A DNA stretch of 64,000 nucleotides, taken from positions 17,586 through 81,585 of the IMG/VR virus record IMGVR_UViG_3300045988_156148. The stretch is one strand, 5' to 3'. Under the pieces are notes generated by a model that saw nothing but the letters and a program-made list of their open reading frames with translations, was not told the origin of the DNA and searched no databases. Both the position numbers and the translations under genes were made by a program. The DNA is from a virus. How positions within the stretch are numbered: position 1 is the first letter of the stretch; every line of letters starts with the position of its first letter. Positions 1 to 64,000 of the stretch are shown piece after piece.

Positions 1-3000
1 CTTATTGATTACAGTGGTAATGGCAGAGATATTCAAATGAATAATCTAGCTTGGAAAGGCGGTAGTGGTATTGCAGCTAAACAATACGAAACATTTAAAG
101 ATTGGACTTCTGAATCTTCTTCAACTTCAATAATAACACAAATAGATGAATTTACTAGAATTGTAGAATCTACTACAAATGGTTATTGGGTAAGTAGAAT
201 AAGAAGAGATTCTGATTTAAATAAGGTATATGATGCTATAAATGTTTATCTTTATCAAGATAATAATTCCTTAGTACACGAATGTAAATATGAAGTAGAT
301 GGAATAAAGTATAGTATTCCTATAAATGAATCAGTTGGAAAAGGTTATCATAAGTTAGAAATGTATACTAAAGATAGATATACAGAACTTCCTGAAAATG
401 CAGAAAATGTTGTTCTATCAGAATGGTATTTTCCTAAGTCAACTAAAGGTTCTATAAAATATAGTATTATTCCTAGTTGTAAAGGCGGTATTCTATTAGA
501 CGGTATCAATGACTTCGGTAAGGTGACAGGGATGCCTGTTTACAAAGACTTTACGGTAGTAACCGATAGAGAAATGTTTGCTCATATTGGAGCTATATCG
601 TCAAAGAATAATCCAGGAGCATTTATTGAAACTGCTGGAAATAGTGTTTATAGTTTTGGTCAAGGTACTTCTGGTCTAAATTTTATTTCTACTAGAAGTA
701 TATCTTATTTATCTAAATACTCTTATTGCGGGCAATCTATAACAGCAGGTGCAGCAGAAGATGGCACTGATATGTGGTTAGGAACAATTCGAGATAATGA
801 TTCTCGTTTCTTAAATGGAACTATCTACTCTCTCATGTCTTTCCCATATAGTATGTCCGAGTTCTTGATAGAGCGTCAGTTGAAGAAGCACAAGCTGGGT
901 ACGCTGTATCCGGATATGGTGGAGTTTAGACCTGTTATAAAGAGTAACGTTTTATTAGATGCTAAGCCAACATTCGTTATTCGTGGTACTAGTACTTATC
1001 TAAATGCAGGAGATTATGTTCCTGAAAATAGTCAAATATGGGTAAGTATTAAGATGAATAACATTGCCGATAGAATAACTAAGTTTACTGTTAATGGCAA
1101 AACTATTGATATTCCTGAAAATGCTTATAGTGAAGTCACATTGCAATATGGTTTCCCTTTTGTAATAGATAAGTCTCCACAAAAGATTAGCATAACTATT
1201 GAACAGGATGAAAACTACGTCAAATTTGAACCTGTTATTACAAGTAATGTAGAATATGTTAGGTTAGATTTTTATTTAAATAATTATCAAAAGAGAATTA
1301 ATATAGGCGATTATATACCCAAAGATGCTTATCTTAGAGCCAATCTTTATCTAAAAAATAATGTTGATGAACTTACAGTATTTACATTTAACGGAGTAAA
1401 TATTGGTTATAGAAGAAGTTCCGTTGATGATACGGCTTTTAATATTAGCCAAATATATAATTATGACTCTCCACAAGAAGTAAATATTACTATTGACGAG
1501 TACATCAGATACGAGGACATTGTACAACCTTATCCGGTTCTATTGAGATTCAACGATGAAAACGGTAATGAAGTATCTTGGGGAGACAAAATAAAAGTAG
1601 GTTCCAGTATTACTAGAATAGGTTCTGCCGCTGATTCTAATCTACTTCCTAATATATATAATATATTTGGATTATTATTGAATGACAATCAAGTAACTAG
1701 TTCTAAAGTTATTGTTGAAAAAACAATGGTATTTAAGGCTAAAAGTGCTTATATATTTGACAACAATGAACCGAAAGTAATTTTATCTCCTAGCAGGTTA
1801 AGAATACCTAACCCTAGTTATAAGATACTAGGTCATATCCCCGATATATCCGGTCATGGTAATCATGGAGTTATTCATAACTCGGCTTATGCAGGAGCGA
1901 GCGGAGCCAATGGTTATCCTTATGATTATAATAACTCTAGTTTTTGGTGTGATAGTATTCTGGCAAAAGTTGTAAGTGGAGAGCTAATAGAATATTTTGC
2001 AGTTAAAAACTCAACAGGATTTTCTAATATCACTAGTGGAGTTTATAAAGGAGAGATAAAAGTTACAGGTGTAACTAAAGCCATATCTGAAAACAAGATT
2101 TCACGACTAAGAATATATACTAACTCAACTACTGATAATGAATTAATTGATATTACACAAGACGGAAATTATAACATAGATATAAAAGGCGTTGGTGATG
2201 CTAATCGTGTATTCTTTTATGCTATTCCTAATAATCCAAATGAATCTATTGTCGTACGTTTAACTGAACCTATTTATATAGAACAAGTGGGTGAATACGA
2301 AGGAGCATACTGTCTTGATGGCGTGGACGACTTTGTTGCTATTCCTACTGTTACCGGTGGTAAACAAGTGCTGATGAAAGTGAATTGGCAAAGTGAGGTA
2401 GGAGCTGTGACATTATACGACCAAAGGCTTAATCTACCTGATTATGAATTTGCTATCTATAACGGTACGAGAGACCTCGATGACAATCCTGTTATAGCTT
2501 ATCAGGGAAGAAACAATGGACAAACATATATTGATGGAATCTTGAATAGTAATATTATGGCTTCGGAATTGAAGGCTATTACTCATAATATAACTATTAC
2601 AAATGAGTTGAGTTTGGGAACAAATAATACCTATCCTGTTATTGGTTCAACTAGGTCGAATACTCACTTCGCTCAAATGTCCCTCTACGACTTCATGCTC
2701 TTCGACAACATCTCAACAGACGACAAGATTAAAGAGCTGAATGAGTATGTAGGTATTGAAGCTAAGGTAGAATTACCACCTTATTATTGGGATGCTTATG
2801 GCAAAACCAATCTTGATGCAGATAAGGCAACTATTCAACAAAGAGGTGTAGCCGTAGGTGATTATGATTTGATTAATAATAACTTTGCTTATGAAGGCAT
2901 GTCAGGTTATAATGGTTATCCTGTTGTGTTTGGTGCTAGTAAAACTTGGGCGAATGAATCTAACGGATATGTTAGTAGTATTACTAGTAATACTATTCAT

Positions 3001-3798
3001 ATTACTAATGTTCTAAATGCAGGTTTAGCTTTATTATATTCTTATGTTAAATATAATGGTAATCTTCAAAATATAAAAGAAATACCTCCTTTTAAGATTG
3101 AAATTAAAGGGTTAGAAGGTAGGTCTAAATTTATATATAAGTATTTAGCAACAAGCGATGCAACTAAGGAAACAAATCTATATCTTGGGAATGGTACTCA
3201 TGAACTACCCAAATCGTTCCTTCCGACAGAGGCTTTGGTTAATGATGCTGTGGTAGGTTTTTCAATAAGTCCAATTGAAGAAGGAGTTACCAATTTTTTA
3301 AGTGATATTACTATTGAAGTTCTTCCTGAATATGAAAATGGTTTAGCTTATGATGGAATAACTGATTATAGCAAGAATGCTAATATTCCTGTGCTTACAG
3401 ATTATACTTATATTTATAAAAGAACTATTATAAATATCCCGATTAATGCAGCAACTTTGTTAAAGGGTGCTGATAAAACTAGTGGCGGTGCATTTATTGC
3501 TGATTATGGAAATAAATGGCAATTTAATTTTGGTCAATATAATATTATACAAGGTATAGCTGATGGAATAAATTGGCAAACTGTCAATAGCTTTAATGGG
3601 ACTTCTATTAATAAGGGGGAGAATACTGATGATAGTGGAATTACAGTAGCTAAATTTAGTAATGGATATACCAGTATGGTATTCTACAAACTAATCCTCT
3701 ATCCGAAAACCATATCGTTACTAGAGATTAACTTCCTAAAGAACCTGATGGAGAAAGACGAAATAATTGATTTAAATAATAAAATATTTATACAATAA
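1..3798 (+). CDS. Large modular tail fibre / receptor-binding protein; 5' end probably lies outside the window
   Basis: ORF from ATG 37, but the frame is open to nt 1 (LIDYSGNGRDIQ), which matches internal motifs (DISGHGNHG.., NFAYEGMSGYNGY). Three LamG/concanavalin-like modules each open with xDGxxDF/Y (LLDGINDF, CLDGVDDF, AYDGITDY) and close with YSLMSF / LYDFMLF / FYKLILY. There are also tandem ~95-aa beta-sandwich repeats (PVIxSNV..GDYxP..FTxNG..SPQxxxITI). Confidence 0.75.
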   Translation, partial: LIDYSGNGRDIQMNNLAWKGGSGIAAKQYETFKDWTSESSSTSIITQIDEFTRIVESTTNGYWVSRIRRDSDLNKVYDAINVYLYQDNNSLVHECKYEVDGIKYSIPINESVGKGYHKLEMYTKDRYTELPENAENVVLSEWYFPKSTKGSIKYSIIPSCKGGILLDGINDFGKVTGMPVYKDFTVVTDREMFAHIGAISSKNNPGAFIETAGNSVYSFGQGTSGLNFISTRSISYLSKYSYCGQSITAGAAEDGTDMWLGTIRDNDSRFLNGTIYSLMSFPYSMSEFLIERQLKKHKLGTLYPDMVEFRPVIKSNVLLDAKPTFVIRGTSTYLNAGDYVPENSQIWVSIKMNNIADRITKFTVNGKTIDIPENAYSEVTLQYGFPFVIDKSPQKISITIEQDENYVKFEPVITSNVEYVRLDFYLNNYQKRINIGDYIPKDAYLRANLYLKNNVDELTVFTFNGVNIGYRRSSVDDTAFNISQIYNYDSPQEVNITIDEYIRYEDIVQPYPVLLRFNDENGNEVSWGDKIKVGSSITRIGSAADSNLLPNIYNIFGLLLNDNQVTSSKVIVEKTMVFKAKSAYIFDNNEPKVILSPSRLRIPNPSYKILGHIPDISGHGNHGVIHNSAYAGASGANGYPYDYNNSSFWCDSILAKVVSGELIEYFAVKNSTGFSNITSGVYKGEIKVTGVTKAISENKISRLRIYTNSTTDNELIDITQDGNYNIDIKGVGDANRVFFYAIPNNPNESIVVRLTEPIYIEQVGEYEGAYCLDGVDDFVAIPTVTGGKQVLMKVNWQSEVGAVTLYDQRLNLPDYEFAIYNGTRDLDDNPVIAYQGRNNGQTYIDGILNSNIMASELKAITHNITITNELSLGTNNTYPVIGSTRSNTHFAQMSLYDFMLFDNISTDDKIKELNEYVGIEAKVELPPYYWDAYGKTNLDADKATIQQRGVAVGDYDLINNNFAYEGMSGYNGYPVVFGASKTWANESNGYVSSITSNTIHITNVLNAGLALLYSYVKYNGNLQNIKEIPPFKIEIKGLEGRSKFIYKYLATSDATKETNLYLGNGTHELPKSFLPTEALVNDAVVGFSISPIEEGVTNFLSDITIEVLPEYENGLAYDGITDYSKNANIPVLTDYTYIYKRTIINIPINAATLLKGADKTSGGAFIADYGNKWQFNFGQYNIIQGIADGINWQTVNSFNGTSINKGENTDDSGITVAKFSNGYTSMVFYKLILYPKTISLLEINFLKNLMEKDEIIDLNNKIFIQ

Positions 3799-3799
3799 A

Positions 3800-4096
3800 A
3801 TGAAAAAGTTAATTGAAAAAATAAAAGCTTGGTATAAAGAAAGCAATAGAGATAAGCACTCATACGTGGGTGCTATCATCTATTGTACTTTTTTTGTAGT
3901 AGGTTTTGCATTAGGGATAGAACTTATTCCTAATGCTGTTATCGCTACAGGAGCTACAGTAGCTTCTATGATGTCAGCTGAATATAAAGACAAGGAACAT
4001 GGCTCTTTGTTTGATTGGCTAGATATTCTTGCGGGTATGACATATCCTATACTGATTGATATTGTTTGTTTAATTATTTACTTAATTATAAAATAA
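3800..4096 (+). CDS. Small membrane protein (2-3 predicted TM segments), holin-like size
   Basis: 98 aa with hydrophobic stretches (YVGAIIYCTFFVVGFALGIELI, ILAGMTYPILIDIVCLIIYLII). Starts 2 nt after the upstream stop. Confidence 0.5.
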   Translation: MKKLIEKIKAWYKESNRDKHSYVGAIIYCTFFVVGFALGIELIPNAVIATGATVASMMSAEYKDKEHGSLFDWLDILAGMTYPILIDIVCLIIYLIIK

Positions 4097-4097
4097 G

Positions 4098-4454
4098 ATG
4101 AAATATATTGTATTACCAAAATCCGTTTTAGACGAAGTTCCACAAGAGACGTTAAATGAGTTGCATTTAGTACCTAGAGTAAGCACAGATGGGGAATCTG
4201 TATTAATGAAAGTCGCAAATTACGAATTACTTTTCCCTCTTGCTGTAACTCTTCCTGAACTAGGAGAAGATACTCCTGTTGAACCAATATATCCATATCC
4301 TACTTATGAAGGAGATGCCCTAAATACTTTATTGCAAAGTAGCGAATGGACTAGTCAAGATAATTCTGTTTTAGGCGAATCTATTCTTGAATCTCCAACG
4401 GTGAAAACTACTTCTTCTAAAACAAGAAAGAGTACAAAAAATACCGTGTTATAA
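4098..4454 (+). CDS. Hypothetical protein
   Basis: Tightly packed co-directional ORF. No motif recognised. Confidence 0.5.
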   Translation: MKYIVLPKSVLDEVPQETLNELHLVPRVSTDGESVLMKVANYELLFPLAVTLPELGEDTPVEPIYPYPTYEGDALNTLLQSSEWTSQDNSVLGESILESPTVKTTSSKTRKSTKNTVL

Positions 4455-4464
4455 AAAATATTAT

Positions 4465-4472
4465 TATCTTTG
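4465..4472 (+). promoter_or_regulatory. Bacteroidota-type -7 box TATCTTTG
   Basis: Matches TAnnTTTG, 31 nt upstream of ATG 4503, in an intergenic gap. Confidence 0.35.
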
Positions 4473-4502
4473 TATAAATATTAACAAAGAAATATAGAAA
4501 TA

Positions 4503-4892
4503 ATGGATTGGTCAAATATTATACAATTAGCATTAGCTATAGGGGGAAGTGGGGGAATATTGACAGTATTGATAGCTTTCTATAAAGCACGTCCTGAAAA
4601 AATATCCTACGAGGTAAAAACTCTTCGTGAAATAATAGAAACTATAAAGAAAGAGAGAGAAGAGGACAAGCTAGAGGATGCACAAGAAAGGCAAAAATTG
4701 GAACGAAGATTAGGTGAAATAGAAATAACCAATTCTGTATTACAGAAAGCTATTCAACAATGGGTTAAATGTTCCCATTTACCAAAAGATGCAGTGTGTC
4801 CCGTATCTGATTTCGTAGACCGAGCCGAAGAGCTAATAACTAAAAAGGTAGAAGCGTTGCACCAATCCATGGAAGAAAATAATAAAGAATAA
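4503..4892 (+). CDS. Membrane-anchored coiled-coil protein
   Basis: N-terminal TM segment (IIQLALAIGGSGGILTVLIAF) followed by a charged helical region. Confidence 0.55.
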   Translation: MDWSNIIQLALAIGGSGGILTVLIAFYKARPEKISYEVKTLREIIETIKKEREEDKLEDAQERQKLERRLGEIEITNSVLQKAIQQWVKCSHLPKDAVCPVSDFVDRAEELITKKVEALHQSMEENNKE

Positions 4893-4897
4893 AGAAC

Positions 4898-4929
4898 CCC
4901 ACTACGCAAATGTCGATAAACGTAGTGGG
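4898..4929. terminator. 9-bp stem hairpin, possibly a bidirectional terminator
   Basis: CCCACTACG (4898-4906) pairs with CGTAGTGGG (4921-4929). A T-rich tract follows on the - strand and an A-run follows on the + strand. Confidence 0.4.
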
Positions 4930-5003
4930 AAAAAATGTCCTTATCCAAAGCCATATAATAAACACATACAAATATACGGCTTTATTTTAAAATAGCAAAT
5001 ATA

Positions 5004-8000
5004 ATGGTAGAAAAGTTACTTATATATACTGATGATGAGGAATTAGGCGTTATATCTTTCCCTAAAGATGGAACGCAAGCTGCCCTTAGTAGTTATACAT
5101 TCACCGAGGGAAGAATGGGTAGCGTAAATATAAGTAGCAGTCCCATGTATCCTAAGTGCTTGGATGATGAATGGACGCAGAGGGAATTTGTGGAATTTAG
5201 GGGAGAAAGATATTGGATTTTAGATACACCTACTTCATCTAAGTCAAATACAGATCTAAGATATAAACATGAGCTTGTATTTAAATCCGATAGAACTAAA
5301 CTGGATAATACTTATTTCTTTGATGTAGTATCTCCTGATGCAGGTGATGTAGACCAATTTGTCAGCAATAGTACAAAGTTCACCTTCTTTGGAGATATTG
5401 CAGAGTTTGCAACAAGATTGAATTACTCTTTACAATACAGTGGAGTAGGTTATTCTGTTGTAATTGACGAAGGTATATCCTCCGAAGCTAAACTAATGTC
5501 GTTTGAGGACAAGTATTTTAGTGAAGTTCTACAAGAAGTATTTAATGTTTATGAACTACCTTATTATTTTGTCGGTAAGGTAATCCATATCGGATTTACT
5601 AATAATGCTATTACTCATACATTTAAATACGGTTATGATAGGGAACTACTGACAATAACCAAAACAAACGCAAACTATAAAATAGTTAATCGCTGTACAG
5701 GTATCGGTAGTACTGAAAATATTCCTTATTACTATCCAAATGATACAAGAAAAGGAGATGTCAGGGCTGTTGCCGGAGAAGATAATATCTCAATTAAAAC
5801 AGAAGATATACAAATCGTAAATAACGATTTATATAAAGAGAAGGTTTCATTGGAAGAAAAGGTTGAATTTAAAAAAACTAAGCTTCCTATTACTACTCAA
5901 TTATACATTAATTTAAATGAGCAATACCCTTATACACAAGCGGTAGAGACTGTTCCTACTATTAGAGATGGAGCTACAGCGAATTTTAAATGGTTTGAAA
6001 CGTCTTATAATTATTATGCAATAATAGATTTATCTAATGAAGCTACTATTTATTTAACTTTAAAATTATGGGCTAACTTAAAATATTCCTATATACAAAA
6101 GGGCGGTATTATATTGGGAGAAAAGCAAGCTGCAAGAAAAATGAATTTTGCTTCATTTTCTTTATATAAAAGAAATGAATCAGATACAGATTGGGTTTTA
6201 ATTAAAGCCGACCAAAAGTCTGAAACGACAGTATCGTTTAATCTTAATGAAGGAACAAATAAATTAAAAATAGTAGGTTCTTATTCTACCTTAGTAAATG
6301 TTAGTGATTATTATGTATATGGGAATCAAAAAGCTTTTCTTGAAATAAGTAGAGAATCAACAGCAGAATATAACTTATGGAGTTATAAAGATAATACTGT
6401 TAGTCTTAGCGATATTGGTATATATATTACAAAAACACCTTCTATTGGAGATTACTTTGTTCAAAAGCAAGTTGAAGGGAATTATATGATTACTTCTCCT
6501 AATCTATTGCCATCTATATACAGAGAGACGTTTGGTGCAGAACGATTCTATGACGCAAAAAACCAAACCTATATAAATCCTGATACAGAAAGCTACTACG
6601 ACTTCGAGAACCCTTATACGGAAGGTAATCCTAAGGAAATGATTGTTTCTTTTGATTATATCAAGCCGACTATCAAAGGAATTGAGAATGCAGCAGGATA
6701 TAAAATAGGAGAAATATTAGATGTAGCTTTTGATGATGATGATAATGATGAAATAGACCCTAACACAAATGAATACGAACATAAATATTTCTACATAAAG
6801 CTAAGAAAGTTTGATGGGGATTATGGCTTTAATCTCTTTGACCAAGCTATCGTAGGTAGTGATATGACCATCTCAATGACGAGTGGTAATTGTGCTGCTT
6901 GTAATTTTGTCATATCCGTATTAGAAGTAGAAGATAAAGACAATAATATCACAATATTCAAGAATCCTGTACAAGTGGATTCTAGTGGCAATATTGTAAC
7001 AGGTAGTGAGGATGATAAATGGAATGAGGCAAATATTCAGCCTCAACAACAAGATACAACCACAAATGAGGTATGGATTAGGGTAAGCAAAGATGATGAT
7101 ACATTCGGAGTTGTAATGCCATCTAACAACCGCAACTATAAGCCTAAATCAGGAGATTCGTTTGTTCTGTTACATATTGATTTGCCTAAACAATATATCC
7201 TTAATGCAGAGAATGAGCTTAAAGAAGCTATCATTAAGTATATGGCTGCCAATAATAGTGAAAAATTCAACTTCTCTATTAACTTTAAGCGTACATTCTT
7301 TGCTGAATATCCTGAAATGCTTTCACAGATTGATGCTAATGCACGATTGCAGATAGAGTATAACAACAAGCTGTATGAACTGTATGTCAGTCAATACACT
7401 TATAAGGTAAATGAGACAGACCCTCTTCCTGAAATTACGGTAGAATTATCCGATACCATAACGATACGTAAAGGTAATGTCCAAAAATCTATTGATGCTG
7501 TAAAACAGGATATTATGTCGTCTATCGGTTCTATCGACTTTTTAAAGATGGGACTGAAATACTTTATTAGAAAAGATGTTGATGATACAGCTAACGGACA
7601 TATAATATTTAAAGACGGGATTTATGTTACTGGGAATAGCGAGGAAGGAGCTACCGATTTCCTGTGTGAAGGTGGCATAGATAATATTCAAGAGGGTAAC
7701 GGAGATTTCATACAGGAAGATTCCGGGATTATCAAAGCTGTAGAAATTCCTCAAACTCTTGGTAGTTTATATAATGTCAATCCTATTGTAGATGAGATTG
7801 CTACAGAAGATGTCGTACTTGTAAAAAAAGTTGGTTCTACGAAATGGACGCGGGAAAGAAAGAGTATGACAGAAGGCATAACTGATGCCCCAAGCAATAA
7901 CATCTTATATGGTCGTAAAAACAAAGAGTGGATTAAAGTTCCTGGCACTCCGACAAAACTTCCTAATCCTAATGCTCTTTCTTTTACAGGTGCAATACAA

Positions 8001-8729
8001 GCTATATATGATGGTTCTGCACCAATTACAGTTAACATACCGACAGGTGGCGGTGGTAGCATAACAATAGACGACCACTTGGATTTAAATTCAACAAATG
8101 CAGTGCAAAATAAAGTTGTAACTATGAATATAAATGAATTAATGGACGAGGTATTTAAAATTTCGTTCGATACTTTTGTTGGCGGAGGAACTTTTGAAAA
8201 GGGATCAGTTGTTACTCCGTATATTTTTTGGTCTATTTTATATAAAGATGAAGAAGTTGTACCAACAACTGCAACTGTAAATGGGAGCACGGAAGGAGTT
8301 AATGAGGAGAAATCCAAATATTCGTCTCCTACTACAATTACTACAGATAAAAATTATAAAGTGATTTGTACTTACGGAAGCCAATCTATTGAAAAAACAG
8401 CAAACTATATTTTTTCTTTGAAAAAGTATTGGGGCGCATCTTCTGTAACTGAATTGACCAATGGTGATGTGATGTTAATGAATAACGGATGGGCTAGTCG
8501 TACTATGGGGAAAACGACTTTTGATTGTACAGGTGGGAAATATATTTATTACATTATACCGTTTGATATTTATGGAGAAGGCGTTAGTTTTTGGATAAAC
8601 GGTTTCAAGAATACCGATGTTATTGTCTATGATATGGAAATAACAAATGGTAAAAATGTAACTGAAACATACAAAGTAATGCGTCTAAATAACATTCAGA
8701 CGGGAATTTTAGAAGTTGAATTTAAATAA
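5004..8729 (+). CDS. Large tail-tip / baseplate structural protein (Tal-like or fibre-like)
   Basis: 1241-aa ORF in the fibre module. The N-terminus resembles siphovirus tail-tip proteins, with a GGGG linker and beta-rich C-terminal domains. Antisense ORFs inside it are judged spurious. Confidence 0.65.
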   Translation: MVEKLLIYTDDEELGVISFPKDGTQAALSSYTFTEGRMGSVNISSSPMYPKCLDDEWTQREFVEFRGERYWILDTPTSSKSNTDLRYKHELVFKSDRTKLDNTYFFDVVSPDAGDVDQFVSNSTKFTFFGDIAEFATRLNYSLQYSGVGYSVVIDEGISSEAKLMSFEDKYFSEVLQEVFNVYELPYYFVGKVIHIGFTNNAITHTFKYGYDRELLTITKTNANYKIVNRCTGIGSTENIPYYYPNDTRKGDVRAVAGEDNISIKTEDIQIVNNDLYKEKVSLEEKVEFKKTKLPITTQLYINLNEQYPYTQAVETVPTIRDGATANFKWFETSYNYYAIIDLSNEATIYLTLKLWANLKYSYIQKGGIILGEKQAARKMNFASFSLYKRNESDTDWVLIKADQKSETTVSFNLNEGTNKLKIVGSYSTLVNVSDYYVYGNQKAFLEISRESTAEYNLWSYKDNTVSLSDIGIYITKTPSIGDYFVQKQVEGNYMITSPNLLPSIYRETFGAERFYDAKNQTYINPDTESYYDFENPYTEGNPKEMIVSFDYIKPTIKGIENAAGYKIGEILDVAFDDDDNDEIDPNTNEYEHKYFYIKLRKFDGDYGFNLFDQAIVGSDMTISMTSGNCAACNFVISVLEVEDKDNNITIFKNPVQVDSSGNIVTGSEDDKWNEANIQPQQQDTTTNEVWIRVSKDDDTFGVVMPSNNRNYKPKSGDSFVLLHIDLPKQYILNAENELKEAIIKYMAANNSEKFNFSINFKRTFFAEYPEMLSQIDANARLQIEYNNKLYELYVSQYTYKVNETDPLPEITVELSDTITIRKGNVQKSIDAVKQDIMSSIGSIDFLKMGLKYFIRKDVDDTANGHIIFKDGIYVTGNSEEGATDFLCEGGIDNIQEGNGDFIQEDSGIIKAVEIPQTLGSLYNVNPIVDEIATEDVVLVKKVGSTKWTRERKSMTEGITDAPSNNILYGRKNKEWIKVPGTPTKLPNPNALSFTGAIQAIYDGSAPITVNIPTGGGGSITIDDHLDLNSTNAVQNKVVTMNINELMDEVFKISFDTFVGGGTFEKGSVVTPYIFWSILYKDEEVVPTTATVNGSTEGVNEEKSKYSSPTTITTDKNYKVICTYGSQSIEKTANYIFSLKKYWGASSVTELTNGDVMLMNNGWASRTMGKTTFDCTGGKYIYYIIPFDIYGEGVSFWINGFKNTDVIVYDMEITNGKNVTETYKVMRLNNIQTGILEVEFK

Positions 8730-8779
8730 TTATTTACAAATGGGGGGGCAAAATCGCTCTCTCTCCAAAATATAATCTT

Positions 8780-9358
8780 ATGGCAGAAATCAAAGGTACA
8801 AATGTTGCATCTAAAATAGTTCCCTATACTGATTCAGACGAATATGCTACTCATGACGAAAAATATGGTGTAGGAGGATATAGAACAGTAGATAGTGTAA
8901 GCGAGATGAATGCTATTCCTGCTGCAAGAAGAAAAGAAGGAATGCTAGTAAATGTAAAAGGGGATAAAATTTACAAGCTTAACAGTAGTAATACGTTTGT
9001 TAATGCTGGACTTGGAGTTGGTGAAGTAACTGATTGGAATTCAGGCTCAAATCTCTCTCAAAACGGTTATCAAAAGTTTAGTAATGGGCTGATGATTCAG
9101 TGGGGGACAAGAGCCGGAGCAACCAGGGGGGCAATTAATCTGTATTTTCCTACCAGTTTCTATAATACTGATTATAACATTTATTTCACTGGGGCAGTAA
9201 ATAATACAAGTGAATCTTTTATATATGCTCCGGGGTATGACCTTAATGGTAAATATACATCATATTGTAGAGTTCTCACCCGTGGAATAAATTCAACTCC
9301 GGCTATTGTTTGGACTAGCTGGAATTTTACATGGTTAGCTATAGGACGTTGGAAGTAA
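8780..9358 (+). CDS. Tail fibre protein with exchangeable C-terminal receptor-binding domain
   Basis: 192 aa. The C-terminal domain starts at NGYQKFSNGLMIQWG, a motif typical of fibre C-terminal domains. Inverted-repeat copy IR-L lies at this domain boundary. Confidence 0.7.
   Translation: MAEIKGTNVASKIVPYTDSDEYATHDEKYGVGGYRTVDSVSEMNAIPAARRKEGMLVNVKGDKIYKLNSSNTFVNAGLGVGEVTDWNSGSNLSQNGYQKFSNGLMIQWGTRAGATRGAINLYFPTSFYNTDYNIYFTGAVNNTSESFIYAPGYDLNGKYTSYCRVLTRGINSTPAIVWTSWNFTWLAIGRWK
9056..9078 (+). repeat. IR-L of a 23-bp perfect inverted repeat
   Basis: TCTCAAAACGGTTATCAAAAGTT, read directly from the sequence. Its exact reverse complement is at 9486-9508. Confidence 0.9.
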
Positions 9359-9469
9359 CTATTTCCATCTACCTATTGCAATCCAATTATAAGCTTCTCC
9401 GGCAATAGTCCCATACTGTATAGATTTTATAATAAAGGCAGTAATCACTAAAGTTACACCACGCTGATT
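9359..9469 (-). pseudogene. Remnant of an alternative tail-fibre C-terminus (Sv'-like)
   Basis: The minus strand reads NQRGVTLVITAFIIKSIQYGTIAGEAYNWIAIGRWK*. Its end parallels FTWLAIGRWK* of CDS 8780..9358. It is in frame with IR-R but separated from it by three stops. Confidence 0.45.
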
Positions 9470-9485
9470 TTACAAATTTCATTAT

Positions 9486-9508
9486 AACTTTTGATAACCG
9501 TTTTGAGA
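9486..9508 (-). repeat. IR-R of the 23-bp perfect inverted repeat
   Basis: The forward strand reads AACTTTTGATAACCGTTTTGAGA, which is the reverse complement of 9056-9078. Confidence 0.9.
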
Positions 9509-9549
9509 TAGATTTGAAAATTAATTATTAAATTTACAAAAAAAAAGAC

Positions 9550-10077
9550 ATGAAATACTGGAAGCAAGGATTTTACGATGAACCAATAGAGGGTTCGGTA
9601 GAAATAACAGACGAATATTGGCAATCATTACTTGATGGGCAAAGCGATGGAAAGGAGATAGTAGAAGATGTAAATGGTCGTCCTATCCTTCAAGAACACA
9701 TATTTACTTTAGAAGAAGTAAAAGAGCATACATTATACAATATTCAGAGGTACGATAAATCTGAATATGTAAATAGTTTCTTGCTCAATGGAGATAGTAT
9801 TTGGTTAAGCAAAGATTTACGAACTTCCATAATGAATGCTGTTGCGATTAAAAAGAGCAGAAACATTAAAACATCAAGTATTTGGTATAATCAGAAAGAG
9901 TATGTTCTCCCTGTTGATTTTATATTAGATATGTTAGATGATGTGGAGATATACGCTGATACTTGTAATAGCGTTACACAAAGACATATCGCAAATGTTA
10001 TGGCTATGACAGATATAGATGAAATTAATAATTATGACTATACTTTAAATTATCCAACTAAAGTGAACTACCCATGA
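9550..10077 (+). CDS. Tail-fibre assembly / chaperone-like protein (DUF4376-like C-terminus)
   Basis: The N-terminus MKYWKQGFYDEPIEG..YWQSLLDGQSDGKEI resembles tail-fibre assembly proteins, and the gene sits right after a fibre gene. Its last codons (VNYP) and stop come from the IS right end. Confidence 0.5.
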   Translation: MKYWKQGFYDEPIEGSVEITDEYWQSLLDGQSDGKEIVEDVNGRPILQEHIFTLEEVKEHTLYNIQRYDKSEYVNSFLLNGDSIWLSKDLRTSIMNAVAIKKSRNIKTSSIWYNQKEYVLPVDFILDMLDDVEIYADTCNSVTQRHIANVMAMTDIDEINNYDYTLNYPTKVNYP

Positions 10078-10200
10078 GCTAAAAGCTCATGGGTTTCGTG
10101 GGCTGCGCAAGTAACCTCGCTCATATCTCCACACGCGTAAATTTCGGTCGTTCCAACCGTATTTATGTTCCGAAAAGCAAATCTCTTGATGTTATTAGCT
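10063..10200 (-). ncRNA. Putative omega-RNA (reRNA) scaffold overlapping the tnpB 3' end and the right end
   Basis: In known TnpB systems the guide RNA derives from the tnpB 3' end plus the right end. Two hairpins are present here, and the last 71 nt are conserved in an orphan copy at 37406-37476. The 5' extent is unknown. Confidence 0.4.
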
Positions 10201-11267
10201 GCAAGGAAATCTCTATCGTGAATTGAGCCACATTCTGGGCAAGTCCATTCACGCATGGCGAGTGTTAGGTTGTGATTAATATATCCGCAAGTACACATTT
10301 TAGAACTTGGTTCAAAGCGACCAATACGAAGAATATTAACTCCTCGCTCTTTTGCCTTGTATTCTAACAGTGTATTGAATGTTCCTATGGCAATATCCGA
10401 TAGTGATTGCGCAAGGTGGTGGTTCTTTATCATCCCTTTTACATTCAAGTCCTCAAGACAGATTGTATCATAGTTATTCACAAGATATGATGTAACCTTA
10501 TGCAAGAAGTCATTTCTTCTATTAGTTACTTGCTCATGCGCTAAAGCCAATTTTCTTCTTGCTTTACCTCTATTCTTAGAACCTTTTGTCTTGTGCAACA
10601 AAGAGCGTTGAAGTTTCTTGACTTTATCAAGTGATTGTTTTAGATGTTTAGGATTAGGTATTTCAGTACCATCTGAAAGGACAGCAAATGTTTTAATCCC
10701 AAGGTCTATACCAACTGCTTTGTTCTCACAAATTGGTTTCATAGATACATCGGGTTCATCCACTTCCACAAGGATAGATATGAAATACTTACCTGTTGAT
10801 GTTCTTGTAATAGTAGAAGTTTTAACTATACCATCAAAGGTGCGATGTAATATTGCTTTAATTCCACTTTTGAATTTAGGAATGAATATTCTTCCATTCT
10901 CGAAATCAACCTTTGTATTTTGAGGTATAGAAAAACTTTGCTTGCTATCTTTTTTTGATTTGAATCTTGGAAAGCCTTTATGCTCCCTAAAGAACCTAGC
11001 GTAGGCAGAATCAAGATTAGCAAGCGATGCTTGAAGGGAAAGCGAATTGACTTCTTTTAGCCAACAATACTCATCTGACTTTTTCATATTCGGCAGATCT
11101 GCTTGAATATCGAAGCGAGAAAGATTAGTTTTATCAGTTTGAAAAGCCTTCACTTTCTTAGCAAGAGCATAATTATAGATGAAACGACAAGAACCAAGAT
11201 GCTTTGCTATAAGCACCTTTTGCTCCTCATTCGGATATAATCTATATTTATATGCTCTATATTTCAT
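10068..11267 (-). CDS. tnpB: RNA-guided endonuclease TnpB (IS605 OrfB family), apparently intact
   Basis: Starts MKYRAYKYRLYPNEEQ at the internal ATG 11267; the longer ORF to 11354 is an upstream extension. RuvC-I GIDLGIK, RuvC-II CLEDLN, zinc finger CTCG..CPECG and RuvC-III HDRDFLAANNI are all present. Confidence 0.9.
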   Translation of the reverse strand: MKYRAYKYRLYPNEEQKVLIAKHLGSCRFIYNYALAKKVKAFQTDKTNLSRFDIQADLPNMKKSDEYCWLKEVNSLSLQASLANLDSAYARFFREHKGFPRFKSKKDSKQSFSIPQNTKVDFENGRIFIPKFKSGIKAILHRTFDGIVKTSTITRTSTGKYFISILVEVDEPDVSMKPICENKAVGIDLGIKTFAVLSDGTEIPNPKHLKQSLDKVKKLQRSLLHKTKGSKNRGKARRKLALAHEQVTNRRNDFLHKVTSYLVNNYDTICLEDLNVKGMIKNHHLAQSLSDIAIGTFNTLLEYKAKERGVNILRIGRFEPSSKMCTCGYINHNLTLAMREWTCPECGSIHDRDFLAANNIKRFAFRNINTVGTTEIYACGDMSEVTCAAHETHELLAHG

Positions 11268-11271
11268 ACCA

Positions 11272-11279
11272 CAAAGATA
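11272..11279 (-). promoter_or_regulatory. -7 box TATCTTTG, 4 nt upstream of the tnpB ATG (near-leaderless)
   Basis: The forward strand reads caaagata. The same TATCTTTGTG..ATG arrangement is found at the second tnpB (60260-60274). Confidence 0.4.
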
Positions 11280-11417
11280 ATATAATTTAGCGAAACGCAA
11301 AAGAACTTCTAAAAATTTTGTGTTCACGAAAAAAAATGTACCTTTACAACGCAATTCATCCGCTTAAGTTAAAGACTTATGAGATTTCTTGCTATTTTTA
11401 TTTAAAAATTAATTACA

Positions 11418-11858
11418 ATGAAAAAAATATTTTATGATTCAAAGGTAGCTAAAGCTATTTTATTTGATGGTTATTCAACAATAACAATATTTGCTTGGGT
11501 ATTGACTGTATACAAGAAGTTGACACAAGAAACGATAAACCATGAATGTACTCATGCCAGACAGTGGATTGAACTTACTGTAGCAGGAGGATTATTTATG
11601 TGGCTTGGAATGCTAATATTTAATTATTCTGCATGGTATCTTGCTATTTCTCCGATTGTATTCTATTTATGGTATGGTTTAGAATATTGCATAAGAAGAA
11701 TTATGGGAATATTTGCTTCGGGTGGCAACAAACAACATACTGCATATCGTGAGGTGTCATTTGAACAAGAAGCTCGATTGGCTGAAAAAGATAATAATTA
11801 TCTTGAAAACAGCCATTATTATGCATGGACGAAGTTTATAATCAAAACTAGAAAGTAA
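11418..11858 (+). CDS. Membrane protein with HExxH-like motif
   Basis: NHECTHARQW motif plus 3-4 hydrophobic segments. Confidence 0.5.
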   Translation: MKKIFYDSKVAKAILFDGYSTITIFAWVLTVYKKLTQETINHECTHARQWIELTVAGGLFMWLGMLIFNYSAWYLAISPIVFYLWYGLEYCIRRIMGIFASGGNKQHTAYREVSFEQEARLAEKDNNYLENSHYYAWTKFIIKTRK

Positions 11859-11859
11859 T

Positions 11860-13857
11860 ATGGCAATTCTATCAAATGGTAAATTTTCAGGATTCCTGTG
11901 TTCCATAAGGGACACAGGTAAAAAACTAAAAGACGGTGCAGCCGTTATGGTTGAAGATTTTCTTTCCGGATTCAATGGATACGGATGGAAATTGTGGAAG
12001 AAAAGTAATCTTTGGAGACTTGAAATAGATGAGCTTCTTGTTCGCAAATCATTCACGACCTTTGAACATATCATATCACAAATAACTTCCATTAGGGGAG
12101 GGCAAACAATAAGTCAAGGTCACGCTAAAATAAAGGCTGTAACGACAATTGAAGCAGACGTATATAGGGAGAATGATGGAGAGGAAACTATCACCCAAGA
12201 GCAATGTTATCGCTTGGAAATAGACGATGAATCAAATTCTATTGTAGAATATGATTTTGTACAGTGTTTAAAAGGCAATAGACAATATTTGGTTCAAGTT
12301 GGAAGTGTCTTTCAATACTATATTAATATTCCTATAACCGAGTTTGATTCAGATGCAAAAGCAGGTGAAGTATTAAATGTTCCACAAGCAGGAGATGAAA
12401 TTGTTCAATTTGGGAATGCATCACACCAAGATAAATATAAAAACAGACATTCAGCCCTTTATCTCCATGTAGATGAGGATGAACCTGCTATAGATCTTAT
12501 GACCAACATGTATTCTAAAGATTGGTCTAATGCGATAAAAACTCGCATAGGAGGTAATCTTCCGGGAACAGATGGTGAAAGAGGTTTTTATAGTGTAAAC
12601 GGGAAAATAATATCTGTTGATGAAAACAATGATATAGTATATGAGATTAATCCTGATGGTTCAGGATATTTCGCTAGAGGAAAATTCTCATGGACTAAAG
12701 ATGGTTCTCCTAAATTTTCAGGGACTATTTTGTTGCAGATAGATAATAATAATGTTTGGGAAGTTACCGAAGCTGGCGAAAATATTATTGGGAACAAAGA
12801 TGGGAAAAGAATAGTAATAAGCCCTGTTAGTCAAGATATTAGAGTTTTTGATGATAGTAATAATAATGTCCTTTCTATCGAAGGTTCTAATAGAAATGAT
12901 ATAAGCGATTTTTTTGGTGGTACTCCTCCAACTATAACTATCAAGAATATCCCATTTTCTGTTGCTGCAACAGTTACAAGAGCGGAAATGACTGTTACAG
13001 AAGGATTTTATACTAGTACATTGATGAATCTTTCCGTAGAATTTAATTATAATTATTCACAATATTCAGAAAGTTCAGCTTCGGGTAACATTTCAGGAAC
13101 TCTATATCTTGATAATTTTTCAGATTCTTCTTATAGCAACTATCAGAATAGCAGTGTTATAGCATCATTTAATGTAGATGTTACGGGAACAGGAACTTTT
13201 GTTGTAAGAAATACTACTACTATAGAAAAAGGTTATCATACTCTTAGATTCCTTATATTAAAAGATAGATCTGTCACTAGTTTTTCAATCAGTTCTTTAA
13301 ATGTTGAATTTGTTATTGATTCTTATTTAGCTAGTTTATTTGCTAATGGTATTGTATTAGGTTCTTCTACAAACAATCTTTTTTATGCAATAAATAAACA
13401 ACCTAATCCATTGCTTAATATTAAAAATCTATTTTTTGGAGTTATGAATGATTTTTCAGGATTAAAAATAGATACATCGGGGTCTTACTCTAAAATAAAA
13501 GGTCATTGGGGACTTTTACCTTCATTAATTGCCTATGGCGTTGTGTGGGGTGGAAATACCCCTACTTATAAAGCTATAAAAACTTTTGATGGAAGTTCCT
13601 TTCCTGCTGCTACTCGAATAGGAGAAGGTGTTTATAGAATTAACTTTCCTACTTCATGGAGAAGTCTTAATATAAGCGCTACAAATGCATACGTTATGTT
13701 GACGGGAATAGGTTTTTCTATTGTAGATGGAGGAAGTAACGCTCCAATAAAAGCAACATTTAAACAATGGGTAACAAATGGATTTGATGTATGGCTATCA
13801 GATGATGCAACTGCTAATGATGGTGATTTTGCTTTTGAATTAAAATGGTTAGGATGA
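11860..13857 (+). CDS. Tail fibre / structural protein
   Basis: 665-aa beta-rich, Asn/Ser-rich ORF in the fibre module. Starts 2 nt after the upstream stop. Confidence 0.6.
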   Translation: MAILSNGKFSGFLCSIRDTGKKLKDGAAVMVEDFLSGFNGYGWKLWKKSNLWRLEIDELLVRKSFTTFEHIISQITSIRGGQTISQGHAKIKAVTTIEADVYRENDGEETITQEQCYRLEIDDESNSIVEYDFVQCLKGNRQYLVQVGSVFQYYINIPITEFDSDAKAGEVLNVPQAGDEIVQFGNASHQDKYKNRHSALYLHVDEDEPAIDLMTNMYSKDWSNAIKTRIGGNLPGTDGERGFYSVNGKIISVDENNDIVYEINPDGSGYFARGKFSWTKDGSPKFSGTILLQIDNNNVWEVTEAGENIIGNKDGKRIVISPVSQDIRVFDDSNNNVLSIEGSNRNDISDFFGGTPPTITIKNIPFSVAATVTRAEMTVTEGFYTSTLMNLSVEFNYNYSQYSESSASGNISGTLYLDNFSDSSYSNYQNSSVIASFNVDVTGTGTFVVRNTTTIEKGYHTLRFLILKDRSVTSFSISSLNVEFVIDSYLASLFANGIVLGSSTNNLFYAINKQPNPLLNIKNLFFGVMNDFSGLKIDTSGSYSKIKGHWGLLPSLIAYGVVWGGNTPTYKAIKTFDGSSFPAATRIGEGVYRINFPTSWRSLNISATNAYVMLTGIGFSIVDGGSNAPIKATFKQWVTNGFDVWLSDDATANDGDFAFELKWLG

Positions 13858-13862
13858 CAATA

Positions 13863-13890
13863 AAGGGAGCTTAATTGCTCCCTTTTATTT
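13863..13890. terminator. Bidirectional intrinsic terminator between convergent genes
   Basis: AAGGGAGC-ttaatt-GCTCCCTT followed by TTATTT. An A-rich tract precedes it. Confidence 0.6.
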
Positions 13891-14371
13891 AGTACATCTT
13901 CTCCATATTGGAGAGTCTTGGTTTCTTATTCACTGCCTTATTTTGCTTATAAGGTTTTTCCTTTGCTTTCTTAGCTTTTTGTTCCGCTTCTAGCTCTGAT
14001 TTTAAAGCTAGGATTTCGGACTTCTTAAATCCTACTTTTTGATTCCTAAAAACTTGCTGCTTGATATTGTGTTTCTTCATTAAATTAGAGAAACCAACTC
14101 TATTAGAAGAATAACCCAATAGTCGCATTGCGCCATCGTAATTAAGAAAATCATCTTCTCGAACATATTCACTATTTACTTTTTCAATACTATTAATTGC
14201 TTGCGCTACATCATTCTCGCTGCAATCCTCTGAAAGTATATCTAACAGACGTGAAAATACTGTATCAAACAATATCTTCTTCAATCCACTAAGTTTACTT
14301 ACCTCTTCTTTTAAAAGATCGTATGCGTCTGCTTTTATTTTACTAATCTTATTGTTATTCTTCGTTACCAT
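13889..14371 (-). CDS. Hypothetical protein, possible DNA-binding
   Basis: 160 aa with a basic C-terminal tail. First gene of the leftward block reading from its own -7 box. Confidence 0.5.
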   Translation of the reverse strand: MVTKNNNKISKIKADAYDLLKEEVSKLSGLKKILFDTVFSRLLDILSEDCSENDVAQAINSIEKVNSEYVREDDFLNYDGAMRLLGYSSNRVGFSNLMKKHNIKQQVFRNQKVGFKKSEILALKSELEAEQKAKKAKEKPYKQNKAVNKKPRLSNMEKMY

Positions 14372-14412
14372 AGTTTTATATTATTTTTTTTGAAAAATAT
14401 AACATATTTCAT

Positions 14413-14420
14413 CAAATATA
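14413..14420 (-). promoter_or_regulatory. -7 box TATATTTG (- strand)
   Basis: The forward strand reads caaatata, 42 nt upstream of ATG 14371. Confidence 0.4.
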
Positions 14421-14446
14421 ATTGTTTTTATAGAAAAAGAAATATA

Positions 14447-15151
14447 TTACTTTCCCCATTTTTTACAATATAATTTTCTCATTTCAGAAACTAAAGAAGG
14501 GAATGAGGCTATATAACCCATATCTATCGCAAAAGCTAAAGATTTCTGTAAATCGTCTAGTTCTTTCAATTGCTCTTGGTTAGCTTTGTTTCTAATCATT
14601 GTTTCATGGATATTAAACACTATATAGTTTAAACCTTTTGCAATAGTTCTATAATCAACATCATTAAATTTAGACGCTGACCGACATAAATCATTATATT
14701 TGTCACCAGCTTCAATGCGATTAATAATAAGATTATCCGTTAACCACATTACGACAGTAGCATAAATTTCAGGATTCAATTCCAAAGCCAAAAGCACCCA
14801 TATATAAGGATTACATGAAACATGTCTATTACTTCTTGCACCAACATTCTTATATACACCGTACTTCTTCATTACTTTGACAAGAGACGTGTTTTTTACC
14901 TCTTTCATAAAAGCAGGAAATCCTGTTTTTATAATGCCCTGTTTTTCAAGAATATAATATATTCGCTCTGACGATTCCATATTGGATAGAATATTTTCTA
15001 TTCTTTTTTCATTCCATCCTTTTTGAATCCTAGCACGAGTATAAGCTTCTTGTAAATCAGTTACAGACAAGAACTGATTTTTTGTATCTTGCCTAATCGT
15101 AACTCCAAATAACTCTCGATCTTTAGACTCCATTGTCACATTTGTTTTCAT
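14447..15151 (-). CDS. KilA-N-like DNA-binding protein
   Basis: Start chosen at MKTNVTMESKDRELFGVTIRQ (ATG 15151). The longer ORF to 15508 overlaps a membrane-protein gene and a promoter box. It is a paralog of 15583..16227. Confidence 0.55.
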   Translation of the reverse strand: MKTNVTMESKDRELFGVTIRQDTKNQFLSVTDLQEAYTRARIQKGWNEKRIENILSNMESSERIYYILEKQGIIKTGFPAFMKEVKNTSLVKVMKKYGVYKNVGARSNRHVSCNPYIWVLLALELNPEIYATVVMWLTDNLIINRIEAGDKYNDLCRSASKFNDVDYRTIAKGLNYIVFNIHETMIRNKANQEQLKELDDLQKSLAFAIDMGYIASFPSLVSEMRKLYCKKWGK

Positions 15152-15174
15152 ACTCTTATTATTTAAATTATACG

Positions 15175-15182
15175 CAAATATA
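15175..15182 (-). promoter_or_regulatory. -7 box TATATTTG (- strand)
   Basis: The forward strand reads caaatata, 24 nt upstream of ATG 15151. Confidence 0.45.
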
Positions 15183-15230
15183 ATATTTATTTTCATATAA
15201 TAAAAATATAATGTGATAAATTTAATAATT

Positions 15231-15614
15231 CTACATTTTACCCTTTTGTTTTTTAATTCTACGTACTTTTCTAAAATGGCGAATACCAAGATAGACAGTA
15301 AGTGCAATACTGATAATCCAAGTAGTTGATACGATAAACAGATATATTTCCGCAGTTGGCATGATATTGAATGTATCATCAAGACAAGCAATAGTATCAG
15401 TAAACATGAGGTTAATTGGTATTGCTCTTGCATACTTACAATGATAACGACCTTCATCGCAAGCCAATCGGTATAAACAGTAATCCAATAATACCACATA
15501 GCCATCAAATGTTACCAATATCCCATTCCAAGCGAAATAGAATACAATGAACATATAGATAGCCAATCCAAAGATGGTTGCTCTAACTATTAGCTTTTCC
15601 ATTATATTTTTCAT
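15231..15614 (-). CDS. Multi-pass membrane protein
   Basis: 127 aa with 3-4 hydrophobic helices and a basic C-terminus. Confidence 0.5.
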   Translation of the reverse strand: MKNIMEKLIVRATIFGLAIYMFIVFYFAWNGILVTFDGYVVLLDYCLYRLACDEGRYHCKYARAIPINLMFTDTIACLDDTFNIMPTAEIYLFIVSTTWIISIALTVYLGIRHFRKVRRIKKQKGKM

Positions 15615-16227
15615 TATACCATTCTCTAGCTTTCAACATGCCTATTCTAATAGCTTCATTGTTGTTATTATGGAAAACGCCACACATCAATGATATATAT
15701 TCATGTATTTTATCTCTATATGCTAATTGTGATTCTGTTGCTTTTTGCCAATCACAAACTCCTACTTCCGCCTGAATCATTTTGCATACTACACTCATTG
15801 ATTTTGAGAAAGTAGATTTTTTAGTAGTATTTAGATAAAGTGCACCTGCCATTTTTTTATAAGAATCTCCACTATCATTCCTATATTTAAGTAAACAATC
15901 ATATATCCATTTATAGACTTCTACTTTAAATGAAGGATTAATAGCTAATGCCATATCAATAAATAAAAAAGGATGAACCCAAGTACCGCCTTTTTGCCCT
16001 CTAGTTGTAATCATAACACAACCAAACTCCTTTTCAAGAGAAGATATAAATTCTTTTGTTTGATTAGAAGTTTTCCATTGGTTAAAATTGAAAGGAGGAA
16101 GATCATGTGTTATTCTCCATTTATTACCTACAGATACTAAATCATTCGCATTTAAAAATTCAAGTTTACTTTTTTGTCTAACAATGCCACCAAAAAGCGG
16201 TCTTTCCATAATTACTTCTGTTTCCAT
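15583..16227 (-). CDS. KilA-N domain protein
   Basis: Motifs FGGIVRQKSKLEFLNANDL and GGTWVHPFLFIDMALAINPSFKVEVYKWI are characteristic of KilA-N. Confidence 0.7.
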   Translation of the reverse strand: METEVIMERPLFGGIVRQKSKLEFLNANDLVSVGNKWRITHDLPPFNFNQWKTSNQTKEFISSLEKEFGCVMITTRGQKGGTWVHPFLFIDMALAINPSFKVEVYKWIYDCLLKYRNDSGDSYKKMAGALYLNTTKKSTFSKSMSVVCKMIQAEVGVCDWQKATESQLAYRDKIHEYISLMCGVFHNNNNEAIRIGMLKAREWYNEKYNGKANS

Positions 16228-16250
16228 AATTTTAATATATTATTTATTCG

Positions 16251-16258
16251 CAAATATA
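16251..16258 (-). promoter_or_regulatory. -7 box TATATTTG (- strand)
   Basis: The forward strand reads caaatata, 24 nt upstream of ATG 16227. Confidence 0.45.
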
Positions 16259-16306
16259 ATATATATTTCATGAATATACAAACTTTTTGTCTAAAAAATA
16301 ATATAT

Positions 16307-16456
16307 TACTTTTTATTGGAATTTACCGCAATTACAATCTTCTCGGTAAATAAACCGGGAGCTTTAGACCTCAATTGAGGCTTTGCAGGTGCATTTCCCT
16401 TTTGCGCACGTACAACCTTCGAGCTTGTTTTGATACGAATCGCCTTATTCGCCATA
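16307..16456 (-). CDS. Small basic protein (49 aa)
   Basis: MANKAIRIKTSSKVVRAQKGNAPAKPQLRSKAPGLFTEKIVIAVNSNKK. Its ATG overlaps the stop of the upstream gene (ATGGCGAATAA). It falls below the ORF-track cutoff. Confidence 0.35.
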
Positions 16457-16732
16457 TTCTAATTCAAGTATTAGTTGACAATAATGAATAACTTTCTTTA
16501 TATCTTCTGCCCCATTCTTGTTCTTATGCCGACATAGATACTTTATGCAATTACCCTCCATAAAAGGTATATCATTTGCATATATAAACTCAACAGGTTC
16601 TATTGCTAGTTTTTTGTAATGCGAACCTCCCTCTTGGGTATTTAATGCGCTAATTGCCTTATTTATTTCAATCGGAATAGCTTCTAACCCATGTGGTCTT
16701 GCATCATCTTCCATCTTCATGTTCTTCGACAT
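16445..16732 (-). CDS. DUF3310-like protein
   Basis: GGSHYKK..IEPVEFI..FMEGNCIKYLCRHKNK signature. Confidence 0.65.
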   Translation of the reverse strand: MSKNMKMEDDARPHGLEAIPIEINKAISALNTQEGGSHYKKLAIEPVEFIYANDIPFMEGNCIKYLCRHKNKNGAEDIKKVIHYCQLILELEYGE

Positions 16733-17378
16733 ATTTATCTACTGAATCTTTAAGTTTTTCCATTCTTTGAACCTCTTCCATAAATTTATCATCTTCTTCG
16801 GTTTCAGGAAGTAATTTTGTATCTCCTAATTCCTCAAATAATTGGTTTCTTCTTTTACAAATAAATGTAGCAATATCAAGATAATAAGGATCATCAATAA
16901 AGCAAAGTGGAGGAGTAAACAGAATATCCATAGTTGCATTAAAGAATGTATCGTAAATATCTTTCTGCTCTTTTCTTAAAGAATCATATTTAGATTTATA
17001 TTCAAGAAGGAAATCTAAATGTCCATATAGAGATCTACATATCGGTTTTACAAACATATAATAACCAGTCATTTGAAAAAGAATGCCTGTTGTAAACCTA
17101 GAAAGTTTAAATGTCCCATAATCATACTCTTCGAGTAAATCCTCCTCACGTACAAAGATTCTAGTTGGAACTACATCATATTGTCCTTTTAAAGATATGA
17201 TTTCGTCCATTATAGAGTCGAAGAAATGCGCATCCTTGCATTGGGATTTAAGTAATGCTATCTTTTCGTCAAGCTTACTTTTCAGCTTTGCTTTTCCTTC
17301 CTCTATTATTTGTTTGTCTGTTTTCTTGACCGCTTCTTCTTTCTGATTCTCCATCATTTCCAATTTCTTCATGTCCAT
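16704..17378 (-). CDS. Hypothetical protein; possibly the C-terminal part of one longer gene
   Basis: Overlaps the upstream ORF by 104 nt. An A5 run lies at the junction (see findings). Confidence 0.5.
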   Translation of the reverse strand: MDMKKLEMMENQKEEAVKKTDKQIIEEGKAKLKSKLDEKIALLKSQCKDAHFFDSIMDEIISLKGQYDVVPTRIFVREEDLLEEYDYGTFKLSRFTTGILFQMTGYYMFVKPICRSLYGHLDFLLEYKSKYDSLRKEQKDIYDTFFNATMDILFTPPLCFIDDPYYLDIATFICKRRNQLFEELGDTKLLPETEEDDKFMEEVQRMEKLKDSVDKYVEEHEDGR

Positions 17379-17883
17379 TTTTCTCCTCTTTATTTGTTTC
17401 TTCTTTTAAATCTTCTTCAAAGGTTATAGGCTGACGCTTATAATTTTTCATGTTGTTCTTAAATTCATTTCTGCTAATTTGTTCTTTAATGCAAACATTG
17501 AAGAAATATTTTTTAAGATCATCATTCGTCATGCCATTAAGGTATTCTTCATCATCAGATGTTCTGGAAGAGATGAAATCTATAATATCCTTTTTATTTT
17601 CCACGGCAGGGATAAATTCATCTTTCAAATATTCATAGGGATATATCTCCACAAGTTCATGTGCTATACCTAATCCCGGCAATGTTTTTGTTACATTTAC
17701 CTCATTCCATGCGAAAAAATCATGATATGCAAGAGCATAGTCCATGTGTCCATTTTTTCTTAAAATCTTAACAATCGCCCTAGCCCATACCTGTTCTTTA
17801 TCGTTGGGTTCAGGAAGAGATGAAACGCCACTATACATTAGCATCTCCAACAATGATTCTTCTGTTCTGCTTTTAGTTCTCAT
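17275..17883 (-). CDS. Hypothetical protein
   Basis: Co-directional packed ORF. The 3' 104 nt overlap the next ORF. Confidence 0.5.
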   Translation of the reverse strand: MRTKSRTEESLLEMLMYSGVSSLPEPNDKEQVWARAIVKILRKNGHMDYALAYHDFFAWNEVNVTKTLPGLGIAHELVEIYPYEYLKDEFIPAVENKKDIIDFISSRTSDDEEYLNGMTNDDLKKYFFNVCIKEQISRNEFKNNMKNYKRQPITFEEDLKEETNKEEKNGHEEIGNDGESERRSGQENRQTNNRGRKSKAEK

Positions 17884-18440
17884 TATTTTTTAAATATTAA
17901 ATAGTTGAAATTTATTTTATATACAGCACTATTTTTATAAATTCCTACACCTCCTCCAAAAGCTATATTTTTAGGAGTAACAAACAGGAGATTAACGCTT
18001 GGGATTACATTCCCATCAAATGTTGTAATATCAGCTCCGATATATCCTTTCCAAGCATCTTTATAAACAGTGTTAGTTGTAGTATTCGTTACGGTTTTAT
18101 ATTCTGTTTTATTGAATACGTTTATTTTATCCAAACTTGGATTAACACCGGAAATCCAAGCTTCATATTTTCCTGTCTCGGAATAATATTTCTCCTCAAT
18201 AGGAAGATTCACATTGGTTGAGTCATTGACATAAACAATCAAAGTATCTATTACTTTTTTATATTTATATATCGGTTTCTCTATTGTCAATGTGTCCCAT
18301 TTAGTAATATAAAAGGTATCTGTTGTATGAACTGTTTCAATATGAGGTTTCCTGTTAGCTAAAAAAGAGGTAACAATCCATACTAAACAGATACCGGTTA
18401 ATATATATGGACTATATGTTTTAACCCACTGCCTCATCAA
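17883..18440 (-). CDS. Membrane-anchored beta-rich protein
   Basis: N-terminal TM segment (YILTGICLVWIVTSFLA). Confidence 0.5.
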   Translation of the reverse strand: MMRQWVKTYSPYILTGICLVWIVTSFLANRKPHIETVHTTDTFYITKWDTLTIEKPIYKYKKVIDTLIVYVNDSTNVNLPIEEKYYSETGKYEAWISGVNPSLDKINVFNKTEYKTVTNTTTNTVYKDAWKGYIGADITTFDGNVIPSVNLLFVTPKNIAFGGGVGIYKNSAVYKINFNYLIFKK

Positions 18441-18990
18441 TTTCTCGTGCTAAATCATTCCTTATCTGTAAAAGCTTATTTACAGCCTTCAATGCTTCGG
18501 TTGATAAAGCCAAAGGGTTTATTTTATCTAATCCCATAGAGTCCAAAATAGACAATTCTCTTTCTTTATATTTATTAGATTTTTTCGAGTTATCATTATC
18601 TCCAATGCCTAGTTCTTTCATTATTTTTTCAAGCATACTATCTGAAAGAACTTTTTCGCAAATTACAGGCTTGAAATCCTTTAAACTCTTTATAATTTCA
18701 TCAAAATTGACTTCTTCCCATTCTCCATTTTGATAAGCTTTGGCTTTTAATTTGGGCTTCTCATTTTTAAACTCATCTTCAAAAACGTCTTTCATTCGAA
18801 AATAATCACTAGGCGAATCATTGAACCAATGTAGGAAAGTTGAAAACTCATTTACTCCATTTTTAAATCTTATAATTTCATATTCCCCTTTAACACCGAC
18901 ACCTATAAGAAATCCAGCAATTCTTAATTGAGCTTCATTTGTGTAGCCGATTTCATAAACATGTTTTTTTACTTCTTCTAATGTTCTCAT
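18421..18990 (-). CDS. Hypothetical protein
   Basis: Packed co-directional ORF. Confidence 0.5.
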   Translation of the reverse strand: MRTLEEVKKHVYEIGYTNEAQLRIAGFLIGVGVKGEYEIIRFKNGVNEFSTFLHWFNDSPSDYFRMKDVFEDEFKNEKPKLKAKAYQNGEWEEVNFDEIIKSLKDFKPVICEKVLSDSMLEKIMKELGIGDNDNSKKSNKYKERELSILDSMGLDKINPLALSTEALKAVNKLLQIRNDLAREIDEAVG

Positions 18991-19001
18991 AATTATTTTT
19001 T

Positions 19002-19451
19002 TTAAATTTCTAATGCATCTGTTTGACCTTTGATATTTTTCAATTTGAAAGAAGCCATAATGTATGGAGATCCACCATACAATTTGTCATCTGACGGTTC
19101 AATAGCTTCAATTAAAATAAATGTAACTTTACGTTTTCTAATGTTGTCCCAATATTGTATTTTCCCTTTGCTTAGAAAATCAACGAATGAGTGATATGTC
19201 TTTCTTCTATCGTTTCCTATAAATATGCATGTAAAAGTCAAATCAGTATTTTTTCTAATAGGAGTAGAGTTCTGATATACTTGAAGTTCATCTGTCTCTG
19301 CAAATTCTTCGGTATATACAGATTTTATTTTTCCATAAGAATCAAGACCAGAAAATTCTTTGTAAATCAAACCGGGGAAATCTACTTCCAAATCTTTTTC
19401 CGGCTCACCGAGAATATCGACTCTACGCATATAGCATTTATAATCAGACAT
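19002..19451 (-). CDS. Hypothetical protein
   Basis: Packed co-directional ORF. Confidence 0.5.
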   Translation of the reverse strand: MSDYKCYMRRVDILGEPEKDLEVDFPGLIYKEFSGLDSYGKIKSVYTEEFAETDELQVYQNSTPIRKNTDLTFTCIFIGNDRRKTYHSFVDFLSKGKIQYWDNIRKRKVTFILIEAIEPSDDKLYGGSPYIMASFKLKNIKGQTDALEI

Positions 19452-19974
19452 TGGCTACCTCCTTTTCGTCTATATATCTTTTAATTATCACTTTATCTTT
19501 ATCTATATCACCTGTTATGAATGGTTCTCCTCCATAAACAAAAAGATATACCTTGCTGTTTTCGCCTACTTTAATATCCAAATAGGTATTTCCAGCAACG
19601 TATATCTCGCATATATGATTAGGTTTAATATCTAAGGTTGTTTTAGATTCTAAGATACAAAGCAATGTTGTGTCTACATAAAACTCATCTTTGTCATAAT
19701 TACAAAGCATTGTACTTGTATAGCAACCTCTTTTTTTATTCTCATACTCACATATATATTTACCATTTATGTAAGCTTTGAATTTGTCACTAATAAAAAC
19801 AGGACTAAGCCCCCATCCTTCGGAAAGAGACTTAGCCATGTACTTTATAGAGTTTACATCGCAAGCAAGTTCAAATAATTGCTTTTTGCTTTTATTATCA
19901 TCCCATAGATTTGTGTAATTGTCACACAAACCTTTTGCGATTGCATTATTTTTAAATTGCTTTAAATCTATCAT
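19444..19974 (-). CDS. Hypothetical protein
   Basis: Packed co-directional ORF. Confidence 0.5.
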   Translation of the reverse strand: MIDLKQFKNNAIAKGLCDNYTNLWDDNKSKKQLFELACDVNSIKYMAKSLSEGWGLSPVFISDKFKAYINGKYICEYENKKRGCYTSTMLCNYDKDEFYVDTTLLCILESKTTLDIKPNHICEIYVAGNTYLDIKVGENSKVYLFVYGGEPFITGDIDKDKVIIKRYIDEKEVANV

Positions 19975-20747
19975 TGTTCTATCAATGGAATATAACCATT
20001 ATCCTTTAAAAGATTATATAAGAAAATACGTCCTTTCTGTTTCCATTCAGTATTCATAACGGTATCTTTCATACCATTACTTCGGGTAATAGATACAGTT
20101 TTACTGTGTACATATCCTTCACCTAGATACTTGGCATAAAGAATCCATTGTCCGTTCACTTTATGTTGAATACCTAATTTCATCAGTATTTTGTTAAATG
20201 CCTTTGCGCTCATTCCATAATCTTGGGCAATTTGGGTTACGGTAACAGTCTCCTTGCTTTCAAGAATCAAATCAAGATAATCAGACTTCTTTTCAAGTTC
20301 AGACATCTTAACTGACATCTCTTCAATCTGCCTATTCTGATTATTAATAATATTTTGAGCTACAATTAAGGCATTAGCTACAATCTGTTCAGGAGTAAGT
20401 TGTTCCTGATTGGCAATATAACCACCATTTAGTCGAATACTTTTTAAAATAGATTTTACTTCTTTCTTAAATAGTTTTGCTTTAGGTTTTCTTGATTGCA
20501 TTAATACCTCATATACGCCATCTTCGGTCAACATCCACATTTCCTGCTCTCCTCCAAGGGTCGGAATAATACTCCGAACCTTTTCCTCATCATCTACATT
20601 CTGAACTAATTTATTAATGGATGATAAATCATATTCAATCCATTCAGCCACATCCTTTGCCAAAAATAATGGTTCTTCTACTGTTCCGTAAAGAATAAAC
20701 TCTTTCGTTAATACTTCCGCTTTTGTTAAAACTTTAACGCTGTTCAT
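19971..20747 (-). CDS. Bro-N / KilAC (ANT) antirepressor-like protein
   Basis: N-terminal Bro-N-like region (EEPLFLAKDVAEWI..MLTEDGVYEVLMQSRKPKAKLFKKEV). C-terminal KilAC-like region (VTQIAQDYGMSAKAFNKILMKLGI..NGQW). Confidence 0.75.
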   Translation of the reverse strand: MNSVKVLTKAEVLTKEFILYGTVEEPLFLAKDVAEWIEYDLSSINKLVQNVDDEEKVRSIIPTLGGEQEMWMLTEDGVYEVLMQSRKPKAKLFKKEVKSILKSIRLNGGYIANQEQLTPEQIVANALIVAQNIINNQNRQIEEMSVKMSELEKKSDYLDLILESKETVTVTQIAQDYGMSAKAFNKILMKLGIQHKVNGQWILYAKYLGEGYVHSKTVSITRSNGMKDTVMNTEWKQKGRIFLYNLLKDNGYIPLIEQ

Positions 20748-20864
20748 AGTTTTTTATTTTAAAATCAATAAATAATGTCGTTCAATATAAATAAAGGGAA
20801 GGCTGAACGACGTTAAGAAGACCTTATCATGCAGTAGCTCTCCTGCACTATCCCTTTATGTTTG

Positions 20865-20872
20865 CAAATATA
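20865..20872 (-). promoter_or_regulatory. -7 box TATATTTG (- strand) with a ~118-nt structured leader
   Basis: The forward strand reads caaatata. Leader hairpins are at 20777-20811 and 20794-20856. Confidence 0.45.
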
Positions 20873-20922
20873 TAACTTAGTTTCAACTATTCAAAATTTT
20901 TATGGCTTTTTCAACATCACGT

Positions 20923-21213
20923 TTATTTTTCATCTTCTAACAATTTAGAAATAAATAAATCTTTTGCCTTAATCATAACATCTGTCGGTATATCAAATCT
21001 AGTCATTTCTGACATATAATTCCATGCATCTGCGACCTTTGCTATAAGATCATCTTCCACTATAGCTAATGCTCCATACGCTTTGCCAATAGACACCGCT
21101 AAAGATACATATCCAGTTGTGTCCATTCGCTCATTTTTATTCAAATCTAAAGTATTATCCTCGATATACTTTTTAGCTTTTTCATTCATATTAATTCTTT
21201 TTAAAATGGACAA
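20923..21213 (-). CDS. Hypothetical protein
   Basis: Overlaps the primase-helicase stop by 13 nt and is co-directional with it. Confidence 0.5.
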   Translation of the reverse strand: MSILKRINMNEKAKKYIEDNTLDLNKNERMDTTGYVSLAVSIGKAYGALAIVEDDLIAKVADAWNYMSEMTRFDIPTDVMIKAKDLFISKLLEDEK

Positions 21214-23303
21214 TAATCTCTTTCCTTGAACACATTATCATCGTCATAATAATATTGTTGATAATCACTCATATAATCCCGTTCTGGTTCTCTATTCTGT
21301 ATAAGAGGAACAGGTTTGGGTTCTTCTTGCCAATTATAGTTTATATTTTCTGCAATATCATTTTTAAAGCGTCTTGTCTCAATCTCATAATACATTCCAC
21401 ATAACAAATCCACCTTCCCGAAACTGCGATTTTTACATACTTCCAATACATTGCCATATTGAAGCATTTCAGCTATCCTAACTGTTCCGAAGAAATCTTT
21501 TCCACGTGTCTCAAAATCCTTGTTTACACGATGAATAATAAAACAGTTATCCACTGCATTAGTTAAATCGGCTGAACCTGAAATAGATTCTTTTCTAAGG
21601 AAGTCAGTCTGTTTACGAGGGTGAGCTACAAGTATAATATGAACATTATATTTTTTAGCGAAATCACAAATAGCCAATATAAACTGGCTTTGTTTCTTAT
21701 TGTTGTCTCCTTCGTAATCCTCTAAGTTAAGAGTCATCAGATTATCAATTACGACTAAATTTACACCTTCAGATTCAATCAGATTTGTAATATCGCTCAT
21801 TAATTGCTTCCAACGTGTTCCATATTTGTTATTATAGAGGAATAACTTTCCATCCGTCCAACTATCTATACGGTCAGAAATATGTTTTGGAGCATAATAA
21901 AATTCATCATACCCTTGTACTTTCTGGACATAGTTTTTTCCAGCTGCAAGTTGGTTAATCCACCCTTTCAATCGAGAAGCCACTAATTCCCCAGACCATA
22001 TTGCTACTTTATATCCGTAGTTGATTATATTCAAAGATAAATTGTTCAACCAAGAAGATTTACCAGAGCTATTACTTCCTGATACCAATGTCACTTCTCC
22101 AAACAATAGACCTCCGATATTTTTATCTAAAACCCTATATCCAGTAGGCATACGTGGTATATTATTCATATCCACATATTGAATATCCTTCATCGCAAGC
22201 CATTTCTTCCCCTTATCTTCCGTTTCACCTATAGGAACAAATTCCTCTTTTTCACGATTATGGAAATAAGGTCTATGCGCTTTACTTTGATATTCAACAT
22301 AGTCTGATTTAGTATAGGCATTAGGGTCAAAATGTAAACGAAAATCTTTCCAAGTATATCCGCTGCAACTCGAATGCAAGCATTTGAATCCAAATCCTCC
22401 ACCTGCCATTTCAAAAATAGCTGAATCAGGCGCACGATGTGAACTATTAAATGGACACTCTTCTAATACATACTTAGTAAAAGATGTTGTTTTTACTATA
22501 TTTCTGACTTTTATTCCATACTTGGTTAAAAATTCCTGTAAATCAAATTGAGTCGGTTGATAGTTGTTAGCCCTGTTCGGTTGTTCCGGCTTAGGAAGCA
22601 TGGCGGCTACCTTTTCAAAAAACTCATTTGGGGTAGGTTTTATTTCGTCAGGTATTTTTAATATTTTGCTTTCACGTTGAGGTCGTTCAGGTGTATCACT
22701 CCCCTTCCTACTATAACAACCATATAATTTACATATTCGACTAGCATTAAAAGTACTTGTATCTACTTTTACTTTTTCTGTAGAAAAAAGCATATCTAAT
22801 ACTTGTAGAAAATCCTTCATAGTTTGAGTATTTTCAGGAGTATTAGCCATATTCATATTTATCAACAGATGAAAGCCATTGGCACTGTCACAAACAATTG
22901 GTTTAGTAAATCCTTCATCTCTTAAAAATTTGAATACATCATTTACTACAGCTTTGGCAGCTTCTTTCTCTTCATCAGTAGAATTGGTATCAGATGGCTT
23001 CTCGCAGTCTATATCTATCAAACACCAATCTCTACCAATAATTTCAGCATCTGATGTTGTAGATTTTGGTCTAGTCACTATTCTATCTCTCTGTTCACGT
23101 GAATAACATGAATCTAATATAGAATTAAGAGTGAAATAAATATTACAATCATCATAACGCCTGATAGCATTAAGAAGAGTATCAATATCCGTAAAATATC
23201 CTGAATATGTGCCTTTTTTATTATTGTCAACAATACGAATCTCAACAAGCTCATGGTTATGTTTGAATATATCGTACCATTTACGTATCATTGGTTCATT
23301 CAT
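21201..23303 (-). CDS. Primase-helicase (N-terminal primase-like domain, Zn motif, C-terminal DnaB/RecA-like ATPase)
   Basis: Walker A LVSGSNSSGKSS and Walker B NLVVIDNLM. Zinc motif CPFNSSH..CLHSSC. 700 aa. Confidence 0.8.
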   Translation of the reverse strand: MNEPMIRKWYDIFKHNHELVEIRIVDNNKKGTYSGYFTDIDTLLNAIRRYDDCNIYFTLNSILDSCYSREQRDRIVTRPKSTTSDAEIIGRDWCLIDIDCEKPSDTNSTDEEKEAAKAVVNDVFKFLRDEGFTKPIVCDSANGFHLLINMNMANTPENTQTMKDFLQVLDMLFSTEKVKVDTSTFNASRICKLYGCYSRKGSDTPERPQRESKILKIPDEIKPTPNEFFEKVAAMLPKPEQPNRANNYQPTQFDLQEFLTKYGIKVRNIVKTTSFTKYVLEECPFNSSHRAPDSAIFEMAGGGFGFKCLHSSCSGYTWKDFRLHFDPNAYTKSDYVEYQSKAHRPYFHNREKEEFVPIGETEDKGKKWLAMKDIQYVDMNNIPRMPTGYRVLDKNIGGLLFGEVTLVSGSNSSGKSSWLNNLSLNIINYGYKVAIWSGELVASRLKGWINQLAAGKNYVQKVQGYDEFYYAPKHISDRIDSWTDGKLFLYNNKYGTRWKQLMSDITNLIESEGVNLVVIDNLMTLNLEDYEGDNNKKQSQFILAICDFAKKYNVHIILVAHPRKQTDFLRKESISGSADLTNAVDNCFIIHRVNKDFETRGKDFFGTVRIAEMLQYGNVLEVCKNRSFGKVDLLCGMYYEIETRRFKNDIAENINYNWQEEPKPVPLIQNREPERDYMSDYQQYYYDDDNVFKERDYCPF

Positions 23304-23335
23304 ATATTCATTCGTTTTGAATTAATAATCAACAA

Positions 23336-24025
23336 TCATCTATATTTGCTCGTTTGAGCTTTAATGATTGGCTGTTCTTTCAAATATCTCATGTCTGGCA
23401 AGTTATTGAGCAGCGTAGAAAAATTTTTCAAAAAAACGTCATTTCTTACACATTCTTCTACATAAGATTTTATAGTAAACTCCAATTCCTCTTTTGACAT
23501 AGTGGTTAACAACCTTTTTATCTTCTCTTTGTCATTGGAGCTTTTACCAGTACTCATATTCCTTTTCGGGCATTTTGATGGATATAGAGAATACAGATAT
23601 TCGACATCTTCTGAAAAAGTTGTTTTTTTCTTGCTTTCTTTCTTAGATACGTTAGTATCTTCTTTATTATCTGTATTATTATTACTATTATTATTAGTGG
23701 CTGTTTCATTCCCACCCCCTATGCATGAAACATTCATACCGTGTGGCTGTTTCATGCATACCGTATATCTGCAAAACTTCACGTTATTAATAAATTCATC
23801 TCGCTTGATGATTAATCCTTTTTCTACTAATCGTTTAATTATTAACCTTACATTTTGTTTAGATATACCTAGCCAATCTGATATATATTGCAATGAACCT
23901 CTGAACTCACTTTCTTCATCTTGGGTAAATCCATATATCAAAGCATAGCAAATTAATTCATTACCGGAGAGTTTCAAATCATTTACCATCCAACCTTGGA
24001 TAGTGATAAAATTATTATTTTTCAT
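23336..24025 (-). CDS. HTH replication-associated DNA-binding protein
   Basis: The N-terminal winged-helix region (LSGNELICYALIYGF..ISDWLGISKQNVRLIIKRLVEKGLI) resembles DnaD/replisome-organiser-type phage proteins. Confidence 0.55.
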   Translation of the reverse strand: MKNNNFITIQGWMVNDLKLSGNELICYALIYGFTQDEESEFRGSLQYISDWLGISKQNVRLIIKRLVEKGLIIKRDEFINNVKFCRYTVCMKQPHGMNVSCIGGGNETATNNNSNNNTDNKEDTNVSKKESKKKTTFSEDVEYLYSLYPSKCPKRNMSTGKSSNDKEKIKRLLTTMSKEELEFTIKSYVEECVRNDVFLKNFSTLLNNLPDMRYLKEQPIIKAQTSKYR

Positions 24026-24026
24026 A

Positions 24027-24090
24027 AATTCTTGGTTTTTAAATTATACATAATTCTTGGTTAATAAAAAAGAGGGAAAGGTAACCAAGA
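24027..24090. promoter_or_regulatory. Repeated AACCAAGAATT boxes (two direct, one inverted) at the start codon of the HTH gene
   Basis: The forward strand has aattcttggtt at 24027-24037 and 24052-24062, and aaccaaga at 24083-24090. Confidence 0.35.
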
Positions 24091-24134
24091 CAACCCTTAT
24101 CGGAATGGTAGCTAGCCAAACCTATCCCACTTTG

Positions 24135-24142
24135 CAAATATA
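24135..24142 (-). promoter_or_regulatory. -7 box TATATTTG (- strand)
   Basis: The forward strand reads caaatata, 110 nt upstream of ATG 24025. Confidence 0.45.
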
Positions 24143-24180
24143 CAATTAATCTCCTATATTACATCGGATAACAACAAAAA

Positions 24181-25281
24181 TTAATCCCTACAAGGAGACA
24201 CATATCCTCCTTCGGTTGTATATTCAGTATTTCCTATCTCAAATAGCGCATTCTGTCCGCTTGGACGAAGGACTACCTTGTCAGAAGATATAGAGTTTAA
24301 CACCAACAGTAATTTTTGCAAGATAAACGTCTGCTTAAATTCTTTTCCTCCTACAACTTCAACTCTTTCCTCTAATTTTTTATTTAACTCCATATTCTCC
24401 GACACAAATGTGATTCCAGTTTCATCGAAGTTAATAGTCATTGTTCCCATTTTGGTATTATCTTGTACATATATTGCTCTTGATACAATGGAATGAAATA
24501 TTTTTTTGTCTATTTCCACTTCAAACAATGGCTGATATTTGAGCAACATATAAAAGTCCAATGGTTTGAAATCATATTTGCGGATAAGCAACATTGAATT
24601 TTCCCCTATCACAATGATATTCTTTTCTCCATTTTTTATAGTGACCTTTTGTTCGTTTACTAACGCCTTACGCAGAGCCGCAAAAGCCGACATGTCTATA
24701 GATACTTTCAGTTCTCCCTCGTAGTTAATATATGCGCTATCATGGTACATTTTATCAAAATTAAAAGCAAAGGCATCAACCTTATTGTCTTTTATAAACA
24801 AATGAAGATGCTGGTTATTAGGCTGAAATTCATCATATTCCAATAATGGCATACCTTTTTGAATCCAATAGCCAAGCAAATTAGCATCCAATGTAAATGT
24901 ATCGCAATTAACCTCCTGTGCCAATGTAGGATATACCCTTACATCATGCAAAGGAAAATTCATCGTACTGTTTGGTGTGGAGACAATAGCATTCAGTTTC
25001 TCATTATCTACATCTATATCAAAGTAATCCTCCATCAGAAGAGAAACATAGTTCTCAATATCGTCCTTGTCTATGCAAAACTCGATATTCTTATAAGACT
25101 CTTCCAACTTGAAATGGGTCTTTATCGCATTCTTGTCATTGTAAGATAACAACCAACACGTATTATCGACTATTTGAACTTTAACAGATTGCAAAATTGG
25201 CAATGGAGTTCTTTTGGAAGAGAAACTACCACCTGTCTTTATTGCGTTTAAAAAATCCTTCTTATTAAACTTAATCCTCAT
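24181..25281 (-). CDS. DNA polymerase sliding clamp (beta / DnaN-like)
   Basis: 366 aa. The N-terminus MRIKFNKKDFLNAIKTGGSFSSKRTPLPILQSVKVQI parallels DnaN N-termini, and the length is typical. Confidence 0.6.
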   Translation of the reverse strand: MRIKFNKKDFLNAIKTGGSFSSKRTPLPILQSVKVQIVDNTCWLLSYNDKNAIKTHFKLEESYKNIEFCIDKDDIENYVSLLMEDYFDIDVDNEKLNAIVSTPNSTMNFPLHDVRVYPTLAQEVNCDTFTLDANLLGYWIQKGMPLLEYDEFQPNNQHLHLFIKDNKVDAFAFNFDKMYHDSAYINYEGELKVSIDMSAFAALRKALVNEQKVTIKNGEKNIIVIGENSMLLIRKYDFKPLDFYMLLKYQPLFEVEIDKKIFHSIVSRAIYVQDNTKMGTMTINFDETGITFVSENMELNKKLEERVEVVGGKEFKQTFILQKLLLVLNSISSDKVVLRPSGQNALFEIGNTEYTTEGGYVSPCRD

Positions 25282-25489
25282 CGTTTAGCAATAATAAATT
25301 ATTATAATATTCATCTCTTTTTTTTATTCTAAAATCCACCATAGTATTCAGGCATTTTATGACTTCGGGACATTCTTGACGACGAAGTTGTAAAAAGTTC
25401 TTCAAATCCTTCAATGCACAAACGGCTTGATCTGTCTGATCCACTATTTTTTCAGCCGTTCTAATTTTATCATATAATTCTGCTTTCAT
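25271..25489 (-). CDS. Hypothetical protein
   Basis: Packed co-directional ORF. Confidence 0.5.
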   Translation of the reverse strand: MKAELYDKIRTAEKIVDQTDQAVCALKDLKNFLQLRRQECPEVIKCLNTMVDFRIKKRDEYYNNLLLLNDED

Positions 25490-25683
25490 TTGTTCGCTTT
25501 TACATAATTATCACAAAAAGTTCCATTATATGCAGGTTCTAAAAAACCGTAATAAAGATAATCCTCCCCATTTAATGAGTCAAAGATATAGTAATCAAGA
25601 TATTCTTGATATTTTTTACAAGTATCTCTGATTTTACAATTCATACCATCGCACATAATACTACACTGGTCCTCCCTCATCAT
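25486..25683 (-). CDS. Small Cys-rich protein
   Basis: 65 aa with several Cys residues (CSIMCDGMNCKIRDTC). Confidence 0.5.
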   Translation of the reverse strand: MMREDQCSIMCDGMNCKIRDTCKKYQEYLDYYIFDSLNGEDYLYYGFLEPAYNGTFCDNYVKANK

Positions 25684-25840
25684 TGTAAATTGCTATTAAT
25701 TCATTCATCCTTTCTACCAAGAAGCTTGCTGCCTCTCCTACCTGCTGTGATATTGAGATATAAGGCTTTAGCTGGTTCTCATACATTTCGTCCATTTTAT
25801 TAATGGTTTCTTCCAACTTCTTTAAATTTTCCGGTTTCAT
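25661..25840 (-). CDS. Hypothetical protein (59 aa)
   Basis: MKPENLKKLEETINKMDEMYENQ.. fills the gap between 25683 and 25842. It falls just below the ORF-track cutoff. Confidence 0.45.
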   Translation of the reverse strand: MKPENLKKLEETINKMDEMYENQLKPYISISQQVGEAASFLVERMNELIAIYNDEGGPV

Positions 25841-25841
25841 A

Positions 25842-26177
25842 TCATTCCATTTTTACAAAATAAACACCATCAATCAACACATAAGGTATAAGACCTTTCT
25901 TTATTCGCTGTCTAACCGTTTCCTTAGCAAGATTGTTCATCTCTGCATAATGACGGATGGTTACTAAGTTATCATACACTTGATTGTCTTCAATACAATC
26001 AAGTATCTCCTTTAGTTTTTTATCAATACATGGATAGGAGTCAGGATAATAAAAGACTTTCATATTTACCCCTACATTTACATGAGAACTAATATTATCA
26101 GCTTTGTTCATTGTAATAGGGTCGCTAACAGAAAGTATGATTGAATCTTTGACTACTAAATCTTTAAATTTACTCAT
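25842..26177 (-). CDS. Hypothetical protein with C-terminal HTH-like segment
   Basis: NNLAKETVRQRIKKGLIPYVLIDGVYFV resembles excisionase/MerR-type HTH. Confidence 0.5.
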   Translation of the reverse strand: MSKFKDLVVKDSIILSVSDPITMNKADNISSHVNVGVNMKVFYYPDSYPCIDKKLKEILDCIEDNQVYDNLVTIRHYAEMNNLAKETVRQRIKKGLIPYVLIDGVYFVKME

Positions 26178-26758
26178 TAATCTATTAGTTTAAATTCATA
26201 TACAAATACATAAGGATTGGATTGAAAAACTCCTTTGCCGGAAACTTTGTCTATCAAAACTTCAAAAGCATCACGAGGAGTATTATATAGTCCGATATGT
26301 TTTTTATCGGAAGCACCGACGAAAGAATAGGCAATACCGCCATTTCCATTTGCAGAATCAAGCCTATAAATTCCTTCTTTTAGGCAATCTTCATCTGATA
26401 TATCCTGTAAGCGTTCAATCTTGATGTCTGTAATGCGGATGTGGTGAATCATATAACCTGCCGCGACAAAAAGCTTATTTTGCCATCCTTTATGGTTTTT
26501 AAGCCACGAAACAAGCATATCCATAGTTTCAAGCCCTTTCTCATTATAAACGCTTTCATAACTTTGCGCAATGGCAACGACTTCACCAACCTTGTATTTA
26601 GGCTTTATTTCATACCCATGTATGCTTTCATAACCACTCTTACAAAAGATGCTGTTGCGTATTTGGTCTTCCGAAATACGTCTCGTCATAGTCTTTCGAC
26701 CATACAATACGGCTTGAGTTAAACCGTATTTATCATTGAACATTATTTTCTTACTCAT
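26177..26758 (-). CDS. ASCH/PUA-like domain protein
   Basis: The N-terminus MFNDKYGLTQAVLYGRKTMTRRI is reminiscent of ASCH-domain proteins. Weak call. Confidence 0.4.
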   Translation of the reverse strand: MSKKIMFNDKYGLTQAVLYGRKTMTRRISEDQIRNSIFCKSGYESIHGYEIKPKYKVGEVVAIAQSYESVYNEKGLETMDMLVSWLKNHKGWQNKLFVAAGYMIHHIRITDIKIERLQDISDEDCLKEGIYRLDSANGNGGIAYSFVGASDKKHIGLYNTPRDAFEVLIDKVSGKGVFQSNPYVFVYEFKLID

Positions 26759-26912
26759 ATCACATTTATTTTAGTTTCCAATAAAAACCTCCGGCAGACT
26801 TAGACCGTCCTTTAAGGCAGTTTGTTATTGATGTTATAAGTATGCCATTTTCTTTTGCTGCGATTGCCTAATCTTTTTCAAGACATCAACATTAAACGGT
26901 ACACGAATACTA

Positions 26913-27152
26913 TTATCTACTTTCATCGTCCTGTCCTCCCTCTTTTTTAGGTTCAACGTTCATAGTATTTCCCTTTTGCTGACTTTTCCATTGAATTATA
27001 GTCACGATAGCAGCACCTAAAATACTGTTTACGAACTGGGTTCTCTGATTATCATCTTCAAGAGGAAGAGTTGGAAGGTCAAGTATAATCTCCGAAACAC
27101 CATCCAAATCAGAACCGGACACACCATTATCTTTCAATTCCGGTAAATTCAA
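26913..27152 (-). CDS. Hypothetical protein; TTG start, or 5'-truncated by a frame break
   Basis: The ORF track starts at TTG. A 26-codon ATG ORF (27207..27127) lies upstream in another frame, with a T5 run at the junction. Confidence 0.45.
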   Translation of the reverse strand: MNLPELKDNGVSGSDLDGVSEIILDLPTLPLEDDNQRTQFVNSILGAAIVTIIQWKSQQKGNTMNVEPKKEGGQDDESR

Positions 27153-27234
27153 AAATGCTTCTCAAATTAGAAGCATCAACATAACAACTTACTTTAATAC
27201 GTTCCATATTTTTTGGTTTTAAATTAATGTTCTG

Positions 27235-27242
27235 CAAATATA
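27235..27242 (-). promoter_or_regulatory. -7 box TATATTTG (- strand)
   Basis: The forward strand reads caaatata, 28 nt upstream of ATG 27207. Confidence 0.45.
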
Positions 27243-27246
27243 AGTT

Positions 27247-27263
27247 GGCGATTGCCAATCGCC
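27247..27263. promoter_or_regulatory. Palindromic operator-like site GGCGATTG-C-CAATCGCC
   Basis: Perfect 8+8 bp palindrome located between the -7 box and the expected -33 region of the 27235 promoter. Confidence 0.4.
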
Positions 27264-27299
27264 AAATGTAATTAAGGCTTTAACACTACATTAACGTTT

Positions 27300-27480
27300 A
27301 GCATATATAAAAAACAAGGGACAGCTTCACTAAGCCATCCCCGTCCCCATGTTCAACTGAAAGAAAAAAGTAATCAAACACCTTTAAATGAATAAAAAAT
27401 TAGAGATAATATATAGGGGTAATATCACTATCACCCCTACATTTTTTGTCAAACACTTATAAGTAAATTCTACTGTACCA
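27300..27480 (-). ncRNA. Candidate small RNA with its own promoter and terminator
   Basis: -7 box TATATTTG at 27487-27494 (- strand). No ORF longer than 6 codons. Internal hairpin AGGGGT/ACCCCT at 27414-27439. Terminator GGGAC..GTCCC plus TTGTTTTTT at 27307-27348. Confidence 0.3.
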
Positions 27481-27510
27481 GTACTGCAAATATAGAGAAC
27501 ATTTTCAATA

Positions 27511-27813
27511 CTACAAAGAAATTCCTTGTTTTTTTTGCCCCATCTCTGTCAAATGGTTAAACCAACGAACAGCAAGGTCGGCAGACCTATACGTTTTACC
27601 CATGTACAGCGAATCGCCAAACCCGTTGCTACTGGGATAACTCACACAATCAAACATCTTGTTCTCAACACGACGGAAAACTTCATAAACAACATTACCG
27701 CCACAATCGTCAACGCTTCTGTACATATAAGCATAAGGAGACTTGTTCACCAAAGTAAAAGTAAAACCCTTAGTCTCACCACGACCCTTTATTACATTAT
27801 CCAATTCTTTCAT
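27511..27813 (-). CDS. Hypothetical protein
   Basis: Packed co-directional ORF. The antisense ORF 27526..27831 is judged spurious. Confidence 0.5.
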   Translation of the reverse strand: MKELDNVIKGRGETKGFTFTLVNKSPYAYMYRSVDDCGGNVVYEVFRRVENKMFDCVSYPSSNGFGDSLYMGKTYRSADLAVRWFNHLTEMGQKKQGISL

Positions 27814-27814
27814 C

Positions 27815-28255
27815 TTATATCTTCAAACTAGGTAAAACACTGACAGCATCAAACAAAATACTAGAAACAGCACCCTTGTATTCCTTCTCGCTTATCTCCT
27901 CACCCAAATAATGAACATGAGCCTCCTCTGAAAGGTTAATCCTAATACAGCCATTACCATCACGACTAACAGAAGATACCATACATTTTGCCAATACTTC
28001 ACCATCTGAACTAACATATAAATCTTCCGAGCGAACATCTAACAATACATGATATTCGTAAAAATGAGAACTGGAACTGTAGTCATTACGTTTAGATTTA
28101 TAATACCGACCTATCTTATCCTTAAATTCAGGATAATAACATTTAGCAAGGTACTTTTCATATTCCTCCCTAACAACATAAAGTTCCTCATCTAATTGCA
28201 CCAACTTGTCCTGATACCAAGACAAATCCTTCTCTTCTTTCTTCTTACTAGACAT
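27815..28255 (-). CDS. Hypothetical protein
   Basis: Packed co-directional ORF with a -7 box at 28286-28293. Confidence 0.5.
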   Translation of the reverse strand: MSSKKKEEKDLSWYQDKLVQLDEELYVVREEYEKYLAKCYYPEFKDKIGRYYKSKRNDYSSSSHFYEYHVLLDVRSEDLYVSSDGEVLAKCMVSSVSRDGNGCIRINLSEEAHVHYLGEEISEKEYKGAVSSILFDAVSVLPSLKI

Positions 28256-28285
28256 AATTTCTATCTTTTTTAGTTAAACATGGCA

Positions 28286-28293
28286 CAAATATA
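28286..28293 (-). promoter_or_regulatory. -7 box TATATTTG (- strand)
   Basis: The forward strand reads caaatata, 31 nt upstream of ATG 28255. Confidence 0.45.
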
Positions 28294-28460
28294 CACCCAT
28301 TTCAAGCAAAAAACAAGAAATATACAAAATATAACACTGACTTTAACTAAATAAACACCAAATAAGGTTCAACAAGTGGCATAAACAGCGATTTTCATAC
28401 CAAAAATGAACAACTTATCATCTTAATGGCTAAAATAGGAAAAACATAGGAATAGTTAAG

Positions 28461-28496
28461 CTAAAAAAGAAAACCCCCATCTTCACAGACAGGGGG
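28461..28496 (-). terminator. Intrinsic terminator downstream of the GIY-YIG gene
   Basis: On the - strand: CCCCC-tgtctgtgaagat-GGGGG followed by TTTTCTTTTTT. Confidence 0.55.
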
Positions 28497-28718
28497 AAAG
28501 TACAAAATATAAAATCTTAGTTTTATGGCTAAGCACAAAAATAACAAATTAAGCCAATAGAAACAACAAAAAATAGCATTAAATAGACAAAAATCAATTA
28601 TGGCTATTAAATGCTACTTTATGACACCCCTAAAATATAAAATCCCCAACCTGAACAAACACAAAAACAGGAAGGGAATTAAGAAAGAAAGAAGGTATGC
28701 AAAAATATATAATTTCTC

Positions 28719-29837
28719 TTAATCATCCAACTTTTTCCAAATATATCCACCACACCTTTTTGTAATTCCCTTTATATTTTGCCATATACACGAATAGCGT
28801 ACACCTGTTGAGTTACTAGCACTTCTTATTCCATCATACTGTGCTATAAAAACGCCATTTAGGTCGTATTGTTCTATCTTAAAGTCATTAGGAAAATAAG
28901 CTCTTATCTCTTTTTTGTTTTTGATAGACTCTTTGACTGGCTTATTTTCACATTCAGACATTGGCTTATAGGTGTCACCAAGAACTTTTCCAATAGTCTC
29001 ATCGTAAGGCTCTATCTTTATGGGATAATCATCAGATACTTTCTTGTATAAAACATAACCATTTACGTATTTGCCATAAGGAATGTTATGGTTGCGGCTA
29101 AAAGACAAAGCTGCACGACGCTTACTCTCATATTCCCCACAAAAATTACCCTGTGAATCATACTTTAATGCATGAGGAACTACATGAGATACATACTCCT
29201 TCTCAACAACACGCCTTACTACCTCATTACGAACTATAGTGCGTGTGCGATTAATCACTTTATAACCAACAGGCTCTATGCGATCGGGAATATAACCATA
29301 CCTGCCTGTCTTGAAAATATACTTACCCTTGTATATCTTAGACTTGTCAAGATAACGAGATAATTCGTGATCTAATAAACCAATATCATAACAACAACGA
29401 CCCTTTGAATGATAGCTTTTTTGAAAATATCCATCTTTATCATAAACCAAAACTTGGCAAGAAGTACCATTAGTCTGAATATCTTCCACAGGAATACCCA
29501 ATATTTCACCTCCTATGCCGGAATTATAACCATTTGGGTGCAAAGTATCAAATTCACGAATATATTTTATCTCCAATATAGACAGACAAAGAAGAGTGTC
29601 TGATTTACACAAAGAAGAAATCTCGCAAATAACAGAAACATATACATTATCAATACCAAATTTACGTAATGCCAACATGTTCTTTGACGCATCGCCAAAA
29701 TTACGAGATAGTTGAGACTCATACAACTTCATACGATCATGAAGACATTTAGTCTGTCCAATATAACACTTACCATCAGGATAGGTCAGCTTATAAATAC
29801 AAGCACATTGCAAGTCCTTAGCTTCTTCAAATTTCAT
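28719..29837 (-). CDS. GIY-YIG homing endonuclease with repeated C-terminal DNA-binding modules
   Basis: CIYKLTYPDGKCYIGQT..(R)..NGYNS GIY-YIG core. Start taken at MKFEEAKD (ATG 29837) because the -7 box lies at 29854-29861. Three NUMOD/IENR-like repeats are present (YHSKGRCCYDIG, YESKRRAALSF, YDGIRSASNSTG). Confidence 0.8.
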   Translation of the reverse strand: MKFEEAKDLQCACIYKLTYPDGKCYIGQTKCLHDRMKLYESQLSRNFGDASKNMLALRKFGIDNVYVSVICEISSLCKSDTLLCLSILEIKYIREFDTLHPNGYNSGIGGEILGIPVEDIQTNGTSCQVLVYDKDGYFQKSYHSKGRCCYDIGLLDHELSRYLDKSKIYKGKYIFKTGRYGYIPDRIEPVGYKVINRTRTIVRNEVVRRVVEKEYVSHVVPHALKYDSQGNFCGEYESKRRAALSFSRNHNIPYGKYVNGYVLYKKVSDDYPIKIEPYDETIGKVLGDTYKPMSECENKPVKESIKNKKEIRAYFPNDFKIEQYDLNGVFIAQYDGIRSASNSTGVRYSCIWQNIKGITKRCGGYIWKKLDD

Positions 29838-29853
29838 ATAATATTCTTTTTTG

Positions 29854-29861
29854 CAAATATA
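29854..29861 (-). promoter_or_regulatory. -7 box TATATTTG (- strand), first promoter of the leftward block
   Basis: The forward strand reads caaatata, 17 nt upstream of ATG 29837. Confidence 0.5.
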
Positions 29862-29879
29862 CAAAAGAAAAAAATTTAA

Positions 29880-30560
29880 AAGTTAAGGGTAAAAAAAAAG
29901 TAAAAAAAAATTGAAAAATGAAAAATTTATGAGCAAAAGCAGCACTTAACCGTGGCTTAAAAATAGGGGTGGGGTGGTAGGCATGGGAAAAGCCACGGTA
30001 AAACAGAGGGCAAAATACAGGAATGAACGTATTTTAAGGCTTAATTTTAAAAGATCAATAATAAGACGATATAAACATAGTATTTTATATTAAAACATCG
30101 CATTCAGCCTTAAAACACGTCTAAAACACTCGTTTCGTGTTTTGGGGACATCGTTTTTTTACCCTTTAATGTGCAAAAATAGGCTGCATTAAACAAGCAT
30201 GTACAAAATGTTTGGCGTGTGAGAAAGCCGCACTTTTTCATATATAACCTTTTTCGCATTTTGTTTTCTTCTTATAGATTTTTTCTATGATGTTTATCTT
30301 TTCGATATGTTTTATCTATTCTTTTTTTTTTACATGTGTATTTTTTCTCTATATAGTATATATATATATAATATAGTAGTATATATATATTATTTACTCA
30401 TATAGTACTACATCTTCGATATAGTACTATATTCGTTAATAGTGCTTGCTTGCTTGCTTTTTCCCCTTTTCCCTTTATCCCTTTTCCCGCTTTATTTGCG
30501 TTGTGCTGTGTGTGTTCCTGTGTGTTTTTTCGTTATTATTTACATTTAACACGAAATTAA
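29880..30560. promoter_or_regulatory. Non-coding divergence hub; candidate replication origin
   Basis: No ORF. Contains phased A-tracts (29887-29925), a 9-bp stem with a G-rich loop (29949-29999), four ATATAGTA iterons, an (AT)n run, (GCTT)3-4, a CCCTTTTCCC-type pyrimidine tract and a GT-rich tract. Confidence 0.4.
30351..30433. repeat. Four ATATAGTA iterons, including a 14-bp palindrome ATATAGTACTATAT
   Basis: Copies at 30351, 30371, 30400 and 30419. The last forms a perfect palindrome at 30419-30432. Confidence 0.7.
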
Positions 30561-30601
30561 CTTAACTACGATTTTTTCGTACTTATTTGTGTTAGTTCAA
30601 T

Positions 30602-30683
30602 AATGCATATAGTGCGCATAGTCTAATAAAGGTTAATATATTAGTGCATATTTTGCGCATTCCGATAATGTGCGTATATTTGC
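30602..30683 (+). promoter_or_regulatory. Rightward early promoter (-7 box TATATTTG 30675-30682) with five upstream (A/G)TGC(GC)AT boxes
   Basis: Boxes: ATGCATAT, GTGCGCATA, GTGCATAT, TGCGCAT and TGTGCGTAT. The last overlaps the -7 box. Confidence 0.45.
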
Positions 30684-31303
30684 AATACAAAGAAAGGGAA
30701 CCAGTTCCCAAAGTAGTTCTTTAAAATACTGATTAACTCCTATCTTATGCAGACCGCAAAGATATTATATTATACACCTGTATGCAGCAGGTTTTCGATT
30801 TACTGGGAAATAGAGCTATATTATAATATCCCTTTTCTTTTTTGCGTTCCGTTCTGCTATTTGGTTAATTGGTTTTCGTTCATTCACGTATTGAAAATAG
30901 CGGCTTATTTGTTGCATCGTAGCAACCTAACAAGCATAAGACTATTAAGTAGGTATTACTCAAACATTGGTTATATCAGTACCTACAAACTAGTAATTAG
31001 TTATGAGACCGTAATAGTGAGTTATACGGGTGAGACGAAAGGAGACCGACCCTAGTAGTTATAATATAGTGAATAAACCAATACAATAACAATTAAATTC
31101 TAAAAAACATCTAATAATAGCAAGTATCCAATATAACGGGTAAATCTAGTAACAACTAACAATAATTAGTTATTACTCAAGTTCTGTTATATTTGGCTTG
31201 CTATTTTTGTTAATGTAGCCTATATATTCCTATAATATATAGACGGTTACAAGCCCGATAAATACAGAGTTGCAATTATAATTATCAATATTAATATAAA
31301 TCT

Positions 31304-31486
31304 ATGGAAATAATAGTATCTAAGAGATCCGGCAATGTGTTAGTATATATACCGGAATTGAAAAAACGTATTAGTTTAGATCCTAGTACGTTTTTGTGGT
31401 TTGATGGAAGTTTTTGCCATAACGAAATAGTAGACCACATTACTAGTAATTTTAACATAAATATTACGAATGTGGTATATTTGTAA
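31304..31486 (+). CDS. Hypothetical protein
   Basis: First ORF of the rightward block. Confidence 0.45.
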   Translation: MEIIVSKRSGNVLVYIPELKKRISLDPSTFLWFDGSFCHNEIVDHITSNFNINITNVVYL

Positions 31487-31521
31487 GCATGCGAATTAAA
31501 TACTAATCAATACTTTTAATC

Positions 31522-31773
31522 ATGGGAAAGATAGAAGAAAAAAAGACGTTTAAGTATGTTGTTACTTATATGTTATACGGACATACAAACGTGCTTATAA
31601 AAGTAGGAAAAAAAATTTATGAATTTGTAAATGTGTGCGATGATAATAAAACCGCTTTTGGTTGCAATACGATAGCAGTTCTTTATGATTTTAAGGCACA
31701 AAAATATATAGCGGTTAAAGTTGATGATGAAAAGTTTAACAAGGTTGAGACTATAATACTACCAAATCAATAA
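31522..31773 (+). CDS. Hypothetical protein
   Basis: Packed co-directional ORF. Confidence 0.5.
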   Translation: MGKIEEKKTFKYVVTYMLYGHTNVLIKVGKKIYEFVNVCDDNKTAFGCNTIAVLYDFKAQKYIAVKVDDEKFNKVETIILPNQ

Positions 31774-31798
31774 TAATTAAATAAAGGAGGAATAAGTT

Positions 31799-32167
31799 AT
31801 GAAAAAGAATGTAAGAGAACATAAAAATGTAGGCGTACAATTTGCATACGTTTTGGACTGCATTTATAACGATGAAAAATTAGATATGAGTGATAAAGAA
31901 GCTATTAATTACTTCTTTGACTGTTTTAATAGAGAATATAACGACGCTTATTATAAGCGGTTATATCCTAGTTTACAGGAACGAGTGAAAGAATATATAA
32001 AAGGTTTACCGTCTTGTTTCGGTGTGGCTTATTGCACTGATACTATAATTAATATAGGCAAATCGTGGGGATATTGCAGAACGGAAAGACAAATAGTTGA
32101 TTTTCAAAATAATTGGTTTTCGGTTATTGCGTGGAGATTAATTCAGTTAAGAGAGAAATTAAACTAA
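31799..32167 (+). CDS. Hypothetical protein
   Basis: Packed co-directional ORF. Confidence 0.5.
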   Translation: MKKNVREHKNVGVQFAYVLDCIYNDEKLDMSDKEAINYFFDCFNREYNDAYYKRLYPSLQERVKEYIKGLPSCFGVAYCTDTIINIGKSWGYCRTERQIVDFQNNWFSVIAWRLIQLREKLN

Positions 32168-32180
32168 TACATTGTATAGT

Positions 32181-32420
32181 ATGGAGATAACATTTAATAT
32201 ATCGCAAAAATATTGGTCCGACTCTTTTATAGACTCATTGGCTAATGTAGAAAGTTTTAACAAACTTTGCGGAGAAGTAAATACAGGCGCAAAAGGTATT
32301 TCTTCTTCTTCCTGTAATATACCCCGAAATAGATTTGCCTTTCATCAAGCGGATAAAGCAAAAGTTATTGTAGAAAAAAGACAAAGAAGGGGCTATATAC
32401 AAATTGCTTTTATTTTTTAA
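32181..32420 (+). CDS. Hypothetical protein
   Basis: ATG 32181 lies inside track ORF 32172..32420. Confidence 0.4.
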   Translation: MEITFNISQKYWSDSFIDSLANVESFNKLCGEVNTGAKGISSSSCNIPRNRFAFHQADKAKVIVEKRQRRGYIQIAFIF

Positions 32421-32445
32421 ATACAATAATTAAATATATAGAGTT

Positions 32446-32775
32446 ATGAAAACAATTAAATATAAGACTTTAAACGGTTTATTGAACCAAACTAGACAAA
32501 TGAATATGGAGCAATTTTTAAACGGTCGTTTTCACCATAACACAAAAGGGTGGATAAACTTTAAATTAGATGAAGAAGAAAGGAAAAAGGTATTAGAAAG
32601 CTTTTCAAAATATTGTTTTGCAACAAAGAAAGCGCAAAAACAAATGTTTTATAATCTTGTAAATAATTATGGAGACACTAGTTTGTTTCAATGTTTTTAC
32701 ATTGATAAAGGGGGATTTAGTAATAGTTTATCCGGCGAAGCTTTCGATTACTGTAGGAGACGTTTTAATAAATAA
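32446..32775 (+). CDS. Hypothetical protein
   Basis: Packed co-directional ORF. Confidence 0.5.
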   Translation: MKTIKYKTLNGLLNQTRQMNMEQFLNGRFHHNTKGWINFKLDEEERKKVLESFSKYCFATKKAQKQMFYNLVNNYGDTSLFQCFYIDKGGFSNSLSGEAFDYCRRRFNK

Positions 32776-32888
32776 GGGAAAAATGAAAGCAAAGGAATTT
32801 AAAGAGATAATAAAAGGCTTTTCCGCTTTATGTGGAATACTTTTAGTTTGTTATATTTTATGTTTAATATTTTATAAATAATATTGTT

Positions 32889-33077
32889 ATGAAAGTGAAA
32901 ACATTATCAAAAGAGTATCACAACAAAGTTGTTAATTTCCCTAATTTTGATAAAAGCGGAAGTATTAGAGGTATGAAAAAACTTTATTACGGCAAAGACG
33001 CATTACTTGTTAGGTGTGGTGGATATATTTACAATGTAAGTGCCGAACCTTCAATTTATTACGAACTAGCATATTAA
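32889..33077 (+). CDS. Hypothetical protein
   Basis: Packed co-directional ORF. Confidence 0.45.
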   Translation: MKVKTLSKEYHNKVVNFPNFDKSGSIRGMKKLYYGKDALLVRCGGYIYNVSAEPSIYYELAY

Positions 33078-33097
33078 ATAAAAAGAGACGTAAACCT

Positions 33098-33313
33098 ATG
33101 AATAAAGAAAAAAGAATTGAGTTCCTAACAAAGTTAGCAAACTTGTTAGATGAGTATAATGTAGAAATAGAATTCACATGTAGTGAAGGCTCTGATACTT
33201 CTTCTTTGTATGATGATAGATTAATCATAGCAGAAAGGAAAACAGAGGTAACAATTTTAGATACTTTTAATGAGTGGTATTTAAGTAGTAATGTAATCAA
33301 AGAAAATATGTAA
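33098..33313 (+). CDS. Hypothetical protein
   Basis: Internal ATG (MNKEKRIEFL) of track ORF 33014..33313, which avoids overlap with the upstream gene. Confidence 0.45.
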   Translation: MNKEKRIEFLTKLANLLDEYNVEIEFTCSEGSDTSSLYDDRLIIAERKTEVTILDTFNEWYLSSNVIKENM

Positions 33314-33315
33314 TC

Positions 33316-33447
33316 ATGAAAACAAGAACAATTATAAAGAAAAGATTTGAGTTCGTTTGCTCTGTTATGAACAACAAAGTATATTATTCAGAGAAAGAAC
33401 AAAAGAGAATAGCAAGAAGAATGTTTGTATTAAACAGCTTAAAATAA
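33316..33447 (+). CDS. Small hypothetical protein (43 aa)
   Basis: Fills a gap. ATG is 3 nt after the upstream stop. Confidence 0.3.
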   Translation: MKTRTIIKKRFEFVCSVMNNKVYYSEKEQKRIARRMFVLNSLK

Positions 33448-33454
33448 TATAGGT

Positions 33455-33622
33455 ATGGAAAAACTAAATAATTATTTGGTTCGGTGTCATAACATCAATA
33501 CAACTCCACCGTATTACGATTTTAAAGTAGCGGTAACTAAGAGATATATAAAACAATACGCTAAATTAATGCGCGAAAAATACGACGTTGTAATAATTGC
33601 AAAAGTTGATAGAACTATTTAA
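33455..33622 (+). CDS. Small hypothetical protein (55 aa)
   Basis: Fills a gap. MEKLNNYLVRCHNINTTPPYYDFKV.. Confidence 0.35.
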   Translation: MEKLNNYLVRCHNINTTPPYYDFKVAVTKRYIKQYAKLMREKYDVVIIAKVDRTI

Positions 33623-33676
33623 AATATTAAAAACGGTTTAGGAATAATCAAAGTTAAATTAATGGAGGAATAGATC

Positions 33677-34063
33677 ATGAAAAAGTATACAGAAAAGCAA
33701 ATAGAATCATTTAAAGAAATGATTAATAACGGTATAATATCTCAAATTGATGGATACCCGGAACTATGTAGAAAGATTGTACGTGATGTTCACGAAATCG
33801 AAGAAGGGTATTTTACTTTTGAAAATCTTTCTACAAATGAAATTGTAAATCAGTGGGACGCTAGAGGAGAAAAAGGGCATTTAATCGACAGCTTGATAGA
33901 AAGTTACGACAAGCCGGAAATCATTTTAAAGGATATAGTTAAAACTTATTCGGAATATTTGTTCCCTGATCAAGTAGACCGAAGATATATGATAAAGTTG
34001 TTAGGTTTACGAGATTACGCTACAAAGGAAGAAATTATAAAAGAATTAAATGAAATACTATGA
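33677..34063 (+). CDS. Hypothetical protein
   Basis: Packed co-directional ORF. Confidence 0.5.
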   Translation: MKKYTEKQIESFKEMINNGIISQIDGYPELCRKIVRDVHEIEEGYFTFENLSTNEIVNQWDARGEKGHLIDSLIESYDKPEIILKDIVKTYSEYLFPDQVDRRYMIKLLGLRDYATKEEIIKELNEIL

Positions 34064-34227
34064 AAAAGAAAAAGTTTGATCCAATAAATTTCATTCCTAA
34101 TCAGTCAAAATATCAAAGAGGTATTTTTAATGAATCTTTTGAAAAAGAACTGGAAGGACTTGCAGCGAATGAAATTCAAAGGGAGTTATTATTAAAGAAA
34201 AGTAATAAACATATTAATAAAAAGTGA
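34060..34227 (+). CDS. Small hypothetical protein (55 aa)
   Basis: ATGA start/stop overlap with the upstream gene. Confidence 0.35.
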   Translation: MKKKKFDPINFIPNQSKYQRGIFNESFEKELEGLAANEIQRELLLKKSNKHINKK

Positions 34228-34231
34228 TAAT

Positions 34232-34435
34232 ATGAAAGCAAAAGATTACAAAGAGAATGGATATACACATGTATTGGTTGAAATCACTAATTTTGCCAAT
34301 AAGCCGGAAATAACGAAAGGTTTTAAAAGTTATTACGAAATGAGAAAAGCCAAATATAGAATGAATTTACATGAAATAAATTCAAAAATATTCTCATTTA
34401 TGAGTGTCGACAAGGCTATTGATAATGGTCTTTAA
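34232..34435 (+). CDS. Hypothetical protein
   Basis: Packed co-directional ORF. Confidence 0.5.
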   Translation: MKAKDYKENGYTHVLVEITNFANKPEITKGFKSYYEMRKAKYRMNLHEINSKIFSFMSVDKAIDNGL

Positions 34436-34526
34436 ATAAAGAAAGGAGTAAAAATGTTGTTTATAATATGTTTGATTATTTGGGGTGGTTGTACTGTATT
34501 TGAAGGGCTAACTAAAAAATAGTAAT

Positions 34527-35099
34527 ATGAATAAGTTTGTTTCAAAACGTGGTGAGATATGGAAAGATATACCAAAATTTGAGGGCGTATATCAAATATC
34601 AAATTTGGGGCGTGCAAGAAGTTTGAAAAAGAATAGGATATACTTGTTAAAAAATAACATAGACACTAACGGATATTATTATATCATCCCATACGTAAAT
34701 AAAAAAACGTATACTCATTATAAAATACATAGATTAGTTGCATTATTGTTTGTAGACGGATATAAAGAAGGTTTAGTTGTTAACCATAAAGACGGTAATA
34801 AATTGAATAATAATGCATCTAACCTTGAATGGGTGACAAGTTCTTATAATAATAAACACGCTTTTGATATAGGACTCAAGAGGAAAGGAGTACACGAAAA
34901 TTGTAGAAAAGCTTGCATAGAAAAAACAAGCATTAAAGTTAAGTGTATCGACATTAATACGGGTGTAGAAAAAACATTCCGTTCAATGAAACAAGCTGCC
35001 AAAGAAATAGGCGGGACAGGTGCGGGTATTAAATATAGCATAAAGAATAATAAGCCATACAAAAAAAGATATTTATTTTATGAAATTTATATACGCTAG
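34527..35099 (+). CDS. HNH homing endonuclease (NUMOD4 + HNH_3 type)
   Basis: EIWKDIPKFEGVYQISNLGRARS..HRLVALLF..VNHKDGNKLNNNASNLEWVT. Paralog of 48437..49195. Confidence 0.8.
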   Translation: MNKFVSKRGEIWKDIPKFEGVYQISNLGRARSLKKNRIYLLKNNIDTNGYYYIIPYVNKKTYTHYKIHRLVALLFVDGYKEGLVVNHKDGNKLNNNASNLEWVTSSYNNKHAFDIGLKRKGVHENCRKACIEKTSIKVKCIDINTGVEKTFRSMKQAAKEIGGTGAGIKYSIKNNKPYKKRYLFYEIYIR

Positions 35100-35823
35100 A
35101 TGTTCAACGGAAAAACAAGACTTTGAACAACAAAAAGAATGTATAAAACAGTATTTGAAAAGAATAGGAGACAATTCAGATATTAAAGAAGTTGTAGAAA
35201 AAGTTTCAGGGACTATAAAACATACAAAACGAAAACTGCAAGAAGTATTAGAAATGTGCAAGAGTGGAGACACTATATATATATCTGAATTGTCTCGATT
35301 AGGTAGAAGTATGAATGATTTATTTTCTATTGTTTCTTATTGTGGAGAAAAAGATATAACTATAATACAATGCAAAGACGGAACTATAATAGAAAATAAA
35401 TCAATAGGTGGAAAAGCCCTTCTTTTTGCATTATCATTAGCCGCTGAAATTGAAGTAGAAAACATACGTCAGCGTACACGTATGGGACTAGCCGCAAGAA
35501 AAGCGAAAGGTATGCAAACAGGCGGAACAAATGAATTGTGGGGAAAGAATAGTTCTACAGATAGAATAGTTTCAATAAATAAGATGCACGATGAGTCCGC
35601 AAACAAAAGGCGAGAAAATGCACGTGTTAATGAAAGTAATGTGTTTTTTTGGGCTTTCATTACTGATTGGATAAAAGATAAGGGAGAGCCTAGAAACTAC
35701 GAAATTTGGGGAGATATTGCACAAAAATTGAATAATCTGAATCAAAAGACAGCTACAGGAATGGAATATAATTCAGTTCGTGCGGCTGCAATGTATCGTA
35801 AACTTAAAAAAATAATGAAATAA
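35080..35823 (+). CDS. Small serine recombinase (resolvase/invertase family)
   Basis: IYARCSTEKQ (catalytic Ser), GDTIYISELSRLGRS and ENIRQRTRMGLAARKAKG match the resolvase catalytic domain. A ~100-aa C-terminal region may contain an HTH. Confidence 0.8.
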   Translation: MKFIYARCSTEKQDFEQQKECIKQYLKRIGDNSDIKEVVEKVSGTIKHTKRKLQEVLEMCKSGDTIYISELSRLGRSMNDLFSIVSYCGEKDITIIQCKDGTIIENKSIGGKALLFALSLAAEIEVENIRQRTRMGLAARKAKGMQTGGTNELWGKNSSTDRIVSINKMHDESANKRRENARVNESNVFFWAFITDWIKDKGEPRNYEIWGDIAQKLNNLNQKTATGMEYNSVRAAAMYRKLKKIMK

Positions 35824-35832
35824 CTTAAAAAT

Positions 35833-36144
35833 ATGGACAAAGAATATATTGAAGTAAAAGGAATAAAATTTGAAAAGCGATATGATTGGCAATTCATATT
35901 TCCCAAAGGATGCCTTATAACACCCATTTATAAACGAAATAAAATTGTACGTGTATTAGTTACCAATAGAAAAAACAGAAATGTTTTCTATGTCGAATCT
36001 AATACTAATAAACTTGAATTTATAAATGTTGATGTGACATCTATGAAAATACTACAAGGCATTAGCTATCTTATAGAAACAAGATGTTATATGGAGGTAC
36101 TGAATACATGGATATTAATTAAAAAAAATGAAATGAAACAATAA
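35833..36144 (+). CDS. Hypothetical protein
   Basis: Packed co-directional ORF. Confidence 0.5.
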   Translation: MDKEYIEVKGIKFEKRYDWQFIFPKGCLITPIYKRNKIVRVLVTNRKNRNVFYVESNTNKLEFINVDVTSMKILQGISYLIETRCYMEVLNTWILIKKNEMKQ

Positions 36145-36156
36145 ATATATAAAGCT

Positions 36157-36360
36157 ATGAGCAAAAGAAATTTAGTAGAGAATTATTTCAGGAATAAATA
36201 TCCTGATGAAAGGTATCAGTTCAAAGCATATCATACTATAGAGGATATGTTTGGAGTCAAAGGGAACAATCTTTATGTCGTTGAATTTATAGATGTGAAG
36301 ATGAGATACCCTAAAACATTGGAGTTAAGAATTAAAGAAAATGAACTATTAAATATTTGA
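36157..36360 (+). CDS. Hypothetical protein
   Basis: Packed co-directional ORF. Confidence 0.5.
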   Translation: MSKRNLVENYFRNKYPDERYQFKAYHTIEDMFGVKGNNLYVVEFIDVKMRYPKTLELRIKENELLNI

Positions 36361-36363
36361 GTT

Positions 36364-36567
36364 ATGGAAAGCAAAGAGGATATTATTAGAAAATATATCA
36401 AAGGAATAGTTTCTATTGAAAGCAATGGGAAAGTTATGTATGTTTCCACAAAGAATTGCTTTGCTAGAACAAGTACCTTAGAATTTCTAAAAGAGAGATT
36501 AAATTGCAAAGAAATATTGGTAGAAATAAAAGCAAAAGATGGTTTATTAATGTATGTAATTGAATAA
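36364..36567 (+). CDS. Hypothetical protein
   Basis: Packed co-directional ORF. Confidence 0.5.
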   Translation: MESKEDIIRKYIKGIVSIESNGKVMYVSTKNCFARTSTLEFLKERLNCKEILVEIKAKDGLLMYVIE

Positions 36568-36753
36568 TGATATGAAAACAAAGAAAATCACCTTAGTATT
36601 AGATTCTAAAACAACAAAGAATCCTTAAATTAACATTGGCAGCATGTTTAAATGGAGAAGAAGTAGAAGTTAGCTTCCTTGCCAATCTTTTCAAATTGGT
36701 GGTAGATGGTTTATTAATTTGGTGGTTAGTAGAATCATTTAAATATTAGAACT

Positions 36754-36984
36754 ATGACATACAAAAAGTTTTTAGAGCAAACAGAAAAAGCTAAAACGGA
36801 ATTTATAAAAAGAATCCGTCAGTATGAAGATGTTACAAGCAAAGAAATTGATAACATCGGAATAAGTTGGGATTATATTCGCATATCGCTTTATTTACAA
36901 ACAGAAGAAAGTGAATATGAACATGTATGGGAATACGATGGCACAAAAGATGAATTGTTTAGTTTATGTTTTGATGTAAAATAA
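36754..36984 (+). CDS. Hypothetical protein
   Basis: Packed co-directional ORF. Confidence 0.5.
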   Translation: MTYKKFLEQTEKAKTEFIKRIRQYEDVTSKEIDNIGISWDYIRISLYLQTEESEYEHVWEYDGTKDELFSLCFDVK

Positions 36985-37001
36985 AAGTAAATATATACAA
37001 T

Positions 37002-37205
37002 ATGTGGATAAGAATACAGAATCAACGATTGAAAGACGCAAGTATTAAAGAATACAAAGGACGTGGTAATAGTGTATCAAGCGGTAAATACTGCATTGAA
37101 ATGAAGTACGGGAACGGAATAAGGTATTTCTACTTTGACAATGAAGTAGAATATGATAGAGCTTTGTTTCGGCTAGATGAAATCTTAAAAGTACAAGAGG
37201 TTTAA
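37002..37205 (+). CDS. Hypothetical protein
   Basis: Packed co-directional ORF. Confidence 0.5.
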   Translation: MWIRIQNQRLKDASIKEYKGRGNSVSSGKYCIEMKYGNGIRYFYFDNEVEYDRALFRLDEILKVQEV

Positions 37206-37246
37206 TTAAGGCAGTGAACACTTAATGTAAAATAGGAGGATAAATT

Positions 37247-37381
37247 ATGACAGTACAAGAACTAATTGATATTTTATCTGAAATTAAAGATAAAAGCAAA
37301 CCTGTGACAATAGACATTTTGGATGATGAAGTGAAAGACGTCATAGAGCGTGAAGATTGTGTTGAACTTTATAATTATTGA
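37247..37381 (+). CDS. Small hypothetical protein (44 aa)
   Basis: MTVQELIDILSEIKDKSKPVTIDILDDEVKDV.. Falls below the track cutoff. Confidence 0.35.
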   Translation: MTVQELIDILSEIKDKSKPVTIDILDDEVKDVIEREDCVELYNY

Positions 37382-37405
37382 ATATGATAGTTGAAGCTTT
37401 AAGCT

Positions 37406-37476
37406 TGTGGAGATATGAGTGGGGTTACTCACTCAGCCCACGAAGCCCACAAACTGAAGATTTGTGGGTAGTTCAC
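37406..37476 (+). mobile_element. Orphan IS right end / omega-RNA 3' fragment homologous to the 3' end of the 10-kb tnpB element
   Basis: TGTGGAGATATGAG..GGTTACT..CAGCCCACGAA(G/A)CCCA..TGGGTAGTTCAC aligns with the reverse complement of 10063-10133. Both hairpins are retained with compensatory changes. Homology ends exactly at GTTCAC in both copies. Confidence 0.7.
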
Positions 37477-37572
37477 AAGTTATATAAATGTTAAATACAC
37501 ATATTCTCTTGCACATCTCAAAAATAAAGAGGATATTTGCAATGTATCTGAAACGTAGCAATGGATGATATA

Positions 37573-37711
37573 TGATTATATTATTTTTTTTTGATTATAA
37601 AGTTTTTTTTGATTATATAACCGTATGTTAACAATTGCTACCGTTGTATTTATACAATGTCTGTTAACACGGTAACAATAGAACCGTACTGATAGAGTTT
37701 CAGCTACGGTT
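37573..37711. repeat. Iteron-like repeats upstream of the wHTH/Rep-like gene
   Basis: GATTATA x3 (37574, 37593, 37611), each after a T-tract. AACCGTA x3, two direct at 37619 and 37682 and one inverted at 37705-37711. GTTAACA x2. Inverted ATTG(C/T)TACCGT pair. Palindrome TTGTATTTATACAA at 37644-37657. Confidence 0.6.
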
Positions 37712-37733
37712 TTATTGTTTTATATATATAATT

Positions 37734-38489
37734 ATGAAAAGACTAAGTAGGAAAAGATATAATGAAATAATATCCGCTACCGATGAACGGAAAGCGATAG
37801 CCCTACTTATTTTTATAAAACAAAAGTTTAGATCATCAGTCGTTCTTAATTTTTCTTATTACAAACTATCCAAAATTACAGGTCTGCATAAAAATACAGT
37901 GAAGAAGCGGTTAGAAGCTCTTGGAAGCATGGAACTATTAGATTTTGTTGGAAAGAACAATAAACATCTTCTTTTTAAATCGGTTCGTGCTGCTAAGTCA
38001 AATGTAAGATTAGATGGATTGGATTTATCAAATATCAAGGCGATTGAAACCGGATTGCAAGCATTATTTATAACGGAAGAACAAAGACGGAAAAATTACG
38101 TCAATCATCAAGTTATTAAAGGGACTAAGCCGAAAGGACATTTATCTAAATCAAAGTACAGAGAATGGAAGAAGGCTAAAAAGTTCTGCACCATGCATGG
38201 ATTGACTGAATTTAAAGACAATGGGATTTCGTTTGATACATTGGCTAAAAGAATGAAAACAAGCAAAAGTAAAGTTGCTAAAGCGATTTCTTTTGGTGAA
38301 AAAATTGGAATTTTAAGAAGGAATCATAACTTTAAGGTTGTTTGCCCTTTTGATTCTAAAATGGATGCTTTGTTATGTTTGAAACATAACTTTCAAGGTA
38401 GGCTTAAAGTTATTGACAACAACTTAGTATATATCATGTGTAACACGTACTCTGTCATTGGAAGTAAACAGGCGGCTTTAATGTATTAG
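37734..38489 (+). CDS. Winged-helix DNA-binding protein, Rep/initiator-like or regulator
   Basis: LSKITGLHKNTVKKRLEALGSMELLDFVG HTH, and a second HTH-like segment (LAKRMKTSKSKVAKAISFGEKIGIL). Preceded by an iteron field. Confidence 0.5.
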   Translation: MKRLSRKRYNEIISATDERKAIALLIFIKQKFRSSVVLNFSYYKLSKITGLHKNTVKKRLEALGSMELLDFVGKNNKHLLFKSVRAAKSNVRLDGLDLSNIKAIETGLQALFITEEQRRKNYVNHQVIKGTKPKGHLSKSKYREWKKAKKFCTMHGLTEFKDNGISFDTLAKRMKTSKSKVAKAISFGEKIGILRRNHNFKVVCPFDSKMDALLCLKHNFQGRLKVIDNNLVYIMCNTYSVIGSKQAALMY

Positions 38490-38509
38490 AGTATCAAAAA
38501 TGACCTATT

Positions 38510-38965
38510 ATGAATGAAGAAAAATCAGAATTTGCCAATGATTTGTATAGACTAGGCAAAGTAGCAATATTGAGATTTGCTGAATTGTTAGAAAAAGAAG
38601 GTGTAAATGAAAATACTGGTAAAGTAATAGAAATAGCTTCTGTCAGTATAAGAAATTTTGAAAAAGCAGGTTTTGACTGTGCAGAATTGAGAAATGCACT
38701 TTATAGGGCAATAAGTGTATTTAGCAAATCTAAAAAGAGAAAAGAATTACCGATAGGTACTGAAATAAAACTACCATTTACTACTTTAAAAGTAGAAGAA
38801 TGGGGTGATGGTGTAACCCCTTCTTGCGCAAATTGTTTCTTTTTAGACGTTTGTAAAGAGAATGGTAAATTTGTATATGAATCTTTTGGAATTTGTGATG
38901 CTTCTGAAAGAGAAGATGAAACCAATGTTATATTTAAAGAGATAATCTATGAAAACATGGAATAG
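38510..38965 (+). CDS. Hypothetical protein
   Basis: Packed co-directional ORF. Confidence 0.5.
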   Translation: MNEEKSEFANDLYRLGKVAILRFAELLEKEGVNENTGKVIEIASVSIRNFEKAGFDCAELRNALYRAISVFSKSKKRKELPIGTEIKLPFTTLKVEEWGDGVTPSCANCFFLDVCKENGKFVYESFGICDASEREDETNVIFKEIIYENME

Positions 38966-39155
38966 AATGATAAAGAACGGATGGAATAACGCTAGGGAAA
39001 TAAAACCTAGCAAATATAACACCGTTAATGTCTGTCTCAAAGATGGCAGATATACTAACTCCTTTTGGACTGGAAGAGAATGGGCTTATAATGTAGAGCC
39101 TATCTTATGGAGAGAAATCGAAGAAGTAATAGTACCAATGTGTAAACGAATTTAA
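38949..39155 (+). CDS. Hypothetical protein
   Basis: Packed co-directional ORF. Confidence 0.5.
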   Translation: MKTWNRMIKNGWNNAREIKPSKYNTVNVCLKDGRYTNSFWTGREWAYNVEPILWREIEEVIVPMCKRI

Positions 39156-39167
39156 TAATAAAAAGCT

Positions 39168-39569
39168 ATGATAAAAGAAATTATAGATCAATGGGAAGCT
39201 AATAAGCATAAGTTGGAAAAATGGTTTAGAGAAAACGAATTGAAAGAATATGATTCATACTTAAAAATAGTAAGAGCTATATTCACGTATGTTATATCTG
39301 AATATGATGTGAAAAATATACACGTAATTAATGATGGAGATTGGTCAGGTACAGAGATATTCATCATCCCTGAAAAAGATGTATATCAGCCTGGAATAGA
39401 AGATTATCTTATGACACATACCTATTATGGTTCTTGTTCCGGTTGTGATACCTTATTGAATATAATAGACTTTTACGAAGAAGATTATCCAAATGAAGAG
39501 CAAGTTAAACAATTAATGACTCTCTCTCTTCACTTAATACAAAGAATGAAACCATTATGCGAACAGTAA
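39168..39569 (+). CDS. Hypothetical protein
   Basis: Packed co-directional ORF. Confidence 0.5.
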   Translation: MIKEIIDQWEANKHKLEKWFRENELKEYDSYLKIVRAIFTYVISEYDVKNIHVINDGDWSGTEIFIIPEKDVYQPGIEDYLMTHTYYGSCSGCDTLLNIIDFYEEDYPNEEQVKQLMTLSLHLIQRMKPLCEQ

Positions 39570-39739
39570 TATTGTTATCAGCCACATTAATAGCTGAAAG
39601 CATTAACCACCAATGTGTAAACGAGAATGTAGATCTTTTATATATATGTATGTCTTTTTGTATAGGCTTTGATGTTATTGATTTTATTTCAAAATTTTTA
39701 AAAAATAAATATGAAAGCAGAAGAAATGAGAATTGGTAA
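39557..39739 (+). CDS. Small membrane protein
   Basis: 60 aa and hydrophobic. Overlaps both neighbours. Confidence 0.4.
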   Translation: MRTVILLSATLIAESINHQCVNENVDLLYICMSFCIGFDVIDFISKFLKNKYESRRNENW

Positions 39740-40139
39740 TTACGTTAAAATAGATACAGGAATTGGCAAAGCAGTATCTCTAATGAGTAATACTTTTTGC
39801 AATGAATGTGCTAATGACGATTACAACATAACAATTGAGATGGGCGATGGTACTTTCAGAGAAGAGGAAGAAACTAAAGTTGAAGGTATTCCTCTAACAG
39901 AAGAAATACTCCTGAATTGCGGATTTGAAAAGATTAATCATATTAGTGGATATATCTTTTATTCTTTTGATAGAAATTATAAGAGAGAAAAATTTGCTTA
40001 TATGCCATTAGACGTATATCTTAACCCTAATTGTACTAAATTAGCTAATTTCACAGTTCAACAAAATGTAGAATATGTCCACCAATTACAAAACTTGTTT
40101 TTTGCAATTAATGGGAAAGAATTAAACATACAATTATGA
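39711..40139 (+). CDS. Hypothetical protein
   Basis: Packed co-directional ORF. Confidence 0.5.
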   Translation: MKAEEMRIGNYVKIDTGIGKAVSLMSNTFCNECANDDYNITIEMGDGTFREEEETKVEGIPLTEEILLNCGFEKINHISGYIFYSFDRNYKREKFAYMPLDVYLNPNCTKLANFTVQQNVEYVHQLQNLFFAINGKELNIQL

Positions 40140-40443
40140 AGAGTAACGTTTACTACCTATTTTTAGTACTGATGGCATTACTGTTGATGTCATGTGAGAA
40201 AGCATCGCGAACAGAGAAAGATTCAGCTATAGAGTATGATGTGATTGAGATTGATTAATGTGAATACATTATGATTCAATCAAGAACTTATTATGGATAT
40301 ATAGTAACTAGCATCGGTCATAAAGGGAATTGTAAGTATTGCAAAGAAAGGAATAATACAGAACAGATTAATACTAGTGTAGAACATAAGACTGTTACTG
40401 ATACTATCCTAATTTATAAATATGTTAAACAAGATGAGAAATG
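40136..40443 (+). pseudogene. Small lipoprotein gene split by an in-frame TAA
   Basis: MKSNVYYLFLVLMALLLMSCEK.. carries a lipobox. TAA at 40256-40258 is followed in the same frame by CEYIMIQSRTYYGYIVTSIGHKGNCKYCK.., so the two halves read as one protein. Confidence 0.45.
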
Positions 40444-40719
40444 AATATAGATAAATTAATAGATGATGCTATTGGAGGCTATAATGCATATCTACGCTAC
40501 TGCGACCTTCTAGCTGTGGAGGCACAAAGATATATTGACTTTGATGACTTTGTTTCTTGTGAGTATATCAATGGCACAGGACTTAGTATATTGGTAACAT
40601 TACCTGAAACAGATGATTATACTATTCCCGAATGTGTATGTCCTGTAGTAGGGTTCTTTGAATATGCCAAAGGTAAGGACAAACTATCAGTATATGACAT
40701 TAAAAAACTATCATTATGA
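40441..40719 (+). CDS. Hypothetical protein
   Basis: Packed co-directional ORF. Confidence 0.5.
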   Translation: MNIDKLIDDAIGGYNAYLRYCDLLAVEAQRYIDFDDFVSCEYINGTGLSILVTLPETDDYTIPECVCPVVGFFEYAKGKDKLSVYDIKKLSL

Positions 40720-40931
40720 AAACAGAATCAAGTGTAGTAAATCCGTATAATGGAATGTTCGGGCAGCAGGGATGGATTTGCCCGAAGTGTGGGAGAGTTT
40801 ATTCACCTTTTACTCAAATGTGTCTGTATTGTAAACCAAATAATACAACAAATATTTCTAATCTTGGTAACAGAACTAATAATATTGTCAGTGAAGAAGA
40901 ACTAAGAGAAAACCGTAAAACGATAAAATAA
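40716..40931 (+). CDS. Small zinc-ribbon protein
   Basis: CPKCG..x12..CLYC motif. Confidence 0.5.
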   Translation: MKTESSVVNPYNGMFGQQGWICPKCGRVYSPFTQMCLYCKPNNTTNISNLGNRTNNIVSEEELRENRKTIK

Positions 40932-41012
40932 CGAATTAAATAGCCTTGGACGGGCTTTGTAAAATCCTTAAACATTATTACATTTGAACAAGAAGTTGTA
41001 GAAAACAAAAGA

Positions 41013-41222
41013 TTGCGTCAAGAAATTGATGCTAAGATTCAAGAAGTGAAAGACCTTCCAGTAAGTCGTGAACGTAGCCTTACTATCACAAAATTACAAG
41101 AAGCTGTTATGTGGCTCGGTATGGATTTGAAACGACTGGGTACTGATAATCCTTATCCATCAAGTAAAGACCCTTCAACGGGAACAGTTATAGAACCTAC
41201 CGCTGATGGATTGAAGCTATGA
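41013..41222 (+). CDS. Hypothetical protein (non-ATG start)
   Basis: The track start is TTG, and there is no ATG in the open frame from 40944. The LQEAVMWLGMDLKRLG..NPYP motif recurs in phage proteins of unknown function. Confidence 0.45.
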   Translation: MRQEIDAKIQEVKDLPVSRERSLTITKLQEAVMWLGMDLKRLGTDNPYPSSKDPSTGTVIEPTADGLKL

Positions 41223-41494
41223 TTACTCAACAACACATTGATGCACTTAAAAAGTACCTTGGGGAAGAAAACCTAAGGTACTTCCGACACTTGAAAGGTT
41301 TGAAAGGATGCGTATTCCCCGTCCTAAGGTTGAATTTCAATAGAAAACACATTCCGTTTCATCCTGTAGGATTGAGGGAAGGTATGCAAATAAGAAATTG
41401 GATGCGTGCGAATTTTCCTGAATTCAGAAAGCTATCTCAAGACAAGATTGAGAAATATTCTAAGGAATTGGTAGAAAAAGCAATAATAAATTGA
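41219..41494 (+). CDS. Hypothetical protein
   Basis: Packed co-directional ORF. Confidence 0.5.
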   Translation: MITQQHIDALKKYLGEENLRYFRHLKGLKGCVFPVLRLNFNRKHIPFHPVGLREGMQIRNWMRANFPEFRKLSQDKIEKYSKELVEKAIIN

Positions 41495-41522
41495 CATAAA
41501 ACAAATAAGAAAGGAATTAATC

Positions 41523-42248
41523 ATGAAATATATGGGAAGTAAGGCAAGAATAGCTAAAGAACTTTTGCCTATAATACTAAAAGATAGATTAGAGAGACAA
41601 TATTACGTAGAGCCATTTTGCGGTGGATGCAATATCATGGATAAGGTAGATGGGAATAGAATTGCCAATGATAGCAACTCTTATCTTATAAGTATGTGGA
41701 AAAGTTTGACTACCGGATGGCAGCCTCCATTAATAATAGAACGAGATTTTTATAATGAAGTTAGAAATTGTTACAACACGAAAAACGGTTTGTTCAATGA
41801 TGATTTAATTGGATGGGTTGGTTTTATGGGAAGTTATAACGGACGTTTTTTTGATGGAGGATATTCAGGACATTCAGTAAAAATAAATGGAGGCTTCCGT
41901 GATTATATTGGAGAGTCAATTAGGAATATCTTACATCAAGTGGACAGTTTGAAGGGTGTTTCTTTTTTAAGTGTAGATTATAAAGACCTAGTATTACCAT
42001 CATGCTCAATAATTTACTGCGATCCACCTTATAATGGAGTCAAAAAATACAATTATTCTATAAATAACGAAGAGTTTTGGAATTGGTGCAGGAGCAAAGT
42101 TGATGAAGGACATAAAGTATTTGTTTCAGAATATAACGCACCTAACGATTTTGTGTGTATTTGGGAACATACTGTTAAAACTGCAATAAATCAAATAATA
42201 ACAAAACATGCTACTGAAAAACTGTTTATACATAATTCACAAGTTTAA
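41523..42248 (+). CDS. Dam-like (D12 class) N6-adenine DNA methyltransferase
   Basis: MKYMGSKARIAKELLPII..EPFCGGCN (AdoMet motif) and IIYCDPPY (catalytic DPPY). Confidence 0.8.
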   Translation: MKYMGSKARIAKELLPIILKDRLERQYYVEPFCGGCNIMDKVDGNRIANDSNSYLISMWKSLTTGWQPPLIIERDFYNEVRNCYNTKNGLFNDDLIGWVGFMGSYNGRFFDGGYSGHSVKINGGFRDYIGESIRNILHQVDSLKGVSFLSVDYKDLVLPSCSIIYCDPPYNGVKKYNYSINNEEFWNWCRSKVDEGHKVFVSEYNAPNDFVCIWEHTVKTAINQIITKHATEKLFIHNSQV

Positions 42249-42276
42249 CTAAAAATAAAATAGAAAGGGGACTAAT

Positions 42277-42468
42277 ATGTATGTAGCAAGAGACAAAGAC
42301 GGTGATTTGTATCTTTATAAAAAGCAACCCGTGAAGTATTCGGAAAGTTGGCAATTATGTAGTGACAATCCCCATGATTTCTATAAGCTAGACTCTTCTT
42401 TATTCCCCGAAGTAAAATGGGAAGATGAAGAGCCGACAGAAGTTGAATTGGTAAAGAAAGGAAAATAA
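42277..42468 (+). CDS. Hypothetical protein
   Basis: Packed co-directional ORF. Confidence 0.5.
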   Translation: MYVARDKDGDLYLYKKQPVKYSESWQLCSDNPHDFYKLDSSLFPEVKWEDEEPTEVELVKKGK

Positions 42469-42470
42469 CT

Positions 42471-42674
42471 ATGAAAAATAGAAAAAAGTTAGCAATAGCA
42501 ATCCTCTGTCGTGCTTATCTCCATATTCATGGATTTATTACAGATAGTGAAAATAGAAGAATACACAATAAAATTATGAAATGGCAGAATGAAAATAAGG
42601 TATCTATTTCAGAAGCGCAATTGGATTCTGCTGATTTCATTTATGATGATAACGCTAAAGAAGAGGAGAAATAA
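42471..42674 (+). CDS. Hypothetical protein
   Basis: Packed co-directional ORF. Confidence 0.5.
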   Translation: MKNRKKLAIAILCRAYLHIHGFITDSENRRIHNKIMKWQNENKVSISEAQLDSADFIYDDNAKEEEK

Positions 42675-42676
42675 CT

Positions 42677-43141
42677 ATGGGATTTACAACACCGTGTATC
42701 ATTCGTAAAAATACCACCAAGATTAGAGATAGATTAAAAGAGCTTGACTACAATTGCAATCCATATTTAGGTTGGCATAATCTATATACTACTATACATG
42801 GATATGCTTCGGTTTATTCAATGAACGATGATGATATAAATGTTCTCTCTAAAAAAATAGATAGTTTTATTGATTGCGGAACTAATGAAGAACTTTTCTT
42901 GGCAATAGCCGCATTACGGGATGATACAGATGAAAATCAATGGTTTGTAGCAGATTCACCGCTTAGCGTTTCTTATGATGATATTGTGGGTAATGACCAT
43001 TATTTCACAGAACCCAAAGGCAGTATGTTCTTTTGGGATGAAAATTGGATGCACGCAACAATCATTTCAGGGAATTACCACAAGGCTACCGTAGAAGAGC
43101 TAATAGAACACTTTAAAGAAAAGGAGGAGAATCATGGATAG
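42677..43141 (+). CDS. Hypothetical protein (AALRDDTD family; paralog of 58626..59086)
   Basis: CGTNEELFLAIAALRDDTDENQWF..YHKATVEELIEHF is shared with the 58.6-kb paralog. Confidence 0.55.
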   Translation: MGFTTPCIIRKNTTKIRDRLKELDYNCNPYLGWHNLYTTIHGYASVYSMNDDDINVLSKKIDSFIDCGTNEELFLAIAALRDDTDENQWFVADSPLSVSYDDIVGNDHYFTEPKGSMFFWDENWMHATIISGNYHKATVEELIEHFKEKEENHG

Positions 43142-43334
43142 CATACAGACACAAACATTTGCTATCAGAGGGAATGACGATGCTGTGGCATATATTGATT
43201 TTTGTGATGGAGATTTATGTGTTTCTGTTGTAGTAGAAGGCAAACAGGCAGATTTTCACTTTGAGCCTGTTACTTTGAAGATGTTTGCCTATGCTTATAA
43301 GTTGCATTGTGAAGAATTTAAAAAGGAGGAATAA
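43134..43334 (+). CDS. Hypothetical protein
   Basis: Packed co-directional ORF. Confidence 0.5.
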   Translation: MDSIQTQTFAIRGNDDAVAYIDFCDGDLCVSVVVEGKQADFHFEPVTLKMFAYAYKLHCEEFKKEE

Positions 43335-43336
43335 TA

Positions 43337-43726
43337 ATGAAAGAAGAATTTATAACATTAGAAACAGCGAAGCTGATGAAAAATAAAGGGTTCAGCGAAT
43401 GTGTATTTACTTTTTATGAAGCAGATGGCGTAGAAGGTGACATGATACTATCTGAAACTTACGATTATTCAGAGAATTTCAATAAAAGAGAGGGTTTCCT
43501 TTCTGCACCTTCCCAATCTCTCGTCCAAAAGTGGCTACGTGAAACCAAGAACCTGCATATAGCCATCATTAGAAACGCTTGCGGTTATGGCTATGATATA
43601 TGCAAGGCTGACAATGGCACTCATATAACCGATGGGATATTTGAAGGCACGAATGATGGCGGTCAATGGGACACCTATGAAGAAGCATTGGAAGCTGGAA
43701 TACAGAAAGCAATTGAACTAATATAA
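43337..43726 (+). CDS. Hypothetical protein
   Basis: Packed co-directional ORF. Confidence 0.5.
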   Translation: MKEEFITLETAKLMKNKGFSECVFTFYEADGVEGDMILSETYDYSENFNKREGFLSAPSQSLVQKWLRETKNLHIAIIRNACGYGYDICKADNGTHITDGIFEGTNDGGQWDTYEEALEAGIQKAIELI

Positions 43727-43737
43727 AATACAAAATT

Positions 43738-44112
43738 ATGAAACCATTTGATTTAGAAAAAGCAAAAGCAGGTGCGCCTCTATGCACAAGAGAAGGATTT
43801 AGAGCTAGAATTGTATGTTTTGATGCAAATAACGATAGATTCCCTATTGTTGCTCTACTTGAAGGCGAGGATGGCAAAGAATATCCCGCTTCTTTTACTA
43901 AAAAAGGACGATTTTCTGATGGAGAAAAAGACAGTCATGCCGATTTATGCATGGTGGGAGAGAAGAAAGAAGGATGGATAAATATATATGAAACATTCAT
44001 GGAAAGATGTATTGGAGCGGTTCACAAATCAAAAGAAGAAGCCATGCGTATGAAAGTCAATGAAAAAGATGTTACATGCAAAGCTACGGTTAGAGTAGAA
44101 TGGGAGGAATGA
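43738..44112 (+). CDS. Hypothetical protein
   Basis: Packed co-directional ORF. Confidence 0.5.
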   Translation: MKPFDLEKAKAGAPLCTREGFRARIVCFDANNDRFPIVALLEGEDGKEYPASFTKKGRFSDGEKDSHADLCMVGEKKEGWINIYETFMERCIGAVHKSKEEAMRMKVNEKDVTCKATVRVEWEE

Positions 44113-44113
44113 T

Positions 44114-44320
44114 ATGTATGATTATGAAAAGATGAAAGCTGAAATGTTTGAAGGTGGCAATACTAGCAAATATTCCAAAGGAGAAGTATTAAATGAAGTG
44201 TGTGGTGATAGTTGGGAAGTGATGTGTTGTATAGAATTCATGGAAAAATTTGGTTTTCTAAGAGAAATACCTTCTTTAGGGAATATAGCACAAGATAGGA
44301 GATTTGTTTCATTAATATAA
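44114..44320 (+). CDS. Hypothetical protein
   Basis: Packed co-directional ORF. Confidence 0.5.
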   Translation: MYDYEKMKAEMFEGGNTSKYSKGEVLNEVCGDSWEVMCCIEFMEKFGFLREIPSLGNIAQDRRFVSLI

Positions 44321-44329
44321 AAATAGTTT

Positions 44330-46282
44330 ATGAAAAAAGTAATTTTAAAAAAGCTTATTCTCCAAAATTGGAGAAAACAAAACAAGGAAATATCTTTTAA
44401 TGAAGATATTACTAAAGTATATGGTCAAAATAAAGCAGGTAAGTCCTCTCTTCGTCATGCATTCCTATGGCTTATTACAGGATATGATGGGGAAAATAGA
44501 ATGAACTATAATTTGTTCGACAATACTAAAACATATACACCAGAAGATTCTCCTGCTGCTGTCGTTGAGGCTATCATCGAGGCAAATGGATATGAATATT
44601 CATTGAAAAAAACAGCAGAAGTGGGATGGATTAGACGTAGAGGAAGCAATTCTTATGAAAGAAAAGGGACAGATGATTATAAGTTCTTTATTGACGGAGT
44701 AGAATTGAGTGCCGGAAAGTATAAAGAAAAGGTTGCAGATTTATTTTGTGATTTGGAAGTTCTTCGCTCTATTTTGGATATTAATTACTTTTTATATTTA
44801 GATTGGAAAGAACAACGTAAATATCTTGCTGTAATGGCAGGTGAAATAACAGACAACGACTTAACGGGTAATTATAAGGAATTATTGGAGCAACTAGAGA
44901 AGTATTCACTCTCTGAATTAAAAGCCCGAATTTCGTCAGATATTAAACCTCTAAAAGACTCTCTTAAATCCCTTCCTCTTACGATAAAAACTTTGGAGGA
45001 AAATCTGCCAAATGTAGAAGAGGCGGAAAGTGCTAAGAAAGCCATAGAAGATTATAAAAATCAAATTTCGGATATAGATAAAGAATTACAAGGAAGTGCT
45101 GAATCTATTAAACCTCTAATAGAAAAGAGAAATAAAGATTTGCAAGAAATATCTGATTGGGAACGGAATATTAGAACTGAAAAAGAAAAATACGATGAAG
45201 AACAGAATAAGATTTCAGCTTCTATTCTTTCTAATATATGTTCTGTAACAGAAGAGAATAAAAATATAGATAATAAAAACGAAGAAAACCGAAGAAAAAG
45301 AAGAGTTCTATCTGATAAAATAAAATCATTAAATATAGATTTAGGAATTCTAAATGAAAGAAGAAATAATCTATTAACTAAATTGGATGAATGTTTGGAA
45401 AAGGAATTTTCAGCAGATAAATGTTCTTATTGTGGACAAACTCTTCCTGATGACAAATTAGAATTATTAAAAAAGGAGTTTTATAAACAAGTAGAAATAG
45501 AAAAAGAAAATATAATAAAAGAAGGGCTGAATGTAAAAGCAAGAATTGATGATGTAACTAAAGTAATTGCAGAATGTGAAGAGAATCTTGCTGATATTCC
45601 GACTGCTCTTTTGGAGAAGAAAGATCTGTCTACTTTACAAAAAGAATATGATGAAGTTCAACAAAATATTATCCCATTTGAGCAAACTGAAAAATATAAA
45701 TCATTAGTTAGCTTATTGGAAGAAAAGAAAAAGACAATAACAACTATTCCTGAACAAGATAATTCAGGTTTACTTTCCATGAAAAAGGCTTTGATGTCGA
45801 ATATTGAAGAGGAAAGCAAAAAAATGGGACTTATTGATGAGCGCAAAAAACAAGAGAAAAAAATAGAAGAATTTAAGAAACAACTGAAAGATACAGCTAA
45901 TGCCTTGGCAGAAAAAGAGAAGTTAGATGCGCAAATTAAAGCATACGAAGAAGAAAGAGCTAAGATCATTTCAAAGCGAGTTAATAAATACTTCAAACGT
46001 TGCAATATTACCATGATGTCGCAGGATAAATCCGGTGTTTGGATTCCTGATTGTGTTATTACTGGTATTGATGGAGCAATTGCTGCTACATCAAACGGTG
46101 CAGAAAGAATACTTATTGGTATTGATATTGCAAATGCTTTTGCAGATTTCTTCAATGTAAGTTTGCCTCTGTTTGTTGATGATATGAATCTAATAGATTC
46201 TAGCAATGAAATAAAAACTTGCCATCAATTAATCGAATTAATAGTAAATGATAGTGATAATGAATTAAGAGTTGAATATTAA
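44330..46282 (+). CDS. Rad50/SbcC-like recombination ATPase with central CxxC hook
   Basis: Walker A GQNKAGKSS near the N-terminus, long coiled coils, CSYCGQ hook mid-protein, and Walker B LPLFVDDMNLID near the C-terminus. Confidence 0.75.
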   Translation: MKKVILKKLILQNWRKQNKEISFNEDITKVYGQNKAGKSSLRHAFLWLITGYDGENRMNYNLFDNTKTYTPEDSPAAVVEAIIEANGYEYSLKKTAEVGWIRRRGSNSYERKGTDDYKFFIDGVELSAGKYKEKVADLFCDLEVLRSILDINYFLYLDWKEQRKYLAVMAGEITDNDLTGNYKELLEQLEKYSLSELKARISSDIKPLKDSLKSLPLTIKTLEENLPNVEEAESAKKAIEDYKNQISDIDKELQGSAESIKPLIEKRNKDLQEISDWERNIRTEKEKYDEEQNKISASILSNICSVTEENKNIDNKNEENRRKRRVLSDKIKSLNIDLGILNERRNNLLTKLDECLEKEFSADKCSYCGQTLPDDKLELLKKEFYKQVEIEKENIIKEGLNVKARIDDVTKVIAECEENLADIPTALLEKKDLSTLQKEYDEVQQNIIPFEQTEKYKSLVSLLEEKKKTITTIPEQDNSGLLSMKKALMSNIEEESKKMGLIDERKKQEKKIEEFKKQLKDTANALAEKEKLDAQIKAYEEERAKIISKRVNKYFKRCNITMMSQDKSGVWIPDCVITGIDGAIAATSNGAERILIGIDIANAFADFFNVSLPLFVDDMNLIDSSNEIKTCHQLIELIVNDSDNELRVEY

Positions 46283-46301
46283 TTTTTAAAAAGTAAAAGT
46301 T

Positions 46302-46679
46302 ATGAATGAAAATTTAAGTCGTGTTTATTTTAATGGTAGCGAACTTAGTTACAAAGTTAACGGGGTTGAAGTTATAAATGGTGAATTTCCTGATAAATAT
46401 AATTTAAAAGGAGATTATTTAATTAGCGGAGAAGATCTAGCTGCTATCACGGTTGCTCTGAATAGCAATAAGGGGGTTATTTCTCAAATAGATATTAATG
46501 GTTATCATTTTAATATCTTGATTGAAGATTCAGATAATATAATGAAAAAAATTAAAGAAGAACTAGAAGAACTAAAATCAGAGAAAAAAAGATATAGAGA
46601 ATTATACTTTACATACATTCATCTCAATGATCTTCCGTGGTATAAACGTATCTTTAAGAAAATAGAAATAGGAAAATGA
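46302..46679 (+). CDS. Hypothetical protein
   Basis: Packed co-directional ORF. Confidence 0.5.
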   Translation: MNENLSRVYFNGSELSYKVNGVEVINGEFPDKYNLKGDYLISGEDLAAITVALNSNKGVISQIDINGYHFNILIEDSDNIMKKIKEELEELKSEKKRYRELYFTYIHLNDLPWYKRIFKKIEIGK

Positions 46680-47029
46680 ATAACAATTTAAGTGTAAATG
46701 TAACCCTATCTGAACTGAATGGGGTTATCATAACTAATGATGAGGTGGGTGGGGTGGAGGAAAAAGGTATTTTTATCCCACTAAGATTTAATACAATATA
46801 TAGGAACAGAAAAGGGGAGTACATACTGACATTGAAAGCTGTTGAGAAAAAGCCTAATCAGTATGGTTATGTATACGGCTTACTCCCTAAAGCTTCCAAG
46901 AAAAAAAATAAAGAGCTTGAAATGTTAGGACAAAGTACTAATACTTGGTGTGGAAATATAATAAGAAGCACTGAATATACAAAAGTTAAAAAAAACAGAG
47001 TGTCAATAGATGATGCGTTAAAAAAATAA
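46676..47029 (+). CDS. Hypothetical protein
   Basis: Packed co-directional ORF. Confidence 0.5.
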   Translation: MNNNLSVNVTLSELNGVIITNDEVGGVEEKGIFIPLRFNTIYRNRKGEYILTLKAVEKKPNQYGYVYGLLPKASKKKNKELEMLGQSTNTWCGNIIRSTEYTKVKKNRVSIDDALKK

Positions 47030-47033
47030 CAAT

Positions 47034-47399
47034 ATGAAAAATAAAGAAAATGAATTAATAAAGAAATTTGAAAGTCTTTCTAAATTTATAGAAGAAAATG
47101 ATATTCCTGCTTTAATATTAATTAAAACAAATGAAAGTCATTTTTCAGCAACAATTTCTAATATAGATGATATTACGGAATTATTTGCAAAACGATCACA
47201 TGATGATGACGATTTAGGACATGCTTTGTCTTATATAGCTACATTAACGATGGGTTCACAATGTTCTATGAATCATAGAAAGTTCTTTGAGTTTCAAAGG
47301 AATGTATTGGCTGCTATTAAGGAATATGATGAAACCTTTAACGGCTTATTTAATGAAGATGAAGATGAAGAAGTAGATAATAAAAATTGCGATTGTTAG
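47034..47399 (+). CDS. Hypothetical acidic protein
   Basis: Packed co-directional ORF. Confidence 0.5.
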   Translation: MKNKENELIKKFESLSKFIEENDIPALILIKTNESHFSATISNIDDITELFAKRSHDDDDLGHALSYIATLTMGSQCSMNHRKFFEFQRNVLAAIKEYDETFNGLFNEDEDEEVDNKNCDC

Positions 47400-47431
47400 T
47401 TTTATATATTTACATTTTAAAAAACATTATT

Positions 47432-47869
47432 ATGAAAAAATGGTTTTTAGGTTCTCTGAAATACGAAAAAGTAATGGAGAACGGGAAAGAAAAAAAAGTT
47501 ACAGAAAAATATCTAATAGATGCCTTATCTGTGACAGAAGCCGAAGCTAGACTAATAGAAGAGATGTCTCCCTTTATCAGTGGTGATTTTTCGATAAAAG
47601 CTGTGGTAGATACAAAATACGCAGAAGTAGTTCCAAGCGATAATGAAGCTGATGATACTTGGTTTAAGTGTAAACTTGGGTATATCACCTTAGACGAAAA
47701 GACTGGGGCTGAAAAGACTACGACAACCAATATGCTTGTACAAGCAGCAGATTTAAGACAAGCTGTAAAGAATTTAGACGAATACATGAAAGGTACAATG
47801 GCTGATTATAGAATAGAAAGTGTATCTGATAGTAAAATAATGGACGTTTATCCATATAATAACAAATAA
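47432..47869 (+). CDS. DUF4494-like protein
   Basis: MKKWFLGSLKYEKVMENGKEKKVTEKYLIDALSVTEAEARL. ATG 47432 lies inside track ORF 47387..47869. Confidence 0.55.
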   Translation: MKKWFLGSLKYEKVMENGKEKKVTEKYLIDALSVTEAEARLIEEMSPFISGDFSIKAVVDTKYAEVVPSDNEADDTWFKCKLGYITLDEKTGAEKTTTTNMLVQAADLRQAVKNLDEYMKGTMADYRIESVSDSKIMDVYPYNNK

Positions 47870-47871
47870 TA

Positions 47872-48249
47872 ATGGAAGCAATATATATTGAAGGTCAAAT
47901 TACTGCCATACTCCCCGAAACTAGAGGTGTGGGACAGAGAGGTGAATGGGTTAGCCAAGATTTTGTATTAAAGACAGACGATAACTATCCTAAAAATATT
48001 TGTTTCACTATTTTGGGAGCAGACAAGATTAAAGAAGCGAACATTAGAATCGGAGATGTTGTTAGTATTGGAGTAAATCTTGAATCCAGAGAATTTAAGG
48101 GACGTTGGTATACATCTATAAAAGCATGGAGCATAAAGAAGAAAAGTGAGGCAAAACAGCAAAGTGTACCAACTCCACCACCATCATCTAAACCGAAACA
48201 GAATTATGCATCAACCAGTCAAGATGATACAGATGCGCTGCCATTCTGA
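47872..48249 (+). CDS. OB-fold ssDNA-binding-like protein (DUF3127-like) with SSB-type acidic tail
   Basis: EGQITAILPETRGVGQRGEWVSQDFVLKT..REFKGRWYTSIKAW. The C-terminus QDDTDALPF mimics the bacterial SSB tip (DDDIPF). Confidence 0.6.
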   Translation: MEAIYIEGQITAILPETRGVGQRGEWVSQDFVLKTDDNYPKNICFTILGADKIKEANIRIGDVVSIGVNLESREFKGRWYTSIKAWSIKKKSEAKQQSVPTPPPSSKPKQNYASTSQDDTDALPF

Positions 48250-48324
48250 ATATCTGATGTGTTACAGAAGTTTAAAGGGAATGGAATTGACGTAGATATT
48301 GTTGGATATAACAAATAATATCTC

Positions 48325-48402
48325 TATATTTGTGGAATGAAAGGGATAGTTGAAGGTAGCTCCTTCAATGAAAGGCTATACTGGTGGGCTTTCCCTTCAT
48401 TC
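48325..48402 (+). promoter_or_regulatory. -7 box TATATTTG plus nested-hairpin leader upstream of the HNH gene
   Basis: -7 box at 48325-48332. Outer stem GAATGAA(A)GGGA/TCCCTTCATTC (48335-48402) and inner stem TTGAAGG/CCTTCAA (48350-48368). Confidence 0.4.
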
Positions 48403-48436
48403 TTAATCATCAGTACCATTTAAAACCAGTATAAAT

Positions 48437-49195
48437 ATGGAAACATATCATAATTTATCATTAGAAGATTTACCAAATGAAATTTGGAAAGATGTAGTTG
48501 GATATGAAGGACTATATCAAGTAAGTAATTTAGGAAGAATAAAGTCATTGGATAGATATGTTGAATATCCTAATTATATAAAAAGAATAAATGGTAGAAT
48601 TATGTCCCAGCAAGATAATTCTAAAGGATATTTAATGGTTAATTTAAGTCTTAATGGTTTCACGAAAAAATTATATGTACATAGATTAGTTGCCGAAGCA
48701 TTTATTCCTAATCTCGCTAATAAAGTAGAAGTAAATCACATAGATTTAAATAAAAAAAACAATATTATTTCAAATTTGGAATGGTGTACTAAAAAAGAAA
48801 ATATGCGCCATGCACATGAAAATGGAGCTATTAAATATACTAAAGTATATCAATATTCTATTAATGGAGAATATGAACAGGAGTTTAATTCATTATTAGA
48901 CGCATCTATTTTTCATAACATAAGAAGTGGGGATATATGCAGGTCATGTAATGGTGAAAGGGCGGTATGTAGAGGACATATATTTAGATATTATAAAAAA
49001 GATAAGATATATATACCTTCTAAAAAATTTAAAAGAGTTTTGATGTATGAAGGAAGTACATTAATTAAAGATTTCCCCTCTACAAAAGATGCTTCTAAAT
49101 ATTTAAAGGTTAAGGAAAATTCTATTGTTTCATCTTGTCTTAGAGGATATAAATGTAAAGGTTATAATTTAAAATATAAAGAAAATGGAAAATAA
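48437..49195 (+). CDS. HNH homing endonuclease (NUMOD4 + HNH_3 type)
   Basis: EIWKDVVGYEGLYQVSNLGRIKS..HRLVAEAF..VNHIDLNKKNNIISNLEWCT. Inserted between the SSB-like and RecT genes. Confidence 0.8.
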   Translation: METYHNLSLEDLPNEIWKDVVGYEGLYQVSNLGRIKSLDRYVEYPNYIKRINGRIMSQQDNSKGYLMVNLSLNGFTKKLYVHRLVAEAFIPNLANKVEVNHIDLNKKNNIISNLEWCTKKENMRHAHENGAIKYTKVYQYSINGEYEQEFNSLLDASIFHNIRSGDICRSCNGERAVCRGHIFRYYKKDKIYIPSKKFKRVLMYEGSTLIKDFPSTKDASKYLKVKENSIVSSCLRGYKCKGYNLKYKENGK

Positions 49196-50069
49196 GAAAG
49201 AACTAGTCAAACCTGTATTGGTTGAAGAAAAAGCATTAGCAAAGATACAATCCTATATGGAATTAGGTATGACAATCCCCGAAGGATTTTCACCAGCAAA
49301 CAGTCTTAAGAAAGCCCGATTTATGTTGAATGACATGAAAGTAGGAGGAAAGCCTGTATTAGAAGTTTGCACGGAAGAATCTGTAATGCAAGCATTATTA
49401 GATTCAGTTGCTAAAGGATTAGATTTCTCGGAATCTCAAATATATTTTATTCCAAGAAATAATCAAATGACTACAATGGAAAGTGTATATGGGCGCATTG
49501 TAAGGGCAAAAAGAGCTTCCAAATTTTATAAACCTATTGTTGGATATGTTCATGAAGGAGACATTTTTGATTTTGGAATAGATGTAAATACTGGGTATAC
49601 TAAAATCATTGAACACAAAACATCAGTTGAAAATTTAGATAAGCCATTTATTGCTGCTTATGCTTATGTTACAGATAATGATGGTAATACTGATGTTTTT
49701 GTTATGACGCGAAAGGAATGGTTGAAATCGTGGACTAAATCCTCAAATGGAGCAAGTGTAGCAAAAGATTTTGAACGTGATATGATTTATCGAACGATTA
49801 TTAAAAAATCTACTAAATCATTAGTCAATTCTAATGTTAAATATATGGGTACTCTGATTGACGAAGAAGATGATATTCCTTTGGCAGGTGAAACATCACC
49901 TATGATTGATAAATCAAAAGTTGGTGAGGTTGTAGAATATGAAGAAGTACAAGAAACTGTAGATGCATCCACATTAGGTAACAAAGAAGAACTTAATGGT
50001 GCAAATGCAGGTGACTCGGTAACAACCAAAGAGGAAAAGAAAGAACAAATTAAAGAACGTCCGTTTTAA
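49185..50069 (+). CDS. recT: RecT-family single-strand annealing protein
   Basis: ..ESVMQALLDSVAKGLDFSESQIYFIPRNN..VYGRIVRAKRAS..VHEGDIFDF.. matches the RecT pattern. Sits in a recombination-module context. Confidence 0.7.
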   Translation: MENKKELVKPVLVEEKALAKIQSYMELGMTIPEGFSPANSLKKARFMLNDMKVGGKPVLEVCTEESVMQALLDSVAKGLDFSESQIYFIPRNNQMTTMESVYGRIVRAKRASKFYKPIVGYVHEGDIFDFGIDVNTGYTKIIEHKTSVENLDKPFIAAYAYVTDNDGNTDVFVMTRKEWLKSWTKSSNGASVAKDFERDMIYRTIIKKSTKSLVNSNVKYMGTLIDEEDDIPLAGETSPMIDKSKVGEVVEYEEVQETVDASTLGNKEELNGANAGDSVTTKEEKKEQIKERPF

Positions 50070-50158
50070 TCATGGATGATGAAATAGATTCTTCATGGAA
50101 AGAAATGTATCCTGATTGGATAGATGATGGAGCAGATATTTTGTAAATAAATCAACTT

Positions 50159-50207
50159 AGTCCCATTTTGTTTAGGTAGTAATACCTATTCGGATGGGAC
50201 TTTTTAA
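50159..50207 (+). terminator. Intrinsic terminator
   Basis: AGTCCCAT..(inner TAGGTA/TACCTA)..ATGGGACT followed by TTTTT. Confidence 0.65.
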
Positions 50208-50219
50208 TTAGATATAGAT

Positions 50220-50504
50220 ATGGCAGGGAAGAATGACAAATGGTTAATGTTTCGTAACTACATGATTAATGAGCTTGGTATTACGAAAGAAGATATTAGA
50301 GAATGGATTGAAGATGCAGTTAGAATAGAAGCTAAAAAGTTAGCAGAAGATGCTTTTGCAAGAGAGAATCCCGAACAAATGATTAGACGTATAGTTTATG
50401 ATTCCGGTTATTTCAAGGATAATAGCTTCAATAGAACTGTCATTGAGATAGCAGCGAAGTGTTTAATGGAAAGATTTGATATTGTTACTAAAAAAGATAA
50501 ATAG
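50220..50504 (+). CDS. Hypothetical protein
   Basis: Packed co-directional ORF. Confidence 0.5.
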   Translation: MAGKNDKWLMFRNYMINELGITKEDIREWIEDAVRIEAKKLAEDAFARENPEQMIRRIVYDSGYFKDNSFNRTVIEIAAKCLMERFDIVTKKDK

Positions 50505-50505
50505 T

Positions 50506-50922
50506 ATGAAGAATTTAATTGAAAATTTCCTCGCAAAGTGTGTATGCAAAGGTATTGAATTGTATATGCGGAAGTATCGAATATACATGTCTAATGAGGA
50601 GTTGATTCCAACGACTGATGAACAGTTCAAAGAGGAATTGGTAAATCATAATTCCCTAAATTTTTGTGAGAATTATTTCGAACGATACGATAAATATAGA
50701 AATTATGAATTATCAGAAAAAAGAGGAATACATAAAGGAGACCAATTTCTATGTATCAAAGATGTAATAATGAATGGTGAAGAAAATGAGATTGCTTATT
50801 TTCAAGGGGAAATATACTTATCAGAAAATGATGGTTGTATAACTGATGAATATGGTGATAAATCTCATTGGTGGATAAAAGAGGAAGAGATTAATAGTTA
50901 TTTTAAAAAGATACAACCATGA
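50506..50922 (+). CDS. Hypothetical protein
   Basis: ATG 50506 (MKNLIENF) lies 2 nt after the upstream stop. Confidence 0.5.
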   Translation: MKNLIENFLAKCVCKGIELYMRKYRIYMSNEELIPTTDEQFKEELVNHNSLNFCENYFERYDKYRNYELSEKRGIHKGDQFLCIKDVIMNGEENEIAYFQGEIYLSENDGCITDEYGDKSHWWIKEEEINSYFKKIQP

Positions 50923-51095
50923 ACGTAGATGTAACAGTTAGTATAGATATTGAAGAAATATTTAATAATCTTTCTCCTAGTGAAAAAGGAAAGTTTTGCG
51001 ATATAGCCCTTGACTATCTTGACGACAGCGAACTTATAGACGTATTGAAAAATAGAAATTGTGATTGGAGTTATTTTGGATTAAAAGAAGAATGA
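50919..51095 (+). CDS. Small hypothetical protein (58 aa)
   Basis: ATGA overlap with the upstream stop. Fills a gap. Confidence 0.4.
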   Translation: MNVDVTVSIDIEEIFNNLSPSEKGKFCDIALDYLDDSELIDVLKNRNCDWSYFGLKEE

Positions 51096-51096
51096 T

Positions 51097-51369
51097 ATGA
51101 CGGCAAAGGAGTTATTAAGTAAGGTAGAAGATATAGAATCGAAACTATATTATGATATGGGTAAGTATCGACAGTTTACTATTGATACAGTTGATGATAT
51201 TATAGATGAATTGAATAATCATATTCAAGAGCCTTCCCAAGTTTTAACAGATGAAGATGTAATAGGGAGTTTAATATATAAAATTGAAAGTATTATGGGA
51301 ATATGTGATTCAAGCCTATTGGATTACCAAATATTTGAAGAATTACTTTATTTAATGAAGGAGGATTAA
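51097..51369 (+). CDS. Hypothetical protein
   Basis: Packed co-directional ORF. Confidence 0.5.
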   Translation: MTAKELLSKVEDIESKLYYDMGKYRQFTIDTVDDIIDELNNHIQEPSQVLTDEDVIGSLIYKIESIMGICDSSLLDYQIFEELLYLMKED

Positions 51370-51371
51370 TT

Positions 51372-51572
51372 ATGGAAAAGAAAGTTGCAGGAAGCGTAAT
51401 CATTAACACTTCAGACCAATTAGTTGCCAATAAATTAAAGGCATTGGAATTAGGCTATAAATATGGTAAAAAGTCAGATTATACAGGAACAGTGCTTGAT
51501 AAAGAGGCTTATGAAAAGGCAGAAGAAATATTAAAATGGGCTTATGGCATATCTGAAAATAGCGGGAAGTAG
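51372..51572 (+). CDS. Hypothetical protein
   Basis: Packed co-directional ORF. Confidence 0.5.
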   Translation: MEKKVAGSVIINTSDQLVANKLKALELGYKYGKKSDYTGTVLDKEAYEKAEEILKWAYGISENSGK

Positions 51573-52266
51573 CAGTAAAGGCAATAGCTATATCCTTGAA
51601 TGTAATAACGAAATCCTTTTAATTGAAGCAGGTGTATCTTTTAAAAATAAGATACTTCCGGCTATAAATTGGAAAGGAGGTAGGGTGGTTGGCTGTTTAG
51701 TCAGCCACCGATGAAGTCATTCAGACCATTCTTTAGATATTCCTAATTTAATATTAAGAGCAATATCCGTTTATTCAAATAAGGAAACAAAGTCTATATT
51801 TCCTGACGTAGTTGAACTTTCTATTAAAACTAAATATCGTATTGGAGGTTTTGAAGTACAATGTCTTGAAGTTCCTCATAATGCACAATGTTATTCATTT
51901 ATAATAGATTGTCCTGATGGAATAAGGATTTTGTTTATAACTGATTGCTCTTATTTTAAATATAAGGTGAAAGATGTAAATGTTTTAATGATTGAAACTA
52001 ATTACAGTAATGATGTGATTGTAGATAATGCGATACATGATGAATGGTCGTCTAGTGCATCTGAAAATCACTTATCATTGGAACAGGCTATTGAAGTTAT
52101 TAAAAGACATAAGTCTCGTAATTTAAAGACAGTCATAGGGCTTCATCTAAGTAATCAAAATAGCGATGAAAAAAAGTTTGGTGAGAGAATATTTGAAGAG
52201 ACAGGATTTAGAGCTATATTTGCAGATAGCGGTATCACTGTAGAACTAAAAAGGGAGGAATTTTAA
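51544..52266 (+). pseudogene. MBL-fold metallo-hydrolase (phage recombination nuclease type) interrupted by an in-frame TGA
   Basis: MAYLKIAGSSSKGNSYILECNNEILLIEAGV..CLVSHR*SHSDH..LEVPHNAQCY..LFITDCSY..LMIETNY..ENHLSLEQA..GLHLSNQN is a single frame with one stop, at 51712-51714. The track only shows the 3' part (51931..52266). Confidence 0.65.
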
Positions 52267-52485
52267 ATGGCGAATCCTAATTACTTTAAACTTAGAGACT
52301 ATCTACAATCTTTAATAGATATGACGATAGAAGCGGAGAATAAAAATTCTATATACTATTATTTCCCTATTGATTCTAGGGATTTAGCAAAGAATATGGA
52401 ATTAATAAAAAATGGGTATAATAAGAATATATTACCTGTTAATTTGTTATGGCAAATAATGGATAAAAAGAAAAATGAAGAATGA
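52267..52485 (+). CDS. Hypothetical protein
   Basis: Packed co-directional ORF. Confidence 0.5.
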   Translation: MANPNYFKLRDYLQSLIDMTIEAENKNSIYYYFPIDSRDLAKNMELIKNGYNKNILPVNLLWQIMDKKKNEE

Positions 52486-52491
52486 TGGGAT

Positions 52492-53736
52492 ATGGAGAAT
52501 AACAAATGTTACATAGGGAAAACTTTTAATAGATTAACTATTCTATCTTATAAAGAACCTAGATTGTATAAAAGGAAAAATGGGGTAATAGAAAAGATTA
52601 AAAGAGTGGAATGTAAATGCTCTTGTGGGAAAATAGTATTAGTTGATTTAAAATCAGTAATATATGGGAATACGAAAAGTTGTGGATGCTCATCAAAAAA
52701 ACTAATATTTAATAATGGGATAAATGATTACGATGATATTACATACAGAAATGGTAGAGATATTAAAAGCTACTCTGTTTGGCATAGTATGCTACAAAGA
52801 TGCTATGATGAAAAAACACATATTAAGCATCCTACTTACAAAGGTTGTACAGTTTGTGACGAATGGCTTTACTTTTCCAACTTCAAAAAGTGGTTTGATG
52901 AAAATTATATTGAAGGTACACAACTAGATAAGGATATATTTTCAAAAAATAAAGTCTATTCTCCTGAAACTTGTTGTTTTGTACCAAGAGAAATTAATAT
53001 ATTAATGTCACAAATAGAACGTTTTAATAATGGAATTATAGGTGTGCATTACGATAAAATAAATGGGAAATATAAATCTGTTTTTAGGAATAAAACACTT
53101 GGAAGGTACAATTCTAAAGAAGAAGCGAGTTTTGCTTATGTGAAAGCTAAAAAAAGATATATTAAAGAGAGAGTAATGTATTTCCTTTCAATAGGAAAGA
53201 TAGATAAACGTATAAGTGATAAAATAATAAAAAATATTGTGAAAATGAATAAAATATATTGCGGTTTAGATAATGGTGTAAGTGGAAGTATTGGATTTGT
53301 TGGAGAGGATATTTATCCTTTTTTTGTAAAAACACCAACAAAAAAAGAACAGGACTATACAAAATCTAAGAAAAATATCACTCGTCTTGATTATAGTGCA
53401 TTCATGAATCTATTTAGTTCTTACAATAGGAATGATATTGTTGTATTAATGGAAAGACCTTTGGTAAATCCGAGCAAATTTACCGCAACAACATCTGCAC
53501 TAAGATGCCATGAAGCAGAATTAATTATGATTGAAACTATGGGTCTTAAATATATGTTCATTGATAGCAAAGAGTGGCAAAAAGAATTGCTGCCTAAAGG
53601 AATTGTCGGAAGTGAAGAACAAAAGAAAGCCTCATTAGATATAGGTAATAGACTATTTCCTATGTTTGATGATTTCAAACACCCCGATAGAGATGGATTA
53701 TTAATAGCAGAATATGGAAGGAGGAAAAACTTATGA
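52492..53736 (+). CDS. Fusion ORF: AP2-type homing-endonuclease-like module (aa 1-250) plus RuvC-like Holliday-junction resolvase (from internal ATG 53245)
   Basis: The N-terminal part is paralogous to 63270..63986 (YSVWHSMLQRCYDE..CDEWLYFSNFKKWFDENY..VYSPETCCFVPREIN..AP2-like GVHYDKINGKYKSVF). The C-terminal part, MNKIYCGLDNGVSGSIG..LMERP..DRDGLLIAEYG, matches the RuvC/RNase H-fold resolvase pattern. Confidence 0.65.
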   Translation: MENNKCYIGKTFNRLTILSYKEPRLYKRKNGVIEKIKRVECKCSCGKIVLVDLKSVIYGNTKSCGCSSKKLIFNNGINDYDDITYRNGRDIKSYSVWHSMLQRCYDEKTHIKHPTYKGCTVCDEWLYFSNFKKWFDENYIEGTQLDKDIFSKNKVYSPETCCFVPREINILMSQIERFNNGIIGVHYDKINGKYKSVFRNKTLGRYNSKEEASFAYVKAKKRYIKERVMYFLSIGKIDKRISDKIIKNIVKMNKIYCGLDNGVSGSIGFVGEDIYPFFVKTPTKKEQDYTKSKKNITRLDYSAFMNLFSSYNRNDIVVLMERPLVNPSKFTATTSALRCHEAELIMIETMGLKYMFIDSKEWQKELLPKGIVGSEEQKKASLDIGNRLFPMFDDFKHPDRDGLLIAEYGRRKNL

Positions 53737-53891
53737 TTGTAGATACTGATAAATGGGTTACTATTGACACATACGCTTTTTTAAAAGGGATTAAGCGTAG
53801 ATGGGTTTATGATCTTATAAAAAAAGGTAAGGTGCAAACAATCAAGTTATGGGGAAAACAATTAATATATATAGGAGATGAAAATGAATAA
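53733..53891 (+). CDS. Small HTH/excisionase-like protein (52 aa)
   Basis: MIVDTDKWVTIDTYAFLKGIKRRWVYDLIKKGKVQTIKLWGKQLIYI. ATGA overlap with the upstream stop. Confidence 0.45.
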   Translation: MIVDTDKWVTIDTYAFLKGIKRRWVYDLIKKGKVQTIKLWGKQLIYIGDENE

Positions 53892-53915
53892 AACAAGATT
53901 TAATTGAATGAAACC

Positions 53916-54161
53916 ATGAAAGATTTGATAATAATGATTGTAGCCTTTGTAATTGTTGCTGCATTTGTTGGACACATGGAAATAAATTTACCTCCATTTA
54001 GTATCAAACTACCAATGTGGCATAGAGTAGTATGCATGATTCTACTTCTTGTTACATATATACTTTGGAATTTGGGAGAAAGACAAGATGCCTATTCAAA
54101 AGGATTACAAGAAGGAATGAGAATAACTTTGGAACAAATTAAAGAAAAAAATGGGAAATAA
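53916..54161 (+). CDS. Small membrane protein
   Basis: Two hydrophobic helices. ATG 53916 lies inside track ORF 53904..54161. Confidence 0.5.
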   Translation: MKDLIIMIVAFVIVAAFVGHMEINLPPFSIKLPMWHRVVCMILLLVTYILWNLGERQDAYSKGLQEGMRITLEQIKEKNGK

Positions 54162-54432
54162 AAATATTTATATATTAGAAGCATCCGCTTATCATTGGGC
54201 GAAAGACGAACATATCTCTTTGTTAGAACAAAAACAATGGATCGGATATGGAGATATAGGCAAAGAAAAGTTGGAAAAAACAATGAAACAAATAGCAAAG
54301 CTATGGCAAGAAGTTTATATCGACAACAGAGATGATACGCAGGTTATAATCCATTTGTATTCTACCGTTCAAAGCAATGGGTTAATATTGAAAGATGACG
54401 TTTGCGATTATAAAATAATTGGAGGTAAATAG
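54151..54432 (+). CDS. Hypothetical protein
   Basis: Packed co-directional ORF. Confidence 0.5.
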   Translation: MGNKNIYILEASAYHWAKDEHISLLEQKQWIGYGDIGKEKLEKTMKQIAKLWQEVYIDNRDDTQVIIHLYSTVQSNGLILKDDVCDYKIIGGK

Positions 54433-54434
54433 CA

Positions 54435-54917
54435 ATGAATACAACCTTTGAAAAATCGGCTAATACCACTGATGAATGGTATACGCCAAAAGAAATTATA
54501 GACGCATTGGGAAGGTTCGATTTAGATCCATGCGCACCTTTAAATCCATTGTGGAGGACGGCTGTTGTGATGTACGACAAGAATATAGATGGATTATCTC
54601 GGAAATGGGAAGGTCGTGTTTGGCTTAATCCACCTTATTCAAAGCCTTTATTCGATAAATTCATAAAAAGAATGATTGAACATGATAATGGTATATTGTT
54701 GACTTTCAATCGTTGTGATACAAAGATATTCCAAGAACATATATTTTACACAGCTAAGGCTATGCTCTTTATAAAAGGTAGAATTAAGTTTTTTACTCCT
54801 GATGGAAACCAAACTGGGACTCCCGGTTGTGGAAGCGTCCTAATAGCCTTTGGAGAAAATAATGCCGAAATATTAAGAACTTGTAATATTGCAGGGAAAT
54901 ATGTACGAATAAATTAA
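54435..54917 (+). CDS. Phage-type N6-adenine DNA methyltransferase (Dam, MT-A70-like small form)
   Basis: TDEWYTPKEIIDALGRFDLDPC..WEGRVWLNPPYS (NPPY catalytic motif). Confidence 0.75.
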   Translation: MNTTFEKSANTTDEWYTPKEIIDALGRFDLDPCAPLNPLWRTAVVMYDKNIDGLSRKWEGRVWLNPPYSKPLFDKFIKRMIEHDNGILLTFNRCDTKIFQEHIFYTAKAMLFIKGRIKFFTPDGNQTGTPGCGSVLIAFGENNAEILRTCNIAGKYVRIN

Positions 54918-54922
54918 GGATT

Positions 54923-55183
54923 ATGAAAGAGAAAGAAATAAAGCTTTTGGCAAATGAAGCTCATGTTTTACAGGAAAGACTACTAGACATTGAAGATTAT
55001 ATTTGGAATAATATTAAAAGTGAAGTAAAGGCTAAATCTTCTTTTGGCGAATATGCAAGTCTTGTACGAATAGTTTTTTACCCAAATTTCATTAATGTTA
55101 AAGTTTATGATTCCGATTATGATCTATATGAAACTGAAATTATCAAATTTACCCACGAACAATTATCTGAATTAATGCCATGA
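54923..55183 (+). CDS. Hypothetical protein
   Basis: Packed co-directional ORF. Confidence 0.5.
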   Translation: MKEKEIKLLANEAHVLQERLLDIEDYIWNNIKSEVKAKSSFGEYASLVRIVFYPNFINVKVYDSDYDLYETEIIKFTHEQLSELMP

Positions 55184-55422
55184 GTGATGAACAGATAAAT
55201 GAGCTTCTTCGGCTAACGAAAGAAAACAATGAAATGCTTACCAAGATAATATCACACATAGAAAAAATAAACGATGATGATTATTTAGCCAAGCATTTAC
55301 TTCAAGAATTTATCAATAACGTTGTAGCCGACTTGTTTGCAGATATGCTCCTTCAACCAAAAGGAAGAGGACATATCAACTCGGAAGAAATAAAAGATAT
55401 TATTAATCAGTTAAAAATGTAG
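55180..55422 (+). CDS. Hypothetical protein
   Basis: Packed co-directional ORF. Confidence 0.5.
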   Translation: MSDEQINELLRLTKENNEMLTKIISHIEKINDDDYLAKHLLQEFINNVVADLFADMLLQPKGRGHINSEEIKDIINQLKM

Positions 55423-55426
55423 TTTT

Positions 55427-55624
55427 ATGACAATAAGTACAAAATATGATATTGGAGATACAGTTTGGTTTATGCATGACAATAGATGTGTATCAAATAA
55501 AGTTGAAAATATACGAATAGATGTAGATAATATGTATATTCAATACGTATTTAATGGAGGTAATATATGGTTATCTGAAACATTTTTATATTCTACAAAA
55601 GAGGAACTTTTAAAATCATTATAG
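55427..55624 (+). CDS. Hypothetical protein
   Basis: Packed co-directional ORF. Confidence 0.5.
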   Translation: MTISTKYDIGDTVWFMHDNRCVSNKVENIRIDVDNMYIQYVFNGGNIWLSETFLYSTKEELLKSL

Positions 55625-55628
55625 TAAT

Positions 55629-55907
55629 ATGACAATAGGAAACTTTTTGGCATTCATTATAGGACTGTTTATCGGTCGTATCTTAACTTATCTTGGAGAT
55701 AAAACTTATAAGTTCTTAAATAGACCAAAGAAAAAATTAGAGAATAAAGAACCATTAATCTTTGATGGAGTCGATGACTTTGTTAAATGCGCAGAAAACT
55801 CTCTTAGAGATTATACAGTCATTAAAGGGGATAGTTGGTCGGCAGGGAAAAGACATAGCCATATTATTATTCTTGAAAATAAAGAAAATGAAAAAAGAGA
55901 CGAATAA
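55629..55907 (+). CDS. Hypothetical protein with N-terminal TM segment
   Basis: IGNFLAFIIGLFIGRILTYL. Confidence 0.5.
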   Translation: MTIGNFLAFIIGLFIGRILTYLGDKTYKFLNRPKKKLENKEPLIFDGVDDFVKCAENSLRDYTVIKGDSWSAGKRHSHIIILENKENEKRDE

Positions 55908-56014
55908 ATTTGGCAGTATGAAATATTATTCGGATATTTGCCGATGTATTAGAAGTAGTAAGCTAATACGGACATATTAATAGACTTTTTTTTAAGTAAC
56001 AAAAATATATTCTT

Positions 56015-56057
56015 AAATCCGTACTGTTCTTACTACCTTGACAGTACGGATTTTTTA
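56015..56057 (+). terminator. Intrinsic terminator (12-bp stem)
   Basis: AAATCCGTACTG..CAGTACGGATTT followed by TTT. Confidence 0.7.
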
Positions 56058-56058
56058 T

Positions 56059-56092
56059 GCCGTATTGGATTTTTCTAATACGGCTTATTTTT
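56059..56092 (+). terminator. Second tandem intrinsic terminator
   Basis: GCCGTATT..AATACGGC followed by TTATTTTT. Confidence 0.6.
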
Positions 56093-56391
56093 GTATCGGC
56101 TAGAAACCTCGATTAATAAGTCTTTCGCCAAGAGTAAAGCGCACGTTTAGGCAGCAGGGGATTTGGAACAGTAGCGTGCATGTGGTATAGACACATAAGT
56201 TCTAAAAGTAGATTCATCTATATTAGTAATCTGCCACGATTGAAGGGAATGATGGCGACAGGAATGTTGTTAGAATTTGGATAACTTCATGTGTAAATTT
56301 GATTTTGGGGAAATTTATTTCTTTCTCTAAAGGGGATTTACACTCTTTCAGCTAAATTCAAGCTCTTGGAATATTGATTAATACATCTATT

Positions 56392-56796
56392 ATGAAAGTT
56401 AATACTAAATATACTAAAGAACAAATAGAATGGATAAAGAAGCATGCTTTAAATGATGATTATAAAGCTTATATATATCCTAAAAAACAATGTAAAAAAA
56501 GAAAGAAGAGAATTATATCAACTCATACTTTTAAAGTTGAAAGAAACCCTTCTTATAATGAGCAGTTGAAGGACAAGAGATGGCTTGATAGACGTTTGCA
56601 AATTCTTAAAAAGAAAGGAGCAAAATGCAGTAAATGCGGTTCTACCTCAAATTTACAGATTCATCACCTAAGGTATATAAAAGGTAAAATGGCTTGGGAA
56701 TATAAAGATAAAGACTTGATAGTTTTATGTGAAACATGCCATGAAAAAATTCATTGCCTGGATTTAAAGAAAGAATTTTATTCAATAACTAAATGA
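56392..56796 (+). CDS. HNH-motif nuclease
   Basis: CSKCGSTSNLQIHHLRY..LIVLCETCHEKIH. ATG 56392 lies inside track ORF 56374..56796. Confidence 0.65.
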   Translation: MKVNTKYTKEQIEWIKKHALNDDYKAYIYPKKQCKKRKKRIISTHTFKVERNPSYNEQLKDKRWLDRRLQILKKKGAKCSKCGSTSNLQIHHLRYIKGKMAWEYKDKDLIVLCETCHEKIHCLDLKKEFYSITK

Positions 56797-58181
56797 ATAT
56801 GGAGAATTTTAAAGAACTTACATCAAAATACGAAGATAGAAAATTTTTCGAGAAAGATCCTGTTTCTTTCCTTTGGAAGTATAAAGATAAGCGAGATATT
56901 GAAGTCGCAGCAGTAATCTGTTCTACCCTAGCTTTCGGCAATCGTCAACAGATATATAAGGCTTGTGAGAAAACGCTTGCTCTTATGGGAGATTCGCCAT
57001 ACCAATGGGTTATGTCTCAATCATATAAAATATCTTTAAAAGATGGACGTTGGTATAGGATGCTCCGAATATTTGATTTATCAAATATTCGATATTTTTT
57101 AAAACAAGTATACACCAAATTTGAAACATTGGAGGATTGCATTCTTGATGCAATGAGTAAGCACCTAGAATTTACATCATATATCGAAGTTTTATGTGCT
57201 ATCTTTAATGGATGCAATGGAATACCCAAAGACACAAAATCATGTTGCAAAAGGCTCAATCTTATGCTTCGTTGGCTAGTCCGACAGAATAGTCCTATAG
57301 ATGTAGGAATATGGAAGTCATTAGACCAATCAAAACTTCTTCTTCCACTTGATGTTCATTCTCTTAATACCCTAAGAGAAATCGGAGCAATCAAGAGAAA
57401 GAGTAATGACATGAAAACAGTCATAGAAGCAACCGAGTGGGCTAAAGAAATTTGTCCTAATGATCCAACATCTCTTGATTTCTATTTATTTGGAAAATCG
57501 TATGAAGAAGCGCATCCCGAAGAGTTTGAAGAGCCAGAGGAAGTTCCAATGAAGCCTAACCAAATACTGTTGGTAAGTGTTTATCAGGTAATGGCTCTCA
57601 ATGAAATGTGCAACTGTTGCGTTTTGGACATTGAACCATCAATTAAAAATAAAGATAAAGAAACCAAGAAGCTATTTTATGCCGCAAAGAAAAGGGTAAA
57701 TTGGTATCAAAAGGAAGTTAATAACCTGACTATTTCTAGTGGAACAGTTTATGCAGACTTCAACGATAGTTTAGACCTTTACACAAAGCCACTTTTACTT
57801 AAATATCAACAGGCATTGGAGAATTATCTATCTACAATTAAAGGTGTCGAAAATCCCTATTTTGCATCATTGGTAGAAGTTGCTCGTTCAATGACTAAAC
57901 TTTCTATCACCGAAATATCAAATAGAATAAAAGAATGTATTAAATTTGCAGAGGATTCCGCTGCTTTAAGACATTACAAACAGCAAGAGTTGTTGGATAT
58001 AATAAATAATCTTGTAAAGTGGGTGTTTAGAAAAGTGGAAGATATAAACTACAATGATAGCTATGAATGTGTAGAAGCATATAAGAATCTAGTAGACGCA
58101 TATCAAAACCCAAACATTATTGGTGAATGTATAATAAAGGCTCAACAATTAAACGATAAAGAAGATGAAAGTAAAATTTAA
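56793..58181 (+). CDS. TIGR02757 (DUF2400)-like protein with ~200-aa C-terminal extension
   Basis: FEKDPVSFLWKYKDKRDIEVAAVICSTLAFGNRQQI..LNLMLRWLVR..LLLPLDVH recalls the TIGR02757 family. The C-terminal half has no recognised motif. Confidence 0.5.
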   Translation: MNMENFKELTSKYEDRKFFEKDPVSFLWKYKDKRDIEVAAVICSTLAFGNRQQIYKACEKTLALMGDSPYQWVMSQSYKISLKDGRWYRMLRIFDLSNIRYFLKQVYTKFETLEDCILDAMSKHLEFTSYIEVLCAIFNGCNGIPKDTKSCCKRLNLMLRWLVRQNSPIDVGIWKSLDQSKLLLPLDVHSLNTLREIGAIKRKSNDMKTVIEATEWAKEICPNDPTSLDFYLFGKSYEEAHPEEFEEPEEVPMKPNQILLVSVYQVMALNEMCNCCVLDIEPSIKNKDKETKKLFYAAKKRVNWYQKEVNNLTISSGTVYADFNDSLDLYTKPLLLKYQQALENYLSTIKGVENPYFASLVEVARSMTKLSITEISNRIKECIKFAEDSAALRHYKQQELLDIINNLVKWVFRKVEDINYNDSYECVEAYKNLVDAYQNPNIIGECIIKAQQLNDKEDESKI

Positions 58182-58623
58182 GAAAACGCATCCAAATGCA
58201 AAGATTCCAGTAAAACATTACGATGACGATTTTTGTTATGACCTATATGCTACTTCATGCGAAGAGATAGCACCAAATGTGTATAAGTACGGACTGGGAT
58301 TAGCTTTCCAAATAGATGAAGACTATATTAAGGCTATGCGGAAAGGCGGATATGTATTATCCATTGATATAAGACCAAGAAGCAGTATTTGGAAGACAGG
58401 GATGATTATGACTAACTCTGTCGGTACAGTGGATGAAGGTTATACTAATGAGATATGCGCTATTTTCTATCACGTATTAACAAATTTACAACGATATTCA
58501 GTAGGGGATAGAGTAGCCCAGTTGAAGATTGGGTTAACTCCTAAAATAGACTTTGTAGAAGTTGAAAAGCTAAATGAAAAAGAAAGAGGTTTAAACGGAA
58601 TAGGTAGTACAGGGAGGAAATAG
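58165..58623 (+). CDS. dut: dUTPase
   Basis: IPVKHYDDDFCYDLYA, IRPRSS, GTVDEGYTNEI, GDRVAQL and C-terminal GIGSTGRK match the trimeric dUTPase motifs. Confidence 0.8.
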   Translation: MKVKFKKTHPNAKIPVKHYDDDFCYDLYATSCEEIAPNVYKYGLGLAFQIDEDYIKAMRKGGYVLSIDIRPRSSIWKTGMIMTNSVGTVDEGYTNEICAIFYHVLTNLQRYSVGDRVAQLKIGLTPKIDFVEVEKLNEKERGLNGIGSTGRK

Positions 58624-58625
58624 AT

Positions 58626-59086
58626 ATGGGATTTATTCAAAAAGCTTTTTAAGAGCAAACAACAAGAAAATATTAGATAAACTAAAGGAACTTGGTTATC
58701 ATATTTGTCCTTGCTGTTATTTTGATAGAGCTGTATGGATTCATATATGTATTCCTACCCAATCTATTCATGGCGTTGGTTATCCTGATGAGTGTTACAA
58801 TCTTCCTTTGGAGCAGGAATTAAAGCGTTTTTTATCTGAAAAAGAAGAAAACGATATTGATTGCGGTGAAAATGAAAAATTATTCTATTTTATTGCTGCA
58901 CTCCGAGATGATACCGATGACAGACAAGTTTTTACTAACAATAAAGGAGATTGGGGTATATATCATGATAACGAATTAGAAGGAGGATTATCAGGAATCG
59001 AATTTATGTATCTACCCAAAGATAATGATACAGATAATTATCATAAGGCTAGTGTTGAAGAATTAAAATTGTTGTTTAAGAAATGA
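58626..59086 (+). pseudogene. AALRDDTD-family gene with a frame break at a T5 run (or -1 frameshift site)
   Basis: ATG 58626 gives MGFIQKAF then TAA at 58650. The -1 frame continues LRANNKKILDKLKELGYHICP.. into track ORF 58808..59086. The joined product is colinear, residue for residue, with the N-terminus of paralog 42677..43141. Confidence 0.6.
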
Positions 59087-59307
59087 GTAATACAGGACAT
59101 AAATGGATCTACCGCAGGATAATACCTCGTCTTAAAAACCCAATAAGGTATAAGGTTCGTGTATATTACGGTGCTAAAAGTATTGATGTCGGCATGTTTA
59201 GAACATTAGAAGATGCTCTGAAAAGACGTAATCAATATATCAAAGATAATAATATAAGCGAACTTGCATTGAAGAAATATAATACACGTAATGAAAATAA
59301 AGATTGA
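59083..59307 (+). CDS. Small AP2-like DNA-binding protein
   Basis: YKVRVYYGAKSIDVGMFRTLEDALKRRNQY resembles an AP2/integrase DNA-binding fold. Confidence 0.45.
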   Translation: MSNTGHKWIYRRIIPRLKNPIRYKVRVYYGAKSIDVGMFRTLEDALKRRNQYIKDNNISELALKKYNTRNENKD

Positions 59308-59771
59308 ATATGGAAATAAAATTAAAAAGAAGATTTAAAGGAACGAATTATACTATTGGTTCTCTTTTTATAAATAATGTATATGAATGTGACACTATCG
59401 AAGATACAGATAGAGGACTAAGCAATGAGATGCCTTTGTCTGTTATTCAAACAAAAAAGGAGTATGGGAAAACCGCTATTCCTACGGGAACTTATGCAAT
59501 TGACATGAATATTGTTAGTCCTAAATTCAAAGATAGGATATGGGCTAAATTCTGTGATGGTAAACTTCCTAGATTATGTGATGTTAGAGGATTTGAAGGA
59601 GTATTAATTCATGTTGGAAACAAGCCGGAAGATACGCTAGGTTGCATTCTTGTTGGACAAAATAAGATTAAAGGACAAGTCATTAATAGTACTGAAACAT
59701 TCACCAATCTTTATAAAAAAATGGATGCAGCACATAAAAGAGGTGAGAAAATTGTAATTACGATAGAGTAA
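59304..59771 (+). CDS. DUF5675-like protein
   Basis: YTIGSLFINNVYECDTIEDTDRGL..TAIPTGTY..GFEGVLIHVGNKPEDTLGCILVGQN signature. Confidence 0.55.
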   Translation: MNMEIKLKRRFKGTNYTIGSLFINNVYECDTIEDTDRGLSNEMPLSVIQTKKEYGKTAIPTGTYAIDMNIVSPKFKDRIWAKFCDGKLPRLCDVRGFEGVLIHVGNKPEDTLGCILVGQNKIKGQVINSTETFTNLYKKMDAAHKRGEKIVITIE

Positions 59772-59780
59772 GAAGAGGGG

Positions 59781-59966
59781 CTATTTAGCCCCTTCGCTTT
59801 TTAGTGATTGCAACTCCATAATTTCATTTGTAAGTTGAAATCTTAATTTCTCAAAATCACAATGAGGTAAATCTCTCACTAAATCATTGATTGCCTCATT
59901 AATCATGTAATTCTTACGTATGATTGCCAATTTGACAGCATCATATTTTACTCTTTTTGTTTTCAT
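59781..59966 (-). CDS. Hypothetical protein
   Basis: 61 aa, convergent with the + block. Confidence 0.45.
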   Translation of the reverse strand: MKTKRVKYDAVKLAIIRKNYMINEAINDLVRDLPHCDFEKLRFQLTNEIMELQSLKSEGAK

Positions 59967-59972
59967 AGGCTA

Positions 59973-60134
59973 TCATCTTTCAGACTTCAAAAGTTGCTCT
60001 ATTTTCTCTTCTGTAAATCCAAATTGCTTAGCAAATTTCATAAAAGACTTCTTTTGCTTTTCGGGAATAAGTGCAAACATAGAGTTGATAGGTTTATCAC
60101 TCTGTAATGCTTTCTTGAAATCTTTGTTTTTCAT
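59973..60134 (-). CDS. Small hypothetical protein (53 aa)
   Basis: MKNKDFKKALQSDKPINSMFALIPEKQKKSFMKFAKQFGFTEEKIEQLLKSER. Falls below the track cutoff. Confidence 0.4.
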   Translation of the reverse strand: MKNKDFKKALQSDKPINSMFALIPEKQKKSFMKFAKQFGFTEEKIEQLLKSER

Positions 60135-60144
60135 AAAAAACAGC

Positions 60145-61170
60145 CCGATGAAACCCCTAAGTCTTTAGCTTCTGGGAGGAATTGAGCCACTATTCCCTCT
60201 TTTGTTAAACTTAATAATATTATTTTCTTCAAACATTTGAATAATTTAGTTATTTTCCATATCTTTGTGACATGAAATTGACTTTGCAAATAAAACTGAT
60301 TCCATCGGACGAGCAAGCCATAATGTTGAAAAAGACATTTAGCGTTTTTAATGAGGCTTGTAACACTATCTCGCAGATAGCATGGGAACGTCGTGTGTTC
60401 AATCAGTTCAGTCTGCACAAGGAGGTTTACCATCCAATCAAGGGGACATACAGCCTTCCCTCCCAACTTGTTATACGTGCAATCAGCAAGGTTGCCGACG
60501 CATACAAACTCGACAGAAAAAAACAAAGACGTTTCCGTGAATTCGGAGCTATCACGTATGACAGTCGTGTGCTTTCTTACAATACCCAAAGAGGTATCTG
60601 CTCCATTTCGCTTATTGATGGGCGTGAGAAGATGACATATACTTGCTATCGTCCACAGCTCATGAAGTTCGCAAAGGGAGAAGCTGATCTTGTTCTTGTC
60701 AAAGGAAAATTCTACCTCTATCAGACGATAGACATTCCAGACGAAGAAGAAGAGACAGCGGAGGTTTTTCTTGGAGTGGATATGGGTATAACCGATATTG
60801 TCTCCTTGTCTGACGGGACTAATATATCCTCTGATGAAGTCAAGAACATACGCAATAGATACAATAAAGTGAGAGCTTCTATCCAGTCCAAAGGCACTCG
60901 CAACTGTCATAAGTTGTTGAAACGGTTGAAAGGACGTGAGAGAAGATTTGCCACCATTGTGAACCACCGTATAAGTAAACAACTCGTCGCAAAGGCAAAG
61001 GAAGAGCATAAAGGCATTGCCATTGAAGACTTGAAGAATATCCGTTGGGGTATGAACTCCAAGAAACGCAATAAAACGTTCAGAAGGAGAAGCAACTCGT
61101 GGAATTTCTATCAGCTCCGATCTTTCCTCGAATACAAGTGCAAGATAGCTTGCGTATTAGCAGTTGCTCC
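60145..61170 (+). mobile_element. 3'-truncated tnpB element (left end and promoter retained, right end/omega-RNA missing)
   Basis: The left-end motif TAAGTCTTTAGCTT (60158-60171) lies at the same distance from the ATG as in the 10-kb element. -7 box TATCTTTG is at 60260-60267. Boundaries are approximate. Confidence 0.55.
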
Positions 61171-61195
61171 ATCACGTAAAGCCAAAGTGTTCTGA
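60272..61195 (+). pseudogene. tnpB: Truncated TnpB (lacks zinc finger and RuvC-III)
   Basis: MKLTLQIKLIPSDEQ.., RuvC-I GVDMGITD, RuvC-II IAIEDLK and FLEYKCKIA are present. Homology is then lost and the ORF runs into the antisense of the neighbouring gene. Antisense ORF 60131..61009 is spurious. Confidence 0.7.
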
Positions 61196-61815
61196 TTTGC
61201 AGTGTTAACCAATGTATTGGTCTGATTGCAAATAGACAACTGATTTTCATAACCTTGCGTAGTAATAGCATTCTGTGTCTTGCAGCAACAATCTGCAATA
61301 GCCTGTGCAATCTGACAATTTCCAGATTGAATGCTATTGATAATTTGTTGGCTTGACATACCCACTTGATTACCAACACCTTGAATTTGTGTCATAACGC
61401 CATTAATAGACTGTTGAATTTGTCCAACCGAACAATTCAAATTGGTAGCTAAAGTGTTAATAGCCTGACCATTTCCTTGAATAGCACTCATTAGTAATTC
61501 CCTTCCTGCATCATTGTTAATCAAATTTGGAATACCAGCGACACCATATCCGCCACCATTTCCACCATCGTTACAACCATTATTACCCCAACCATTACGA
61601 CCGAAAAGAGGGAAAAGGAAGAACAAGAAGATAATCCATAAGAACCATGAGCCATCTCCACCAAAACCGTTTCCATTTCCTTTGCTATTCAAAGCCATTA
61701 ACAAGTTAGGATCAATACCCTTCTGTTGCAAAAGTGGAGCAAGCATAGCCATCATTCCACTTCCGCTTCCACTCCCTGCATCAGGTGTGTAAACCACTGT
61801 TCGATTTTCTGACAT
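61111..61815 (-). CDS. Gly/Asn/Gln-rich membrane protein; native 3' end probably lost at the tnpB junction
   Basis: One TM segment (WFLWIIFLFFLFPLF), Gly-rich flanks and Q/N-rich repeats. The last ~15 codons (AILHLYSRKDRS) are the antisense of tnpB sequence. Confidence 0.5.
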   Translation of the reverse strand: MSENRTVVYTPDAGSGSGSGMMAMLAPLLQQKGIDPNLLMALNSKGNGNGFGGDGSWFLWIIFLFFLFPLFGRNGWGNNGCNDGGNGGGYGVAGIPNLINNDAGRELLMSAIQGNGQAINTLATNLNCSVGQIQQSINGVMTQIQGVGNQVGMSSQQIINSIQSGNCQIAQAIADCCCKTQNAITTQGYENQLSICNQTNTLVNTANQNTLALRDGATANTQAILHLYSRKDRS

Positions 61816-61981
61816 AAATATTACTTTTTAATAGTTATAGATTCCACCATTAGAATCACGGAATTAGTCTATAAACCATCTACAAGATATACTATACAGT
61901 ATTTTAGTGCTTGTATTATGTTATTTATCAACGTATTATCAAATATTCCCGAATATATTTGGAAGGTAGTGTACTAATTAG

Positions 61982-61989
61982 TACATTTG
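61982..61989 (+). promoter_or_regulatory. -7 box TACATTTG
   Basis: 19 nt upstream of ATG 62008. Confidence 0.4.
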
Positions 61990-62007
61990 TGTCCATAATA
62001 GTACACT

Positions 62008-62358
62008 ATGACTTTAGAACTTGATGTAGCAAAGAAAATAGATGAGATTGAGAAAATAGTCTGCACTCATTTTGGAGTGACAGAACAAGAACTTGTAAAT
62101 AAAGAAAGGATGGAAAATGTCGTATCGGCTAGAGCTTTCCTTTTTTATATATTACATTATAAGTTGGAAATGTCTCCATTGACAATTAGTAAAGTATATC
62201 CAAGACAACCTCGATCTATAAAAAAAATGTGTGCTAAAATAAAGAATGGGCTGAAATTTCACAAGGTATATACTTCTATTTATGAAGATTTACTGAAAAA
62301 AATAGAACCAATTCTACCAAAAGACTTAGATAAGTTTTGGAATAGAGAAAATTTGTAG
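62008..62358 (+). CDS. DnaA C-terminal (domain IV)-like HTH protein
   Basis: IVCTHFGVTEQELVNKERMENVVSARAFLFYILHYKLEMSPLTISKVY parallels DnaA domain IV (..sk.R...v..aR.iamYL..). Confidence 0.55.
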   Translation: MTLELDVAKKIDEIEKIVCTHFGVTEQELVNKERMENVVSARAFLFYILHYKLEMSPLTISKVYPRQPRSIKKMCAKIKNGLKFHKVYTSIYEDLLKKIEPILPKDLDKFWNRENL

Positions 62359-62460
62359 TATATTTGCAGCGTCAACCACAACTGACAAGAAGAAATTGCT
62401 AATTTATTAGCGGAGTGTTCCGGAAAGATGTGTTGTGGCTCTTTTCGGAACATTCTTTTT
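62359..62460 (+). promoter_or_regulatory. -7 box TATATTTG plus leader with terminator-like hairpin (attenuator candidate)
   Basis: -7 box at 62359-62366. 11-bp stem GTTCCGGAAAG/CTTTTCGGAAC (62417-62451, one G-U pair) followed by ATTCTTTTT. ATG is at 62469. Confidence 0.4.
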
Positions 62461-62468
62461 ATACTATT

Positions 62469-63242
62469 ATGAACAATATCATCTTATCAAAAGAAAGTTC
62501 TAATGAGGAATTGAAAACGTACTTTAATGCAGTACTTGAATTATCTCAATCTAACAATGAGTTTCCCGTCAATCTTGATGATGTTTGGATGCTTGTTTAT
62601 GGAAGGAAACAAGAAGCTGTAAGAGCATTAACATCAAATGACCAATTCATAGAAGGAGTTGATTATCAGTCGGTGCGCAAAGATGCGCAGCAAGATTTAG
62701 AAAATTCATGGGGTGGGAATAACAAGGTAGATTACAAATTATCCGTTTCTTGTTTAGAGTTCTTTATAGCTCGTAAAGTAAGACCTGTATTTGAAGTATA
62801 TCGACAAGTATTTCATAAGGCTATAAACAATCTGGTTTTGCCGAAAACATTTGCCGAAGCTCTAAGATTAGCTGCTGAACAAGCCGAACAATTGGAAAAA
62901 CAGCAAGCTCGTATTGAAGAAATGAAACCAAAAGAAGAGTTCTTTGACCAAGTAACTGATAGTAAAGACGCCTGTGATATGGCTACTGTGGCAAAAGTTC
63001 TTAATATGGGGATTGGAAGAAACAAACTTTTTGAAATTTTAAGAGATAATAAAATTCTTCAAGGGAATAATCAGCCGATGCAGCGTTATGTAGATTCATG
63101 TTGGTTTAGAGTTATAGAAACTCAATTCACCAAACCTAATGGAGATATATGCATAAACTTTAAGACTATTGTATATCAAAAAGGAATAGAAGGCATACGA
63201 AAATTACTAGCATCATTGGGATATAAGAAAGCCGGAAATTAA
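62469..63242 (+). CDS. Antirepressor-like protein with KilAC (ANT) C-terminal domain
   Basis: ATG 62469 lies inside track ORF 62415..63242. The C-terminus is KDACDMATVAKVLNMGIGRNKLFEILRDNKIL..NQPMQRYVDSCWF. Confidence 0.65.
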   Translation: MNNIILSKESSNEELKTYFNAVLELSQSNNEFPVNLDDVWMLVYGRKQEAVRALTSNDQFIEGVDYQSVRKDAQQDLENSWGGNNKVDYKLSVSCLEFFIARKVRPVFEVYRQVFHKAINNLVLPKTFAEALRLAAEQAEQLEKQQARIEEMKPKEEFFDQVTDSKDACDMATVAKVLNMGIGRNKLFEILRDNKILQGNNQPMQRYVDSCWFRVIETQFTKPNGDICINFKTIVYQKGIEGIRKLLASLGYKKAGN

Positions 63243-63248
63243 TCCGGC
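63231..63248. terminator. Short hairpin between convergent genes
   Basis: GCCGGA-aattaa-TCCGGC. Confidence 0.35.
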
Positions 63249-63269
63249 TACTCTTTCCTGAAAACAATA

Positions 63270-63986
63270 CTAGTCTGTTATTTCAACTTTGTAATTCATT
63301 AATGCGTTATAAACTGCTTCTGATATATTTTCTTTATATTTATTCGCTAATTCCTTTAAATAATCTTCTTTAGCTTTTTTATAAACTTCAAAAGCTTCAT
63401 CTGTGCTATTATAACAACCAAGATATGTAGGAATACCATATTTTGATATTCTTGCTTGGAAAACATTATTTCCTTTATCAAAATACATTCCTATTGGATA
63501 TTTACCTCTCCTATTTTTATCATTCATGACTGCTAAATTAATTTCTTTAGGAACTACACAACAGGTTTCAGGAGAATAAACCTTATTCCCTTTGATAAGA
63601 ATGTCTTTGTCTATGTTATATCCTTCTTTATAATTTTCATCATACCATTTAGCAAATTTTTGAAAGTCTAGCCATTCTTCACAAATTATACAGTTGGAAT
63701 AAGATGGATGCCTCCTATCTTTATTAAGACATCTTTTACGTATTCCCATCCAAACATTATAATAAACAGTATGCTTACCATTTAATTTGGATGGGAAAAA
63801 GCCGCTTTTAAATTTTACTTCGTTACCATTCAATTTAGGTTTAACTTTACCCTTTTTAGCGTTATATCTAAATACGATATTTTTTTGATTAAAATCTTCC
63901 CAAAATATTATACATTTACTATTTGGAAGTAAATCATCTACAATATATTTACCATATTTATTATAAAAAACATCTCCTTTTTTCAT
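63270..63986 (-). CDS. AP2-type homing-endonuclease-like protein
   Basis: YYNVWMGIRKRCLNKDRRHPSYSNCIICEEWLDFQKFAKWYDENY..VYSPETCCVVPKEIN..AP2-like GMYFDKGNNVFQARI. Paralog of the N-terminal half of 52492..53736. Confidence 0.65.
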   Translation of the reverse strand: MKKGDVFYNKYGKYIVDDLLPNSKCIIFWEDFNQKNIVFRYNAKKGKVKPKLNGNEVKFKSGFFPSKLNGKHTVYYNVWMGIRKRCLNKDRRHPSYSNCIICEEWLDFQKFAKWYDENYKEGYNIDKDILIKGNKVYSPETCCVVPKEINLAVMNDKNRRGKYPIGMYFDKGNNVFQARISKYGIPTYLGCYNSTDEAFEVYKKAKEDYLKELANKYKENISEAVYNALMNYKVEITD

Positions 63987-64000
63987 TTTTTTTCAGCAAA

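Follow-up and report, generated by a model that had tools for sequence, protein, structure and literature searches.

A tail-fibre tip inversion switch in a family of human-gut phages and its probably locked, insertion-scarred copy

The window, by which we mean the whole 64-kb stretch of DNA analysed, most likely carries a degenerate copy of a tail-fibre tip inversion switch, in which the silent tip appears to have been hit by an insertion sequence (IS) and then deleted, so that the phage would be locked on a single expressed tip, here called type A. Comparison with about 36 related contigs indicates that the family concerned, human-gut phages of ~81-86 kb whose host is probably Bacteroides, has a working tip switch with a layout like that of the Mu G segment. 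Since the copy in the window is in this reading a relic, its interest lies mainly in the phage family: the locus points to uncultured gut phages of ~84 kb that would swap the receptor-binding tip of a small fibre by DNA inversion, with at least seven interchangeable tips circulating among them.

Gut Bacteroides evade phages by flipping the promoters of their capsules and surface proteins. To our knowledge, programmed variation by the phages of Bacteroides has been little documented, diversity-generating retroelements aside. No description of such a fibre-tip switch was found in the literature searched on Bacteroidota or gut phages, in agreement with the sequence-only reading on which this analysis follows up and which knew of none, and cultured-phage records held no close relative of the locus.

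Repeats, expressed tip and relic in the window

The features concerned are given below, with positions counted from the first letter of the window.

8780 to 9358, plus strand: tail-fibre tip protein gene (192 aa), an open reading frame whose first 92 codons (8780-9055) form the constant N-terminal part, with the tip after it
9038 to 9078, plus strand: left inverted repeat, with a perfect core of 23 nt at 9056-9078, within coding sequence (..SNLSQNGYQKF)
9079 to 9358, plus strand: expressed tip cassette, type A (GTRAGAT...FTWLAIGRWK and stop), delimited by comparison with relatives
9359 to 9436, minus strand: 3' remnant (25 codons and stop) of a second tip (type F) that faces cassette A tail to tail, recognised by its similarity to contig L142
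9437 to 9495, plus strand: IS1595-family scar, the terminal 59 nt of one end, with the outer terminus GGCAG at 9437 and the IS interior rightward
9486 to 9526, minus strand: right inverted repeat, core 9486-9508
9550 to 10077, plus strand: tail-fibre-assembly-like gene (175 aa), matching PHROG 188 'tail fiber assembly protein' (E 7.5e-8) in its N-terminal part
35080 to 35823, plus strand: small serine recombinase (247 aa, Pfam Resolvase), a candidate invertase that would act on the segment in trans

The window has exactly two copies of the core TCTCAAAACGGTTATCAAAAGTT, one at 9056-9078 (+) and its perfect 23-nt inverse at 9486-9508 (-), and no third appears when three mismatches are tolerated, while none of 100 dinucleotide-preserving shuffles of the window yielded two matches. 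The pair extends to 41 nt at 88% identity (9038-9078 / 9486-9526), in which form it is both the top-ranked and the longest inverted repeat of the whole window, and it brackets the Gp53-like_C tip of the fibre gene. The product of this gene matches the PHROG tail fibre families 1396 and 4209 and contains the Pfam domain Gp53-like_C (PF21882) at residues 99-190 (E 9e-10, 39.4 bits against a gathering cut-off of 24.9, with the profile covered over all its 84 positions). The repeats are thus placed at the junction of the constant and variable parts inside the fibre open reading frame, the left one encoding residues S93-F100 (codons 93-100), and the constant N-terminal part is 96-99% identical in relatives carrying different tips.

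The anatomy of the relic that faces cassette A is supported by aligning the window, the F tip and the IS end with one another. Its fibre-derived portion consists of the last 26 codons of the F tip (FIIKSIQYGTIAGEAYNWIAIGRWK and stop), positions 9359-9436 matching at 68 of 77 nt the 3' terminus of the F tip that L142 has intact (..SKYKSYFIIKSIQYGTIAGEPYNWFAIGRWK and stop), and the homology ends exactly at the IS terminus. The following 59 nt, a single-copy sequence in the window, are identical at 57 of 59 positions to the IS end in contigs L141 and L001 and at 96.6% to positions 638-696 of MT838557.1. In MT838557.1 and in L141, a Bacteroides ovatus MAG, the element is complete, with terminal inverted repeats of ~34-60 nt and 8-bp target duplications (TTCGTATT; TTAATAAG), and complete copies encode an IS1595 transposase (NF033547, E 1e-58). 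The donor-like copies L001 and L141 have terminal inverted repeats at both ends, a DDE transposase and an 8-bp target duplication, whereas the window retains one truncated end that matches the terminal inverted repeat of complete elements, without transposase, second end or target duplication, and holds therefore a scar rather than an element. The first 10 nt of the right repeat, AACTTTTGAT (9486-9495), are common to the IS end, and this microhomology marks what reads as the joint of a deletion, which we infer it also drove. MT838557.1 was rejected as a relative of the phage, the 59-nt match being to a Bacteroides-type IS in a misfiled record.

Most of what the sequence-only reading had claimed for this segment was borne out. 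The perfect 23-nt repeats lie exactly where it had placed them, as a pair that none of the 100 shuffles reproduces, their extension to 26 of 27 nt is correct, and the left copy stands at the start of the C-terminal domain, which begins at residue 99. The two stop codons abut tail to tail as described (TAA at 9356-9358 next to TAG, the complement of 9359-9361), and the minus-strand reading inward from the right copy is exact. The similarity it had noticed between the two endings, NWIAIGRWK and FTWLAIGRWK, proved significant, since for five of six tip types none of 2000 shuffles scored as high, besides the 68 matching nucleotides with L142. Its decayed second cassette of 36 codons had to be divided: the last 26 codons are indeed fibre tip, whereas the IS1595-family end accounts for 'NQRGVTLVITA' and for the three stops. 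In place of a second complete variable part, the repeats of the window thus enclose 26 codons and an IS scar.

Alternative tips in related phages

An intact second cassette between the repeats, which the sequence-only reading had proposed to look for in related phages, is present in 12 of the ~36 contigs: in these, perfect repeats of 50-61 nt enclose two alternative tips, both intact and placed tail to tail. Intact two-tip relatives are represented, for instance, in ERZ1643247 NODE-276, OPEV01000272, ULRZ01016754 and ODVQ01000303. The relic allele is found in 14 contigs of the set, and eight relatives have a single tip. Seven tip types were distinguished (A, B, B', C, D, E and F), and four of them (A, B, B' and D) are found expressed in some contigs and silent in others; type A, for instance, is expressed in L101, L092 and L110 and silent in L115. 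The same pairs of tips were found in both orientations between collinear flanks. Between L103 and L110 the flanks are 100% and 99% identical and the interior matches in reverse only (92.6%, vs 75.4% forward), and between L110 and L115 the right flank is 99.7% identical with an interior at 99.3% reversed vs 70.6% forward. L101 and L115 (left flank 99.7%, interior 93.9% reversed) as well as L092 and L115 are among the further pairs in opposite orientation. The orientation of L115 is unlikely to be a choice of the assembler, because its perfect repeat run of 51 nt is shorter than k=55 in this 130x contig. Another both-orientation example, L111, is weak as evidence of orientation because it is a 4x contig with Nextera adapters on both ends.

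Silent tips evolve under purifying selection, as seen with two diverged silent type-C tips (dS 0.72, dN/dS 0.15). Two intact tips, their occurrence in both orientations and this selection together argue for a working switch in the family, laid out like Mu G. Silent tips have also decayed independently elsewhere, by frameshift or deletion, in L103 and L117. The switch has been lost repeatedly in the family, by IS hit, frameshift or complete loss. A prediction of host range from a single assembled orientation is unreliable for these phages.

The 23-mer core is invariant or differs by 1 nt in most relatives, a YVKF variant of the left repeat with 2-3 mismatches being carried by L117 and L142. Within each genome, both copies of the inner 27 nt of the repeat are the same variant, irrespective of the tip type. 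Of the perfect 50-61 nt of intact loci, the right repeat in the window has 23 nt left. The assembly-like gene 9550..10077 is not part of the invertible segment; it adjoins the right repeat in all relatives and is constant across them.

These comparisons suggest the following history. Intact members possess a segment of 565-577 bp, bounded by the perfect 50-61-nt inverted repeats and holding two alternative Gp53-like_C tips tail to tail, and a flip of this segment would fuse either tip to the constant part of 92 codons. In the lineage of the window, an IS1595-family element from a Bacteroides host would have struck the silent type F tip, and two copies of AACTTTTGAT would later have bounded a deletion that took the IS body together with the 5' two-thirds of the tip. 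The tip would thereby have been cut down to 78 nt, the IS end to 49-59 nt and the right repeat to 23 perfect nt (41 imperfect), which corresponds to the relic described above. A host-derived insertion sequence could in this way lock the tip of a phage, and its scar indicate the host genus.

Candidate recombinase and crossover site

The gene 35080..35823 is the only serine recombinase found in the window, 25.6 kb from the segment; the neighbours of the latter are a fibre gene, the assembly-like gene and a TnpB gene, with no adjacent Hin-family serine invertase. Its product has a Resolvase catalytic domain (PF00239, E 9e-31) with the nucleophilic Ser and conserved Arg of small serine recombinases, followed by the E helix, and the catalytic motif R7/S9 is invariant in 28 homologues. 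It matches PHROG 125 'DNA invertase' (E 7e-38), its best PDB sequence match is Gin, and its best NCBIfam match is the Mpi-family master DNA invertase (NF009949, E 9e-31), at 107 bits, below the cut-off of 272. The predicted structure (mean pLDDT 81) has gamma-delta resolvase, Tn3 resolvase and Gin as top folds; this is the fold of a small serine recombinase, within which a fold search does not separate invertases from resolvases. The recombinase belongs to the core genes of the phage family, being present with one, two or broken cassettes, and its link with the segment is one that we infer, because as a core gene it also occurs in relatives without a second cassette. The chances that this Gin/Mpi-like enzyme of the phage catalyses the inversion seen in the family appear about evenly balanced.

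The window-type allele of the recombinase (99%) was found with single or relic loci only (5/5), and an allele at ~55%, carried for example by IMGVR 3300045988_149538, with intact, relic and single loci, numbers too small for an association between allele and cassette state in a core gene. A 19-nt perfect inverted repeat at 28739-28757 / 33012-33030 was considered as an alternative target for the enzyme, but relatives do not preserve the pair.

Inversion in the family could also be real and proceed by general homologous recombination across the 50-61-nt repeats, through the RecT-like annealing protein of the phage or the RecA of the host rather than an invertase, which we regard as possible though improbable; the window's copy, with its 23 nt, would then be essentially inert. 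The long perfect repeats of intact loci fit this mechanism, as does the covariation of the two copies within genomes, which gene conversion predicts; moreover, the phage encodes RecT-like (49185..50069) and SbcC-like proteins and the presence of the recombinase does not follow the cassette state. It is also favoured by the lack of a dyad-symmetric site in the repeat: a 26-bp crossover site of the gix/cix/hix type, with two dyad-symmetric half-sites around a 2-bp core, was not found, the best dyad in the 58-nt consensus repeat reaching 7/10. The 12-mer TTATCAAAAGTT matches the Hin half-site at 9 of 12 positions and the repeat matches the Mpi consensus at only 7 of 10, both no more than leads; nothing convincing as a gix-like or Mpi-like site was found in the repeat. 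As far as we know, neither Fis nor a Fis-dependent enhancer is expected in Bacteroidota. However, the 23-nt core has stayed conserved along with about 8 nt beyond it, also on the right where the flank is non-coding, which suggests a protein-binding site; all members of the family have kept the Gin/Mpi-like recombinase, and a second group of gut phages with homologous tips rearranges at much shorter sites of ~15-20 nt, which call for a site-specific enzyme.

Fate of the relic allele and relation to described systems

The relic in the window probably no longer flips. The truncated (OFF) orientation was seen in 0 of the 14 relic-carrying contigs, and the OFF-junction pattern (left outer flank, repeat and relic) had no match in two large collections, of viral and of metagenome contigs. 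The left repeat is already mismatched in four relic-carrying contigs (L003, L004, L017 and L109). The absence of OFF contigs among the 14 fits a dead switch, and it also fits selection against tipless genomes and majority-consensus assembly. A search with the inner repeat plus relic gave 10 matches and was uninformative, the pattern not being orientation-specific, and the predicted OFF product, when searched for among proteins, gave two fragments only, neither of them informative.

Were the residual 23-bp repeats still recombined, the product would be a tipless protein of 100 aa (..SQNGYQKL and stop), the truncated fibre of the ON/OFF switch that the sequence-only reading had in mind, and an inverted 9079-9485 would show the junctions GGCTCAAATCTCTCTCAAAACGGTTATCAAAAGTTATAATG and CCCATTACTAAACTTTTGATAACCG. 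A live ON/OFF switch of this kind, in which the population toggles between the full-length protein with tip A and the tipless one and the relic allele is kept for that reason, is in our view unlikely. It would account for a 23-nt core still perfect here and in most relic contigs, for the serine recombinase with intact catalytic motif and for the frequency of the relic, which is paired with three different expressed tips. The inner 109 nt of the relic are moreover identical in all 12 contigs compared, with neighbouring coding DNA differing by 1-5%, and this invariance hints at a recent spread or a constraint that a pure wreck would not need. Against a live switch stand the missing OFF forms, the mismatched left repeats and the reduction of the repeat to 23 nt on the right side where intact loci retain 50-61 perfect nt, and an accident, IS hit plus deletion, accounts for the structure of the relic without any function. 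The stronger proposal, that the distal recombinase is a 'master invertase' of the phage flipping the tip segment in trans and that the invariant IS-scarred allele is maintained as a true ON/OFF switch, seems to us a long shot; if true, it would mirror, on the side of the phage, the phase-variable surfaces of Bacteroides. That no inversion takes place at all, the repeats being only what an inverted duplication, or a modular exchange of tips between phages, has left behind and the opposite orientations artefacts of assembly, is scarcely credible: De Bruijn assemblers may choose either orientation if repeats exceed k, and L111 is low in coverage and adapter-flanked, but there are several independent pairs, including the 130x contig with a perfect run below k, four tip types lie on both sides, silent tips show purifying selection and the window's own contig, k127_141655 from sample ERR912139 (PRJEB9576), was assembled at k=127, far above its 23-nt repeat.

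A probably locked copy of a tip switch, as we read the window, is closest in layout to the host-range switches Mu G/Gin and P1 C/Cin (van de Putte 1980 and Giphart-Gassler 1982, as cited in PMC12823448 and PMC13501310). As in these, the repeats lie where the constant N-terminal part of one fibre open reading frame gives way to alternative C-terminal parts that bind the receptor, the two alternatives stand tail to tail so that a flip swaps the tip, and the phage encodes a small serine recombinase homologous to Gin. The Gin/Cin layout proposed by the sequence-only reading is real as an arrangement of constant and invertible variable parts, but it does not extend to the recombinase, which is 25.6 kb away instead of adjacent, to a gix/cix-like dyad, or to the assembly genes, U and U' being inside the Mu segment while the single assembly-like gene is here outside the right repeat. 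Here, in addition, about 100 codons are swapped, corresponding to one Gp53-like_C domain of a 192-aa protein, the host is Bacteroidota-associated and one of the alternatives has been destroyed in this window.

The recombinase recalls the Mpi system of Bacteroides fragilis by its best NCBIfam match, by the action in trans on a distant site that it would have and by the same host phylum. It differs from it by a score far below the family cut-off and by a length of 247 aa with a predicted four-helix C-terminal domain; Mpi, moreover, flips promoters and not coding segments.

Programmed gene-altering inversions were predicted by Milman et al. (2023) from a scan of representative bacterial genomes (RefSeq), with 'Tail fiber protein' and 'tail fiber assembly protein' among the enriched categories and with tail-fibre targets in prophages confirmed by long reads (PMC9881135). 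Our locus resembles these cases in its repeats overlapping a gene and an opposite partial paralogue, and in the size asymmetry between gene and pseudogene. Putative invertons on gut viral contigs have also been described, the example being a Microviridae capsid gene (TPMM 2026, PMC13501310). Neither study covers the phage family of the window, its tip repertoire or the IS-scarred allele.

The pool of tips, seven types across genomes, is reminiscent of p15B Min and of R64-type shufflons, but a genome of the window's family has no more than two cassettes, and the recombinases of shufflons are tyrosine enzymes (Rci). The second, unrelated gut-phage group, in which no recombinase was found inside the loci examined, also resembles these multi-cassette systems: it has the A tip in common with the window's family (~90% aa) and up to five cassettes, with two assembly genes inside the segment, and it rearranges at the repeated short sites.

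The fibre-tip cassette and its repeats

In the window, the 23-mer TCTCAAAACGGTTATCAAAAGTT has two sites, 9056-9078 (+) and 9486-9508 (-), and no third even when up to three mismatches are allowed; two matches were obtained in none of 100 shuffles. Its extended arms, 9038-9078 and 9486-9526, are complementary over 41 nt at 88% and constitute the longest inverted repeat of the 64-kb window. The left copy encodes residues S93-F100 of the 192-aa ORF 8780..9358, which matches tail-fibre families in PHROG and whose C-terminal 92 residues, from residue 99, correspond to the Pfam tail-fibre tip Gp53-like_C. The sequence-only reading had described a repeat pair bracketing a fibre tip, which is borne out by the exact 23-mer pair and by this domain; its minus-strand translation and its adjoining stop codons are likewise as it stated, and the architecture and ancestry that it proposed, an invertible fibre-tip cassette, are judged to be right. 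The window originates from the human-gut metagenome ERR912139 (MEGAHIT contig k127_141655, 81.7 kb).

Some minor features accompany the repeats. TAGATTTG (9509-9516) lies where the right repeat extends outward, 34 nt 5' of the assembly-like gene (9550..10077, +); it matches by eye the Bacteroidota -7 promoter motif TAnnTTTG, and this promoter-like motif could be the reason for the approximately 8 conserved nt outside the 23-mer in the non-coding right flank. Where the two tips meet, their 3' ends (..AIGRWK*) constitute an imperfect palindrome with its centre at 9358/9359 (9338-9379 in the window; also in L010, L015 and other relatives). A single exact copy of the 23-mer lies without fibre context at 5516-5538 of an unrelated 514-kb contig (L102, Ga0206118_100016), which is roughly the chance expectation for a collection of such size.

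Alternative tips and inversion among gut phages

About 36 distinct contigs of the window's phage family, mostly of 81-86 kb, were gathered by scanning viral and metagenome collections with protein and DNA patterns; they display three classes of locus and seven types of tip (A, B, B', C, D, E and F). Twelve contigs carry the intact second cassette sought in relatives, as two tips arranged tail to tail and both ending ..AIGRWK*. The repeats of these two-tip loci start 565-577 nt apart and are perfect for 50-61 nt in 10 of the 11 contigs showing both copies, the exception being L142 (YVKF variant), with a mismatch close to the start of the repeat core. The silent tip is broken in 16 other contigs: 14 share the relic of the window, an IS-scarred remnant of a silent tip facing an expressed A, B or B' tip, and two (L103 and L117) have an A tip disrupted by frameshift or deletion. 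The third class (n = 8) has a single A tip and no right repeat. Most relatives (L082, at 3315-5439; L084, L089, L091, L093, L097, L099 and others) also possess an added module, absent from the window, in the interval from the 1241-aa fibre gene to the tip gene: one further constant-part-like gene (~53% aa) plus one further fibre C-terminus (~42% aa).

Several independent pairs of contigs indicate that the fibre-tip segment does invert in this family. L103 and L110 share flanks at 100% and 99.0%, and their interiors match in reverse only (92.6% vs 75.4% forward); L110 and L115 share the right flank at 99.7% and the reversed interior at 99.3%; L101 and L115 share the left flank at 99.7% and the reversed interior at 93.9%; and L092 shows the same pattern against L115. 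The orientation of L115, a 130x SPAdes contig, is unlikely to be a random choice of the assembler, since its repeat stays perfect for 51 nt, whereas the largest k is usually 55. The inverted state of L111 (OXUB01004325.1) was discounted as weak, this contig having 4x coverage and Nextera adapter sequence at each terminus.

The tips and repeats point in the same direction. Types A, B, B' and D were each found both expressed and silent, and two type-C tips in silent position differ by a dS of 0.72 with a dN/dS of 0.15, values from which we conclude that silent tips are expressed often enough to stay intact. The inner ~27 nt of the repeat exist as several variants (TAGTAATGGG.., CAATAATGGG.., TAATAATGGG.., TCAAACCGGG..) that agree between both copies of each genome whatever the adjoining tips, which shows that the copies within a genome interact.

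The A tip (~90% aa identity) is also the terminal part of a 1085-aa fibre encoded by a different group of gut phages (contigs of 12-77 kb), whose system comprises up to five Gp53-like_C tips, with assembly genes within the segment. In L021 (3961-7002), a pair of opposed assembly genes comes after the expressed tip and precedes four further tips on the other strand, AAGTTCTCTCGGRAC being present once in the expressed gene and as four inverted copies before the silent tips. L021 and L035 (3100-6150) are 99.9% identical and yet differ in the block formed by the A tip and both assembly genes, which is reversed with respect to its two flanks and breaks at the AAGTTCTCTCGGRAC sites; L025 and L072 display the same inversion behaviour. 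Judging from these alignments the system is evidently active, and its multiple inversion at repeated short sites recalls p15B Min and shufflons. No recombinase was found within the loci of this group that were examined. The shufflon-like set takes in contigs L018-L042, L072 and L078.

The relic of the silent tip

The 127 nt separating cassette A, the expressed tip (9079..9358), from the right repeat have two distinct origins:

9359-9436, minus strand: tip remnant, translating as FIIKSIQYGTIAGEAYNWIAIGRWK*
9437-9495, interior rightward, terminus exactly at 9437: IS scar, matching one end of an IS1595-family element at 57/59 positions

MT838557.1 (L001) and a contig of a Bacteroides ovatus MAG (L141) each contain a complete version of the matching element. 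Both versions begin with GGCAGTGAACAC, are bounded by terminal inverted repeats and flanked by 8-bp target duplications (TTCGTATT; TTAATAAG); their transposase is of the IS1595 type (NF033547, E 1e-58). The remnant shares 68/77 identity with the 3' end of the intact L142 tip (..SKYKSYFIIKSIQYGTIAGEPYNWFAIGRWK*), and this homology ends at the IS terminus. The 10 nt AACTTTTGAT (9486-9495) close the IS stretch and at the same time open the right repeat. In the simplest history, the IS would have inserted into a silent 'F' tip, and the body of the IS, together with the ~205 nt at the 5' end of the tip, would then have been lost by deletion between both AACTTTTGAT copies. The alignments establish the insertion; microhomology as the mechanism of the deletion is our inference. 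The 36-codon decayed cassette of the sequence-only reading needs correction in 10 codons and all three stops, which are IS sequence because 9437-9495 is the IS end. MT838557.1, deposited in GenBank as 'Bacteriophage sp.', resembles a Bacteroides chromosomal fragment; it includes an ORF whose sequence presumably represents the terminal part of a gene like that of pyruvate phosphate dikinase, and its complete IS1595-family element carries passenger genes.

The window's element is a relic, and we think that the switch is dead in its phage, with tip A fixed, because the intact tip is fused to the constant part (8780-9055) in 14/14 relic contigs, a 43-nt pattern specific to the OFF junction (constant part to relic) has zero matches in both large collections (viral and metagenome), the right repeat retains 23 perfect nt vs 50-61 in intact loci, and a C-to-A change affects the left repeat of four relic contigs (L003, L004, L017, L109). 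This locked state parallels that of the single-tip and frameshifted relatives. If the segment still inverts, as the ON/OFF function put forward in the sequence-only reading would require, a 100-aa tipless protein ending ..SQNGYQKL* would be produced.

Across 12/12 compared contigs the relic is invariant over its inner 109 nt, with neighbouring coding DNA differing by 1-5%, and variation within the relic is confined to its first 18 nt (AIGRWK end). Such invariance does not fit a pure wreck; recent recombination-borne spread is its simplest reading, constraint on the relic being a possible alternative. The first 18 nt vary by lineage and are identical in L010 to the A-tip end of the window, a pattern that suggests exchange where the tips meet tail to tail, by crossover or by gene conversion.

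Candidate recombinase and related systems

ORF 35080..35823 (247 aa) is the sole recombinase-like gene among the subset of window ORFs scanned against family libraries. It encodes a small serine recombinase (Pfam Resolvase, E 9e-31; PHROG 125 'DNA invertase', E 7e-38) whose closest PDB sequence match is Gin and whose top NCBIfam match is the Mpi-family master invertase, at 107 bits and thus below the 272-bit equivalog cut-off. R7 and S9 are invariant in 28 homologues. Its AlphaFold model (pLDDT 81) resembles gamma-delta resolvase, Tn3 resolvase and Gin, with an extra, confidently predicted four-helix C-terminal domain. Whether this enzyme flips the fibre-tip segment appears to us evenly balanced, because its gene is 25.6 kb away from the segment and belongs to the core set of the phage family (682 homologues, mostly in 70-86-kb contigs), occurring with one-tip, two-tip and broken loci alike, and because no dyad-symmetric site was found in the repeat. 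Homologous recombination over the long repeats is a live rival, for which the phage encodes a RecT-like gene, and a host invertase is possible.

The design corresponds to that of Mu G and P1 C in both layout and function: the constant part, the inverted repeats at the junction and the tail-to-tail alternative tips are shared with them. However, the recombinase is here distant rather than adjacent to the segment, a gix-like site was not found, and the assembly gene is single and outside the segment. Since several defining features fail, we do not file the window's family with Mu G / P1 C. Tail-fibre inversions are known in prophages of bacterial genomes (PMC9881135), and a 2026 paper (PMC13501310), whose example is from Microviridae, claims to present the first putative invertons of viral contigs from the gut. 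A full-text search, whose scope falls short of most subscription journals, did not find the switch of this family, which is a variant of the classical inversion switch in a phage group without description in the literature searched.

Other mobile or repeated elements were observed in the window. An HNH/NUMOD4 homing-endonuclease-like gene (34527-35099) overlaps the start of the recombinase gene by 20 nt; the recombinase exists in the family as two alleles, with 99% and ~55% identity to that of the window, which could result from homing-linked allele replacement. A perfect 19-nt inverted repeat (28739-28757 / 33012-33030), with arms 4.25 kb apart and in different reading frames, encloses a divergent gene block 5' of the recombinase; it is not conserved as a pair, relatives having at most one arm. 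Close to the fibre locus, a TnpB gene (OrfB_IS605 / Cas12f-like TNB; 10068-11354, -) overlaps the last 10 nt of the 175-aa assembly-like gene. The same-site insertion is present in IMGVR 3300045988_161850 (98.8% aa), more distant TnpB paralogues occur at other places in relatives, and a second, weaker OrfB-like ORF is located at 60272-61195 (+) of the window.

Follow-up and report, generated by a model that had tools for sequence, protein, structure and literature searches.

Insertion sequences that encode TnpB and no transposase are very common, and how they persist is still debated. The locus described here raises the question of how one such element, lying in the tail module of a phage, came to be shared among related phages. 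The window analysed, by which we mean the whole 64,000-nt stretch of IMG/VR record IMGVR_UViG_3300045988_156148, belongs to an uncultivated human-gut phage whose host is probably a member of the Bacteroidota. Megablast of positions 8000-13900 against GenBank phages returned no close relative; a crAss-like label, supported by no more than one tail gene (46% identity), was set aside. The element is of an ordinary kind (tnpB-only) in an informative natural setting. Matched natural alleles include empty sites that have or lack the predicted target-adjacent motif (TAM) as well as occupied sites on different backbones, and the locus set also holds decayed remnants and a second element that competes. 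These matched alleles make TnpA-independent RNA-guided homing between phages directly testable, a process so far known from engineered plasmids only and theoretical for phages. We consider it likely that the whole is best explained by an intact element with a predicted omega-RNA that homes, independently of TnpA, between co-infecting phages.

An insertion with defined ends between two tail-module genes

Judged from sequence, the 1,339-bp segment heading Table 1 belongs to the IS1341 group of the IS200/IS605 family, as an intact insertion sequence with tnpB as its sole gene. Four element-free genomes (L073, L078, L115 and L136) carry empty-site alleles in which the equivalent of 10062 is joined directly to that of 11402, an exact junction that leaves neither a target duplication nor a deletion at the insertion. 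Element-free alleles read ccaactaaa directly followed by TTAAAATT across the site, which confirms the right end at 10063, and native sequence restarts at 11402 as ttaaaaattaattacaatgaaaaaaatattttatga, which places the left end at 11401. In about 13 independent insertion contexts, relatives of 74-99% identity are conserved to GGGTAG-TTCAC and diverge straight after, and the right-end motif was not found to run on into unrelated flanks. Comparison of the two element ends gave no terminal inverted repeats.

The original prediction, which named comparison with IS-free relatives as the way to define the ends, had set the element at 10063-11390. The comparison yielded a clean empty site and both ends, of which the right one stood and the left one moved to 11401. 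The insertion itself is real: the protein of element-free alleles is 182 aa long and ends in NYPTK(L/I/V)KFNY(Y/N)E(E/K)(S/N)IL, and a native ending in KVNYP, which would mean that the ends had been misassigned, was looked for among the element-free relatives and not found. A right end at 10068, where L002 and L003 read gtgaa, was rejected because TTCAC lies within the element in about 13 independent copies and the empty site is clean with TTA alleles. Similarly, the element-free GTG (Val) allele was considered as a loss footprint left by microhomology deletion, and this was rejected since the flanks of L002, L003 and L080 carry an element-free haplotype that is not element-linked.

Table 1. 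Positions of the element, its parts and neighbouring features in the window.
Feature	Position	Strand	Remarks
Complete tnpB-only IS ('type 1')	10063..11401	-	1,339 bp; ends from empty-site alleles and right-end conservation
tnpB CDS	10068..11267	-	399 aa from ATG, TAG stop; three Pfam TnpB domains
Promoter-like motifs, Bacteroidota type	11272..11301	-	TTTG 11301-11298, 18-nt spacer, TATCTTTG 11279-11272, 4 nt to ATG
Left-end subterminal hairpin	11361..11383	-	weakened in window copy
TTTAA target motif (predicted TAM)	11402..11406	-	adjoins left end 5' on tnpB strand
Predicted omega-RNA scaffold	10063..10174	-	helix 1 10159-10145; helices 2 and 3 10135-10097
Predicted omega-RNA helix 4 (terminal hairpin)	10094-10070	-	followed by TAG-TTCAC
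Predicted 20-nt guide TTTAGTTGGATAATTTAAAG	10043..10062	-	flank 3' of right end; antisense to last native codons of gene 9550-10077
Tail-fibre-assembly-like (DUF4376-type) gene, rewritten 3' end	9550..10077	+	175 aa instead of 182 aa
Orphaned remnant, original C-terminal coding sequence	11402..11437	+	L-K-I-N-Y-N-E-K-N-I-L-stop; overlaps downstream ATG 11418
Downstream 146-aa gene	11418..11858	+	HExxH motif; PHROG 15610 'protease'
Right-end remnant, 74 nt	37403-37476		aberrant-excision-like
Truncated second tnpB	60135-61155
RecT	49185-50069
Classical HNH/NUMOD genes	48437-49195 and 52492-53736

The insertion point separates a Lys codon from a Leu codon and, read on the tnpB strand, directly follows TTTAA. 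The interrupted upstream gene matches PHROG 188 (tail fibre assembly protein) at its N-terminus, and its phage homologues are annotated as DUF4376 or tail fibre assembly. It now ends K-V-N-Y-P-TGA, with the TGA (10075-10077) inside a hairpin arm of the element. As had been proposed, the element end supplies V-N-Y-P and the stop codon: its last 15 nt (GTGAACTACCCATGA, + strand) encode them in place of 11 native C-terminal residues, and element-free alleles end otherwise. The displaced native codons survive beyond the left end in gapless alignment to element-free alleles, with one mismatch to L073 in the first 19 nt. In element-free phages the downstream gene begins inside the upstream one, with 20 nt in common; here the element, whose site lies at this short overlap, separates the two, which accounts for the truncated tail-fibre-assembly-like gene and for what looks like a 1.3-kb gap among the tail-module genes.

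The organization of the ends is that of the IS200/IS605 family, with subterminal hairpins at both ends and insertion directly 3' of a pentanucleotide, TTTAA (11406-11402), which remains outside the element. The conserved left end of relatives is preceded by TTTAA in nine contexts and by TTTAG in four, so the TAM predicted from these roughly 13 flanks is TTTAA/G. The right hairpin, CCCATGAGCT-TTT-AGCTCATGGG at 10094..10070, folds as DNA at -12.4 kcal/mol (z = -6.8), has five compensatory pairs across relatives and is followed by TAG (10070..10068) and TTCAC (10067..10063). The left hairpin has an equivalent in all relatives, where it is 7-9 bp long and shows compensatory changes (CACAGG/CCTGTG, CCGAGG/CCTCGG, CACAAA/TTTGTG), and is reduced in the window copy to five contiguous pairs (-4.8 kcal/mol, z = -0.7). 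Given this weak left hairpin, the window copy may have lost the ability to excise. The absence of inverted repeats and of a target duplication, insertion 3' of a pentanucleotide, and subterminal hairpins at distances of about 18 nt (left) and 8 nt (right) from the ends are all shared with the IS1341 group and with Helicobacter pylori IS605, for which the reported target is TTTAA (PMC13565253). Different from these, all 20 relatives found here are tnpB-only and almost all are viral.

A TnpB with complete catalytic and zinc-binding residues

The protein matches the Pfam families HTH_OrfB_IS605, OrfB_IS605 and Cas12f1-like_TNB (PF12323, PF01385 and PF07282). Over residues 3-365 it aligns with ISDra2 TnpB of Deinococcus radiodurans (PDB 8BF8, 8EXA and 8H1J; E = 2e-75), at an identity of only about 40%. 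The RuvC triad is shared, D188, E272 and D353 aligning with D191, E278 and D361 of ISDra2 TnpB, and so are the zinc cysteines, C325, C327, C343 and C346 aligning with C331, C334, C351 and C354. The first zinc knuckle differs from that of ISDra2 TnpB in being C-x-C, not C-x-x-C. A dN/dS of 0.04-0.14 in the core indicates strong purifying selection. The original prediction of a 399-aa TnpB with all RuvC and zinc-finger residues thus held up against ISDra2. Its -7 box 4 nt from the tnpB ATG is supported too: TAnnTTTG-N4-ATG is kept in nearly all of the 20 relatives and agrees with the Bacteroidota -7 box consensus (PMC7366714).

The left end is separated from the tnpB ATG by only 134 nt, and no match to Y1/HUH TnpA (Y1_Tnp) was detected among the 63 window ORFs of at least 100 aa, in agreement with the predicted absence of tnpA from the window. 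Y1 HUH TnpA is present in the IS200 and IS605 groups and absent by definition in the IS1341 group; the assignment to the latter (tnpB-only) follows from the 134-nt gap and from the lack of a Y1_Tnp match in the window. An adjacent tnpA is a further point in which ISDra2 differs. An IS607-type arrangement with the serine recombinase at 35080-35823 was rejected, as that protein has an N-terminal catalytic motif (resolvase/invertase-like) and is encoded about 24 kb from either tnpB.

A conserved RNA structure predicted at the right end

Four conserved helices are predicted for the RNA of the last ~100 nt of the element, a structure that stops at its right end. In aligned relatives its 29 pairs were paired in 98.5% of cases, compared with 31-40% in slid controls; 12 pairs show compensatory changes across the four helices, and G-U pairs, possible on the tnpB sense strand only, are also present. 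The single-sequence minimum-energy fold recovered the same helices (z = -4.1), and a covariance model scored the scaffold at 133.6 bits. Synonymous diversity in tnpB falls from 0.4-0.5 to 0.14-0.19 at codons 371-395, and dN/dS rises to 0.4-0.9 exactly across the structured tail of the gene. The TAG before TTCAC is kept even in relatives whose ORF stops earlier. A search of 9000-12500 against Rfam at E ≤ 10 gave chance matches only.

We infer that the four-helix RNA is the omega-RNA, by analogy with the omega/reRNA of ISDra2, which likewise is structured, overlaps the 3' end of tnpB, stops at the right end and takes its guide from the flank. An omega-RNA across the tnpB 3' end and the right end had been predicted, and the covariation on the sense strand and the suppressed synonymous change support it. 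Further differences from ISDra2 were noted: the predicted TAM is TTTAA/G instead of TTGAT, the scaffold has no Rfam family match, and with just 5 nt between the tnpB stop and the right end, almost the whole scaffold is inside the CDS. On the same analogy, the 20-mer TTTAGTTGGATAATTTAAAG would serve as guide. It occurs once in the window, and in L073, L078, L115 and L136, all element-free, TTTAA is followed by sequence that matches it at 20/20 positions. With the right end exact and the same 20-mer present in element-free alleles, the predicted guide, the reverse complement of 10043-10062, is retained.

Element and flanks differ in their population patterns

Relatives of the TnpB were found in 432 phage records; 20 of 20 relatives of the element were tnpB-only, almost all in viral contigs. 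The closest bacterial copies, 74-76% identical, were in Sphingobacteriaceae and Bacteroidales MAGs in a GTDB genome scan, which found neither a near-identical bacterial copy nor a linked tnpA; the right-end junction had no match in JGI metagenome contigs. At least 13 different insertion sites of the family are known from viral contigs, so it is mobile.

At the site itself the element-bearing allele is in the minority, with eight contigs of the window's exact allele and one of the P0006 allele against more than 80 element-free. Comparison of the window with L004 gives 99.1-99.8% identity for the element and 72-90% for the flanks, the identity dropping sharply at or near the element ends so that the element stands ~10-25 percentage points above its surroundings. 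A second phage group (L044, L045 and L046) has elements 99.9-100% identical in flanks of 90-98%. Presence/absence polymorphism at the same site, with an element far more alike than its flanks, is the pattern expected of homing. Despite the near-identical element, the guide-proximal flank in the second group is polymorphic from nt 8 onward, which is not predicted by a simple cut-and-copy model.

The three distinct element-bearing backbones examined (the window, L004 and L005/L041) have a common haplotype in the final ~90 nt of the guide-side flank, and this haplotype occurs on two different upstream backbones. On the guide side the linked tract common to element-bearing genomes is 91-155 nt long; on the opposite side it reaches no further than 39 nt, L004 being back on its own backbone after 6-39 nt. 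The element-free L145 has most of the linked haplotype, and private to element-bearing genomes are two SNPs only, 25 and 28 nt from the site. The region is highly mosaic even among element-free phages (L084 combines a window-type upstream gene with an L073-type downstream gene), so ordinary recombination could have carried the element along together with its flanks. A search for an element-free genome that resembles L004 or L041 in both flanks found none, and a short conversion patch is for that reason not demonstrable. The identity pattern and the linked tract fit RNA-guided homing between co-infecting phages.

Variation at the site extends to the TAM position, which among 17 element-free or type-2-bearing loci reads TTTAA in seven, TTTAT in five, TTCAA in two and TTCAC in three. 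Other elements are also present: alongside the 74-nt remnant at 37403-37476 stands a 50-nt mini element in L144, at the same site, and the 36-nt gene junction that holds the window element is also the target of a second, unrelated tnpB element.

Discussion

In the mechanism that we propose, by analogy with characterised TnpB systems, the omega-RNA would read through the right end into the flank, so that TTTAGTTGGATAATTTAAAG becomes the guide. TnpB with this RNA would cut element-free copies of the locus that read TTTAA plus the 20-mer, and would spare the element's own right-end junction (TTCAC plus the 20-mer). On co-infection with a related element-free phage, as the population data suggest, the break would be repaired from the element-bearing genome, for which the RecT and the SbcC-like protein that the phage itself encodes would be at hand. 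Repair would copy the element and a short guide-side tract, a TnpA-independent 'non-restorative homing' or gene drive. Jumps to new sites would need Y1 TnpA in trans from the host, since the phage encodes none.

The same pattern could be left by a passive passenger, inserted once, immobile and inherited vertically, whose variety of backbones comes from tail-fibre recombination with no part for TnpB or its RNA in spread. The absence of tnpA from the window and the weak left hairpin are in keeping with this, as are recombination breakpoints at the same gene junction in element-free genomes, the linked haplotype without the element in L145 and the lack of an element-free match to L004 or L041 on both sides. 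We nevertheless regard it as unlikely: purifying selection on TnpB and the compensatory changes in the RNA imply ongoing function, the family is mobile over its 13 or more sites in viral contigs, and the excess of identity of ~10-25 percentage points over the DNA on either side, with its sharp drop at the ends, has a counterpart in the second phage group. Repeated independent transposition, in which host TnpA acting in trans would deliver near-identical copies into one preferred TTTAA with no double-strand break repair, would suit a family that clearly transposes (~13 sites), the differing guide-proximal flanks beside identical elements in L044-L046, and the second, unrelated tnpB element at the same 36-nt junction; the remnant at 37403-37476 and the mini element of L144 suggest TnpA-type processing in these phages. 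It is quite improbable, however, because the SNPs 25-90 nt from the right end that element-bearing genomes share on two backbones would not be brought along by independent insertion, and the choice of one among the many TTTAA sites of the phage genome needs further explanation.

The element might also have been domesticated, either as a weapon for marker exclusion of related phages or for RNA-guided repression of the tail-fibre operon, with spread not its main purpose. The guide matches conserved tail-module sequence in many related phages, the tail-gene transcript runs antisense to tnpB and its RNA, and phage homing endonucleases give competitive advantages (PMC13565253). To this reading we give very little credence: the D-E-D triad is intact, in contrast to the nuclease-dead repressors known to derive from TnpB, the transposon ends are kept, only a minority of related phages carry the element, and exclusion and homing are compatible with each other.

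The proposed homing has counterparts in two known systems. TnpB-driven, TnpA-independent spread was described for IS605 among plasmid copies (Mears et al., bioRxiv 10.1101/2025.02.20.638934), and for phages such homing counts as a theoretical possibility ('transposon non-restorative homing', PMC13565253). In the proposed reading the phage locus would behave as in that plasmid gene drive, an element-bearing replicon converting an element-free site by TnpB and guide without TnpA; the plasmids there were engineered, whereas the evidence here is comparative and comes from natural phage genomes. The second counterpart is the free-standing homing endonuclease gene of T4-like phages. SegF, SegB and Mob are known for co-conversion and localized marker exclusion. 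As with these, a nuclease gene lies between conserved phage genes, is present or absent among relatives and has a short linked flank; the element differs in keeping transposon ends and in how its target would be set, through an RNA copy of the flank instead of through contacts between protein and DNA. The compact system, with a 399-aa TnpB, a predicted scaffold of ~110 nt, a putative TTTAA/G TAM and Bacteroidota-type promoter-like motifs, may help genome editing in Bacteroidota or their phages.

It is conceivable, and we put this forward tentatively, that the locus is a natural RNA-guided gene drive between phages, by which an element with no transposition of its own spreads through cutting and recombination. 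Under such a drive the TAM variation among element-free alleles may reflect resistance, and the TTCAC (Val) allele would necessarily be immune, being identical to the element's own right-end junction. The second, unrelated tnpB element may then be a competitor for the same 36-nt junction.

A tnpB-only element inserted precisely into a tail gene

The window TnpB contains HTH_OrfB_IS605, OrfB_IS605 and Cas12f1-like_TNB domains in Pfam, and its residues 3-365 align with ISDra2 TnpB, for which a structure has been solved (E = 2e-75). The ISDra2 catalytic residues D191, E278 and D361 correspond to D188, E272 and D353, and four cysteines align to the ISDra2 zinc-finger cysteines, the first zinc knuckle being C-x-C; the RuvC and zinc-finger residues of the original prediction are borne out. 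The core showed a dN/dS of 0.04-0.14, and the last 30-34 codons 0.4-0.9 with lower dS. As claimed originally for tnpA, no Y1 transposase was detected among the 63 ORFs of the window, and the element has no room for one. It belongs to the IS1341 group (tnpB only) of the IS200/IS605 family, a kind of element already well known. The window also encodes a small resolvase/invertase-type serine recombinase (35080-35823; YARCSTEKQ at residues 4-12), which adjoins no tnpB and was rejected as a partner, being of resolvase type and unlinked.

On its coding strand, tnpB ends in CCCATGAGCT-TTT-AGCTCATGGG-TAG-TTCAC. Twenty TnpB relatives (74-99% identical, from IMG/VR and one MAG) are conserved through GGGTAG-TTCAC and diverge right after, in about 13 different genomic contexts. 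A scan of IMG/VR for the target site recovered empty sites reading ccaactaaa/TTAAAATTTAATTACAATGAAAAAAAT, and the occupied site in the window reads ccaactaaa/element/TTAAAAATTAATTACAATGAAAAAAAT. The conserved right end and the empty sites together delimit the element (see table), which we call type 1. The predicted right end and the 20-nt guide beside it proved exact, and the left end lies 11 nt further out than predicted. With that correction the original observation holds and its interpretation is supported; what the element is and how it is built are nearly certain. A right end at 10068, where the element-free contigs L002 and L003 happen to read gtgaa, was ruled out by the 20 relatives. 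Comparison with IS-free relatives, as had been proposed, thus gave a clean empty site and both ends; the insertion involves no duplication, deletion or terminal inverted repeats.

The plus-strand gene 9550..10077 has an N-terminus resembling tail-fibre assembly proteins, with homologues annotated DUF4376. The nearest homologues of its 175-aa product are 182 aa long and end in NYPTK(L/I/V)KFNY(Y/N)E(E/K)(S/N)IL. The window gene instead reads across the tnpB end and stops at K-V-N-Y-P-TGA; the element supplies the codons for Val-Asn-Tyr-Pro and the stop, as had been proposed and as the element-free 182-aa alleles confirm. The native C-terminal coding sequence is still intact at 11402-11437. Among the closest homologues, the ending NYPTKVNYP was found only in the window and in one other protein cluster, P0006, whose contig (L004) carries the same tnpB at the same place. 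In L002 and L003, which have the 182-aa form, the next gene follows directly with a 20-nt overlap and no tnpB between.

Directly before the element on the tnpB strand is TTTAA, the reported IS605 target (PMC13565253); among the relatives this flank is TTTAA in 9 contexts and TTTAG in 4. The two ends have subterminal hairpins of similar sequence, set back from the terminus by about 18 nt on the left and 8 nt on the right, and comparison of relatives reveals compensatory changes in each. The window copy has a strong right hairpin (z = -6.8) and a weak left one (z = -0.7).

Nearly all copies retain TAnnTTTG-N4-ATG at the start of tnpB; in the window a TTTG lies 18 nt further upstream, and the arrangement fits the -7/-33 consensus of Bacteroidota. 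Only about 3.7% of 5' UTRs in B. thetaiotaomicron are shorter than 10 nt, and transposase genes account for several of these few (PMC7366714). Given this motif match and these short-UTR transposase genes, a leaderless tnpB transcript is a reasonable suggestion. Synonymous diversity is also reduced in codons 1-35 (11267-11160; 0.26-0.31 versus 0.4-0.5 elsewhere), which may reflect constraint from leaderless translation initiation or left-end functions.

Features of the tnpB elements and other selfish nucleases (window coordinates unless a contig is named)
Feature	Position	Strand	Description
tnpB ORF	11267..10068	minus	399 aa from ATG; three Pfam TnpB domains
Type-1 element	10063..11401	minus (tnpB)	1,339 bp; from empty-site alleles and relatives
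Solo right-end/omega-RNA remnant	37403-37476 (with preceding TTTAA, 37398-37476)	plus	74 nt; helices 2-4 intact
Type-2 tnpB, 3'-truncated	60135-61155; ORF 60272-61195	plus	24% identical to type-1 TnpB
Third tnpB	L002 716-1990		395 aa; directly after stop codon of large tail-fibre gene
Homing-endonuclease-like gene	48437-49195		HNH_3/NUMOD4/NUMOD1; directly upstream of, and overlapping, RecT
RecT gene	49185-50069

A predicted omega-RNA at the tnpB 3' end

A search with omega-RNA covariance models had been suggested, and Rfam gave no match at the element. Fourteen distinct element copies were aligned over their final 230 nt. The consensus fold has four helices within the last ~100 nt; its 29 pairs are formed in 98.5% of cells, compared with 31-40% after shifting the partners by 1-3 columns, and in 12 of them both partners have changed. 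At several positions a G-U pair on the tnpB-sense strand would be an A-C mismatch on the other, which assigns the structure to the tnpB-sense strand. On its own, the window sequence forms these helices too (z = -4.1). In codons 371-395, where helix 1 begins, synonymous diversity drops to 0.14-0.19 from 0.4-0.5, and the TAG before TTCAC is kept even where a relative's ORF stops earlier; together with the dN/dS shift over the last 30-34 codons, this coding-sequence constraint is independent support for the RNA structure. Structure and constraint are as expected for an omega-RNA lying within the tnpB 3' end, in keeping with the predicted RNA spanning the tnpB 3' end and right end. We infer that the RNA is produced and bound by TnpB.

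Susceptible and immune alleles, and spread between phages

By analogy with ISDra2 and IS605, the RNA would extend into the flank, so that TTTAGTTGGATAATTTAAAG (10062-10043), which occurs once in the window, would become the guide. The element-free contigs L073, L078, L115 and L136 carry TTTAA followed by a perfect guide match, making them the predicted cleavage targets that IS-free copies of the locus were proposed to be; three further element-free alleles have TTTAA with a 15/20 match. Elsewhere among the element-free alleles, the TAM position has TTTAT (Ile), TTCAA (Leu-TTG) or TTCAC (Val). The Val allele (GTG AAA, giving TTCAC before the guide-matching 20-mer; L002 5513-5517, L003 2564-2568, L080 about 6336-6340) has exactly the sequence of the right-end junction of the element, and any self-sparing nuclease must therefore leave it uncut; judged from these junctions, Val-allele genomes should be immune to the window TnpB with its RNA. 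Their flank haplotype shows that they are not recent products of element loss.

The locus is of interest for this natural series of alleles, with which RNA-guided homing between phages can be tested. The element itself is 99.1-99.8% identical in the window and L004, compared with 72-90% for flanking genes; identity is 97% over the 100 nt adjoining the right end and falls at once to 86% in the left flank. In allele tables, the window, L004 and L005 have a common haplotype across the final ~90 nt before the site; further upstream, L004 and L005 share a backbone that differs from the window's. On the left, L004 is back on its own backbone within 6-39 nt. Because a TnpB break would fall inside the guide-matching flank, homing would be expected to leave the longer shared tract on the guide side. 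The phage encodes RecT and an SbcC-like protein. Experiments have shown that IS605 can spread among plasmid copies by a TnpB-dependent route that needs no TnpA (bioRxiv 10.1101/2025.02.20.638934), and a 2026 review names co-infecting phages as a theoretical target (PMC13565253); no report of such spread in phages was found in the literature collection searched. Ordinary exchange must be weighed against this, as element-free genomes also have a recombination hotspot at the gene junction, and element-free L145 has most of the linked haplotype, only two SNPs being private to element-bearing genomes. No element-free genome matching L004 or L041 on both sides was found. In a second group (L044, L045, L046), a 91%-identical relative occupies one shared site (about 2895-4202 in each); the element is 99.9-100% and the adjacent 100 nt 90-98% identical, but the guide-proximal flank is variable from nt 8 on, with the differences in its first 20 nt clustered at nt 8-10 and 16-17. 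On these grounds we give homing between phages close to an even chance.

Remnants and other selfish nucleases

A covariance model built from the right-end RNA gave a second strong match (37363-37476, 75.7 bits), which takes in a 74-nt remnant of the same element family (37403-37476). The remnant directly follows a TTTAA and is intergenic. Phage contig L144 (470-525) has, at the corresponding site, a 50-nt mini element comprising the left-end start, one hairpin and TAGTTCAC. Close relatives such as L048 have an internal TTCAC after helix 1, just before the point where the window remnant begins; it mimics a right end and may mark an aberrant TnpA excision.

The second, unrelated (type-2) tnpB of the window ends after residue ~295 of 377, lacking the zinc finger and RuvC-III; L121 and L080 have intact copies, to which it is 96.8% identical. 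The left end of the window copy adjoins TTCAT, the reverse-complemented start codon of a small minus-strand gene. In L121 (290-1565) and L080 (6340-7398) a type-2 element occupies the 36-nt gene junction used by type 1; the L080 site, TTCAT/TGTAATT, is 16 nt from the type-1 site, and in L121 a further 16-nt deletion places the right end beside the same TTTAGTTGG flank. The L121 tail gene ends K-V-N-Y-S-Q-A-K-D-L-stop, V-N-Y again coming from the element end. When window 10063-10100 and 11361-11401 were compared with window 60135-60190 and L121 1530-1565, the ends of both types proved alike, with TCTTTAG-loop hairpins and termini TAGTTCAC and TAGTTTAC. Such similar ends on elements whose TnpBs are so divergent suggest that similar TnpA transposases mobilise elements with different nuclease cargo. 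L002, a relative that is otherwise 99.7% identical, carries a third tnpB and then an extra fibre-like gene that is absent from the window. Such elements have clearly settled in this phage lineage on repeated occasions, mostly at tail-module gene ends.

With classical free-standing homing-endonuclease-like genes alongside tnpB, the phage hosts both protein-guided and RNA-guided selfish nucleases. Further homing-endonuclease-like ORFs lie at 52492-53736 and 28719-29864, one an HNH with a C-terminal resolvase-like part and one NUMOD1 only.

Follow-up and report, generated by a model that had tools for sequence, protein, structure and literature searches.

Derivatives of IS605-family elements such as solo ends, PATEs and omega-RNA-only forms have been described before, and relics of such elements are commonplace. 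The sequence described here lies in a 64-kb stretch of viral DNA (the window) and is a solo right end (RE) remnant of an IS605-family tnpB element. The cleavage sites of its family can be compared with those of IS608 from Helicobacter pylori, in which the left cleavage is said to fall 19 nt 5′ of the foot of the left-end hairpin and the right cleavage a few nt 3′ of the RE hairpin, with a DNA guide of 4–5 nt reportedly located 5′ of each hairpin. The present elements have the same placement of left and right cleavage sites and of guides 5′ of the hairpins, although the motifs are different. By analogy we infer that TT(T)AA is read through pairing with AAAT, and T(T)CAC through pairing with GAAG, which would parallel the IS608 combinations AAAG/TTAC and GAAT/TCAA.

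A similar organization is found in the ISGst2-type elements of Geobacillus stearothermophilus, which are likewise tnpB-only and non-autonomous, have a subterminal hairpin at each end, are bounded on the left by an AT-rich TAM of 5 nt and on the right by the TEM TTCAC, and also encode their guide RNA across the 3′ end of tnpB and the right end (PMC10055086). PATE-like and omega-RNA-only derivatives exist for this type, and the choice of alternative TTCAC motifs by TnpA has been demonstrated: GstTnpA confronted with a mutated TEM excises at an alternative TTCAC, the spacing between motif and guide being flexible (Meers et al., 2023; PMC10055086). The TAM and TEM of that system differ only at positions 3 and 5 (PMC10055086), as do TTTAA and TTCAC here. 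The present case differs from ISGst2 in having a gut-phage carrier, TTTAA as the TAM, an apparently misused TTCAC that is internal, and a scar that consists of the RE only, with no flank capture and with a lineage that is known from sequence.

The RNA component is best described for ISDra2, where stem 1, a pseudoknot (−5 to −3 with −105 to −103) and stems 2–4 were resolved in a scaffold of 116 nt (Nakagawa et al., 2023; PMC10097598). This scaffold, including stem 1 and the pseudoknot, is required in ISDra2, and its pseudoknot core recurs as a conserved element of Cas12 guide RNAs (PMC10097598). The elements described here share with ISDra2 (PDB 8H1J, 8BF8, 8EXA) a homologous TnpB whose C-terminal tail is disordered and overlaps the RNA, a stem 1 loop that pairs with −5 to −3, nested stems 2 and 3, and a stem 4 loop near −20 followed by the guide. 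The family scaffold is shorter, at about 97 nt as against 116 nt, and the orphan right end holds only the equivalents of stems 2–4.

Finally, PATEs, or palindrome-associated transposable elements, are gene-less IS200/IS605 derivatives, and the orphan likewise derives from an IS605-family element by internal deletion. The original prediction had offered a PATE-like solo end as one reading. Genuine PATE-like minis that join a left end to a right end do occur at sister loci (L020, L024, L032–L034, L046 and L048), in keeping with part of that suggestion, but the remnant in the window lacks a left end together with its hairpin and guide. It is a solo right end and not a PATE, which would keep the hairpins of both ends.

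Phage background and resident element

The window is a phage segment of 31% G+C with genes for HNH endonucleases, a sliding clamp, an SbcC-like protein and a DnaB-like primase/helicase. The last of these shares 64% identity with its counterpart in Bacteroides phage C3_41T2LP (tblastn), and exact-protein matches group the window with phage contigs of 82–87 kb, at least one of which is labelled as human gut metagenome. The carrier is a human-gut phage that probably infects Bacteroides. A search for TnpB in GTDB genomes returned distant or contaminant-like matches only and gave no host assignment. The Logan contig ERR912139_520 carries the allele of the window and is identical to it across the 3,756 nt compared.

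A non-autonomous IS605-family element of 1,339 nt resides at 10063–11401 on the minus strand. Its only gene is tnpB (10068–11267, minus strand), a 399-aa ORF with OrfB_IS605, Cas12f-like TNB and HTH_OrfB domains (Pfam) that matches ISDra2 TnpB with E = 2e-75. The left end, set by alignment with that of the full-length element L013, starts at 11401 immediately 3′ of the TAM TTTAA (11402–11406); it reads TTTAA followed by ATAAAAATAGCAAGAAAT and then a hairpin. TTTAA also adjoins the left ends of the L013 and L036 elements. The RE stops at 10063 with GTTCAC. Upstream of the terminal region, the resident omega-RNA scaffold contains a hairpin, P1 (10145–10159, minus strand; CGGUUG-GAA-CGACCG), the GAA loop of which forms a pseudoknot with the UUC of the tail. 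This hairpin is without a counterpart beside the orphan. No tnpA or Y1 transposase gene was found anywhere in the 64-kb window by tblastn with the TnpA of L015 as query.

An isolated right end of 74 nt

The original prediction reported a 71-nt match between 37406–37476 (plus strand) and the reverse complement of 10063–10133, and this alignment is indeed gapless with 54 of 71 positions identical. The homologous unit is 74 nt and not 71, extending over 37403–37476 (plus strand; element positions −74 to −1). With the preceding GCT/GCG counted, it is identical at 56 of 74 positions to the resident RE module at 10063–10136 (minus strand). A degenerate 39-nt pattern built from the shared blocks matches exactly twice in the window and was absent from all of 100 dinucleotide-preserving shuffles. 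The common GTTCAC boundary that had been noted is also present: both copies finish in ...TGGGTAGTTCAC (...GGGTAGTTCAC), beyond which the flanks differ (AAGTTATATAAATG versus TTTAGTTGGATAA). The same right boundary is identical in every related element retrieved, and the flanks again diverge past it.

The orphan has the features of a right end and not those of a complete IS. The hairpin at 37446–37468 is followed by the tail TAGTTCAC 8 nt later, with GAAG located 5′ of the hairpin foot. On the other side TTTAA leads directly into element position −74, without a left end and without a gene. No tnpB adjoins 37403–37476, as the first reading of the sequence had stated. The orphan is located between a 44-aa ORF (37247–37381) and the gene for an HTH_36 protein (37734–38489), in sense orientation to both; the latter, 3′ of the orphan, encodes an initiator-like and putative replication or regulatory protein. 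The right flank AAGTTATATAAATGTT (37477–37492, plus strand) would take the guide position if the remnant were a working omega-RNA, and it occurs once in the window, with no other self-target.

There were no Rfam matches in the window at the gathering threshold and no tRNA in the window according to ARAGORN, and megablast of the orphan and resident regions against INPHARED phages returned no match. A promoter scan around the orphan gave background levels only. A terminator-like site is absent from 37403–37500 (plus strand), where no U-tract follows the hairpin and the tail reads UAGUUCACAAGUUAUA.

Secondary structure and covariation

The orphan has a predicted fold of −30.6 kcal/mol (z = −3.9 against shuffles). 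An outer helix, P2 (37404–37442, plus strand), is formed by CUUGUGG (37404–37410) and CCCACG (37437–37442) and encloses the hairpin P3 (37416–37435, plus strand; UGAGUGGG-GUUA-CUCACUCA), which is equivalent to stem 3 of the ISDra2 omega-RNA. P2, which was identified by RNAalifold and pair counts and reads CUUGUGG/CCCA(A/C)G in the family, is a third helix that had been missed at first. The terminal hairpin P4 (37446–37468, plus strand; CCCACAAA-CUGAAGA-UUUGUGGG, with the loop at 37454–37460) corresponds to stem 4 of the omega-RNA and to the RE subterminal hairpin, which would be bound by TnpA. The RE tail then occupies 37469–37476 (plus strand) and includes TTCAC (37472–37476), the TEM or right cleavage site. 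Within this motif UUC (37472–37474) supplies the 3′ strand for the pseudoknot of the family, the partner strand being absent from the orphan.

Differences between the two copies in the window had been described as compensatory. This is correct for the terminal hairpin, where comparison of CCCACAAA/TTTGTGGG with CCCATGAG/CTCATGGG shows three of eight pairs changed on both sides and still paired. In the upstream hairpin, once it is set in the correct register (UGAGUGGG..CUCACUCA versus UGAGCGAG..CUUGCGCA), the proposed T:A to C:G swap corresponds to one double change (U:A to C:G). The pairing given for this hairpin, GAGCG..TGCGC, was only roughly right; the remaining differences are one-sided, and an A.G pair is broken in the resident copy.

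An alignment of 15 distinct RE sequences, comprising the orphan and 14 from elements or longer remnants, supports five helices in the family. These are P1 (−97 to −83), the pseudoknot between the GAA of the P1 loop and the UUC at −5 to −3, P2, P3 and P4. In this alignment 96.1% of the cells are paired and double changes are present in 16 of 32 pairs; none of 500 shuffles reached the family value, and slid controls were 32–40% paired. Six of the eight P3 pairs have double compensatory changes across the family, and compensatory changes are found in five of the nine pairs of P4. The pseudoknot is supported by a single case of compensation, in which GAA/UUC has become GAG/CUC (lineages L087 and L090), with L166 as an apparent counter-example. 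The larger alignment that had been called for thus demonstrates, at the level of the family (15 sequences, with shuffles and slid controls), stem changes that are compensatory beyond chance. It also provides a scaffold for a phage-borne TnpB that is compact (~97 nt) and has the topology of ISDra2.

The suggestion that the structure is under selection therefore holds for the family, in which covariation is strong and selection acts as omega-RNA and, for P4, as a TnpA-bound DNA hairpin. The covariation does not show such selection for the orphan, the stems of which are the same as those of its parent lineage. The sole substitution of the orphan breaks a pair of P2, 37405(U)–37441(C), in which the parent has A at 37441. 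This pair (29–67 in the alignment) is GC in 8 and UA in 6 of the 15 rows, and the single row classed as 'other' is the orphan. The orphan begins one base before P2 and retains P3 and P4 intact, but has neither P1 nor the pseudoknot partner. Without the P1/pseudoknot core a role as a working guide RNA is very unlikely, and without a left end the orphan is immobile.

Allelic series in sister phages

Relatives of the locus were fetched via the neighbouring HTH_36 protein. The empty-site sister loci contain an intact 45-aa ORF that reads MTVEALIELLEEVEDKTRDVKFNDGWSDYLVEIVETEATKDVILL up to its stop codon and is a paralogue of the preceding ORF. This ORF was the insertion target and is truncated in the window, where its first 6 codons (ATGATAGTTGAAGCTTTAA; 37384–37402, plus strand) survive. 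They end in TTTAA (37398–37402, plus strand), the TAM or left cleavage site, with the remnant directly 3′. In an IMG/VR scan the pentamer that precedes GCTTGTGG varied by lineage (TTCAC, TTAAC, TCTAC, TTTAC and even TTTAA), and for this reason the TTTAA of the window was verified as phage sequence against the empty-site alleles. In these (L019, L016, L171 and others) GCTTTAA is joined to TTGAACTAC. More fully, the empty site reads ATGACAGTTGAAGCTTTAA and then, past the junction, TTGAACTACTTG..., followed by ATGGTT-type repeats and by (T/C)(T/C)(T/C)AA immediately before AAGTTATATAAATG.

The occupied form of the site is found in L184, where a complete IS of 1,324 nt with a 399-aa TnpB lies exactly 3′ of GCTTTAA, in the orientation of the orphan. 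At the junction, what comes after GAAGCTTTAA is TTGAACTAC in the empty-site alleles, and in the full-length L184 it is the left end AGGAAAATTAGC.... The left end of L184 consists of AGGAAAATTAGCAAGAAAT and a hairpin, and its right part reads ...GAAATTCAC, then GCTTGTGG...GTTCAC, then TTGAACTAC. The guide of the omega-RNA at this site (site 1) is TTGAACTACTTGAAGA. In the window, TTTAA is followed by the 74-nt right end and then by AAGTTATATAAATG. Because a sister genome has a complete element at the identical junction, the orphan is an in-place deletion remnant of an element that was once at this site, which was among the options originally put forward. The 74-nt allele is confirmed in only one assembly among the matches listed (about 30 related phage contigs).

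Other alleles show that the small ORF has been a repeated target. L020 contains a 50-nt insert composed of the first 19 nt of the left end, a hairpin and the RE tail TAGTTCAC. This fusion corresponds to a deletion from the CCCACAA repeat in the hairpin of the left end to the one in the hairpin of the right end. L024 has 50 nt of the L020 type with the right side joined to AAGTTATATAAATG, a flank deletion. A tnpA+tnpB element of the IS605 family is inserted in the same ORF in L015, in the opposite orientation and after TTTAT, and L176/L185 have an unrelated element with a 406-aa TnpB in this ORF.

The window has lost the element from the left-end boundary to −75. Also missing, on the right, are ~170 nt of phage sequence, namely the remainder of the small ORF and the ATGGTT-type repeat set. 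In L021–L023, L014 and L178 a TTTAA stands before the right flank and forms a 'site 2', which lies ~170 nt further downstream than site 1; in L184 the second site is TCCAA, not TTTAA. Upstream of the orphan, the sequence shares 99.8% identity with L024. Downstream of it the closest loci are L020 and L022 (about 95.7%), with L024 at only 82%. The loss of the flank could have resulted from a TnpA cut after the second TTTAA, from recombination of IS copies at the two TAM sites of co-infecting phages or from plain deletion. A TnpA event and recombination between phages that carry IS copies at two sites are equally plausible.

Parent lineage of the orphan

A copy of the resident element can be rejected as the source of the orphan, which is 76% identical to the resident RE and far closer to that of L037/L184. 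Positional identity to the RE of L037 is 66 of 74. The last 74 nt of L037 are GCTTGTGGAGATATGAGTGGGGTTACTCACTCAGCCCAAGAAGCCCACAAATCTTCAGTTTGTGGGTAGTTCAC, from which the orphan differs by one substitution (A to C at 37441) and a reverse-complemented 7-nt loop, the stems being identical. An IMG/VR scan for the hairpin type of the orphan found 22 loci. The exact 25-mer of its upstream hairpin is present in 17 metagenome contigs, 14 with a terminal hairpin of the L037 type (one of these with a single stem substitution) and 3 with one of the L103 type. The tnpB of L037 is 94.6% identical to the resident tnpB across 1,008 nt, and the core of the resident TnpB is 96% identical to the TnpB of the parent element. 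The L037/L184 lineage is a sister of the resident element at 10063–11401 and not its copy.

Since the stems of the orphan are identical to those of the L037/L184 RE, the stem differences that were first observed are differences between IS lineages, and compensatory evolution in place can be rejected. An exchange between lineages of the last 74 nt as a module was also considered, as the module is 77% identical between the resident element and L184 while the rest is 94% identical. It was rejected: identity at third codon positions is 86%, so that relaxed constraint explains most of the difference between the module and the rest.

Origin of the deletion

L184 contains only two internal TTCAC motifs (−979 and −74), and position −74 is exactly where the orphan starts. 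This internal TTCAC is identical to the right-end cleavage motif of the element and is located 43 nt 5′ of the foot of the RE hairpin. The same 74 nt are found after TTTAA at L126, an independent and unrelated metagenome locus that reads GGGTTTAA followed by GCTTGTGG.... In elements of the L001 type the one internal TTCAC is at −107, and the two 107-nt remnants L005 and L011, which have different flanks, both start from −107 and are preceded by TTTAAT and TTTTAG, respectively. The L035 remnant starts after CTCAC and is preceded by TTTAA. Exact junctions on both sides are seen in five remnants (the window, L126, L005, L011 and L035) of three types (−74, −107 and −44). For a random endpoint, the expectation at such a site is about 1–2 per 1,330 positions per event. 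The 52-nt remnant L008 fits neither junction rule, which indicates that deletions independent of TnpA occur too. An IMG/VR search with GCTTGTGGAGATATGA for further −74 remnants returned full-length elements and chance coding matches, and nothing besides.

The junction sequences lean towards a left deletion made by TnpA with the internal TTCAC as a pseudo-cleavage site, and we give this mechanism a slight preference. The published alternative-TEM events of GstTnpA lie downstream of the right end, whereas the motif used here would be upstream of its hairpin. An IS inserted after the TTTAA target in the 45-aa ORF, and by this mechanism a Y1 TnpA supplied in trans would have cut correctly after the TAM. 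The cut on the right side would then have been misplaced, falling at the internal TTCAC instead of the true right end, and the donor would have been resealed as TTTAA joined to GCTTGTGG.... During subsequent decay a substitution would have broken the covarying pair, and the terminal loop would have become inverted, probably by template switching in the hairpin. Taken together, we put at about 80% the probability that the orphan is an inactive relic of a tnpB-only IS of the L037/L184 lineage, with no working function.

Such a scar may differ in its fate from a precise excision product. The latter, TTTAA joined to TTGAACTAC..., would be cleavable by the TnpB–omega-RNA of a sister copy, as in the published model of TnpB retention. 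In the scar GTTCAC, and not a TAM, stands before the guide-matched flank, so that it would not be re-cut by TnpB, unlike the precise product. We suggest, tentatively and as something that may well prove wrong, that RE-only scars are footprints of a decay pathway of TnpA, from the true TAM to an internal TTCAC, that escapes TnpB-enforced retention. If this is true, such alleles would be immune to re-homing and would have shed 1.25 kb, which would explain the recurrence of the −74 and −107 junctions in phages. Two points are modestly new, namely the allelic series, exact to the nucleotide, at one locus of near-identical gut phages and the recurrent start of RE-only scars at an internal TTCAC. 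The junction pattern suggests that the tolerance of TnpA for alternative TTCAC motifs operates inside natural elements, and if so the resulting scars would lie beyond TnpB targeting.

Alternative explanations

The deletion may instead have been made by illegitimate recombination or replication slippage and not by TnpA, with TTTAA and TTCAC as microhomology or chance. The two motifs share TT.A., a weak microhomology; slippage at the 7-nt CCCACAA repeat is the best explanation of the 50-nt fusions, and the L008 junction fits no motif. Such a mechanism would have to account, however, for five remnants with three junction types that are exact on both sides, in parent lineages with only one and two internal TTCAC, and a microhomology of 2–3 nt would not fix the left-end boundary to the nucleotide. 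We consider it unlikely for the orphan. A different view of the same junctions is that the 74 nt form a non-autonomous, PATE-like mobile mini-element, which TnpA would have mobilised as a small circle and which would have inserted by itself. In the parent, TTCAC flanks the unit on either side, the 74 nt recur after TTTAA at the unrelated locus L126, and genuine left-end plus right-end minis are common in the family. With neither a left end nor a left-end guide, the choice of a TTTAA target would be unexplained, and a simple insertion would have left the site-1 flank on the right, which is not what stands there. As the full-length parent is found at the identical left junction, in-situ deletion is far more parsimonious and self-insertion is highly improbable.

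The remaining readings give the remnant a function. As a trans-acting guide module, another of the original options, the 74 nt and their flank would be transcribed in the plus-strand operon, loaded onto the resident TnpB and used to cleave TTTAA-AAGTTATATAAATGTT in competing sister phages whose locus is undeleted. The sense orientation with respect to the surrounding genes would allow this, as would the three covarying helices and the exact junction of right end and flank, both of which are kept, and the 96% identity of the TnpB cores. Moreover, several sister genomes have TTTAA directly before AAGTTATATAAATG where the window has GTTCAC and would be self-immune. Against this, P1 and the pseudoknot/stem-1 core, which belongs to the 116-nt scaffold of ISDra2 (PMC10097598), are missing, the only substitution falls on a covarying P2 pair, promoter signals do not exceed background and the allele is limited to one assembly among the matches listed (about 30 related contigs). 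A guide function is very unlikely. Domestication as a phage structure upstream of the HTH_36 gene, whether a transcript stabiliser, an attenuator or a replication-origin hairpin, is the most remote of these readings. The fold is stable (z = −3.9) and intergenic, and a putative replication or regulatory gene follows, yet most sister phages have other sequence in place of the remnant, there is no U-tract, and the sequence is wholly accounted for as IS-derived. The inactive relic thus remains the preferred reading.

Inversion of the terminal loop

The loop of P4 is the one part of the relic besides position 37441 in which it departs from L037. Its sequence, CTGAAGA, is the exact reverse complement of TCTTCAG, the loop of all relatives. 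Micro-inversions of hairpin loops arise by template switching at perfect inverted repeats and are known from plastid non-coding DNA. The change in the orphan resembles them in that a 7-nt loop is reverse-complemented between unchanged 8-bp arms, here in a transposon end. A second probable loop inversion was observed in the right end of L085, which has ATAAAGA versus TCTTTAG.

Insertion sites of the IS605-family elements

The 45-aa phage ORF homologous to window ~37384-37476 is an insertion hot spot for IS605-family elements. Three different elements of this family sit within the ORF, each in different relatives: a tnpB element of the L037 type after TTTAA (L184 1745-3068), an oppositely oriented element that carries both tnpA and tnpB and follows TTTAT (L015 ~3903-5640), and an unrelated element encoding a 406-aa TnpB (L185 ~1750-3090).

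The resident tnpB element (window 10063-11401, minus strand) is flanked by two ORFs, 9550-10077 (+) and 11418-11858 (+). ORF 9550-10077 runs with its final codons into the right end of the element and so takes its stop from it. The start codon of ORF 11418-11858 is positioned 16 nt downstream of the element. The element's predicted guide would be TTTAGTTGGATAATTT. The same insertion is present in the sister contig IMGVR_UViG_3300045988_161850 (L006/L084).

Superimposing the right-end 74 nt of the resident element (window 10063-10136) on those of the L184 element (2995-3068) gives 77% identity, whereas the elements are otherwise 94% identical. Identity at third codon positions of the TnpB core is 86%, above that of the last-74-nt module. 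Judged from these sequence identities, the module would either be evolving faster than synonymous sites or have been swapped between lineages.

Remnants and mini-elements

Right-end-only remnants of 107 nt are found in the L001 lineage, in locus L005 (minus strand; the 107 nt that lead up to the right end) and in L011 (9233-9339). Unlike the 74-nt stub of the window (37403-37476), both retain the entire predicted scaffold (P1-P4 and the pseudoknot), and in contrast to the stub they could still act as omega-RNA-only guides.

In L036/L042 (IMGVR_UViG_3300010356_002493, 3300009687_000036) the 50-nt fusion of left-end and right-end hairpins is also present, at an unrelated site after CATTTTAA. The hairpin is preceded by GAAG rather than GAAAT, which points to a separate left-end/right-end recombination event, and thus the single-hairpin mini-element may have originated repeatedly.

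A second right end with an inverted-looking terminal-hairpin loop (ATAAAGA, compared with TCTTTAG in the family) is observed at ~3170-3205 of L085 (IMGVR_UViG_3300045988_139132), so that loop inversion may recur at this perfect hairpin. The foot (TGAG) and right-end cleavage motif (TTCAT) of the L085 copy are degenerate.

Other features of the window

An HNH/NUMOD4 endonuclease ORF (190 aa) lies immediately upstream of, and overlaps, a serine recombinase ORF (Resolvase domain, 247 aa; together window 34527-35823, plus strand), and the pair is kept in sister phages. Paralogous ORFs of 67 aa with no assigned function form a tandem family (36157-36360, 36364-36567 and 37002-37205). This region is strongly mosaic; the family has many members in sister loci, the order and number differing among sister phages.

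Ahead of the HTH_36 gene, the intergenic stretch (37560-37680) contains two copies of the direct repeat TTTTTTTGATTATA together with the motifs CCGTATGTTAACAATTGCTACCGTTG and GTTAACACGGTAACAATAGAACCGTAC. Sister genomes carry extra ATGGTT/AAGGTT iteron-like repeats that are deleted from the window. The region could be an origin or an operator.

Finally, a 69-aa product (~41013-41222, plus strand; L182 6780-6989) has a weak precomputed Pfam match to Acb2_Tad1_hairpin, an anti-CBASS/anti-Thoeris sponge fold; sister loci L180 and L188 encode homologues of 81 aa for which stronger matches are recorded.
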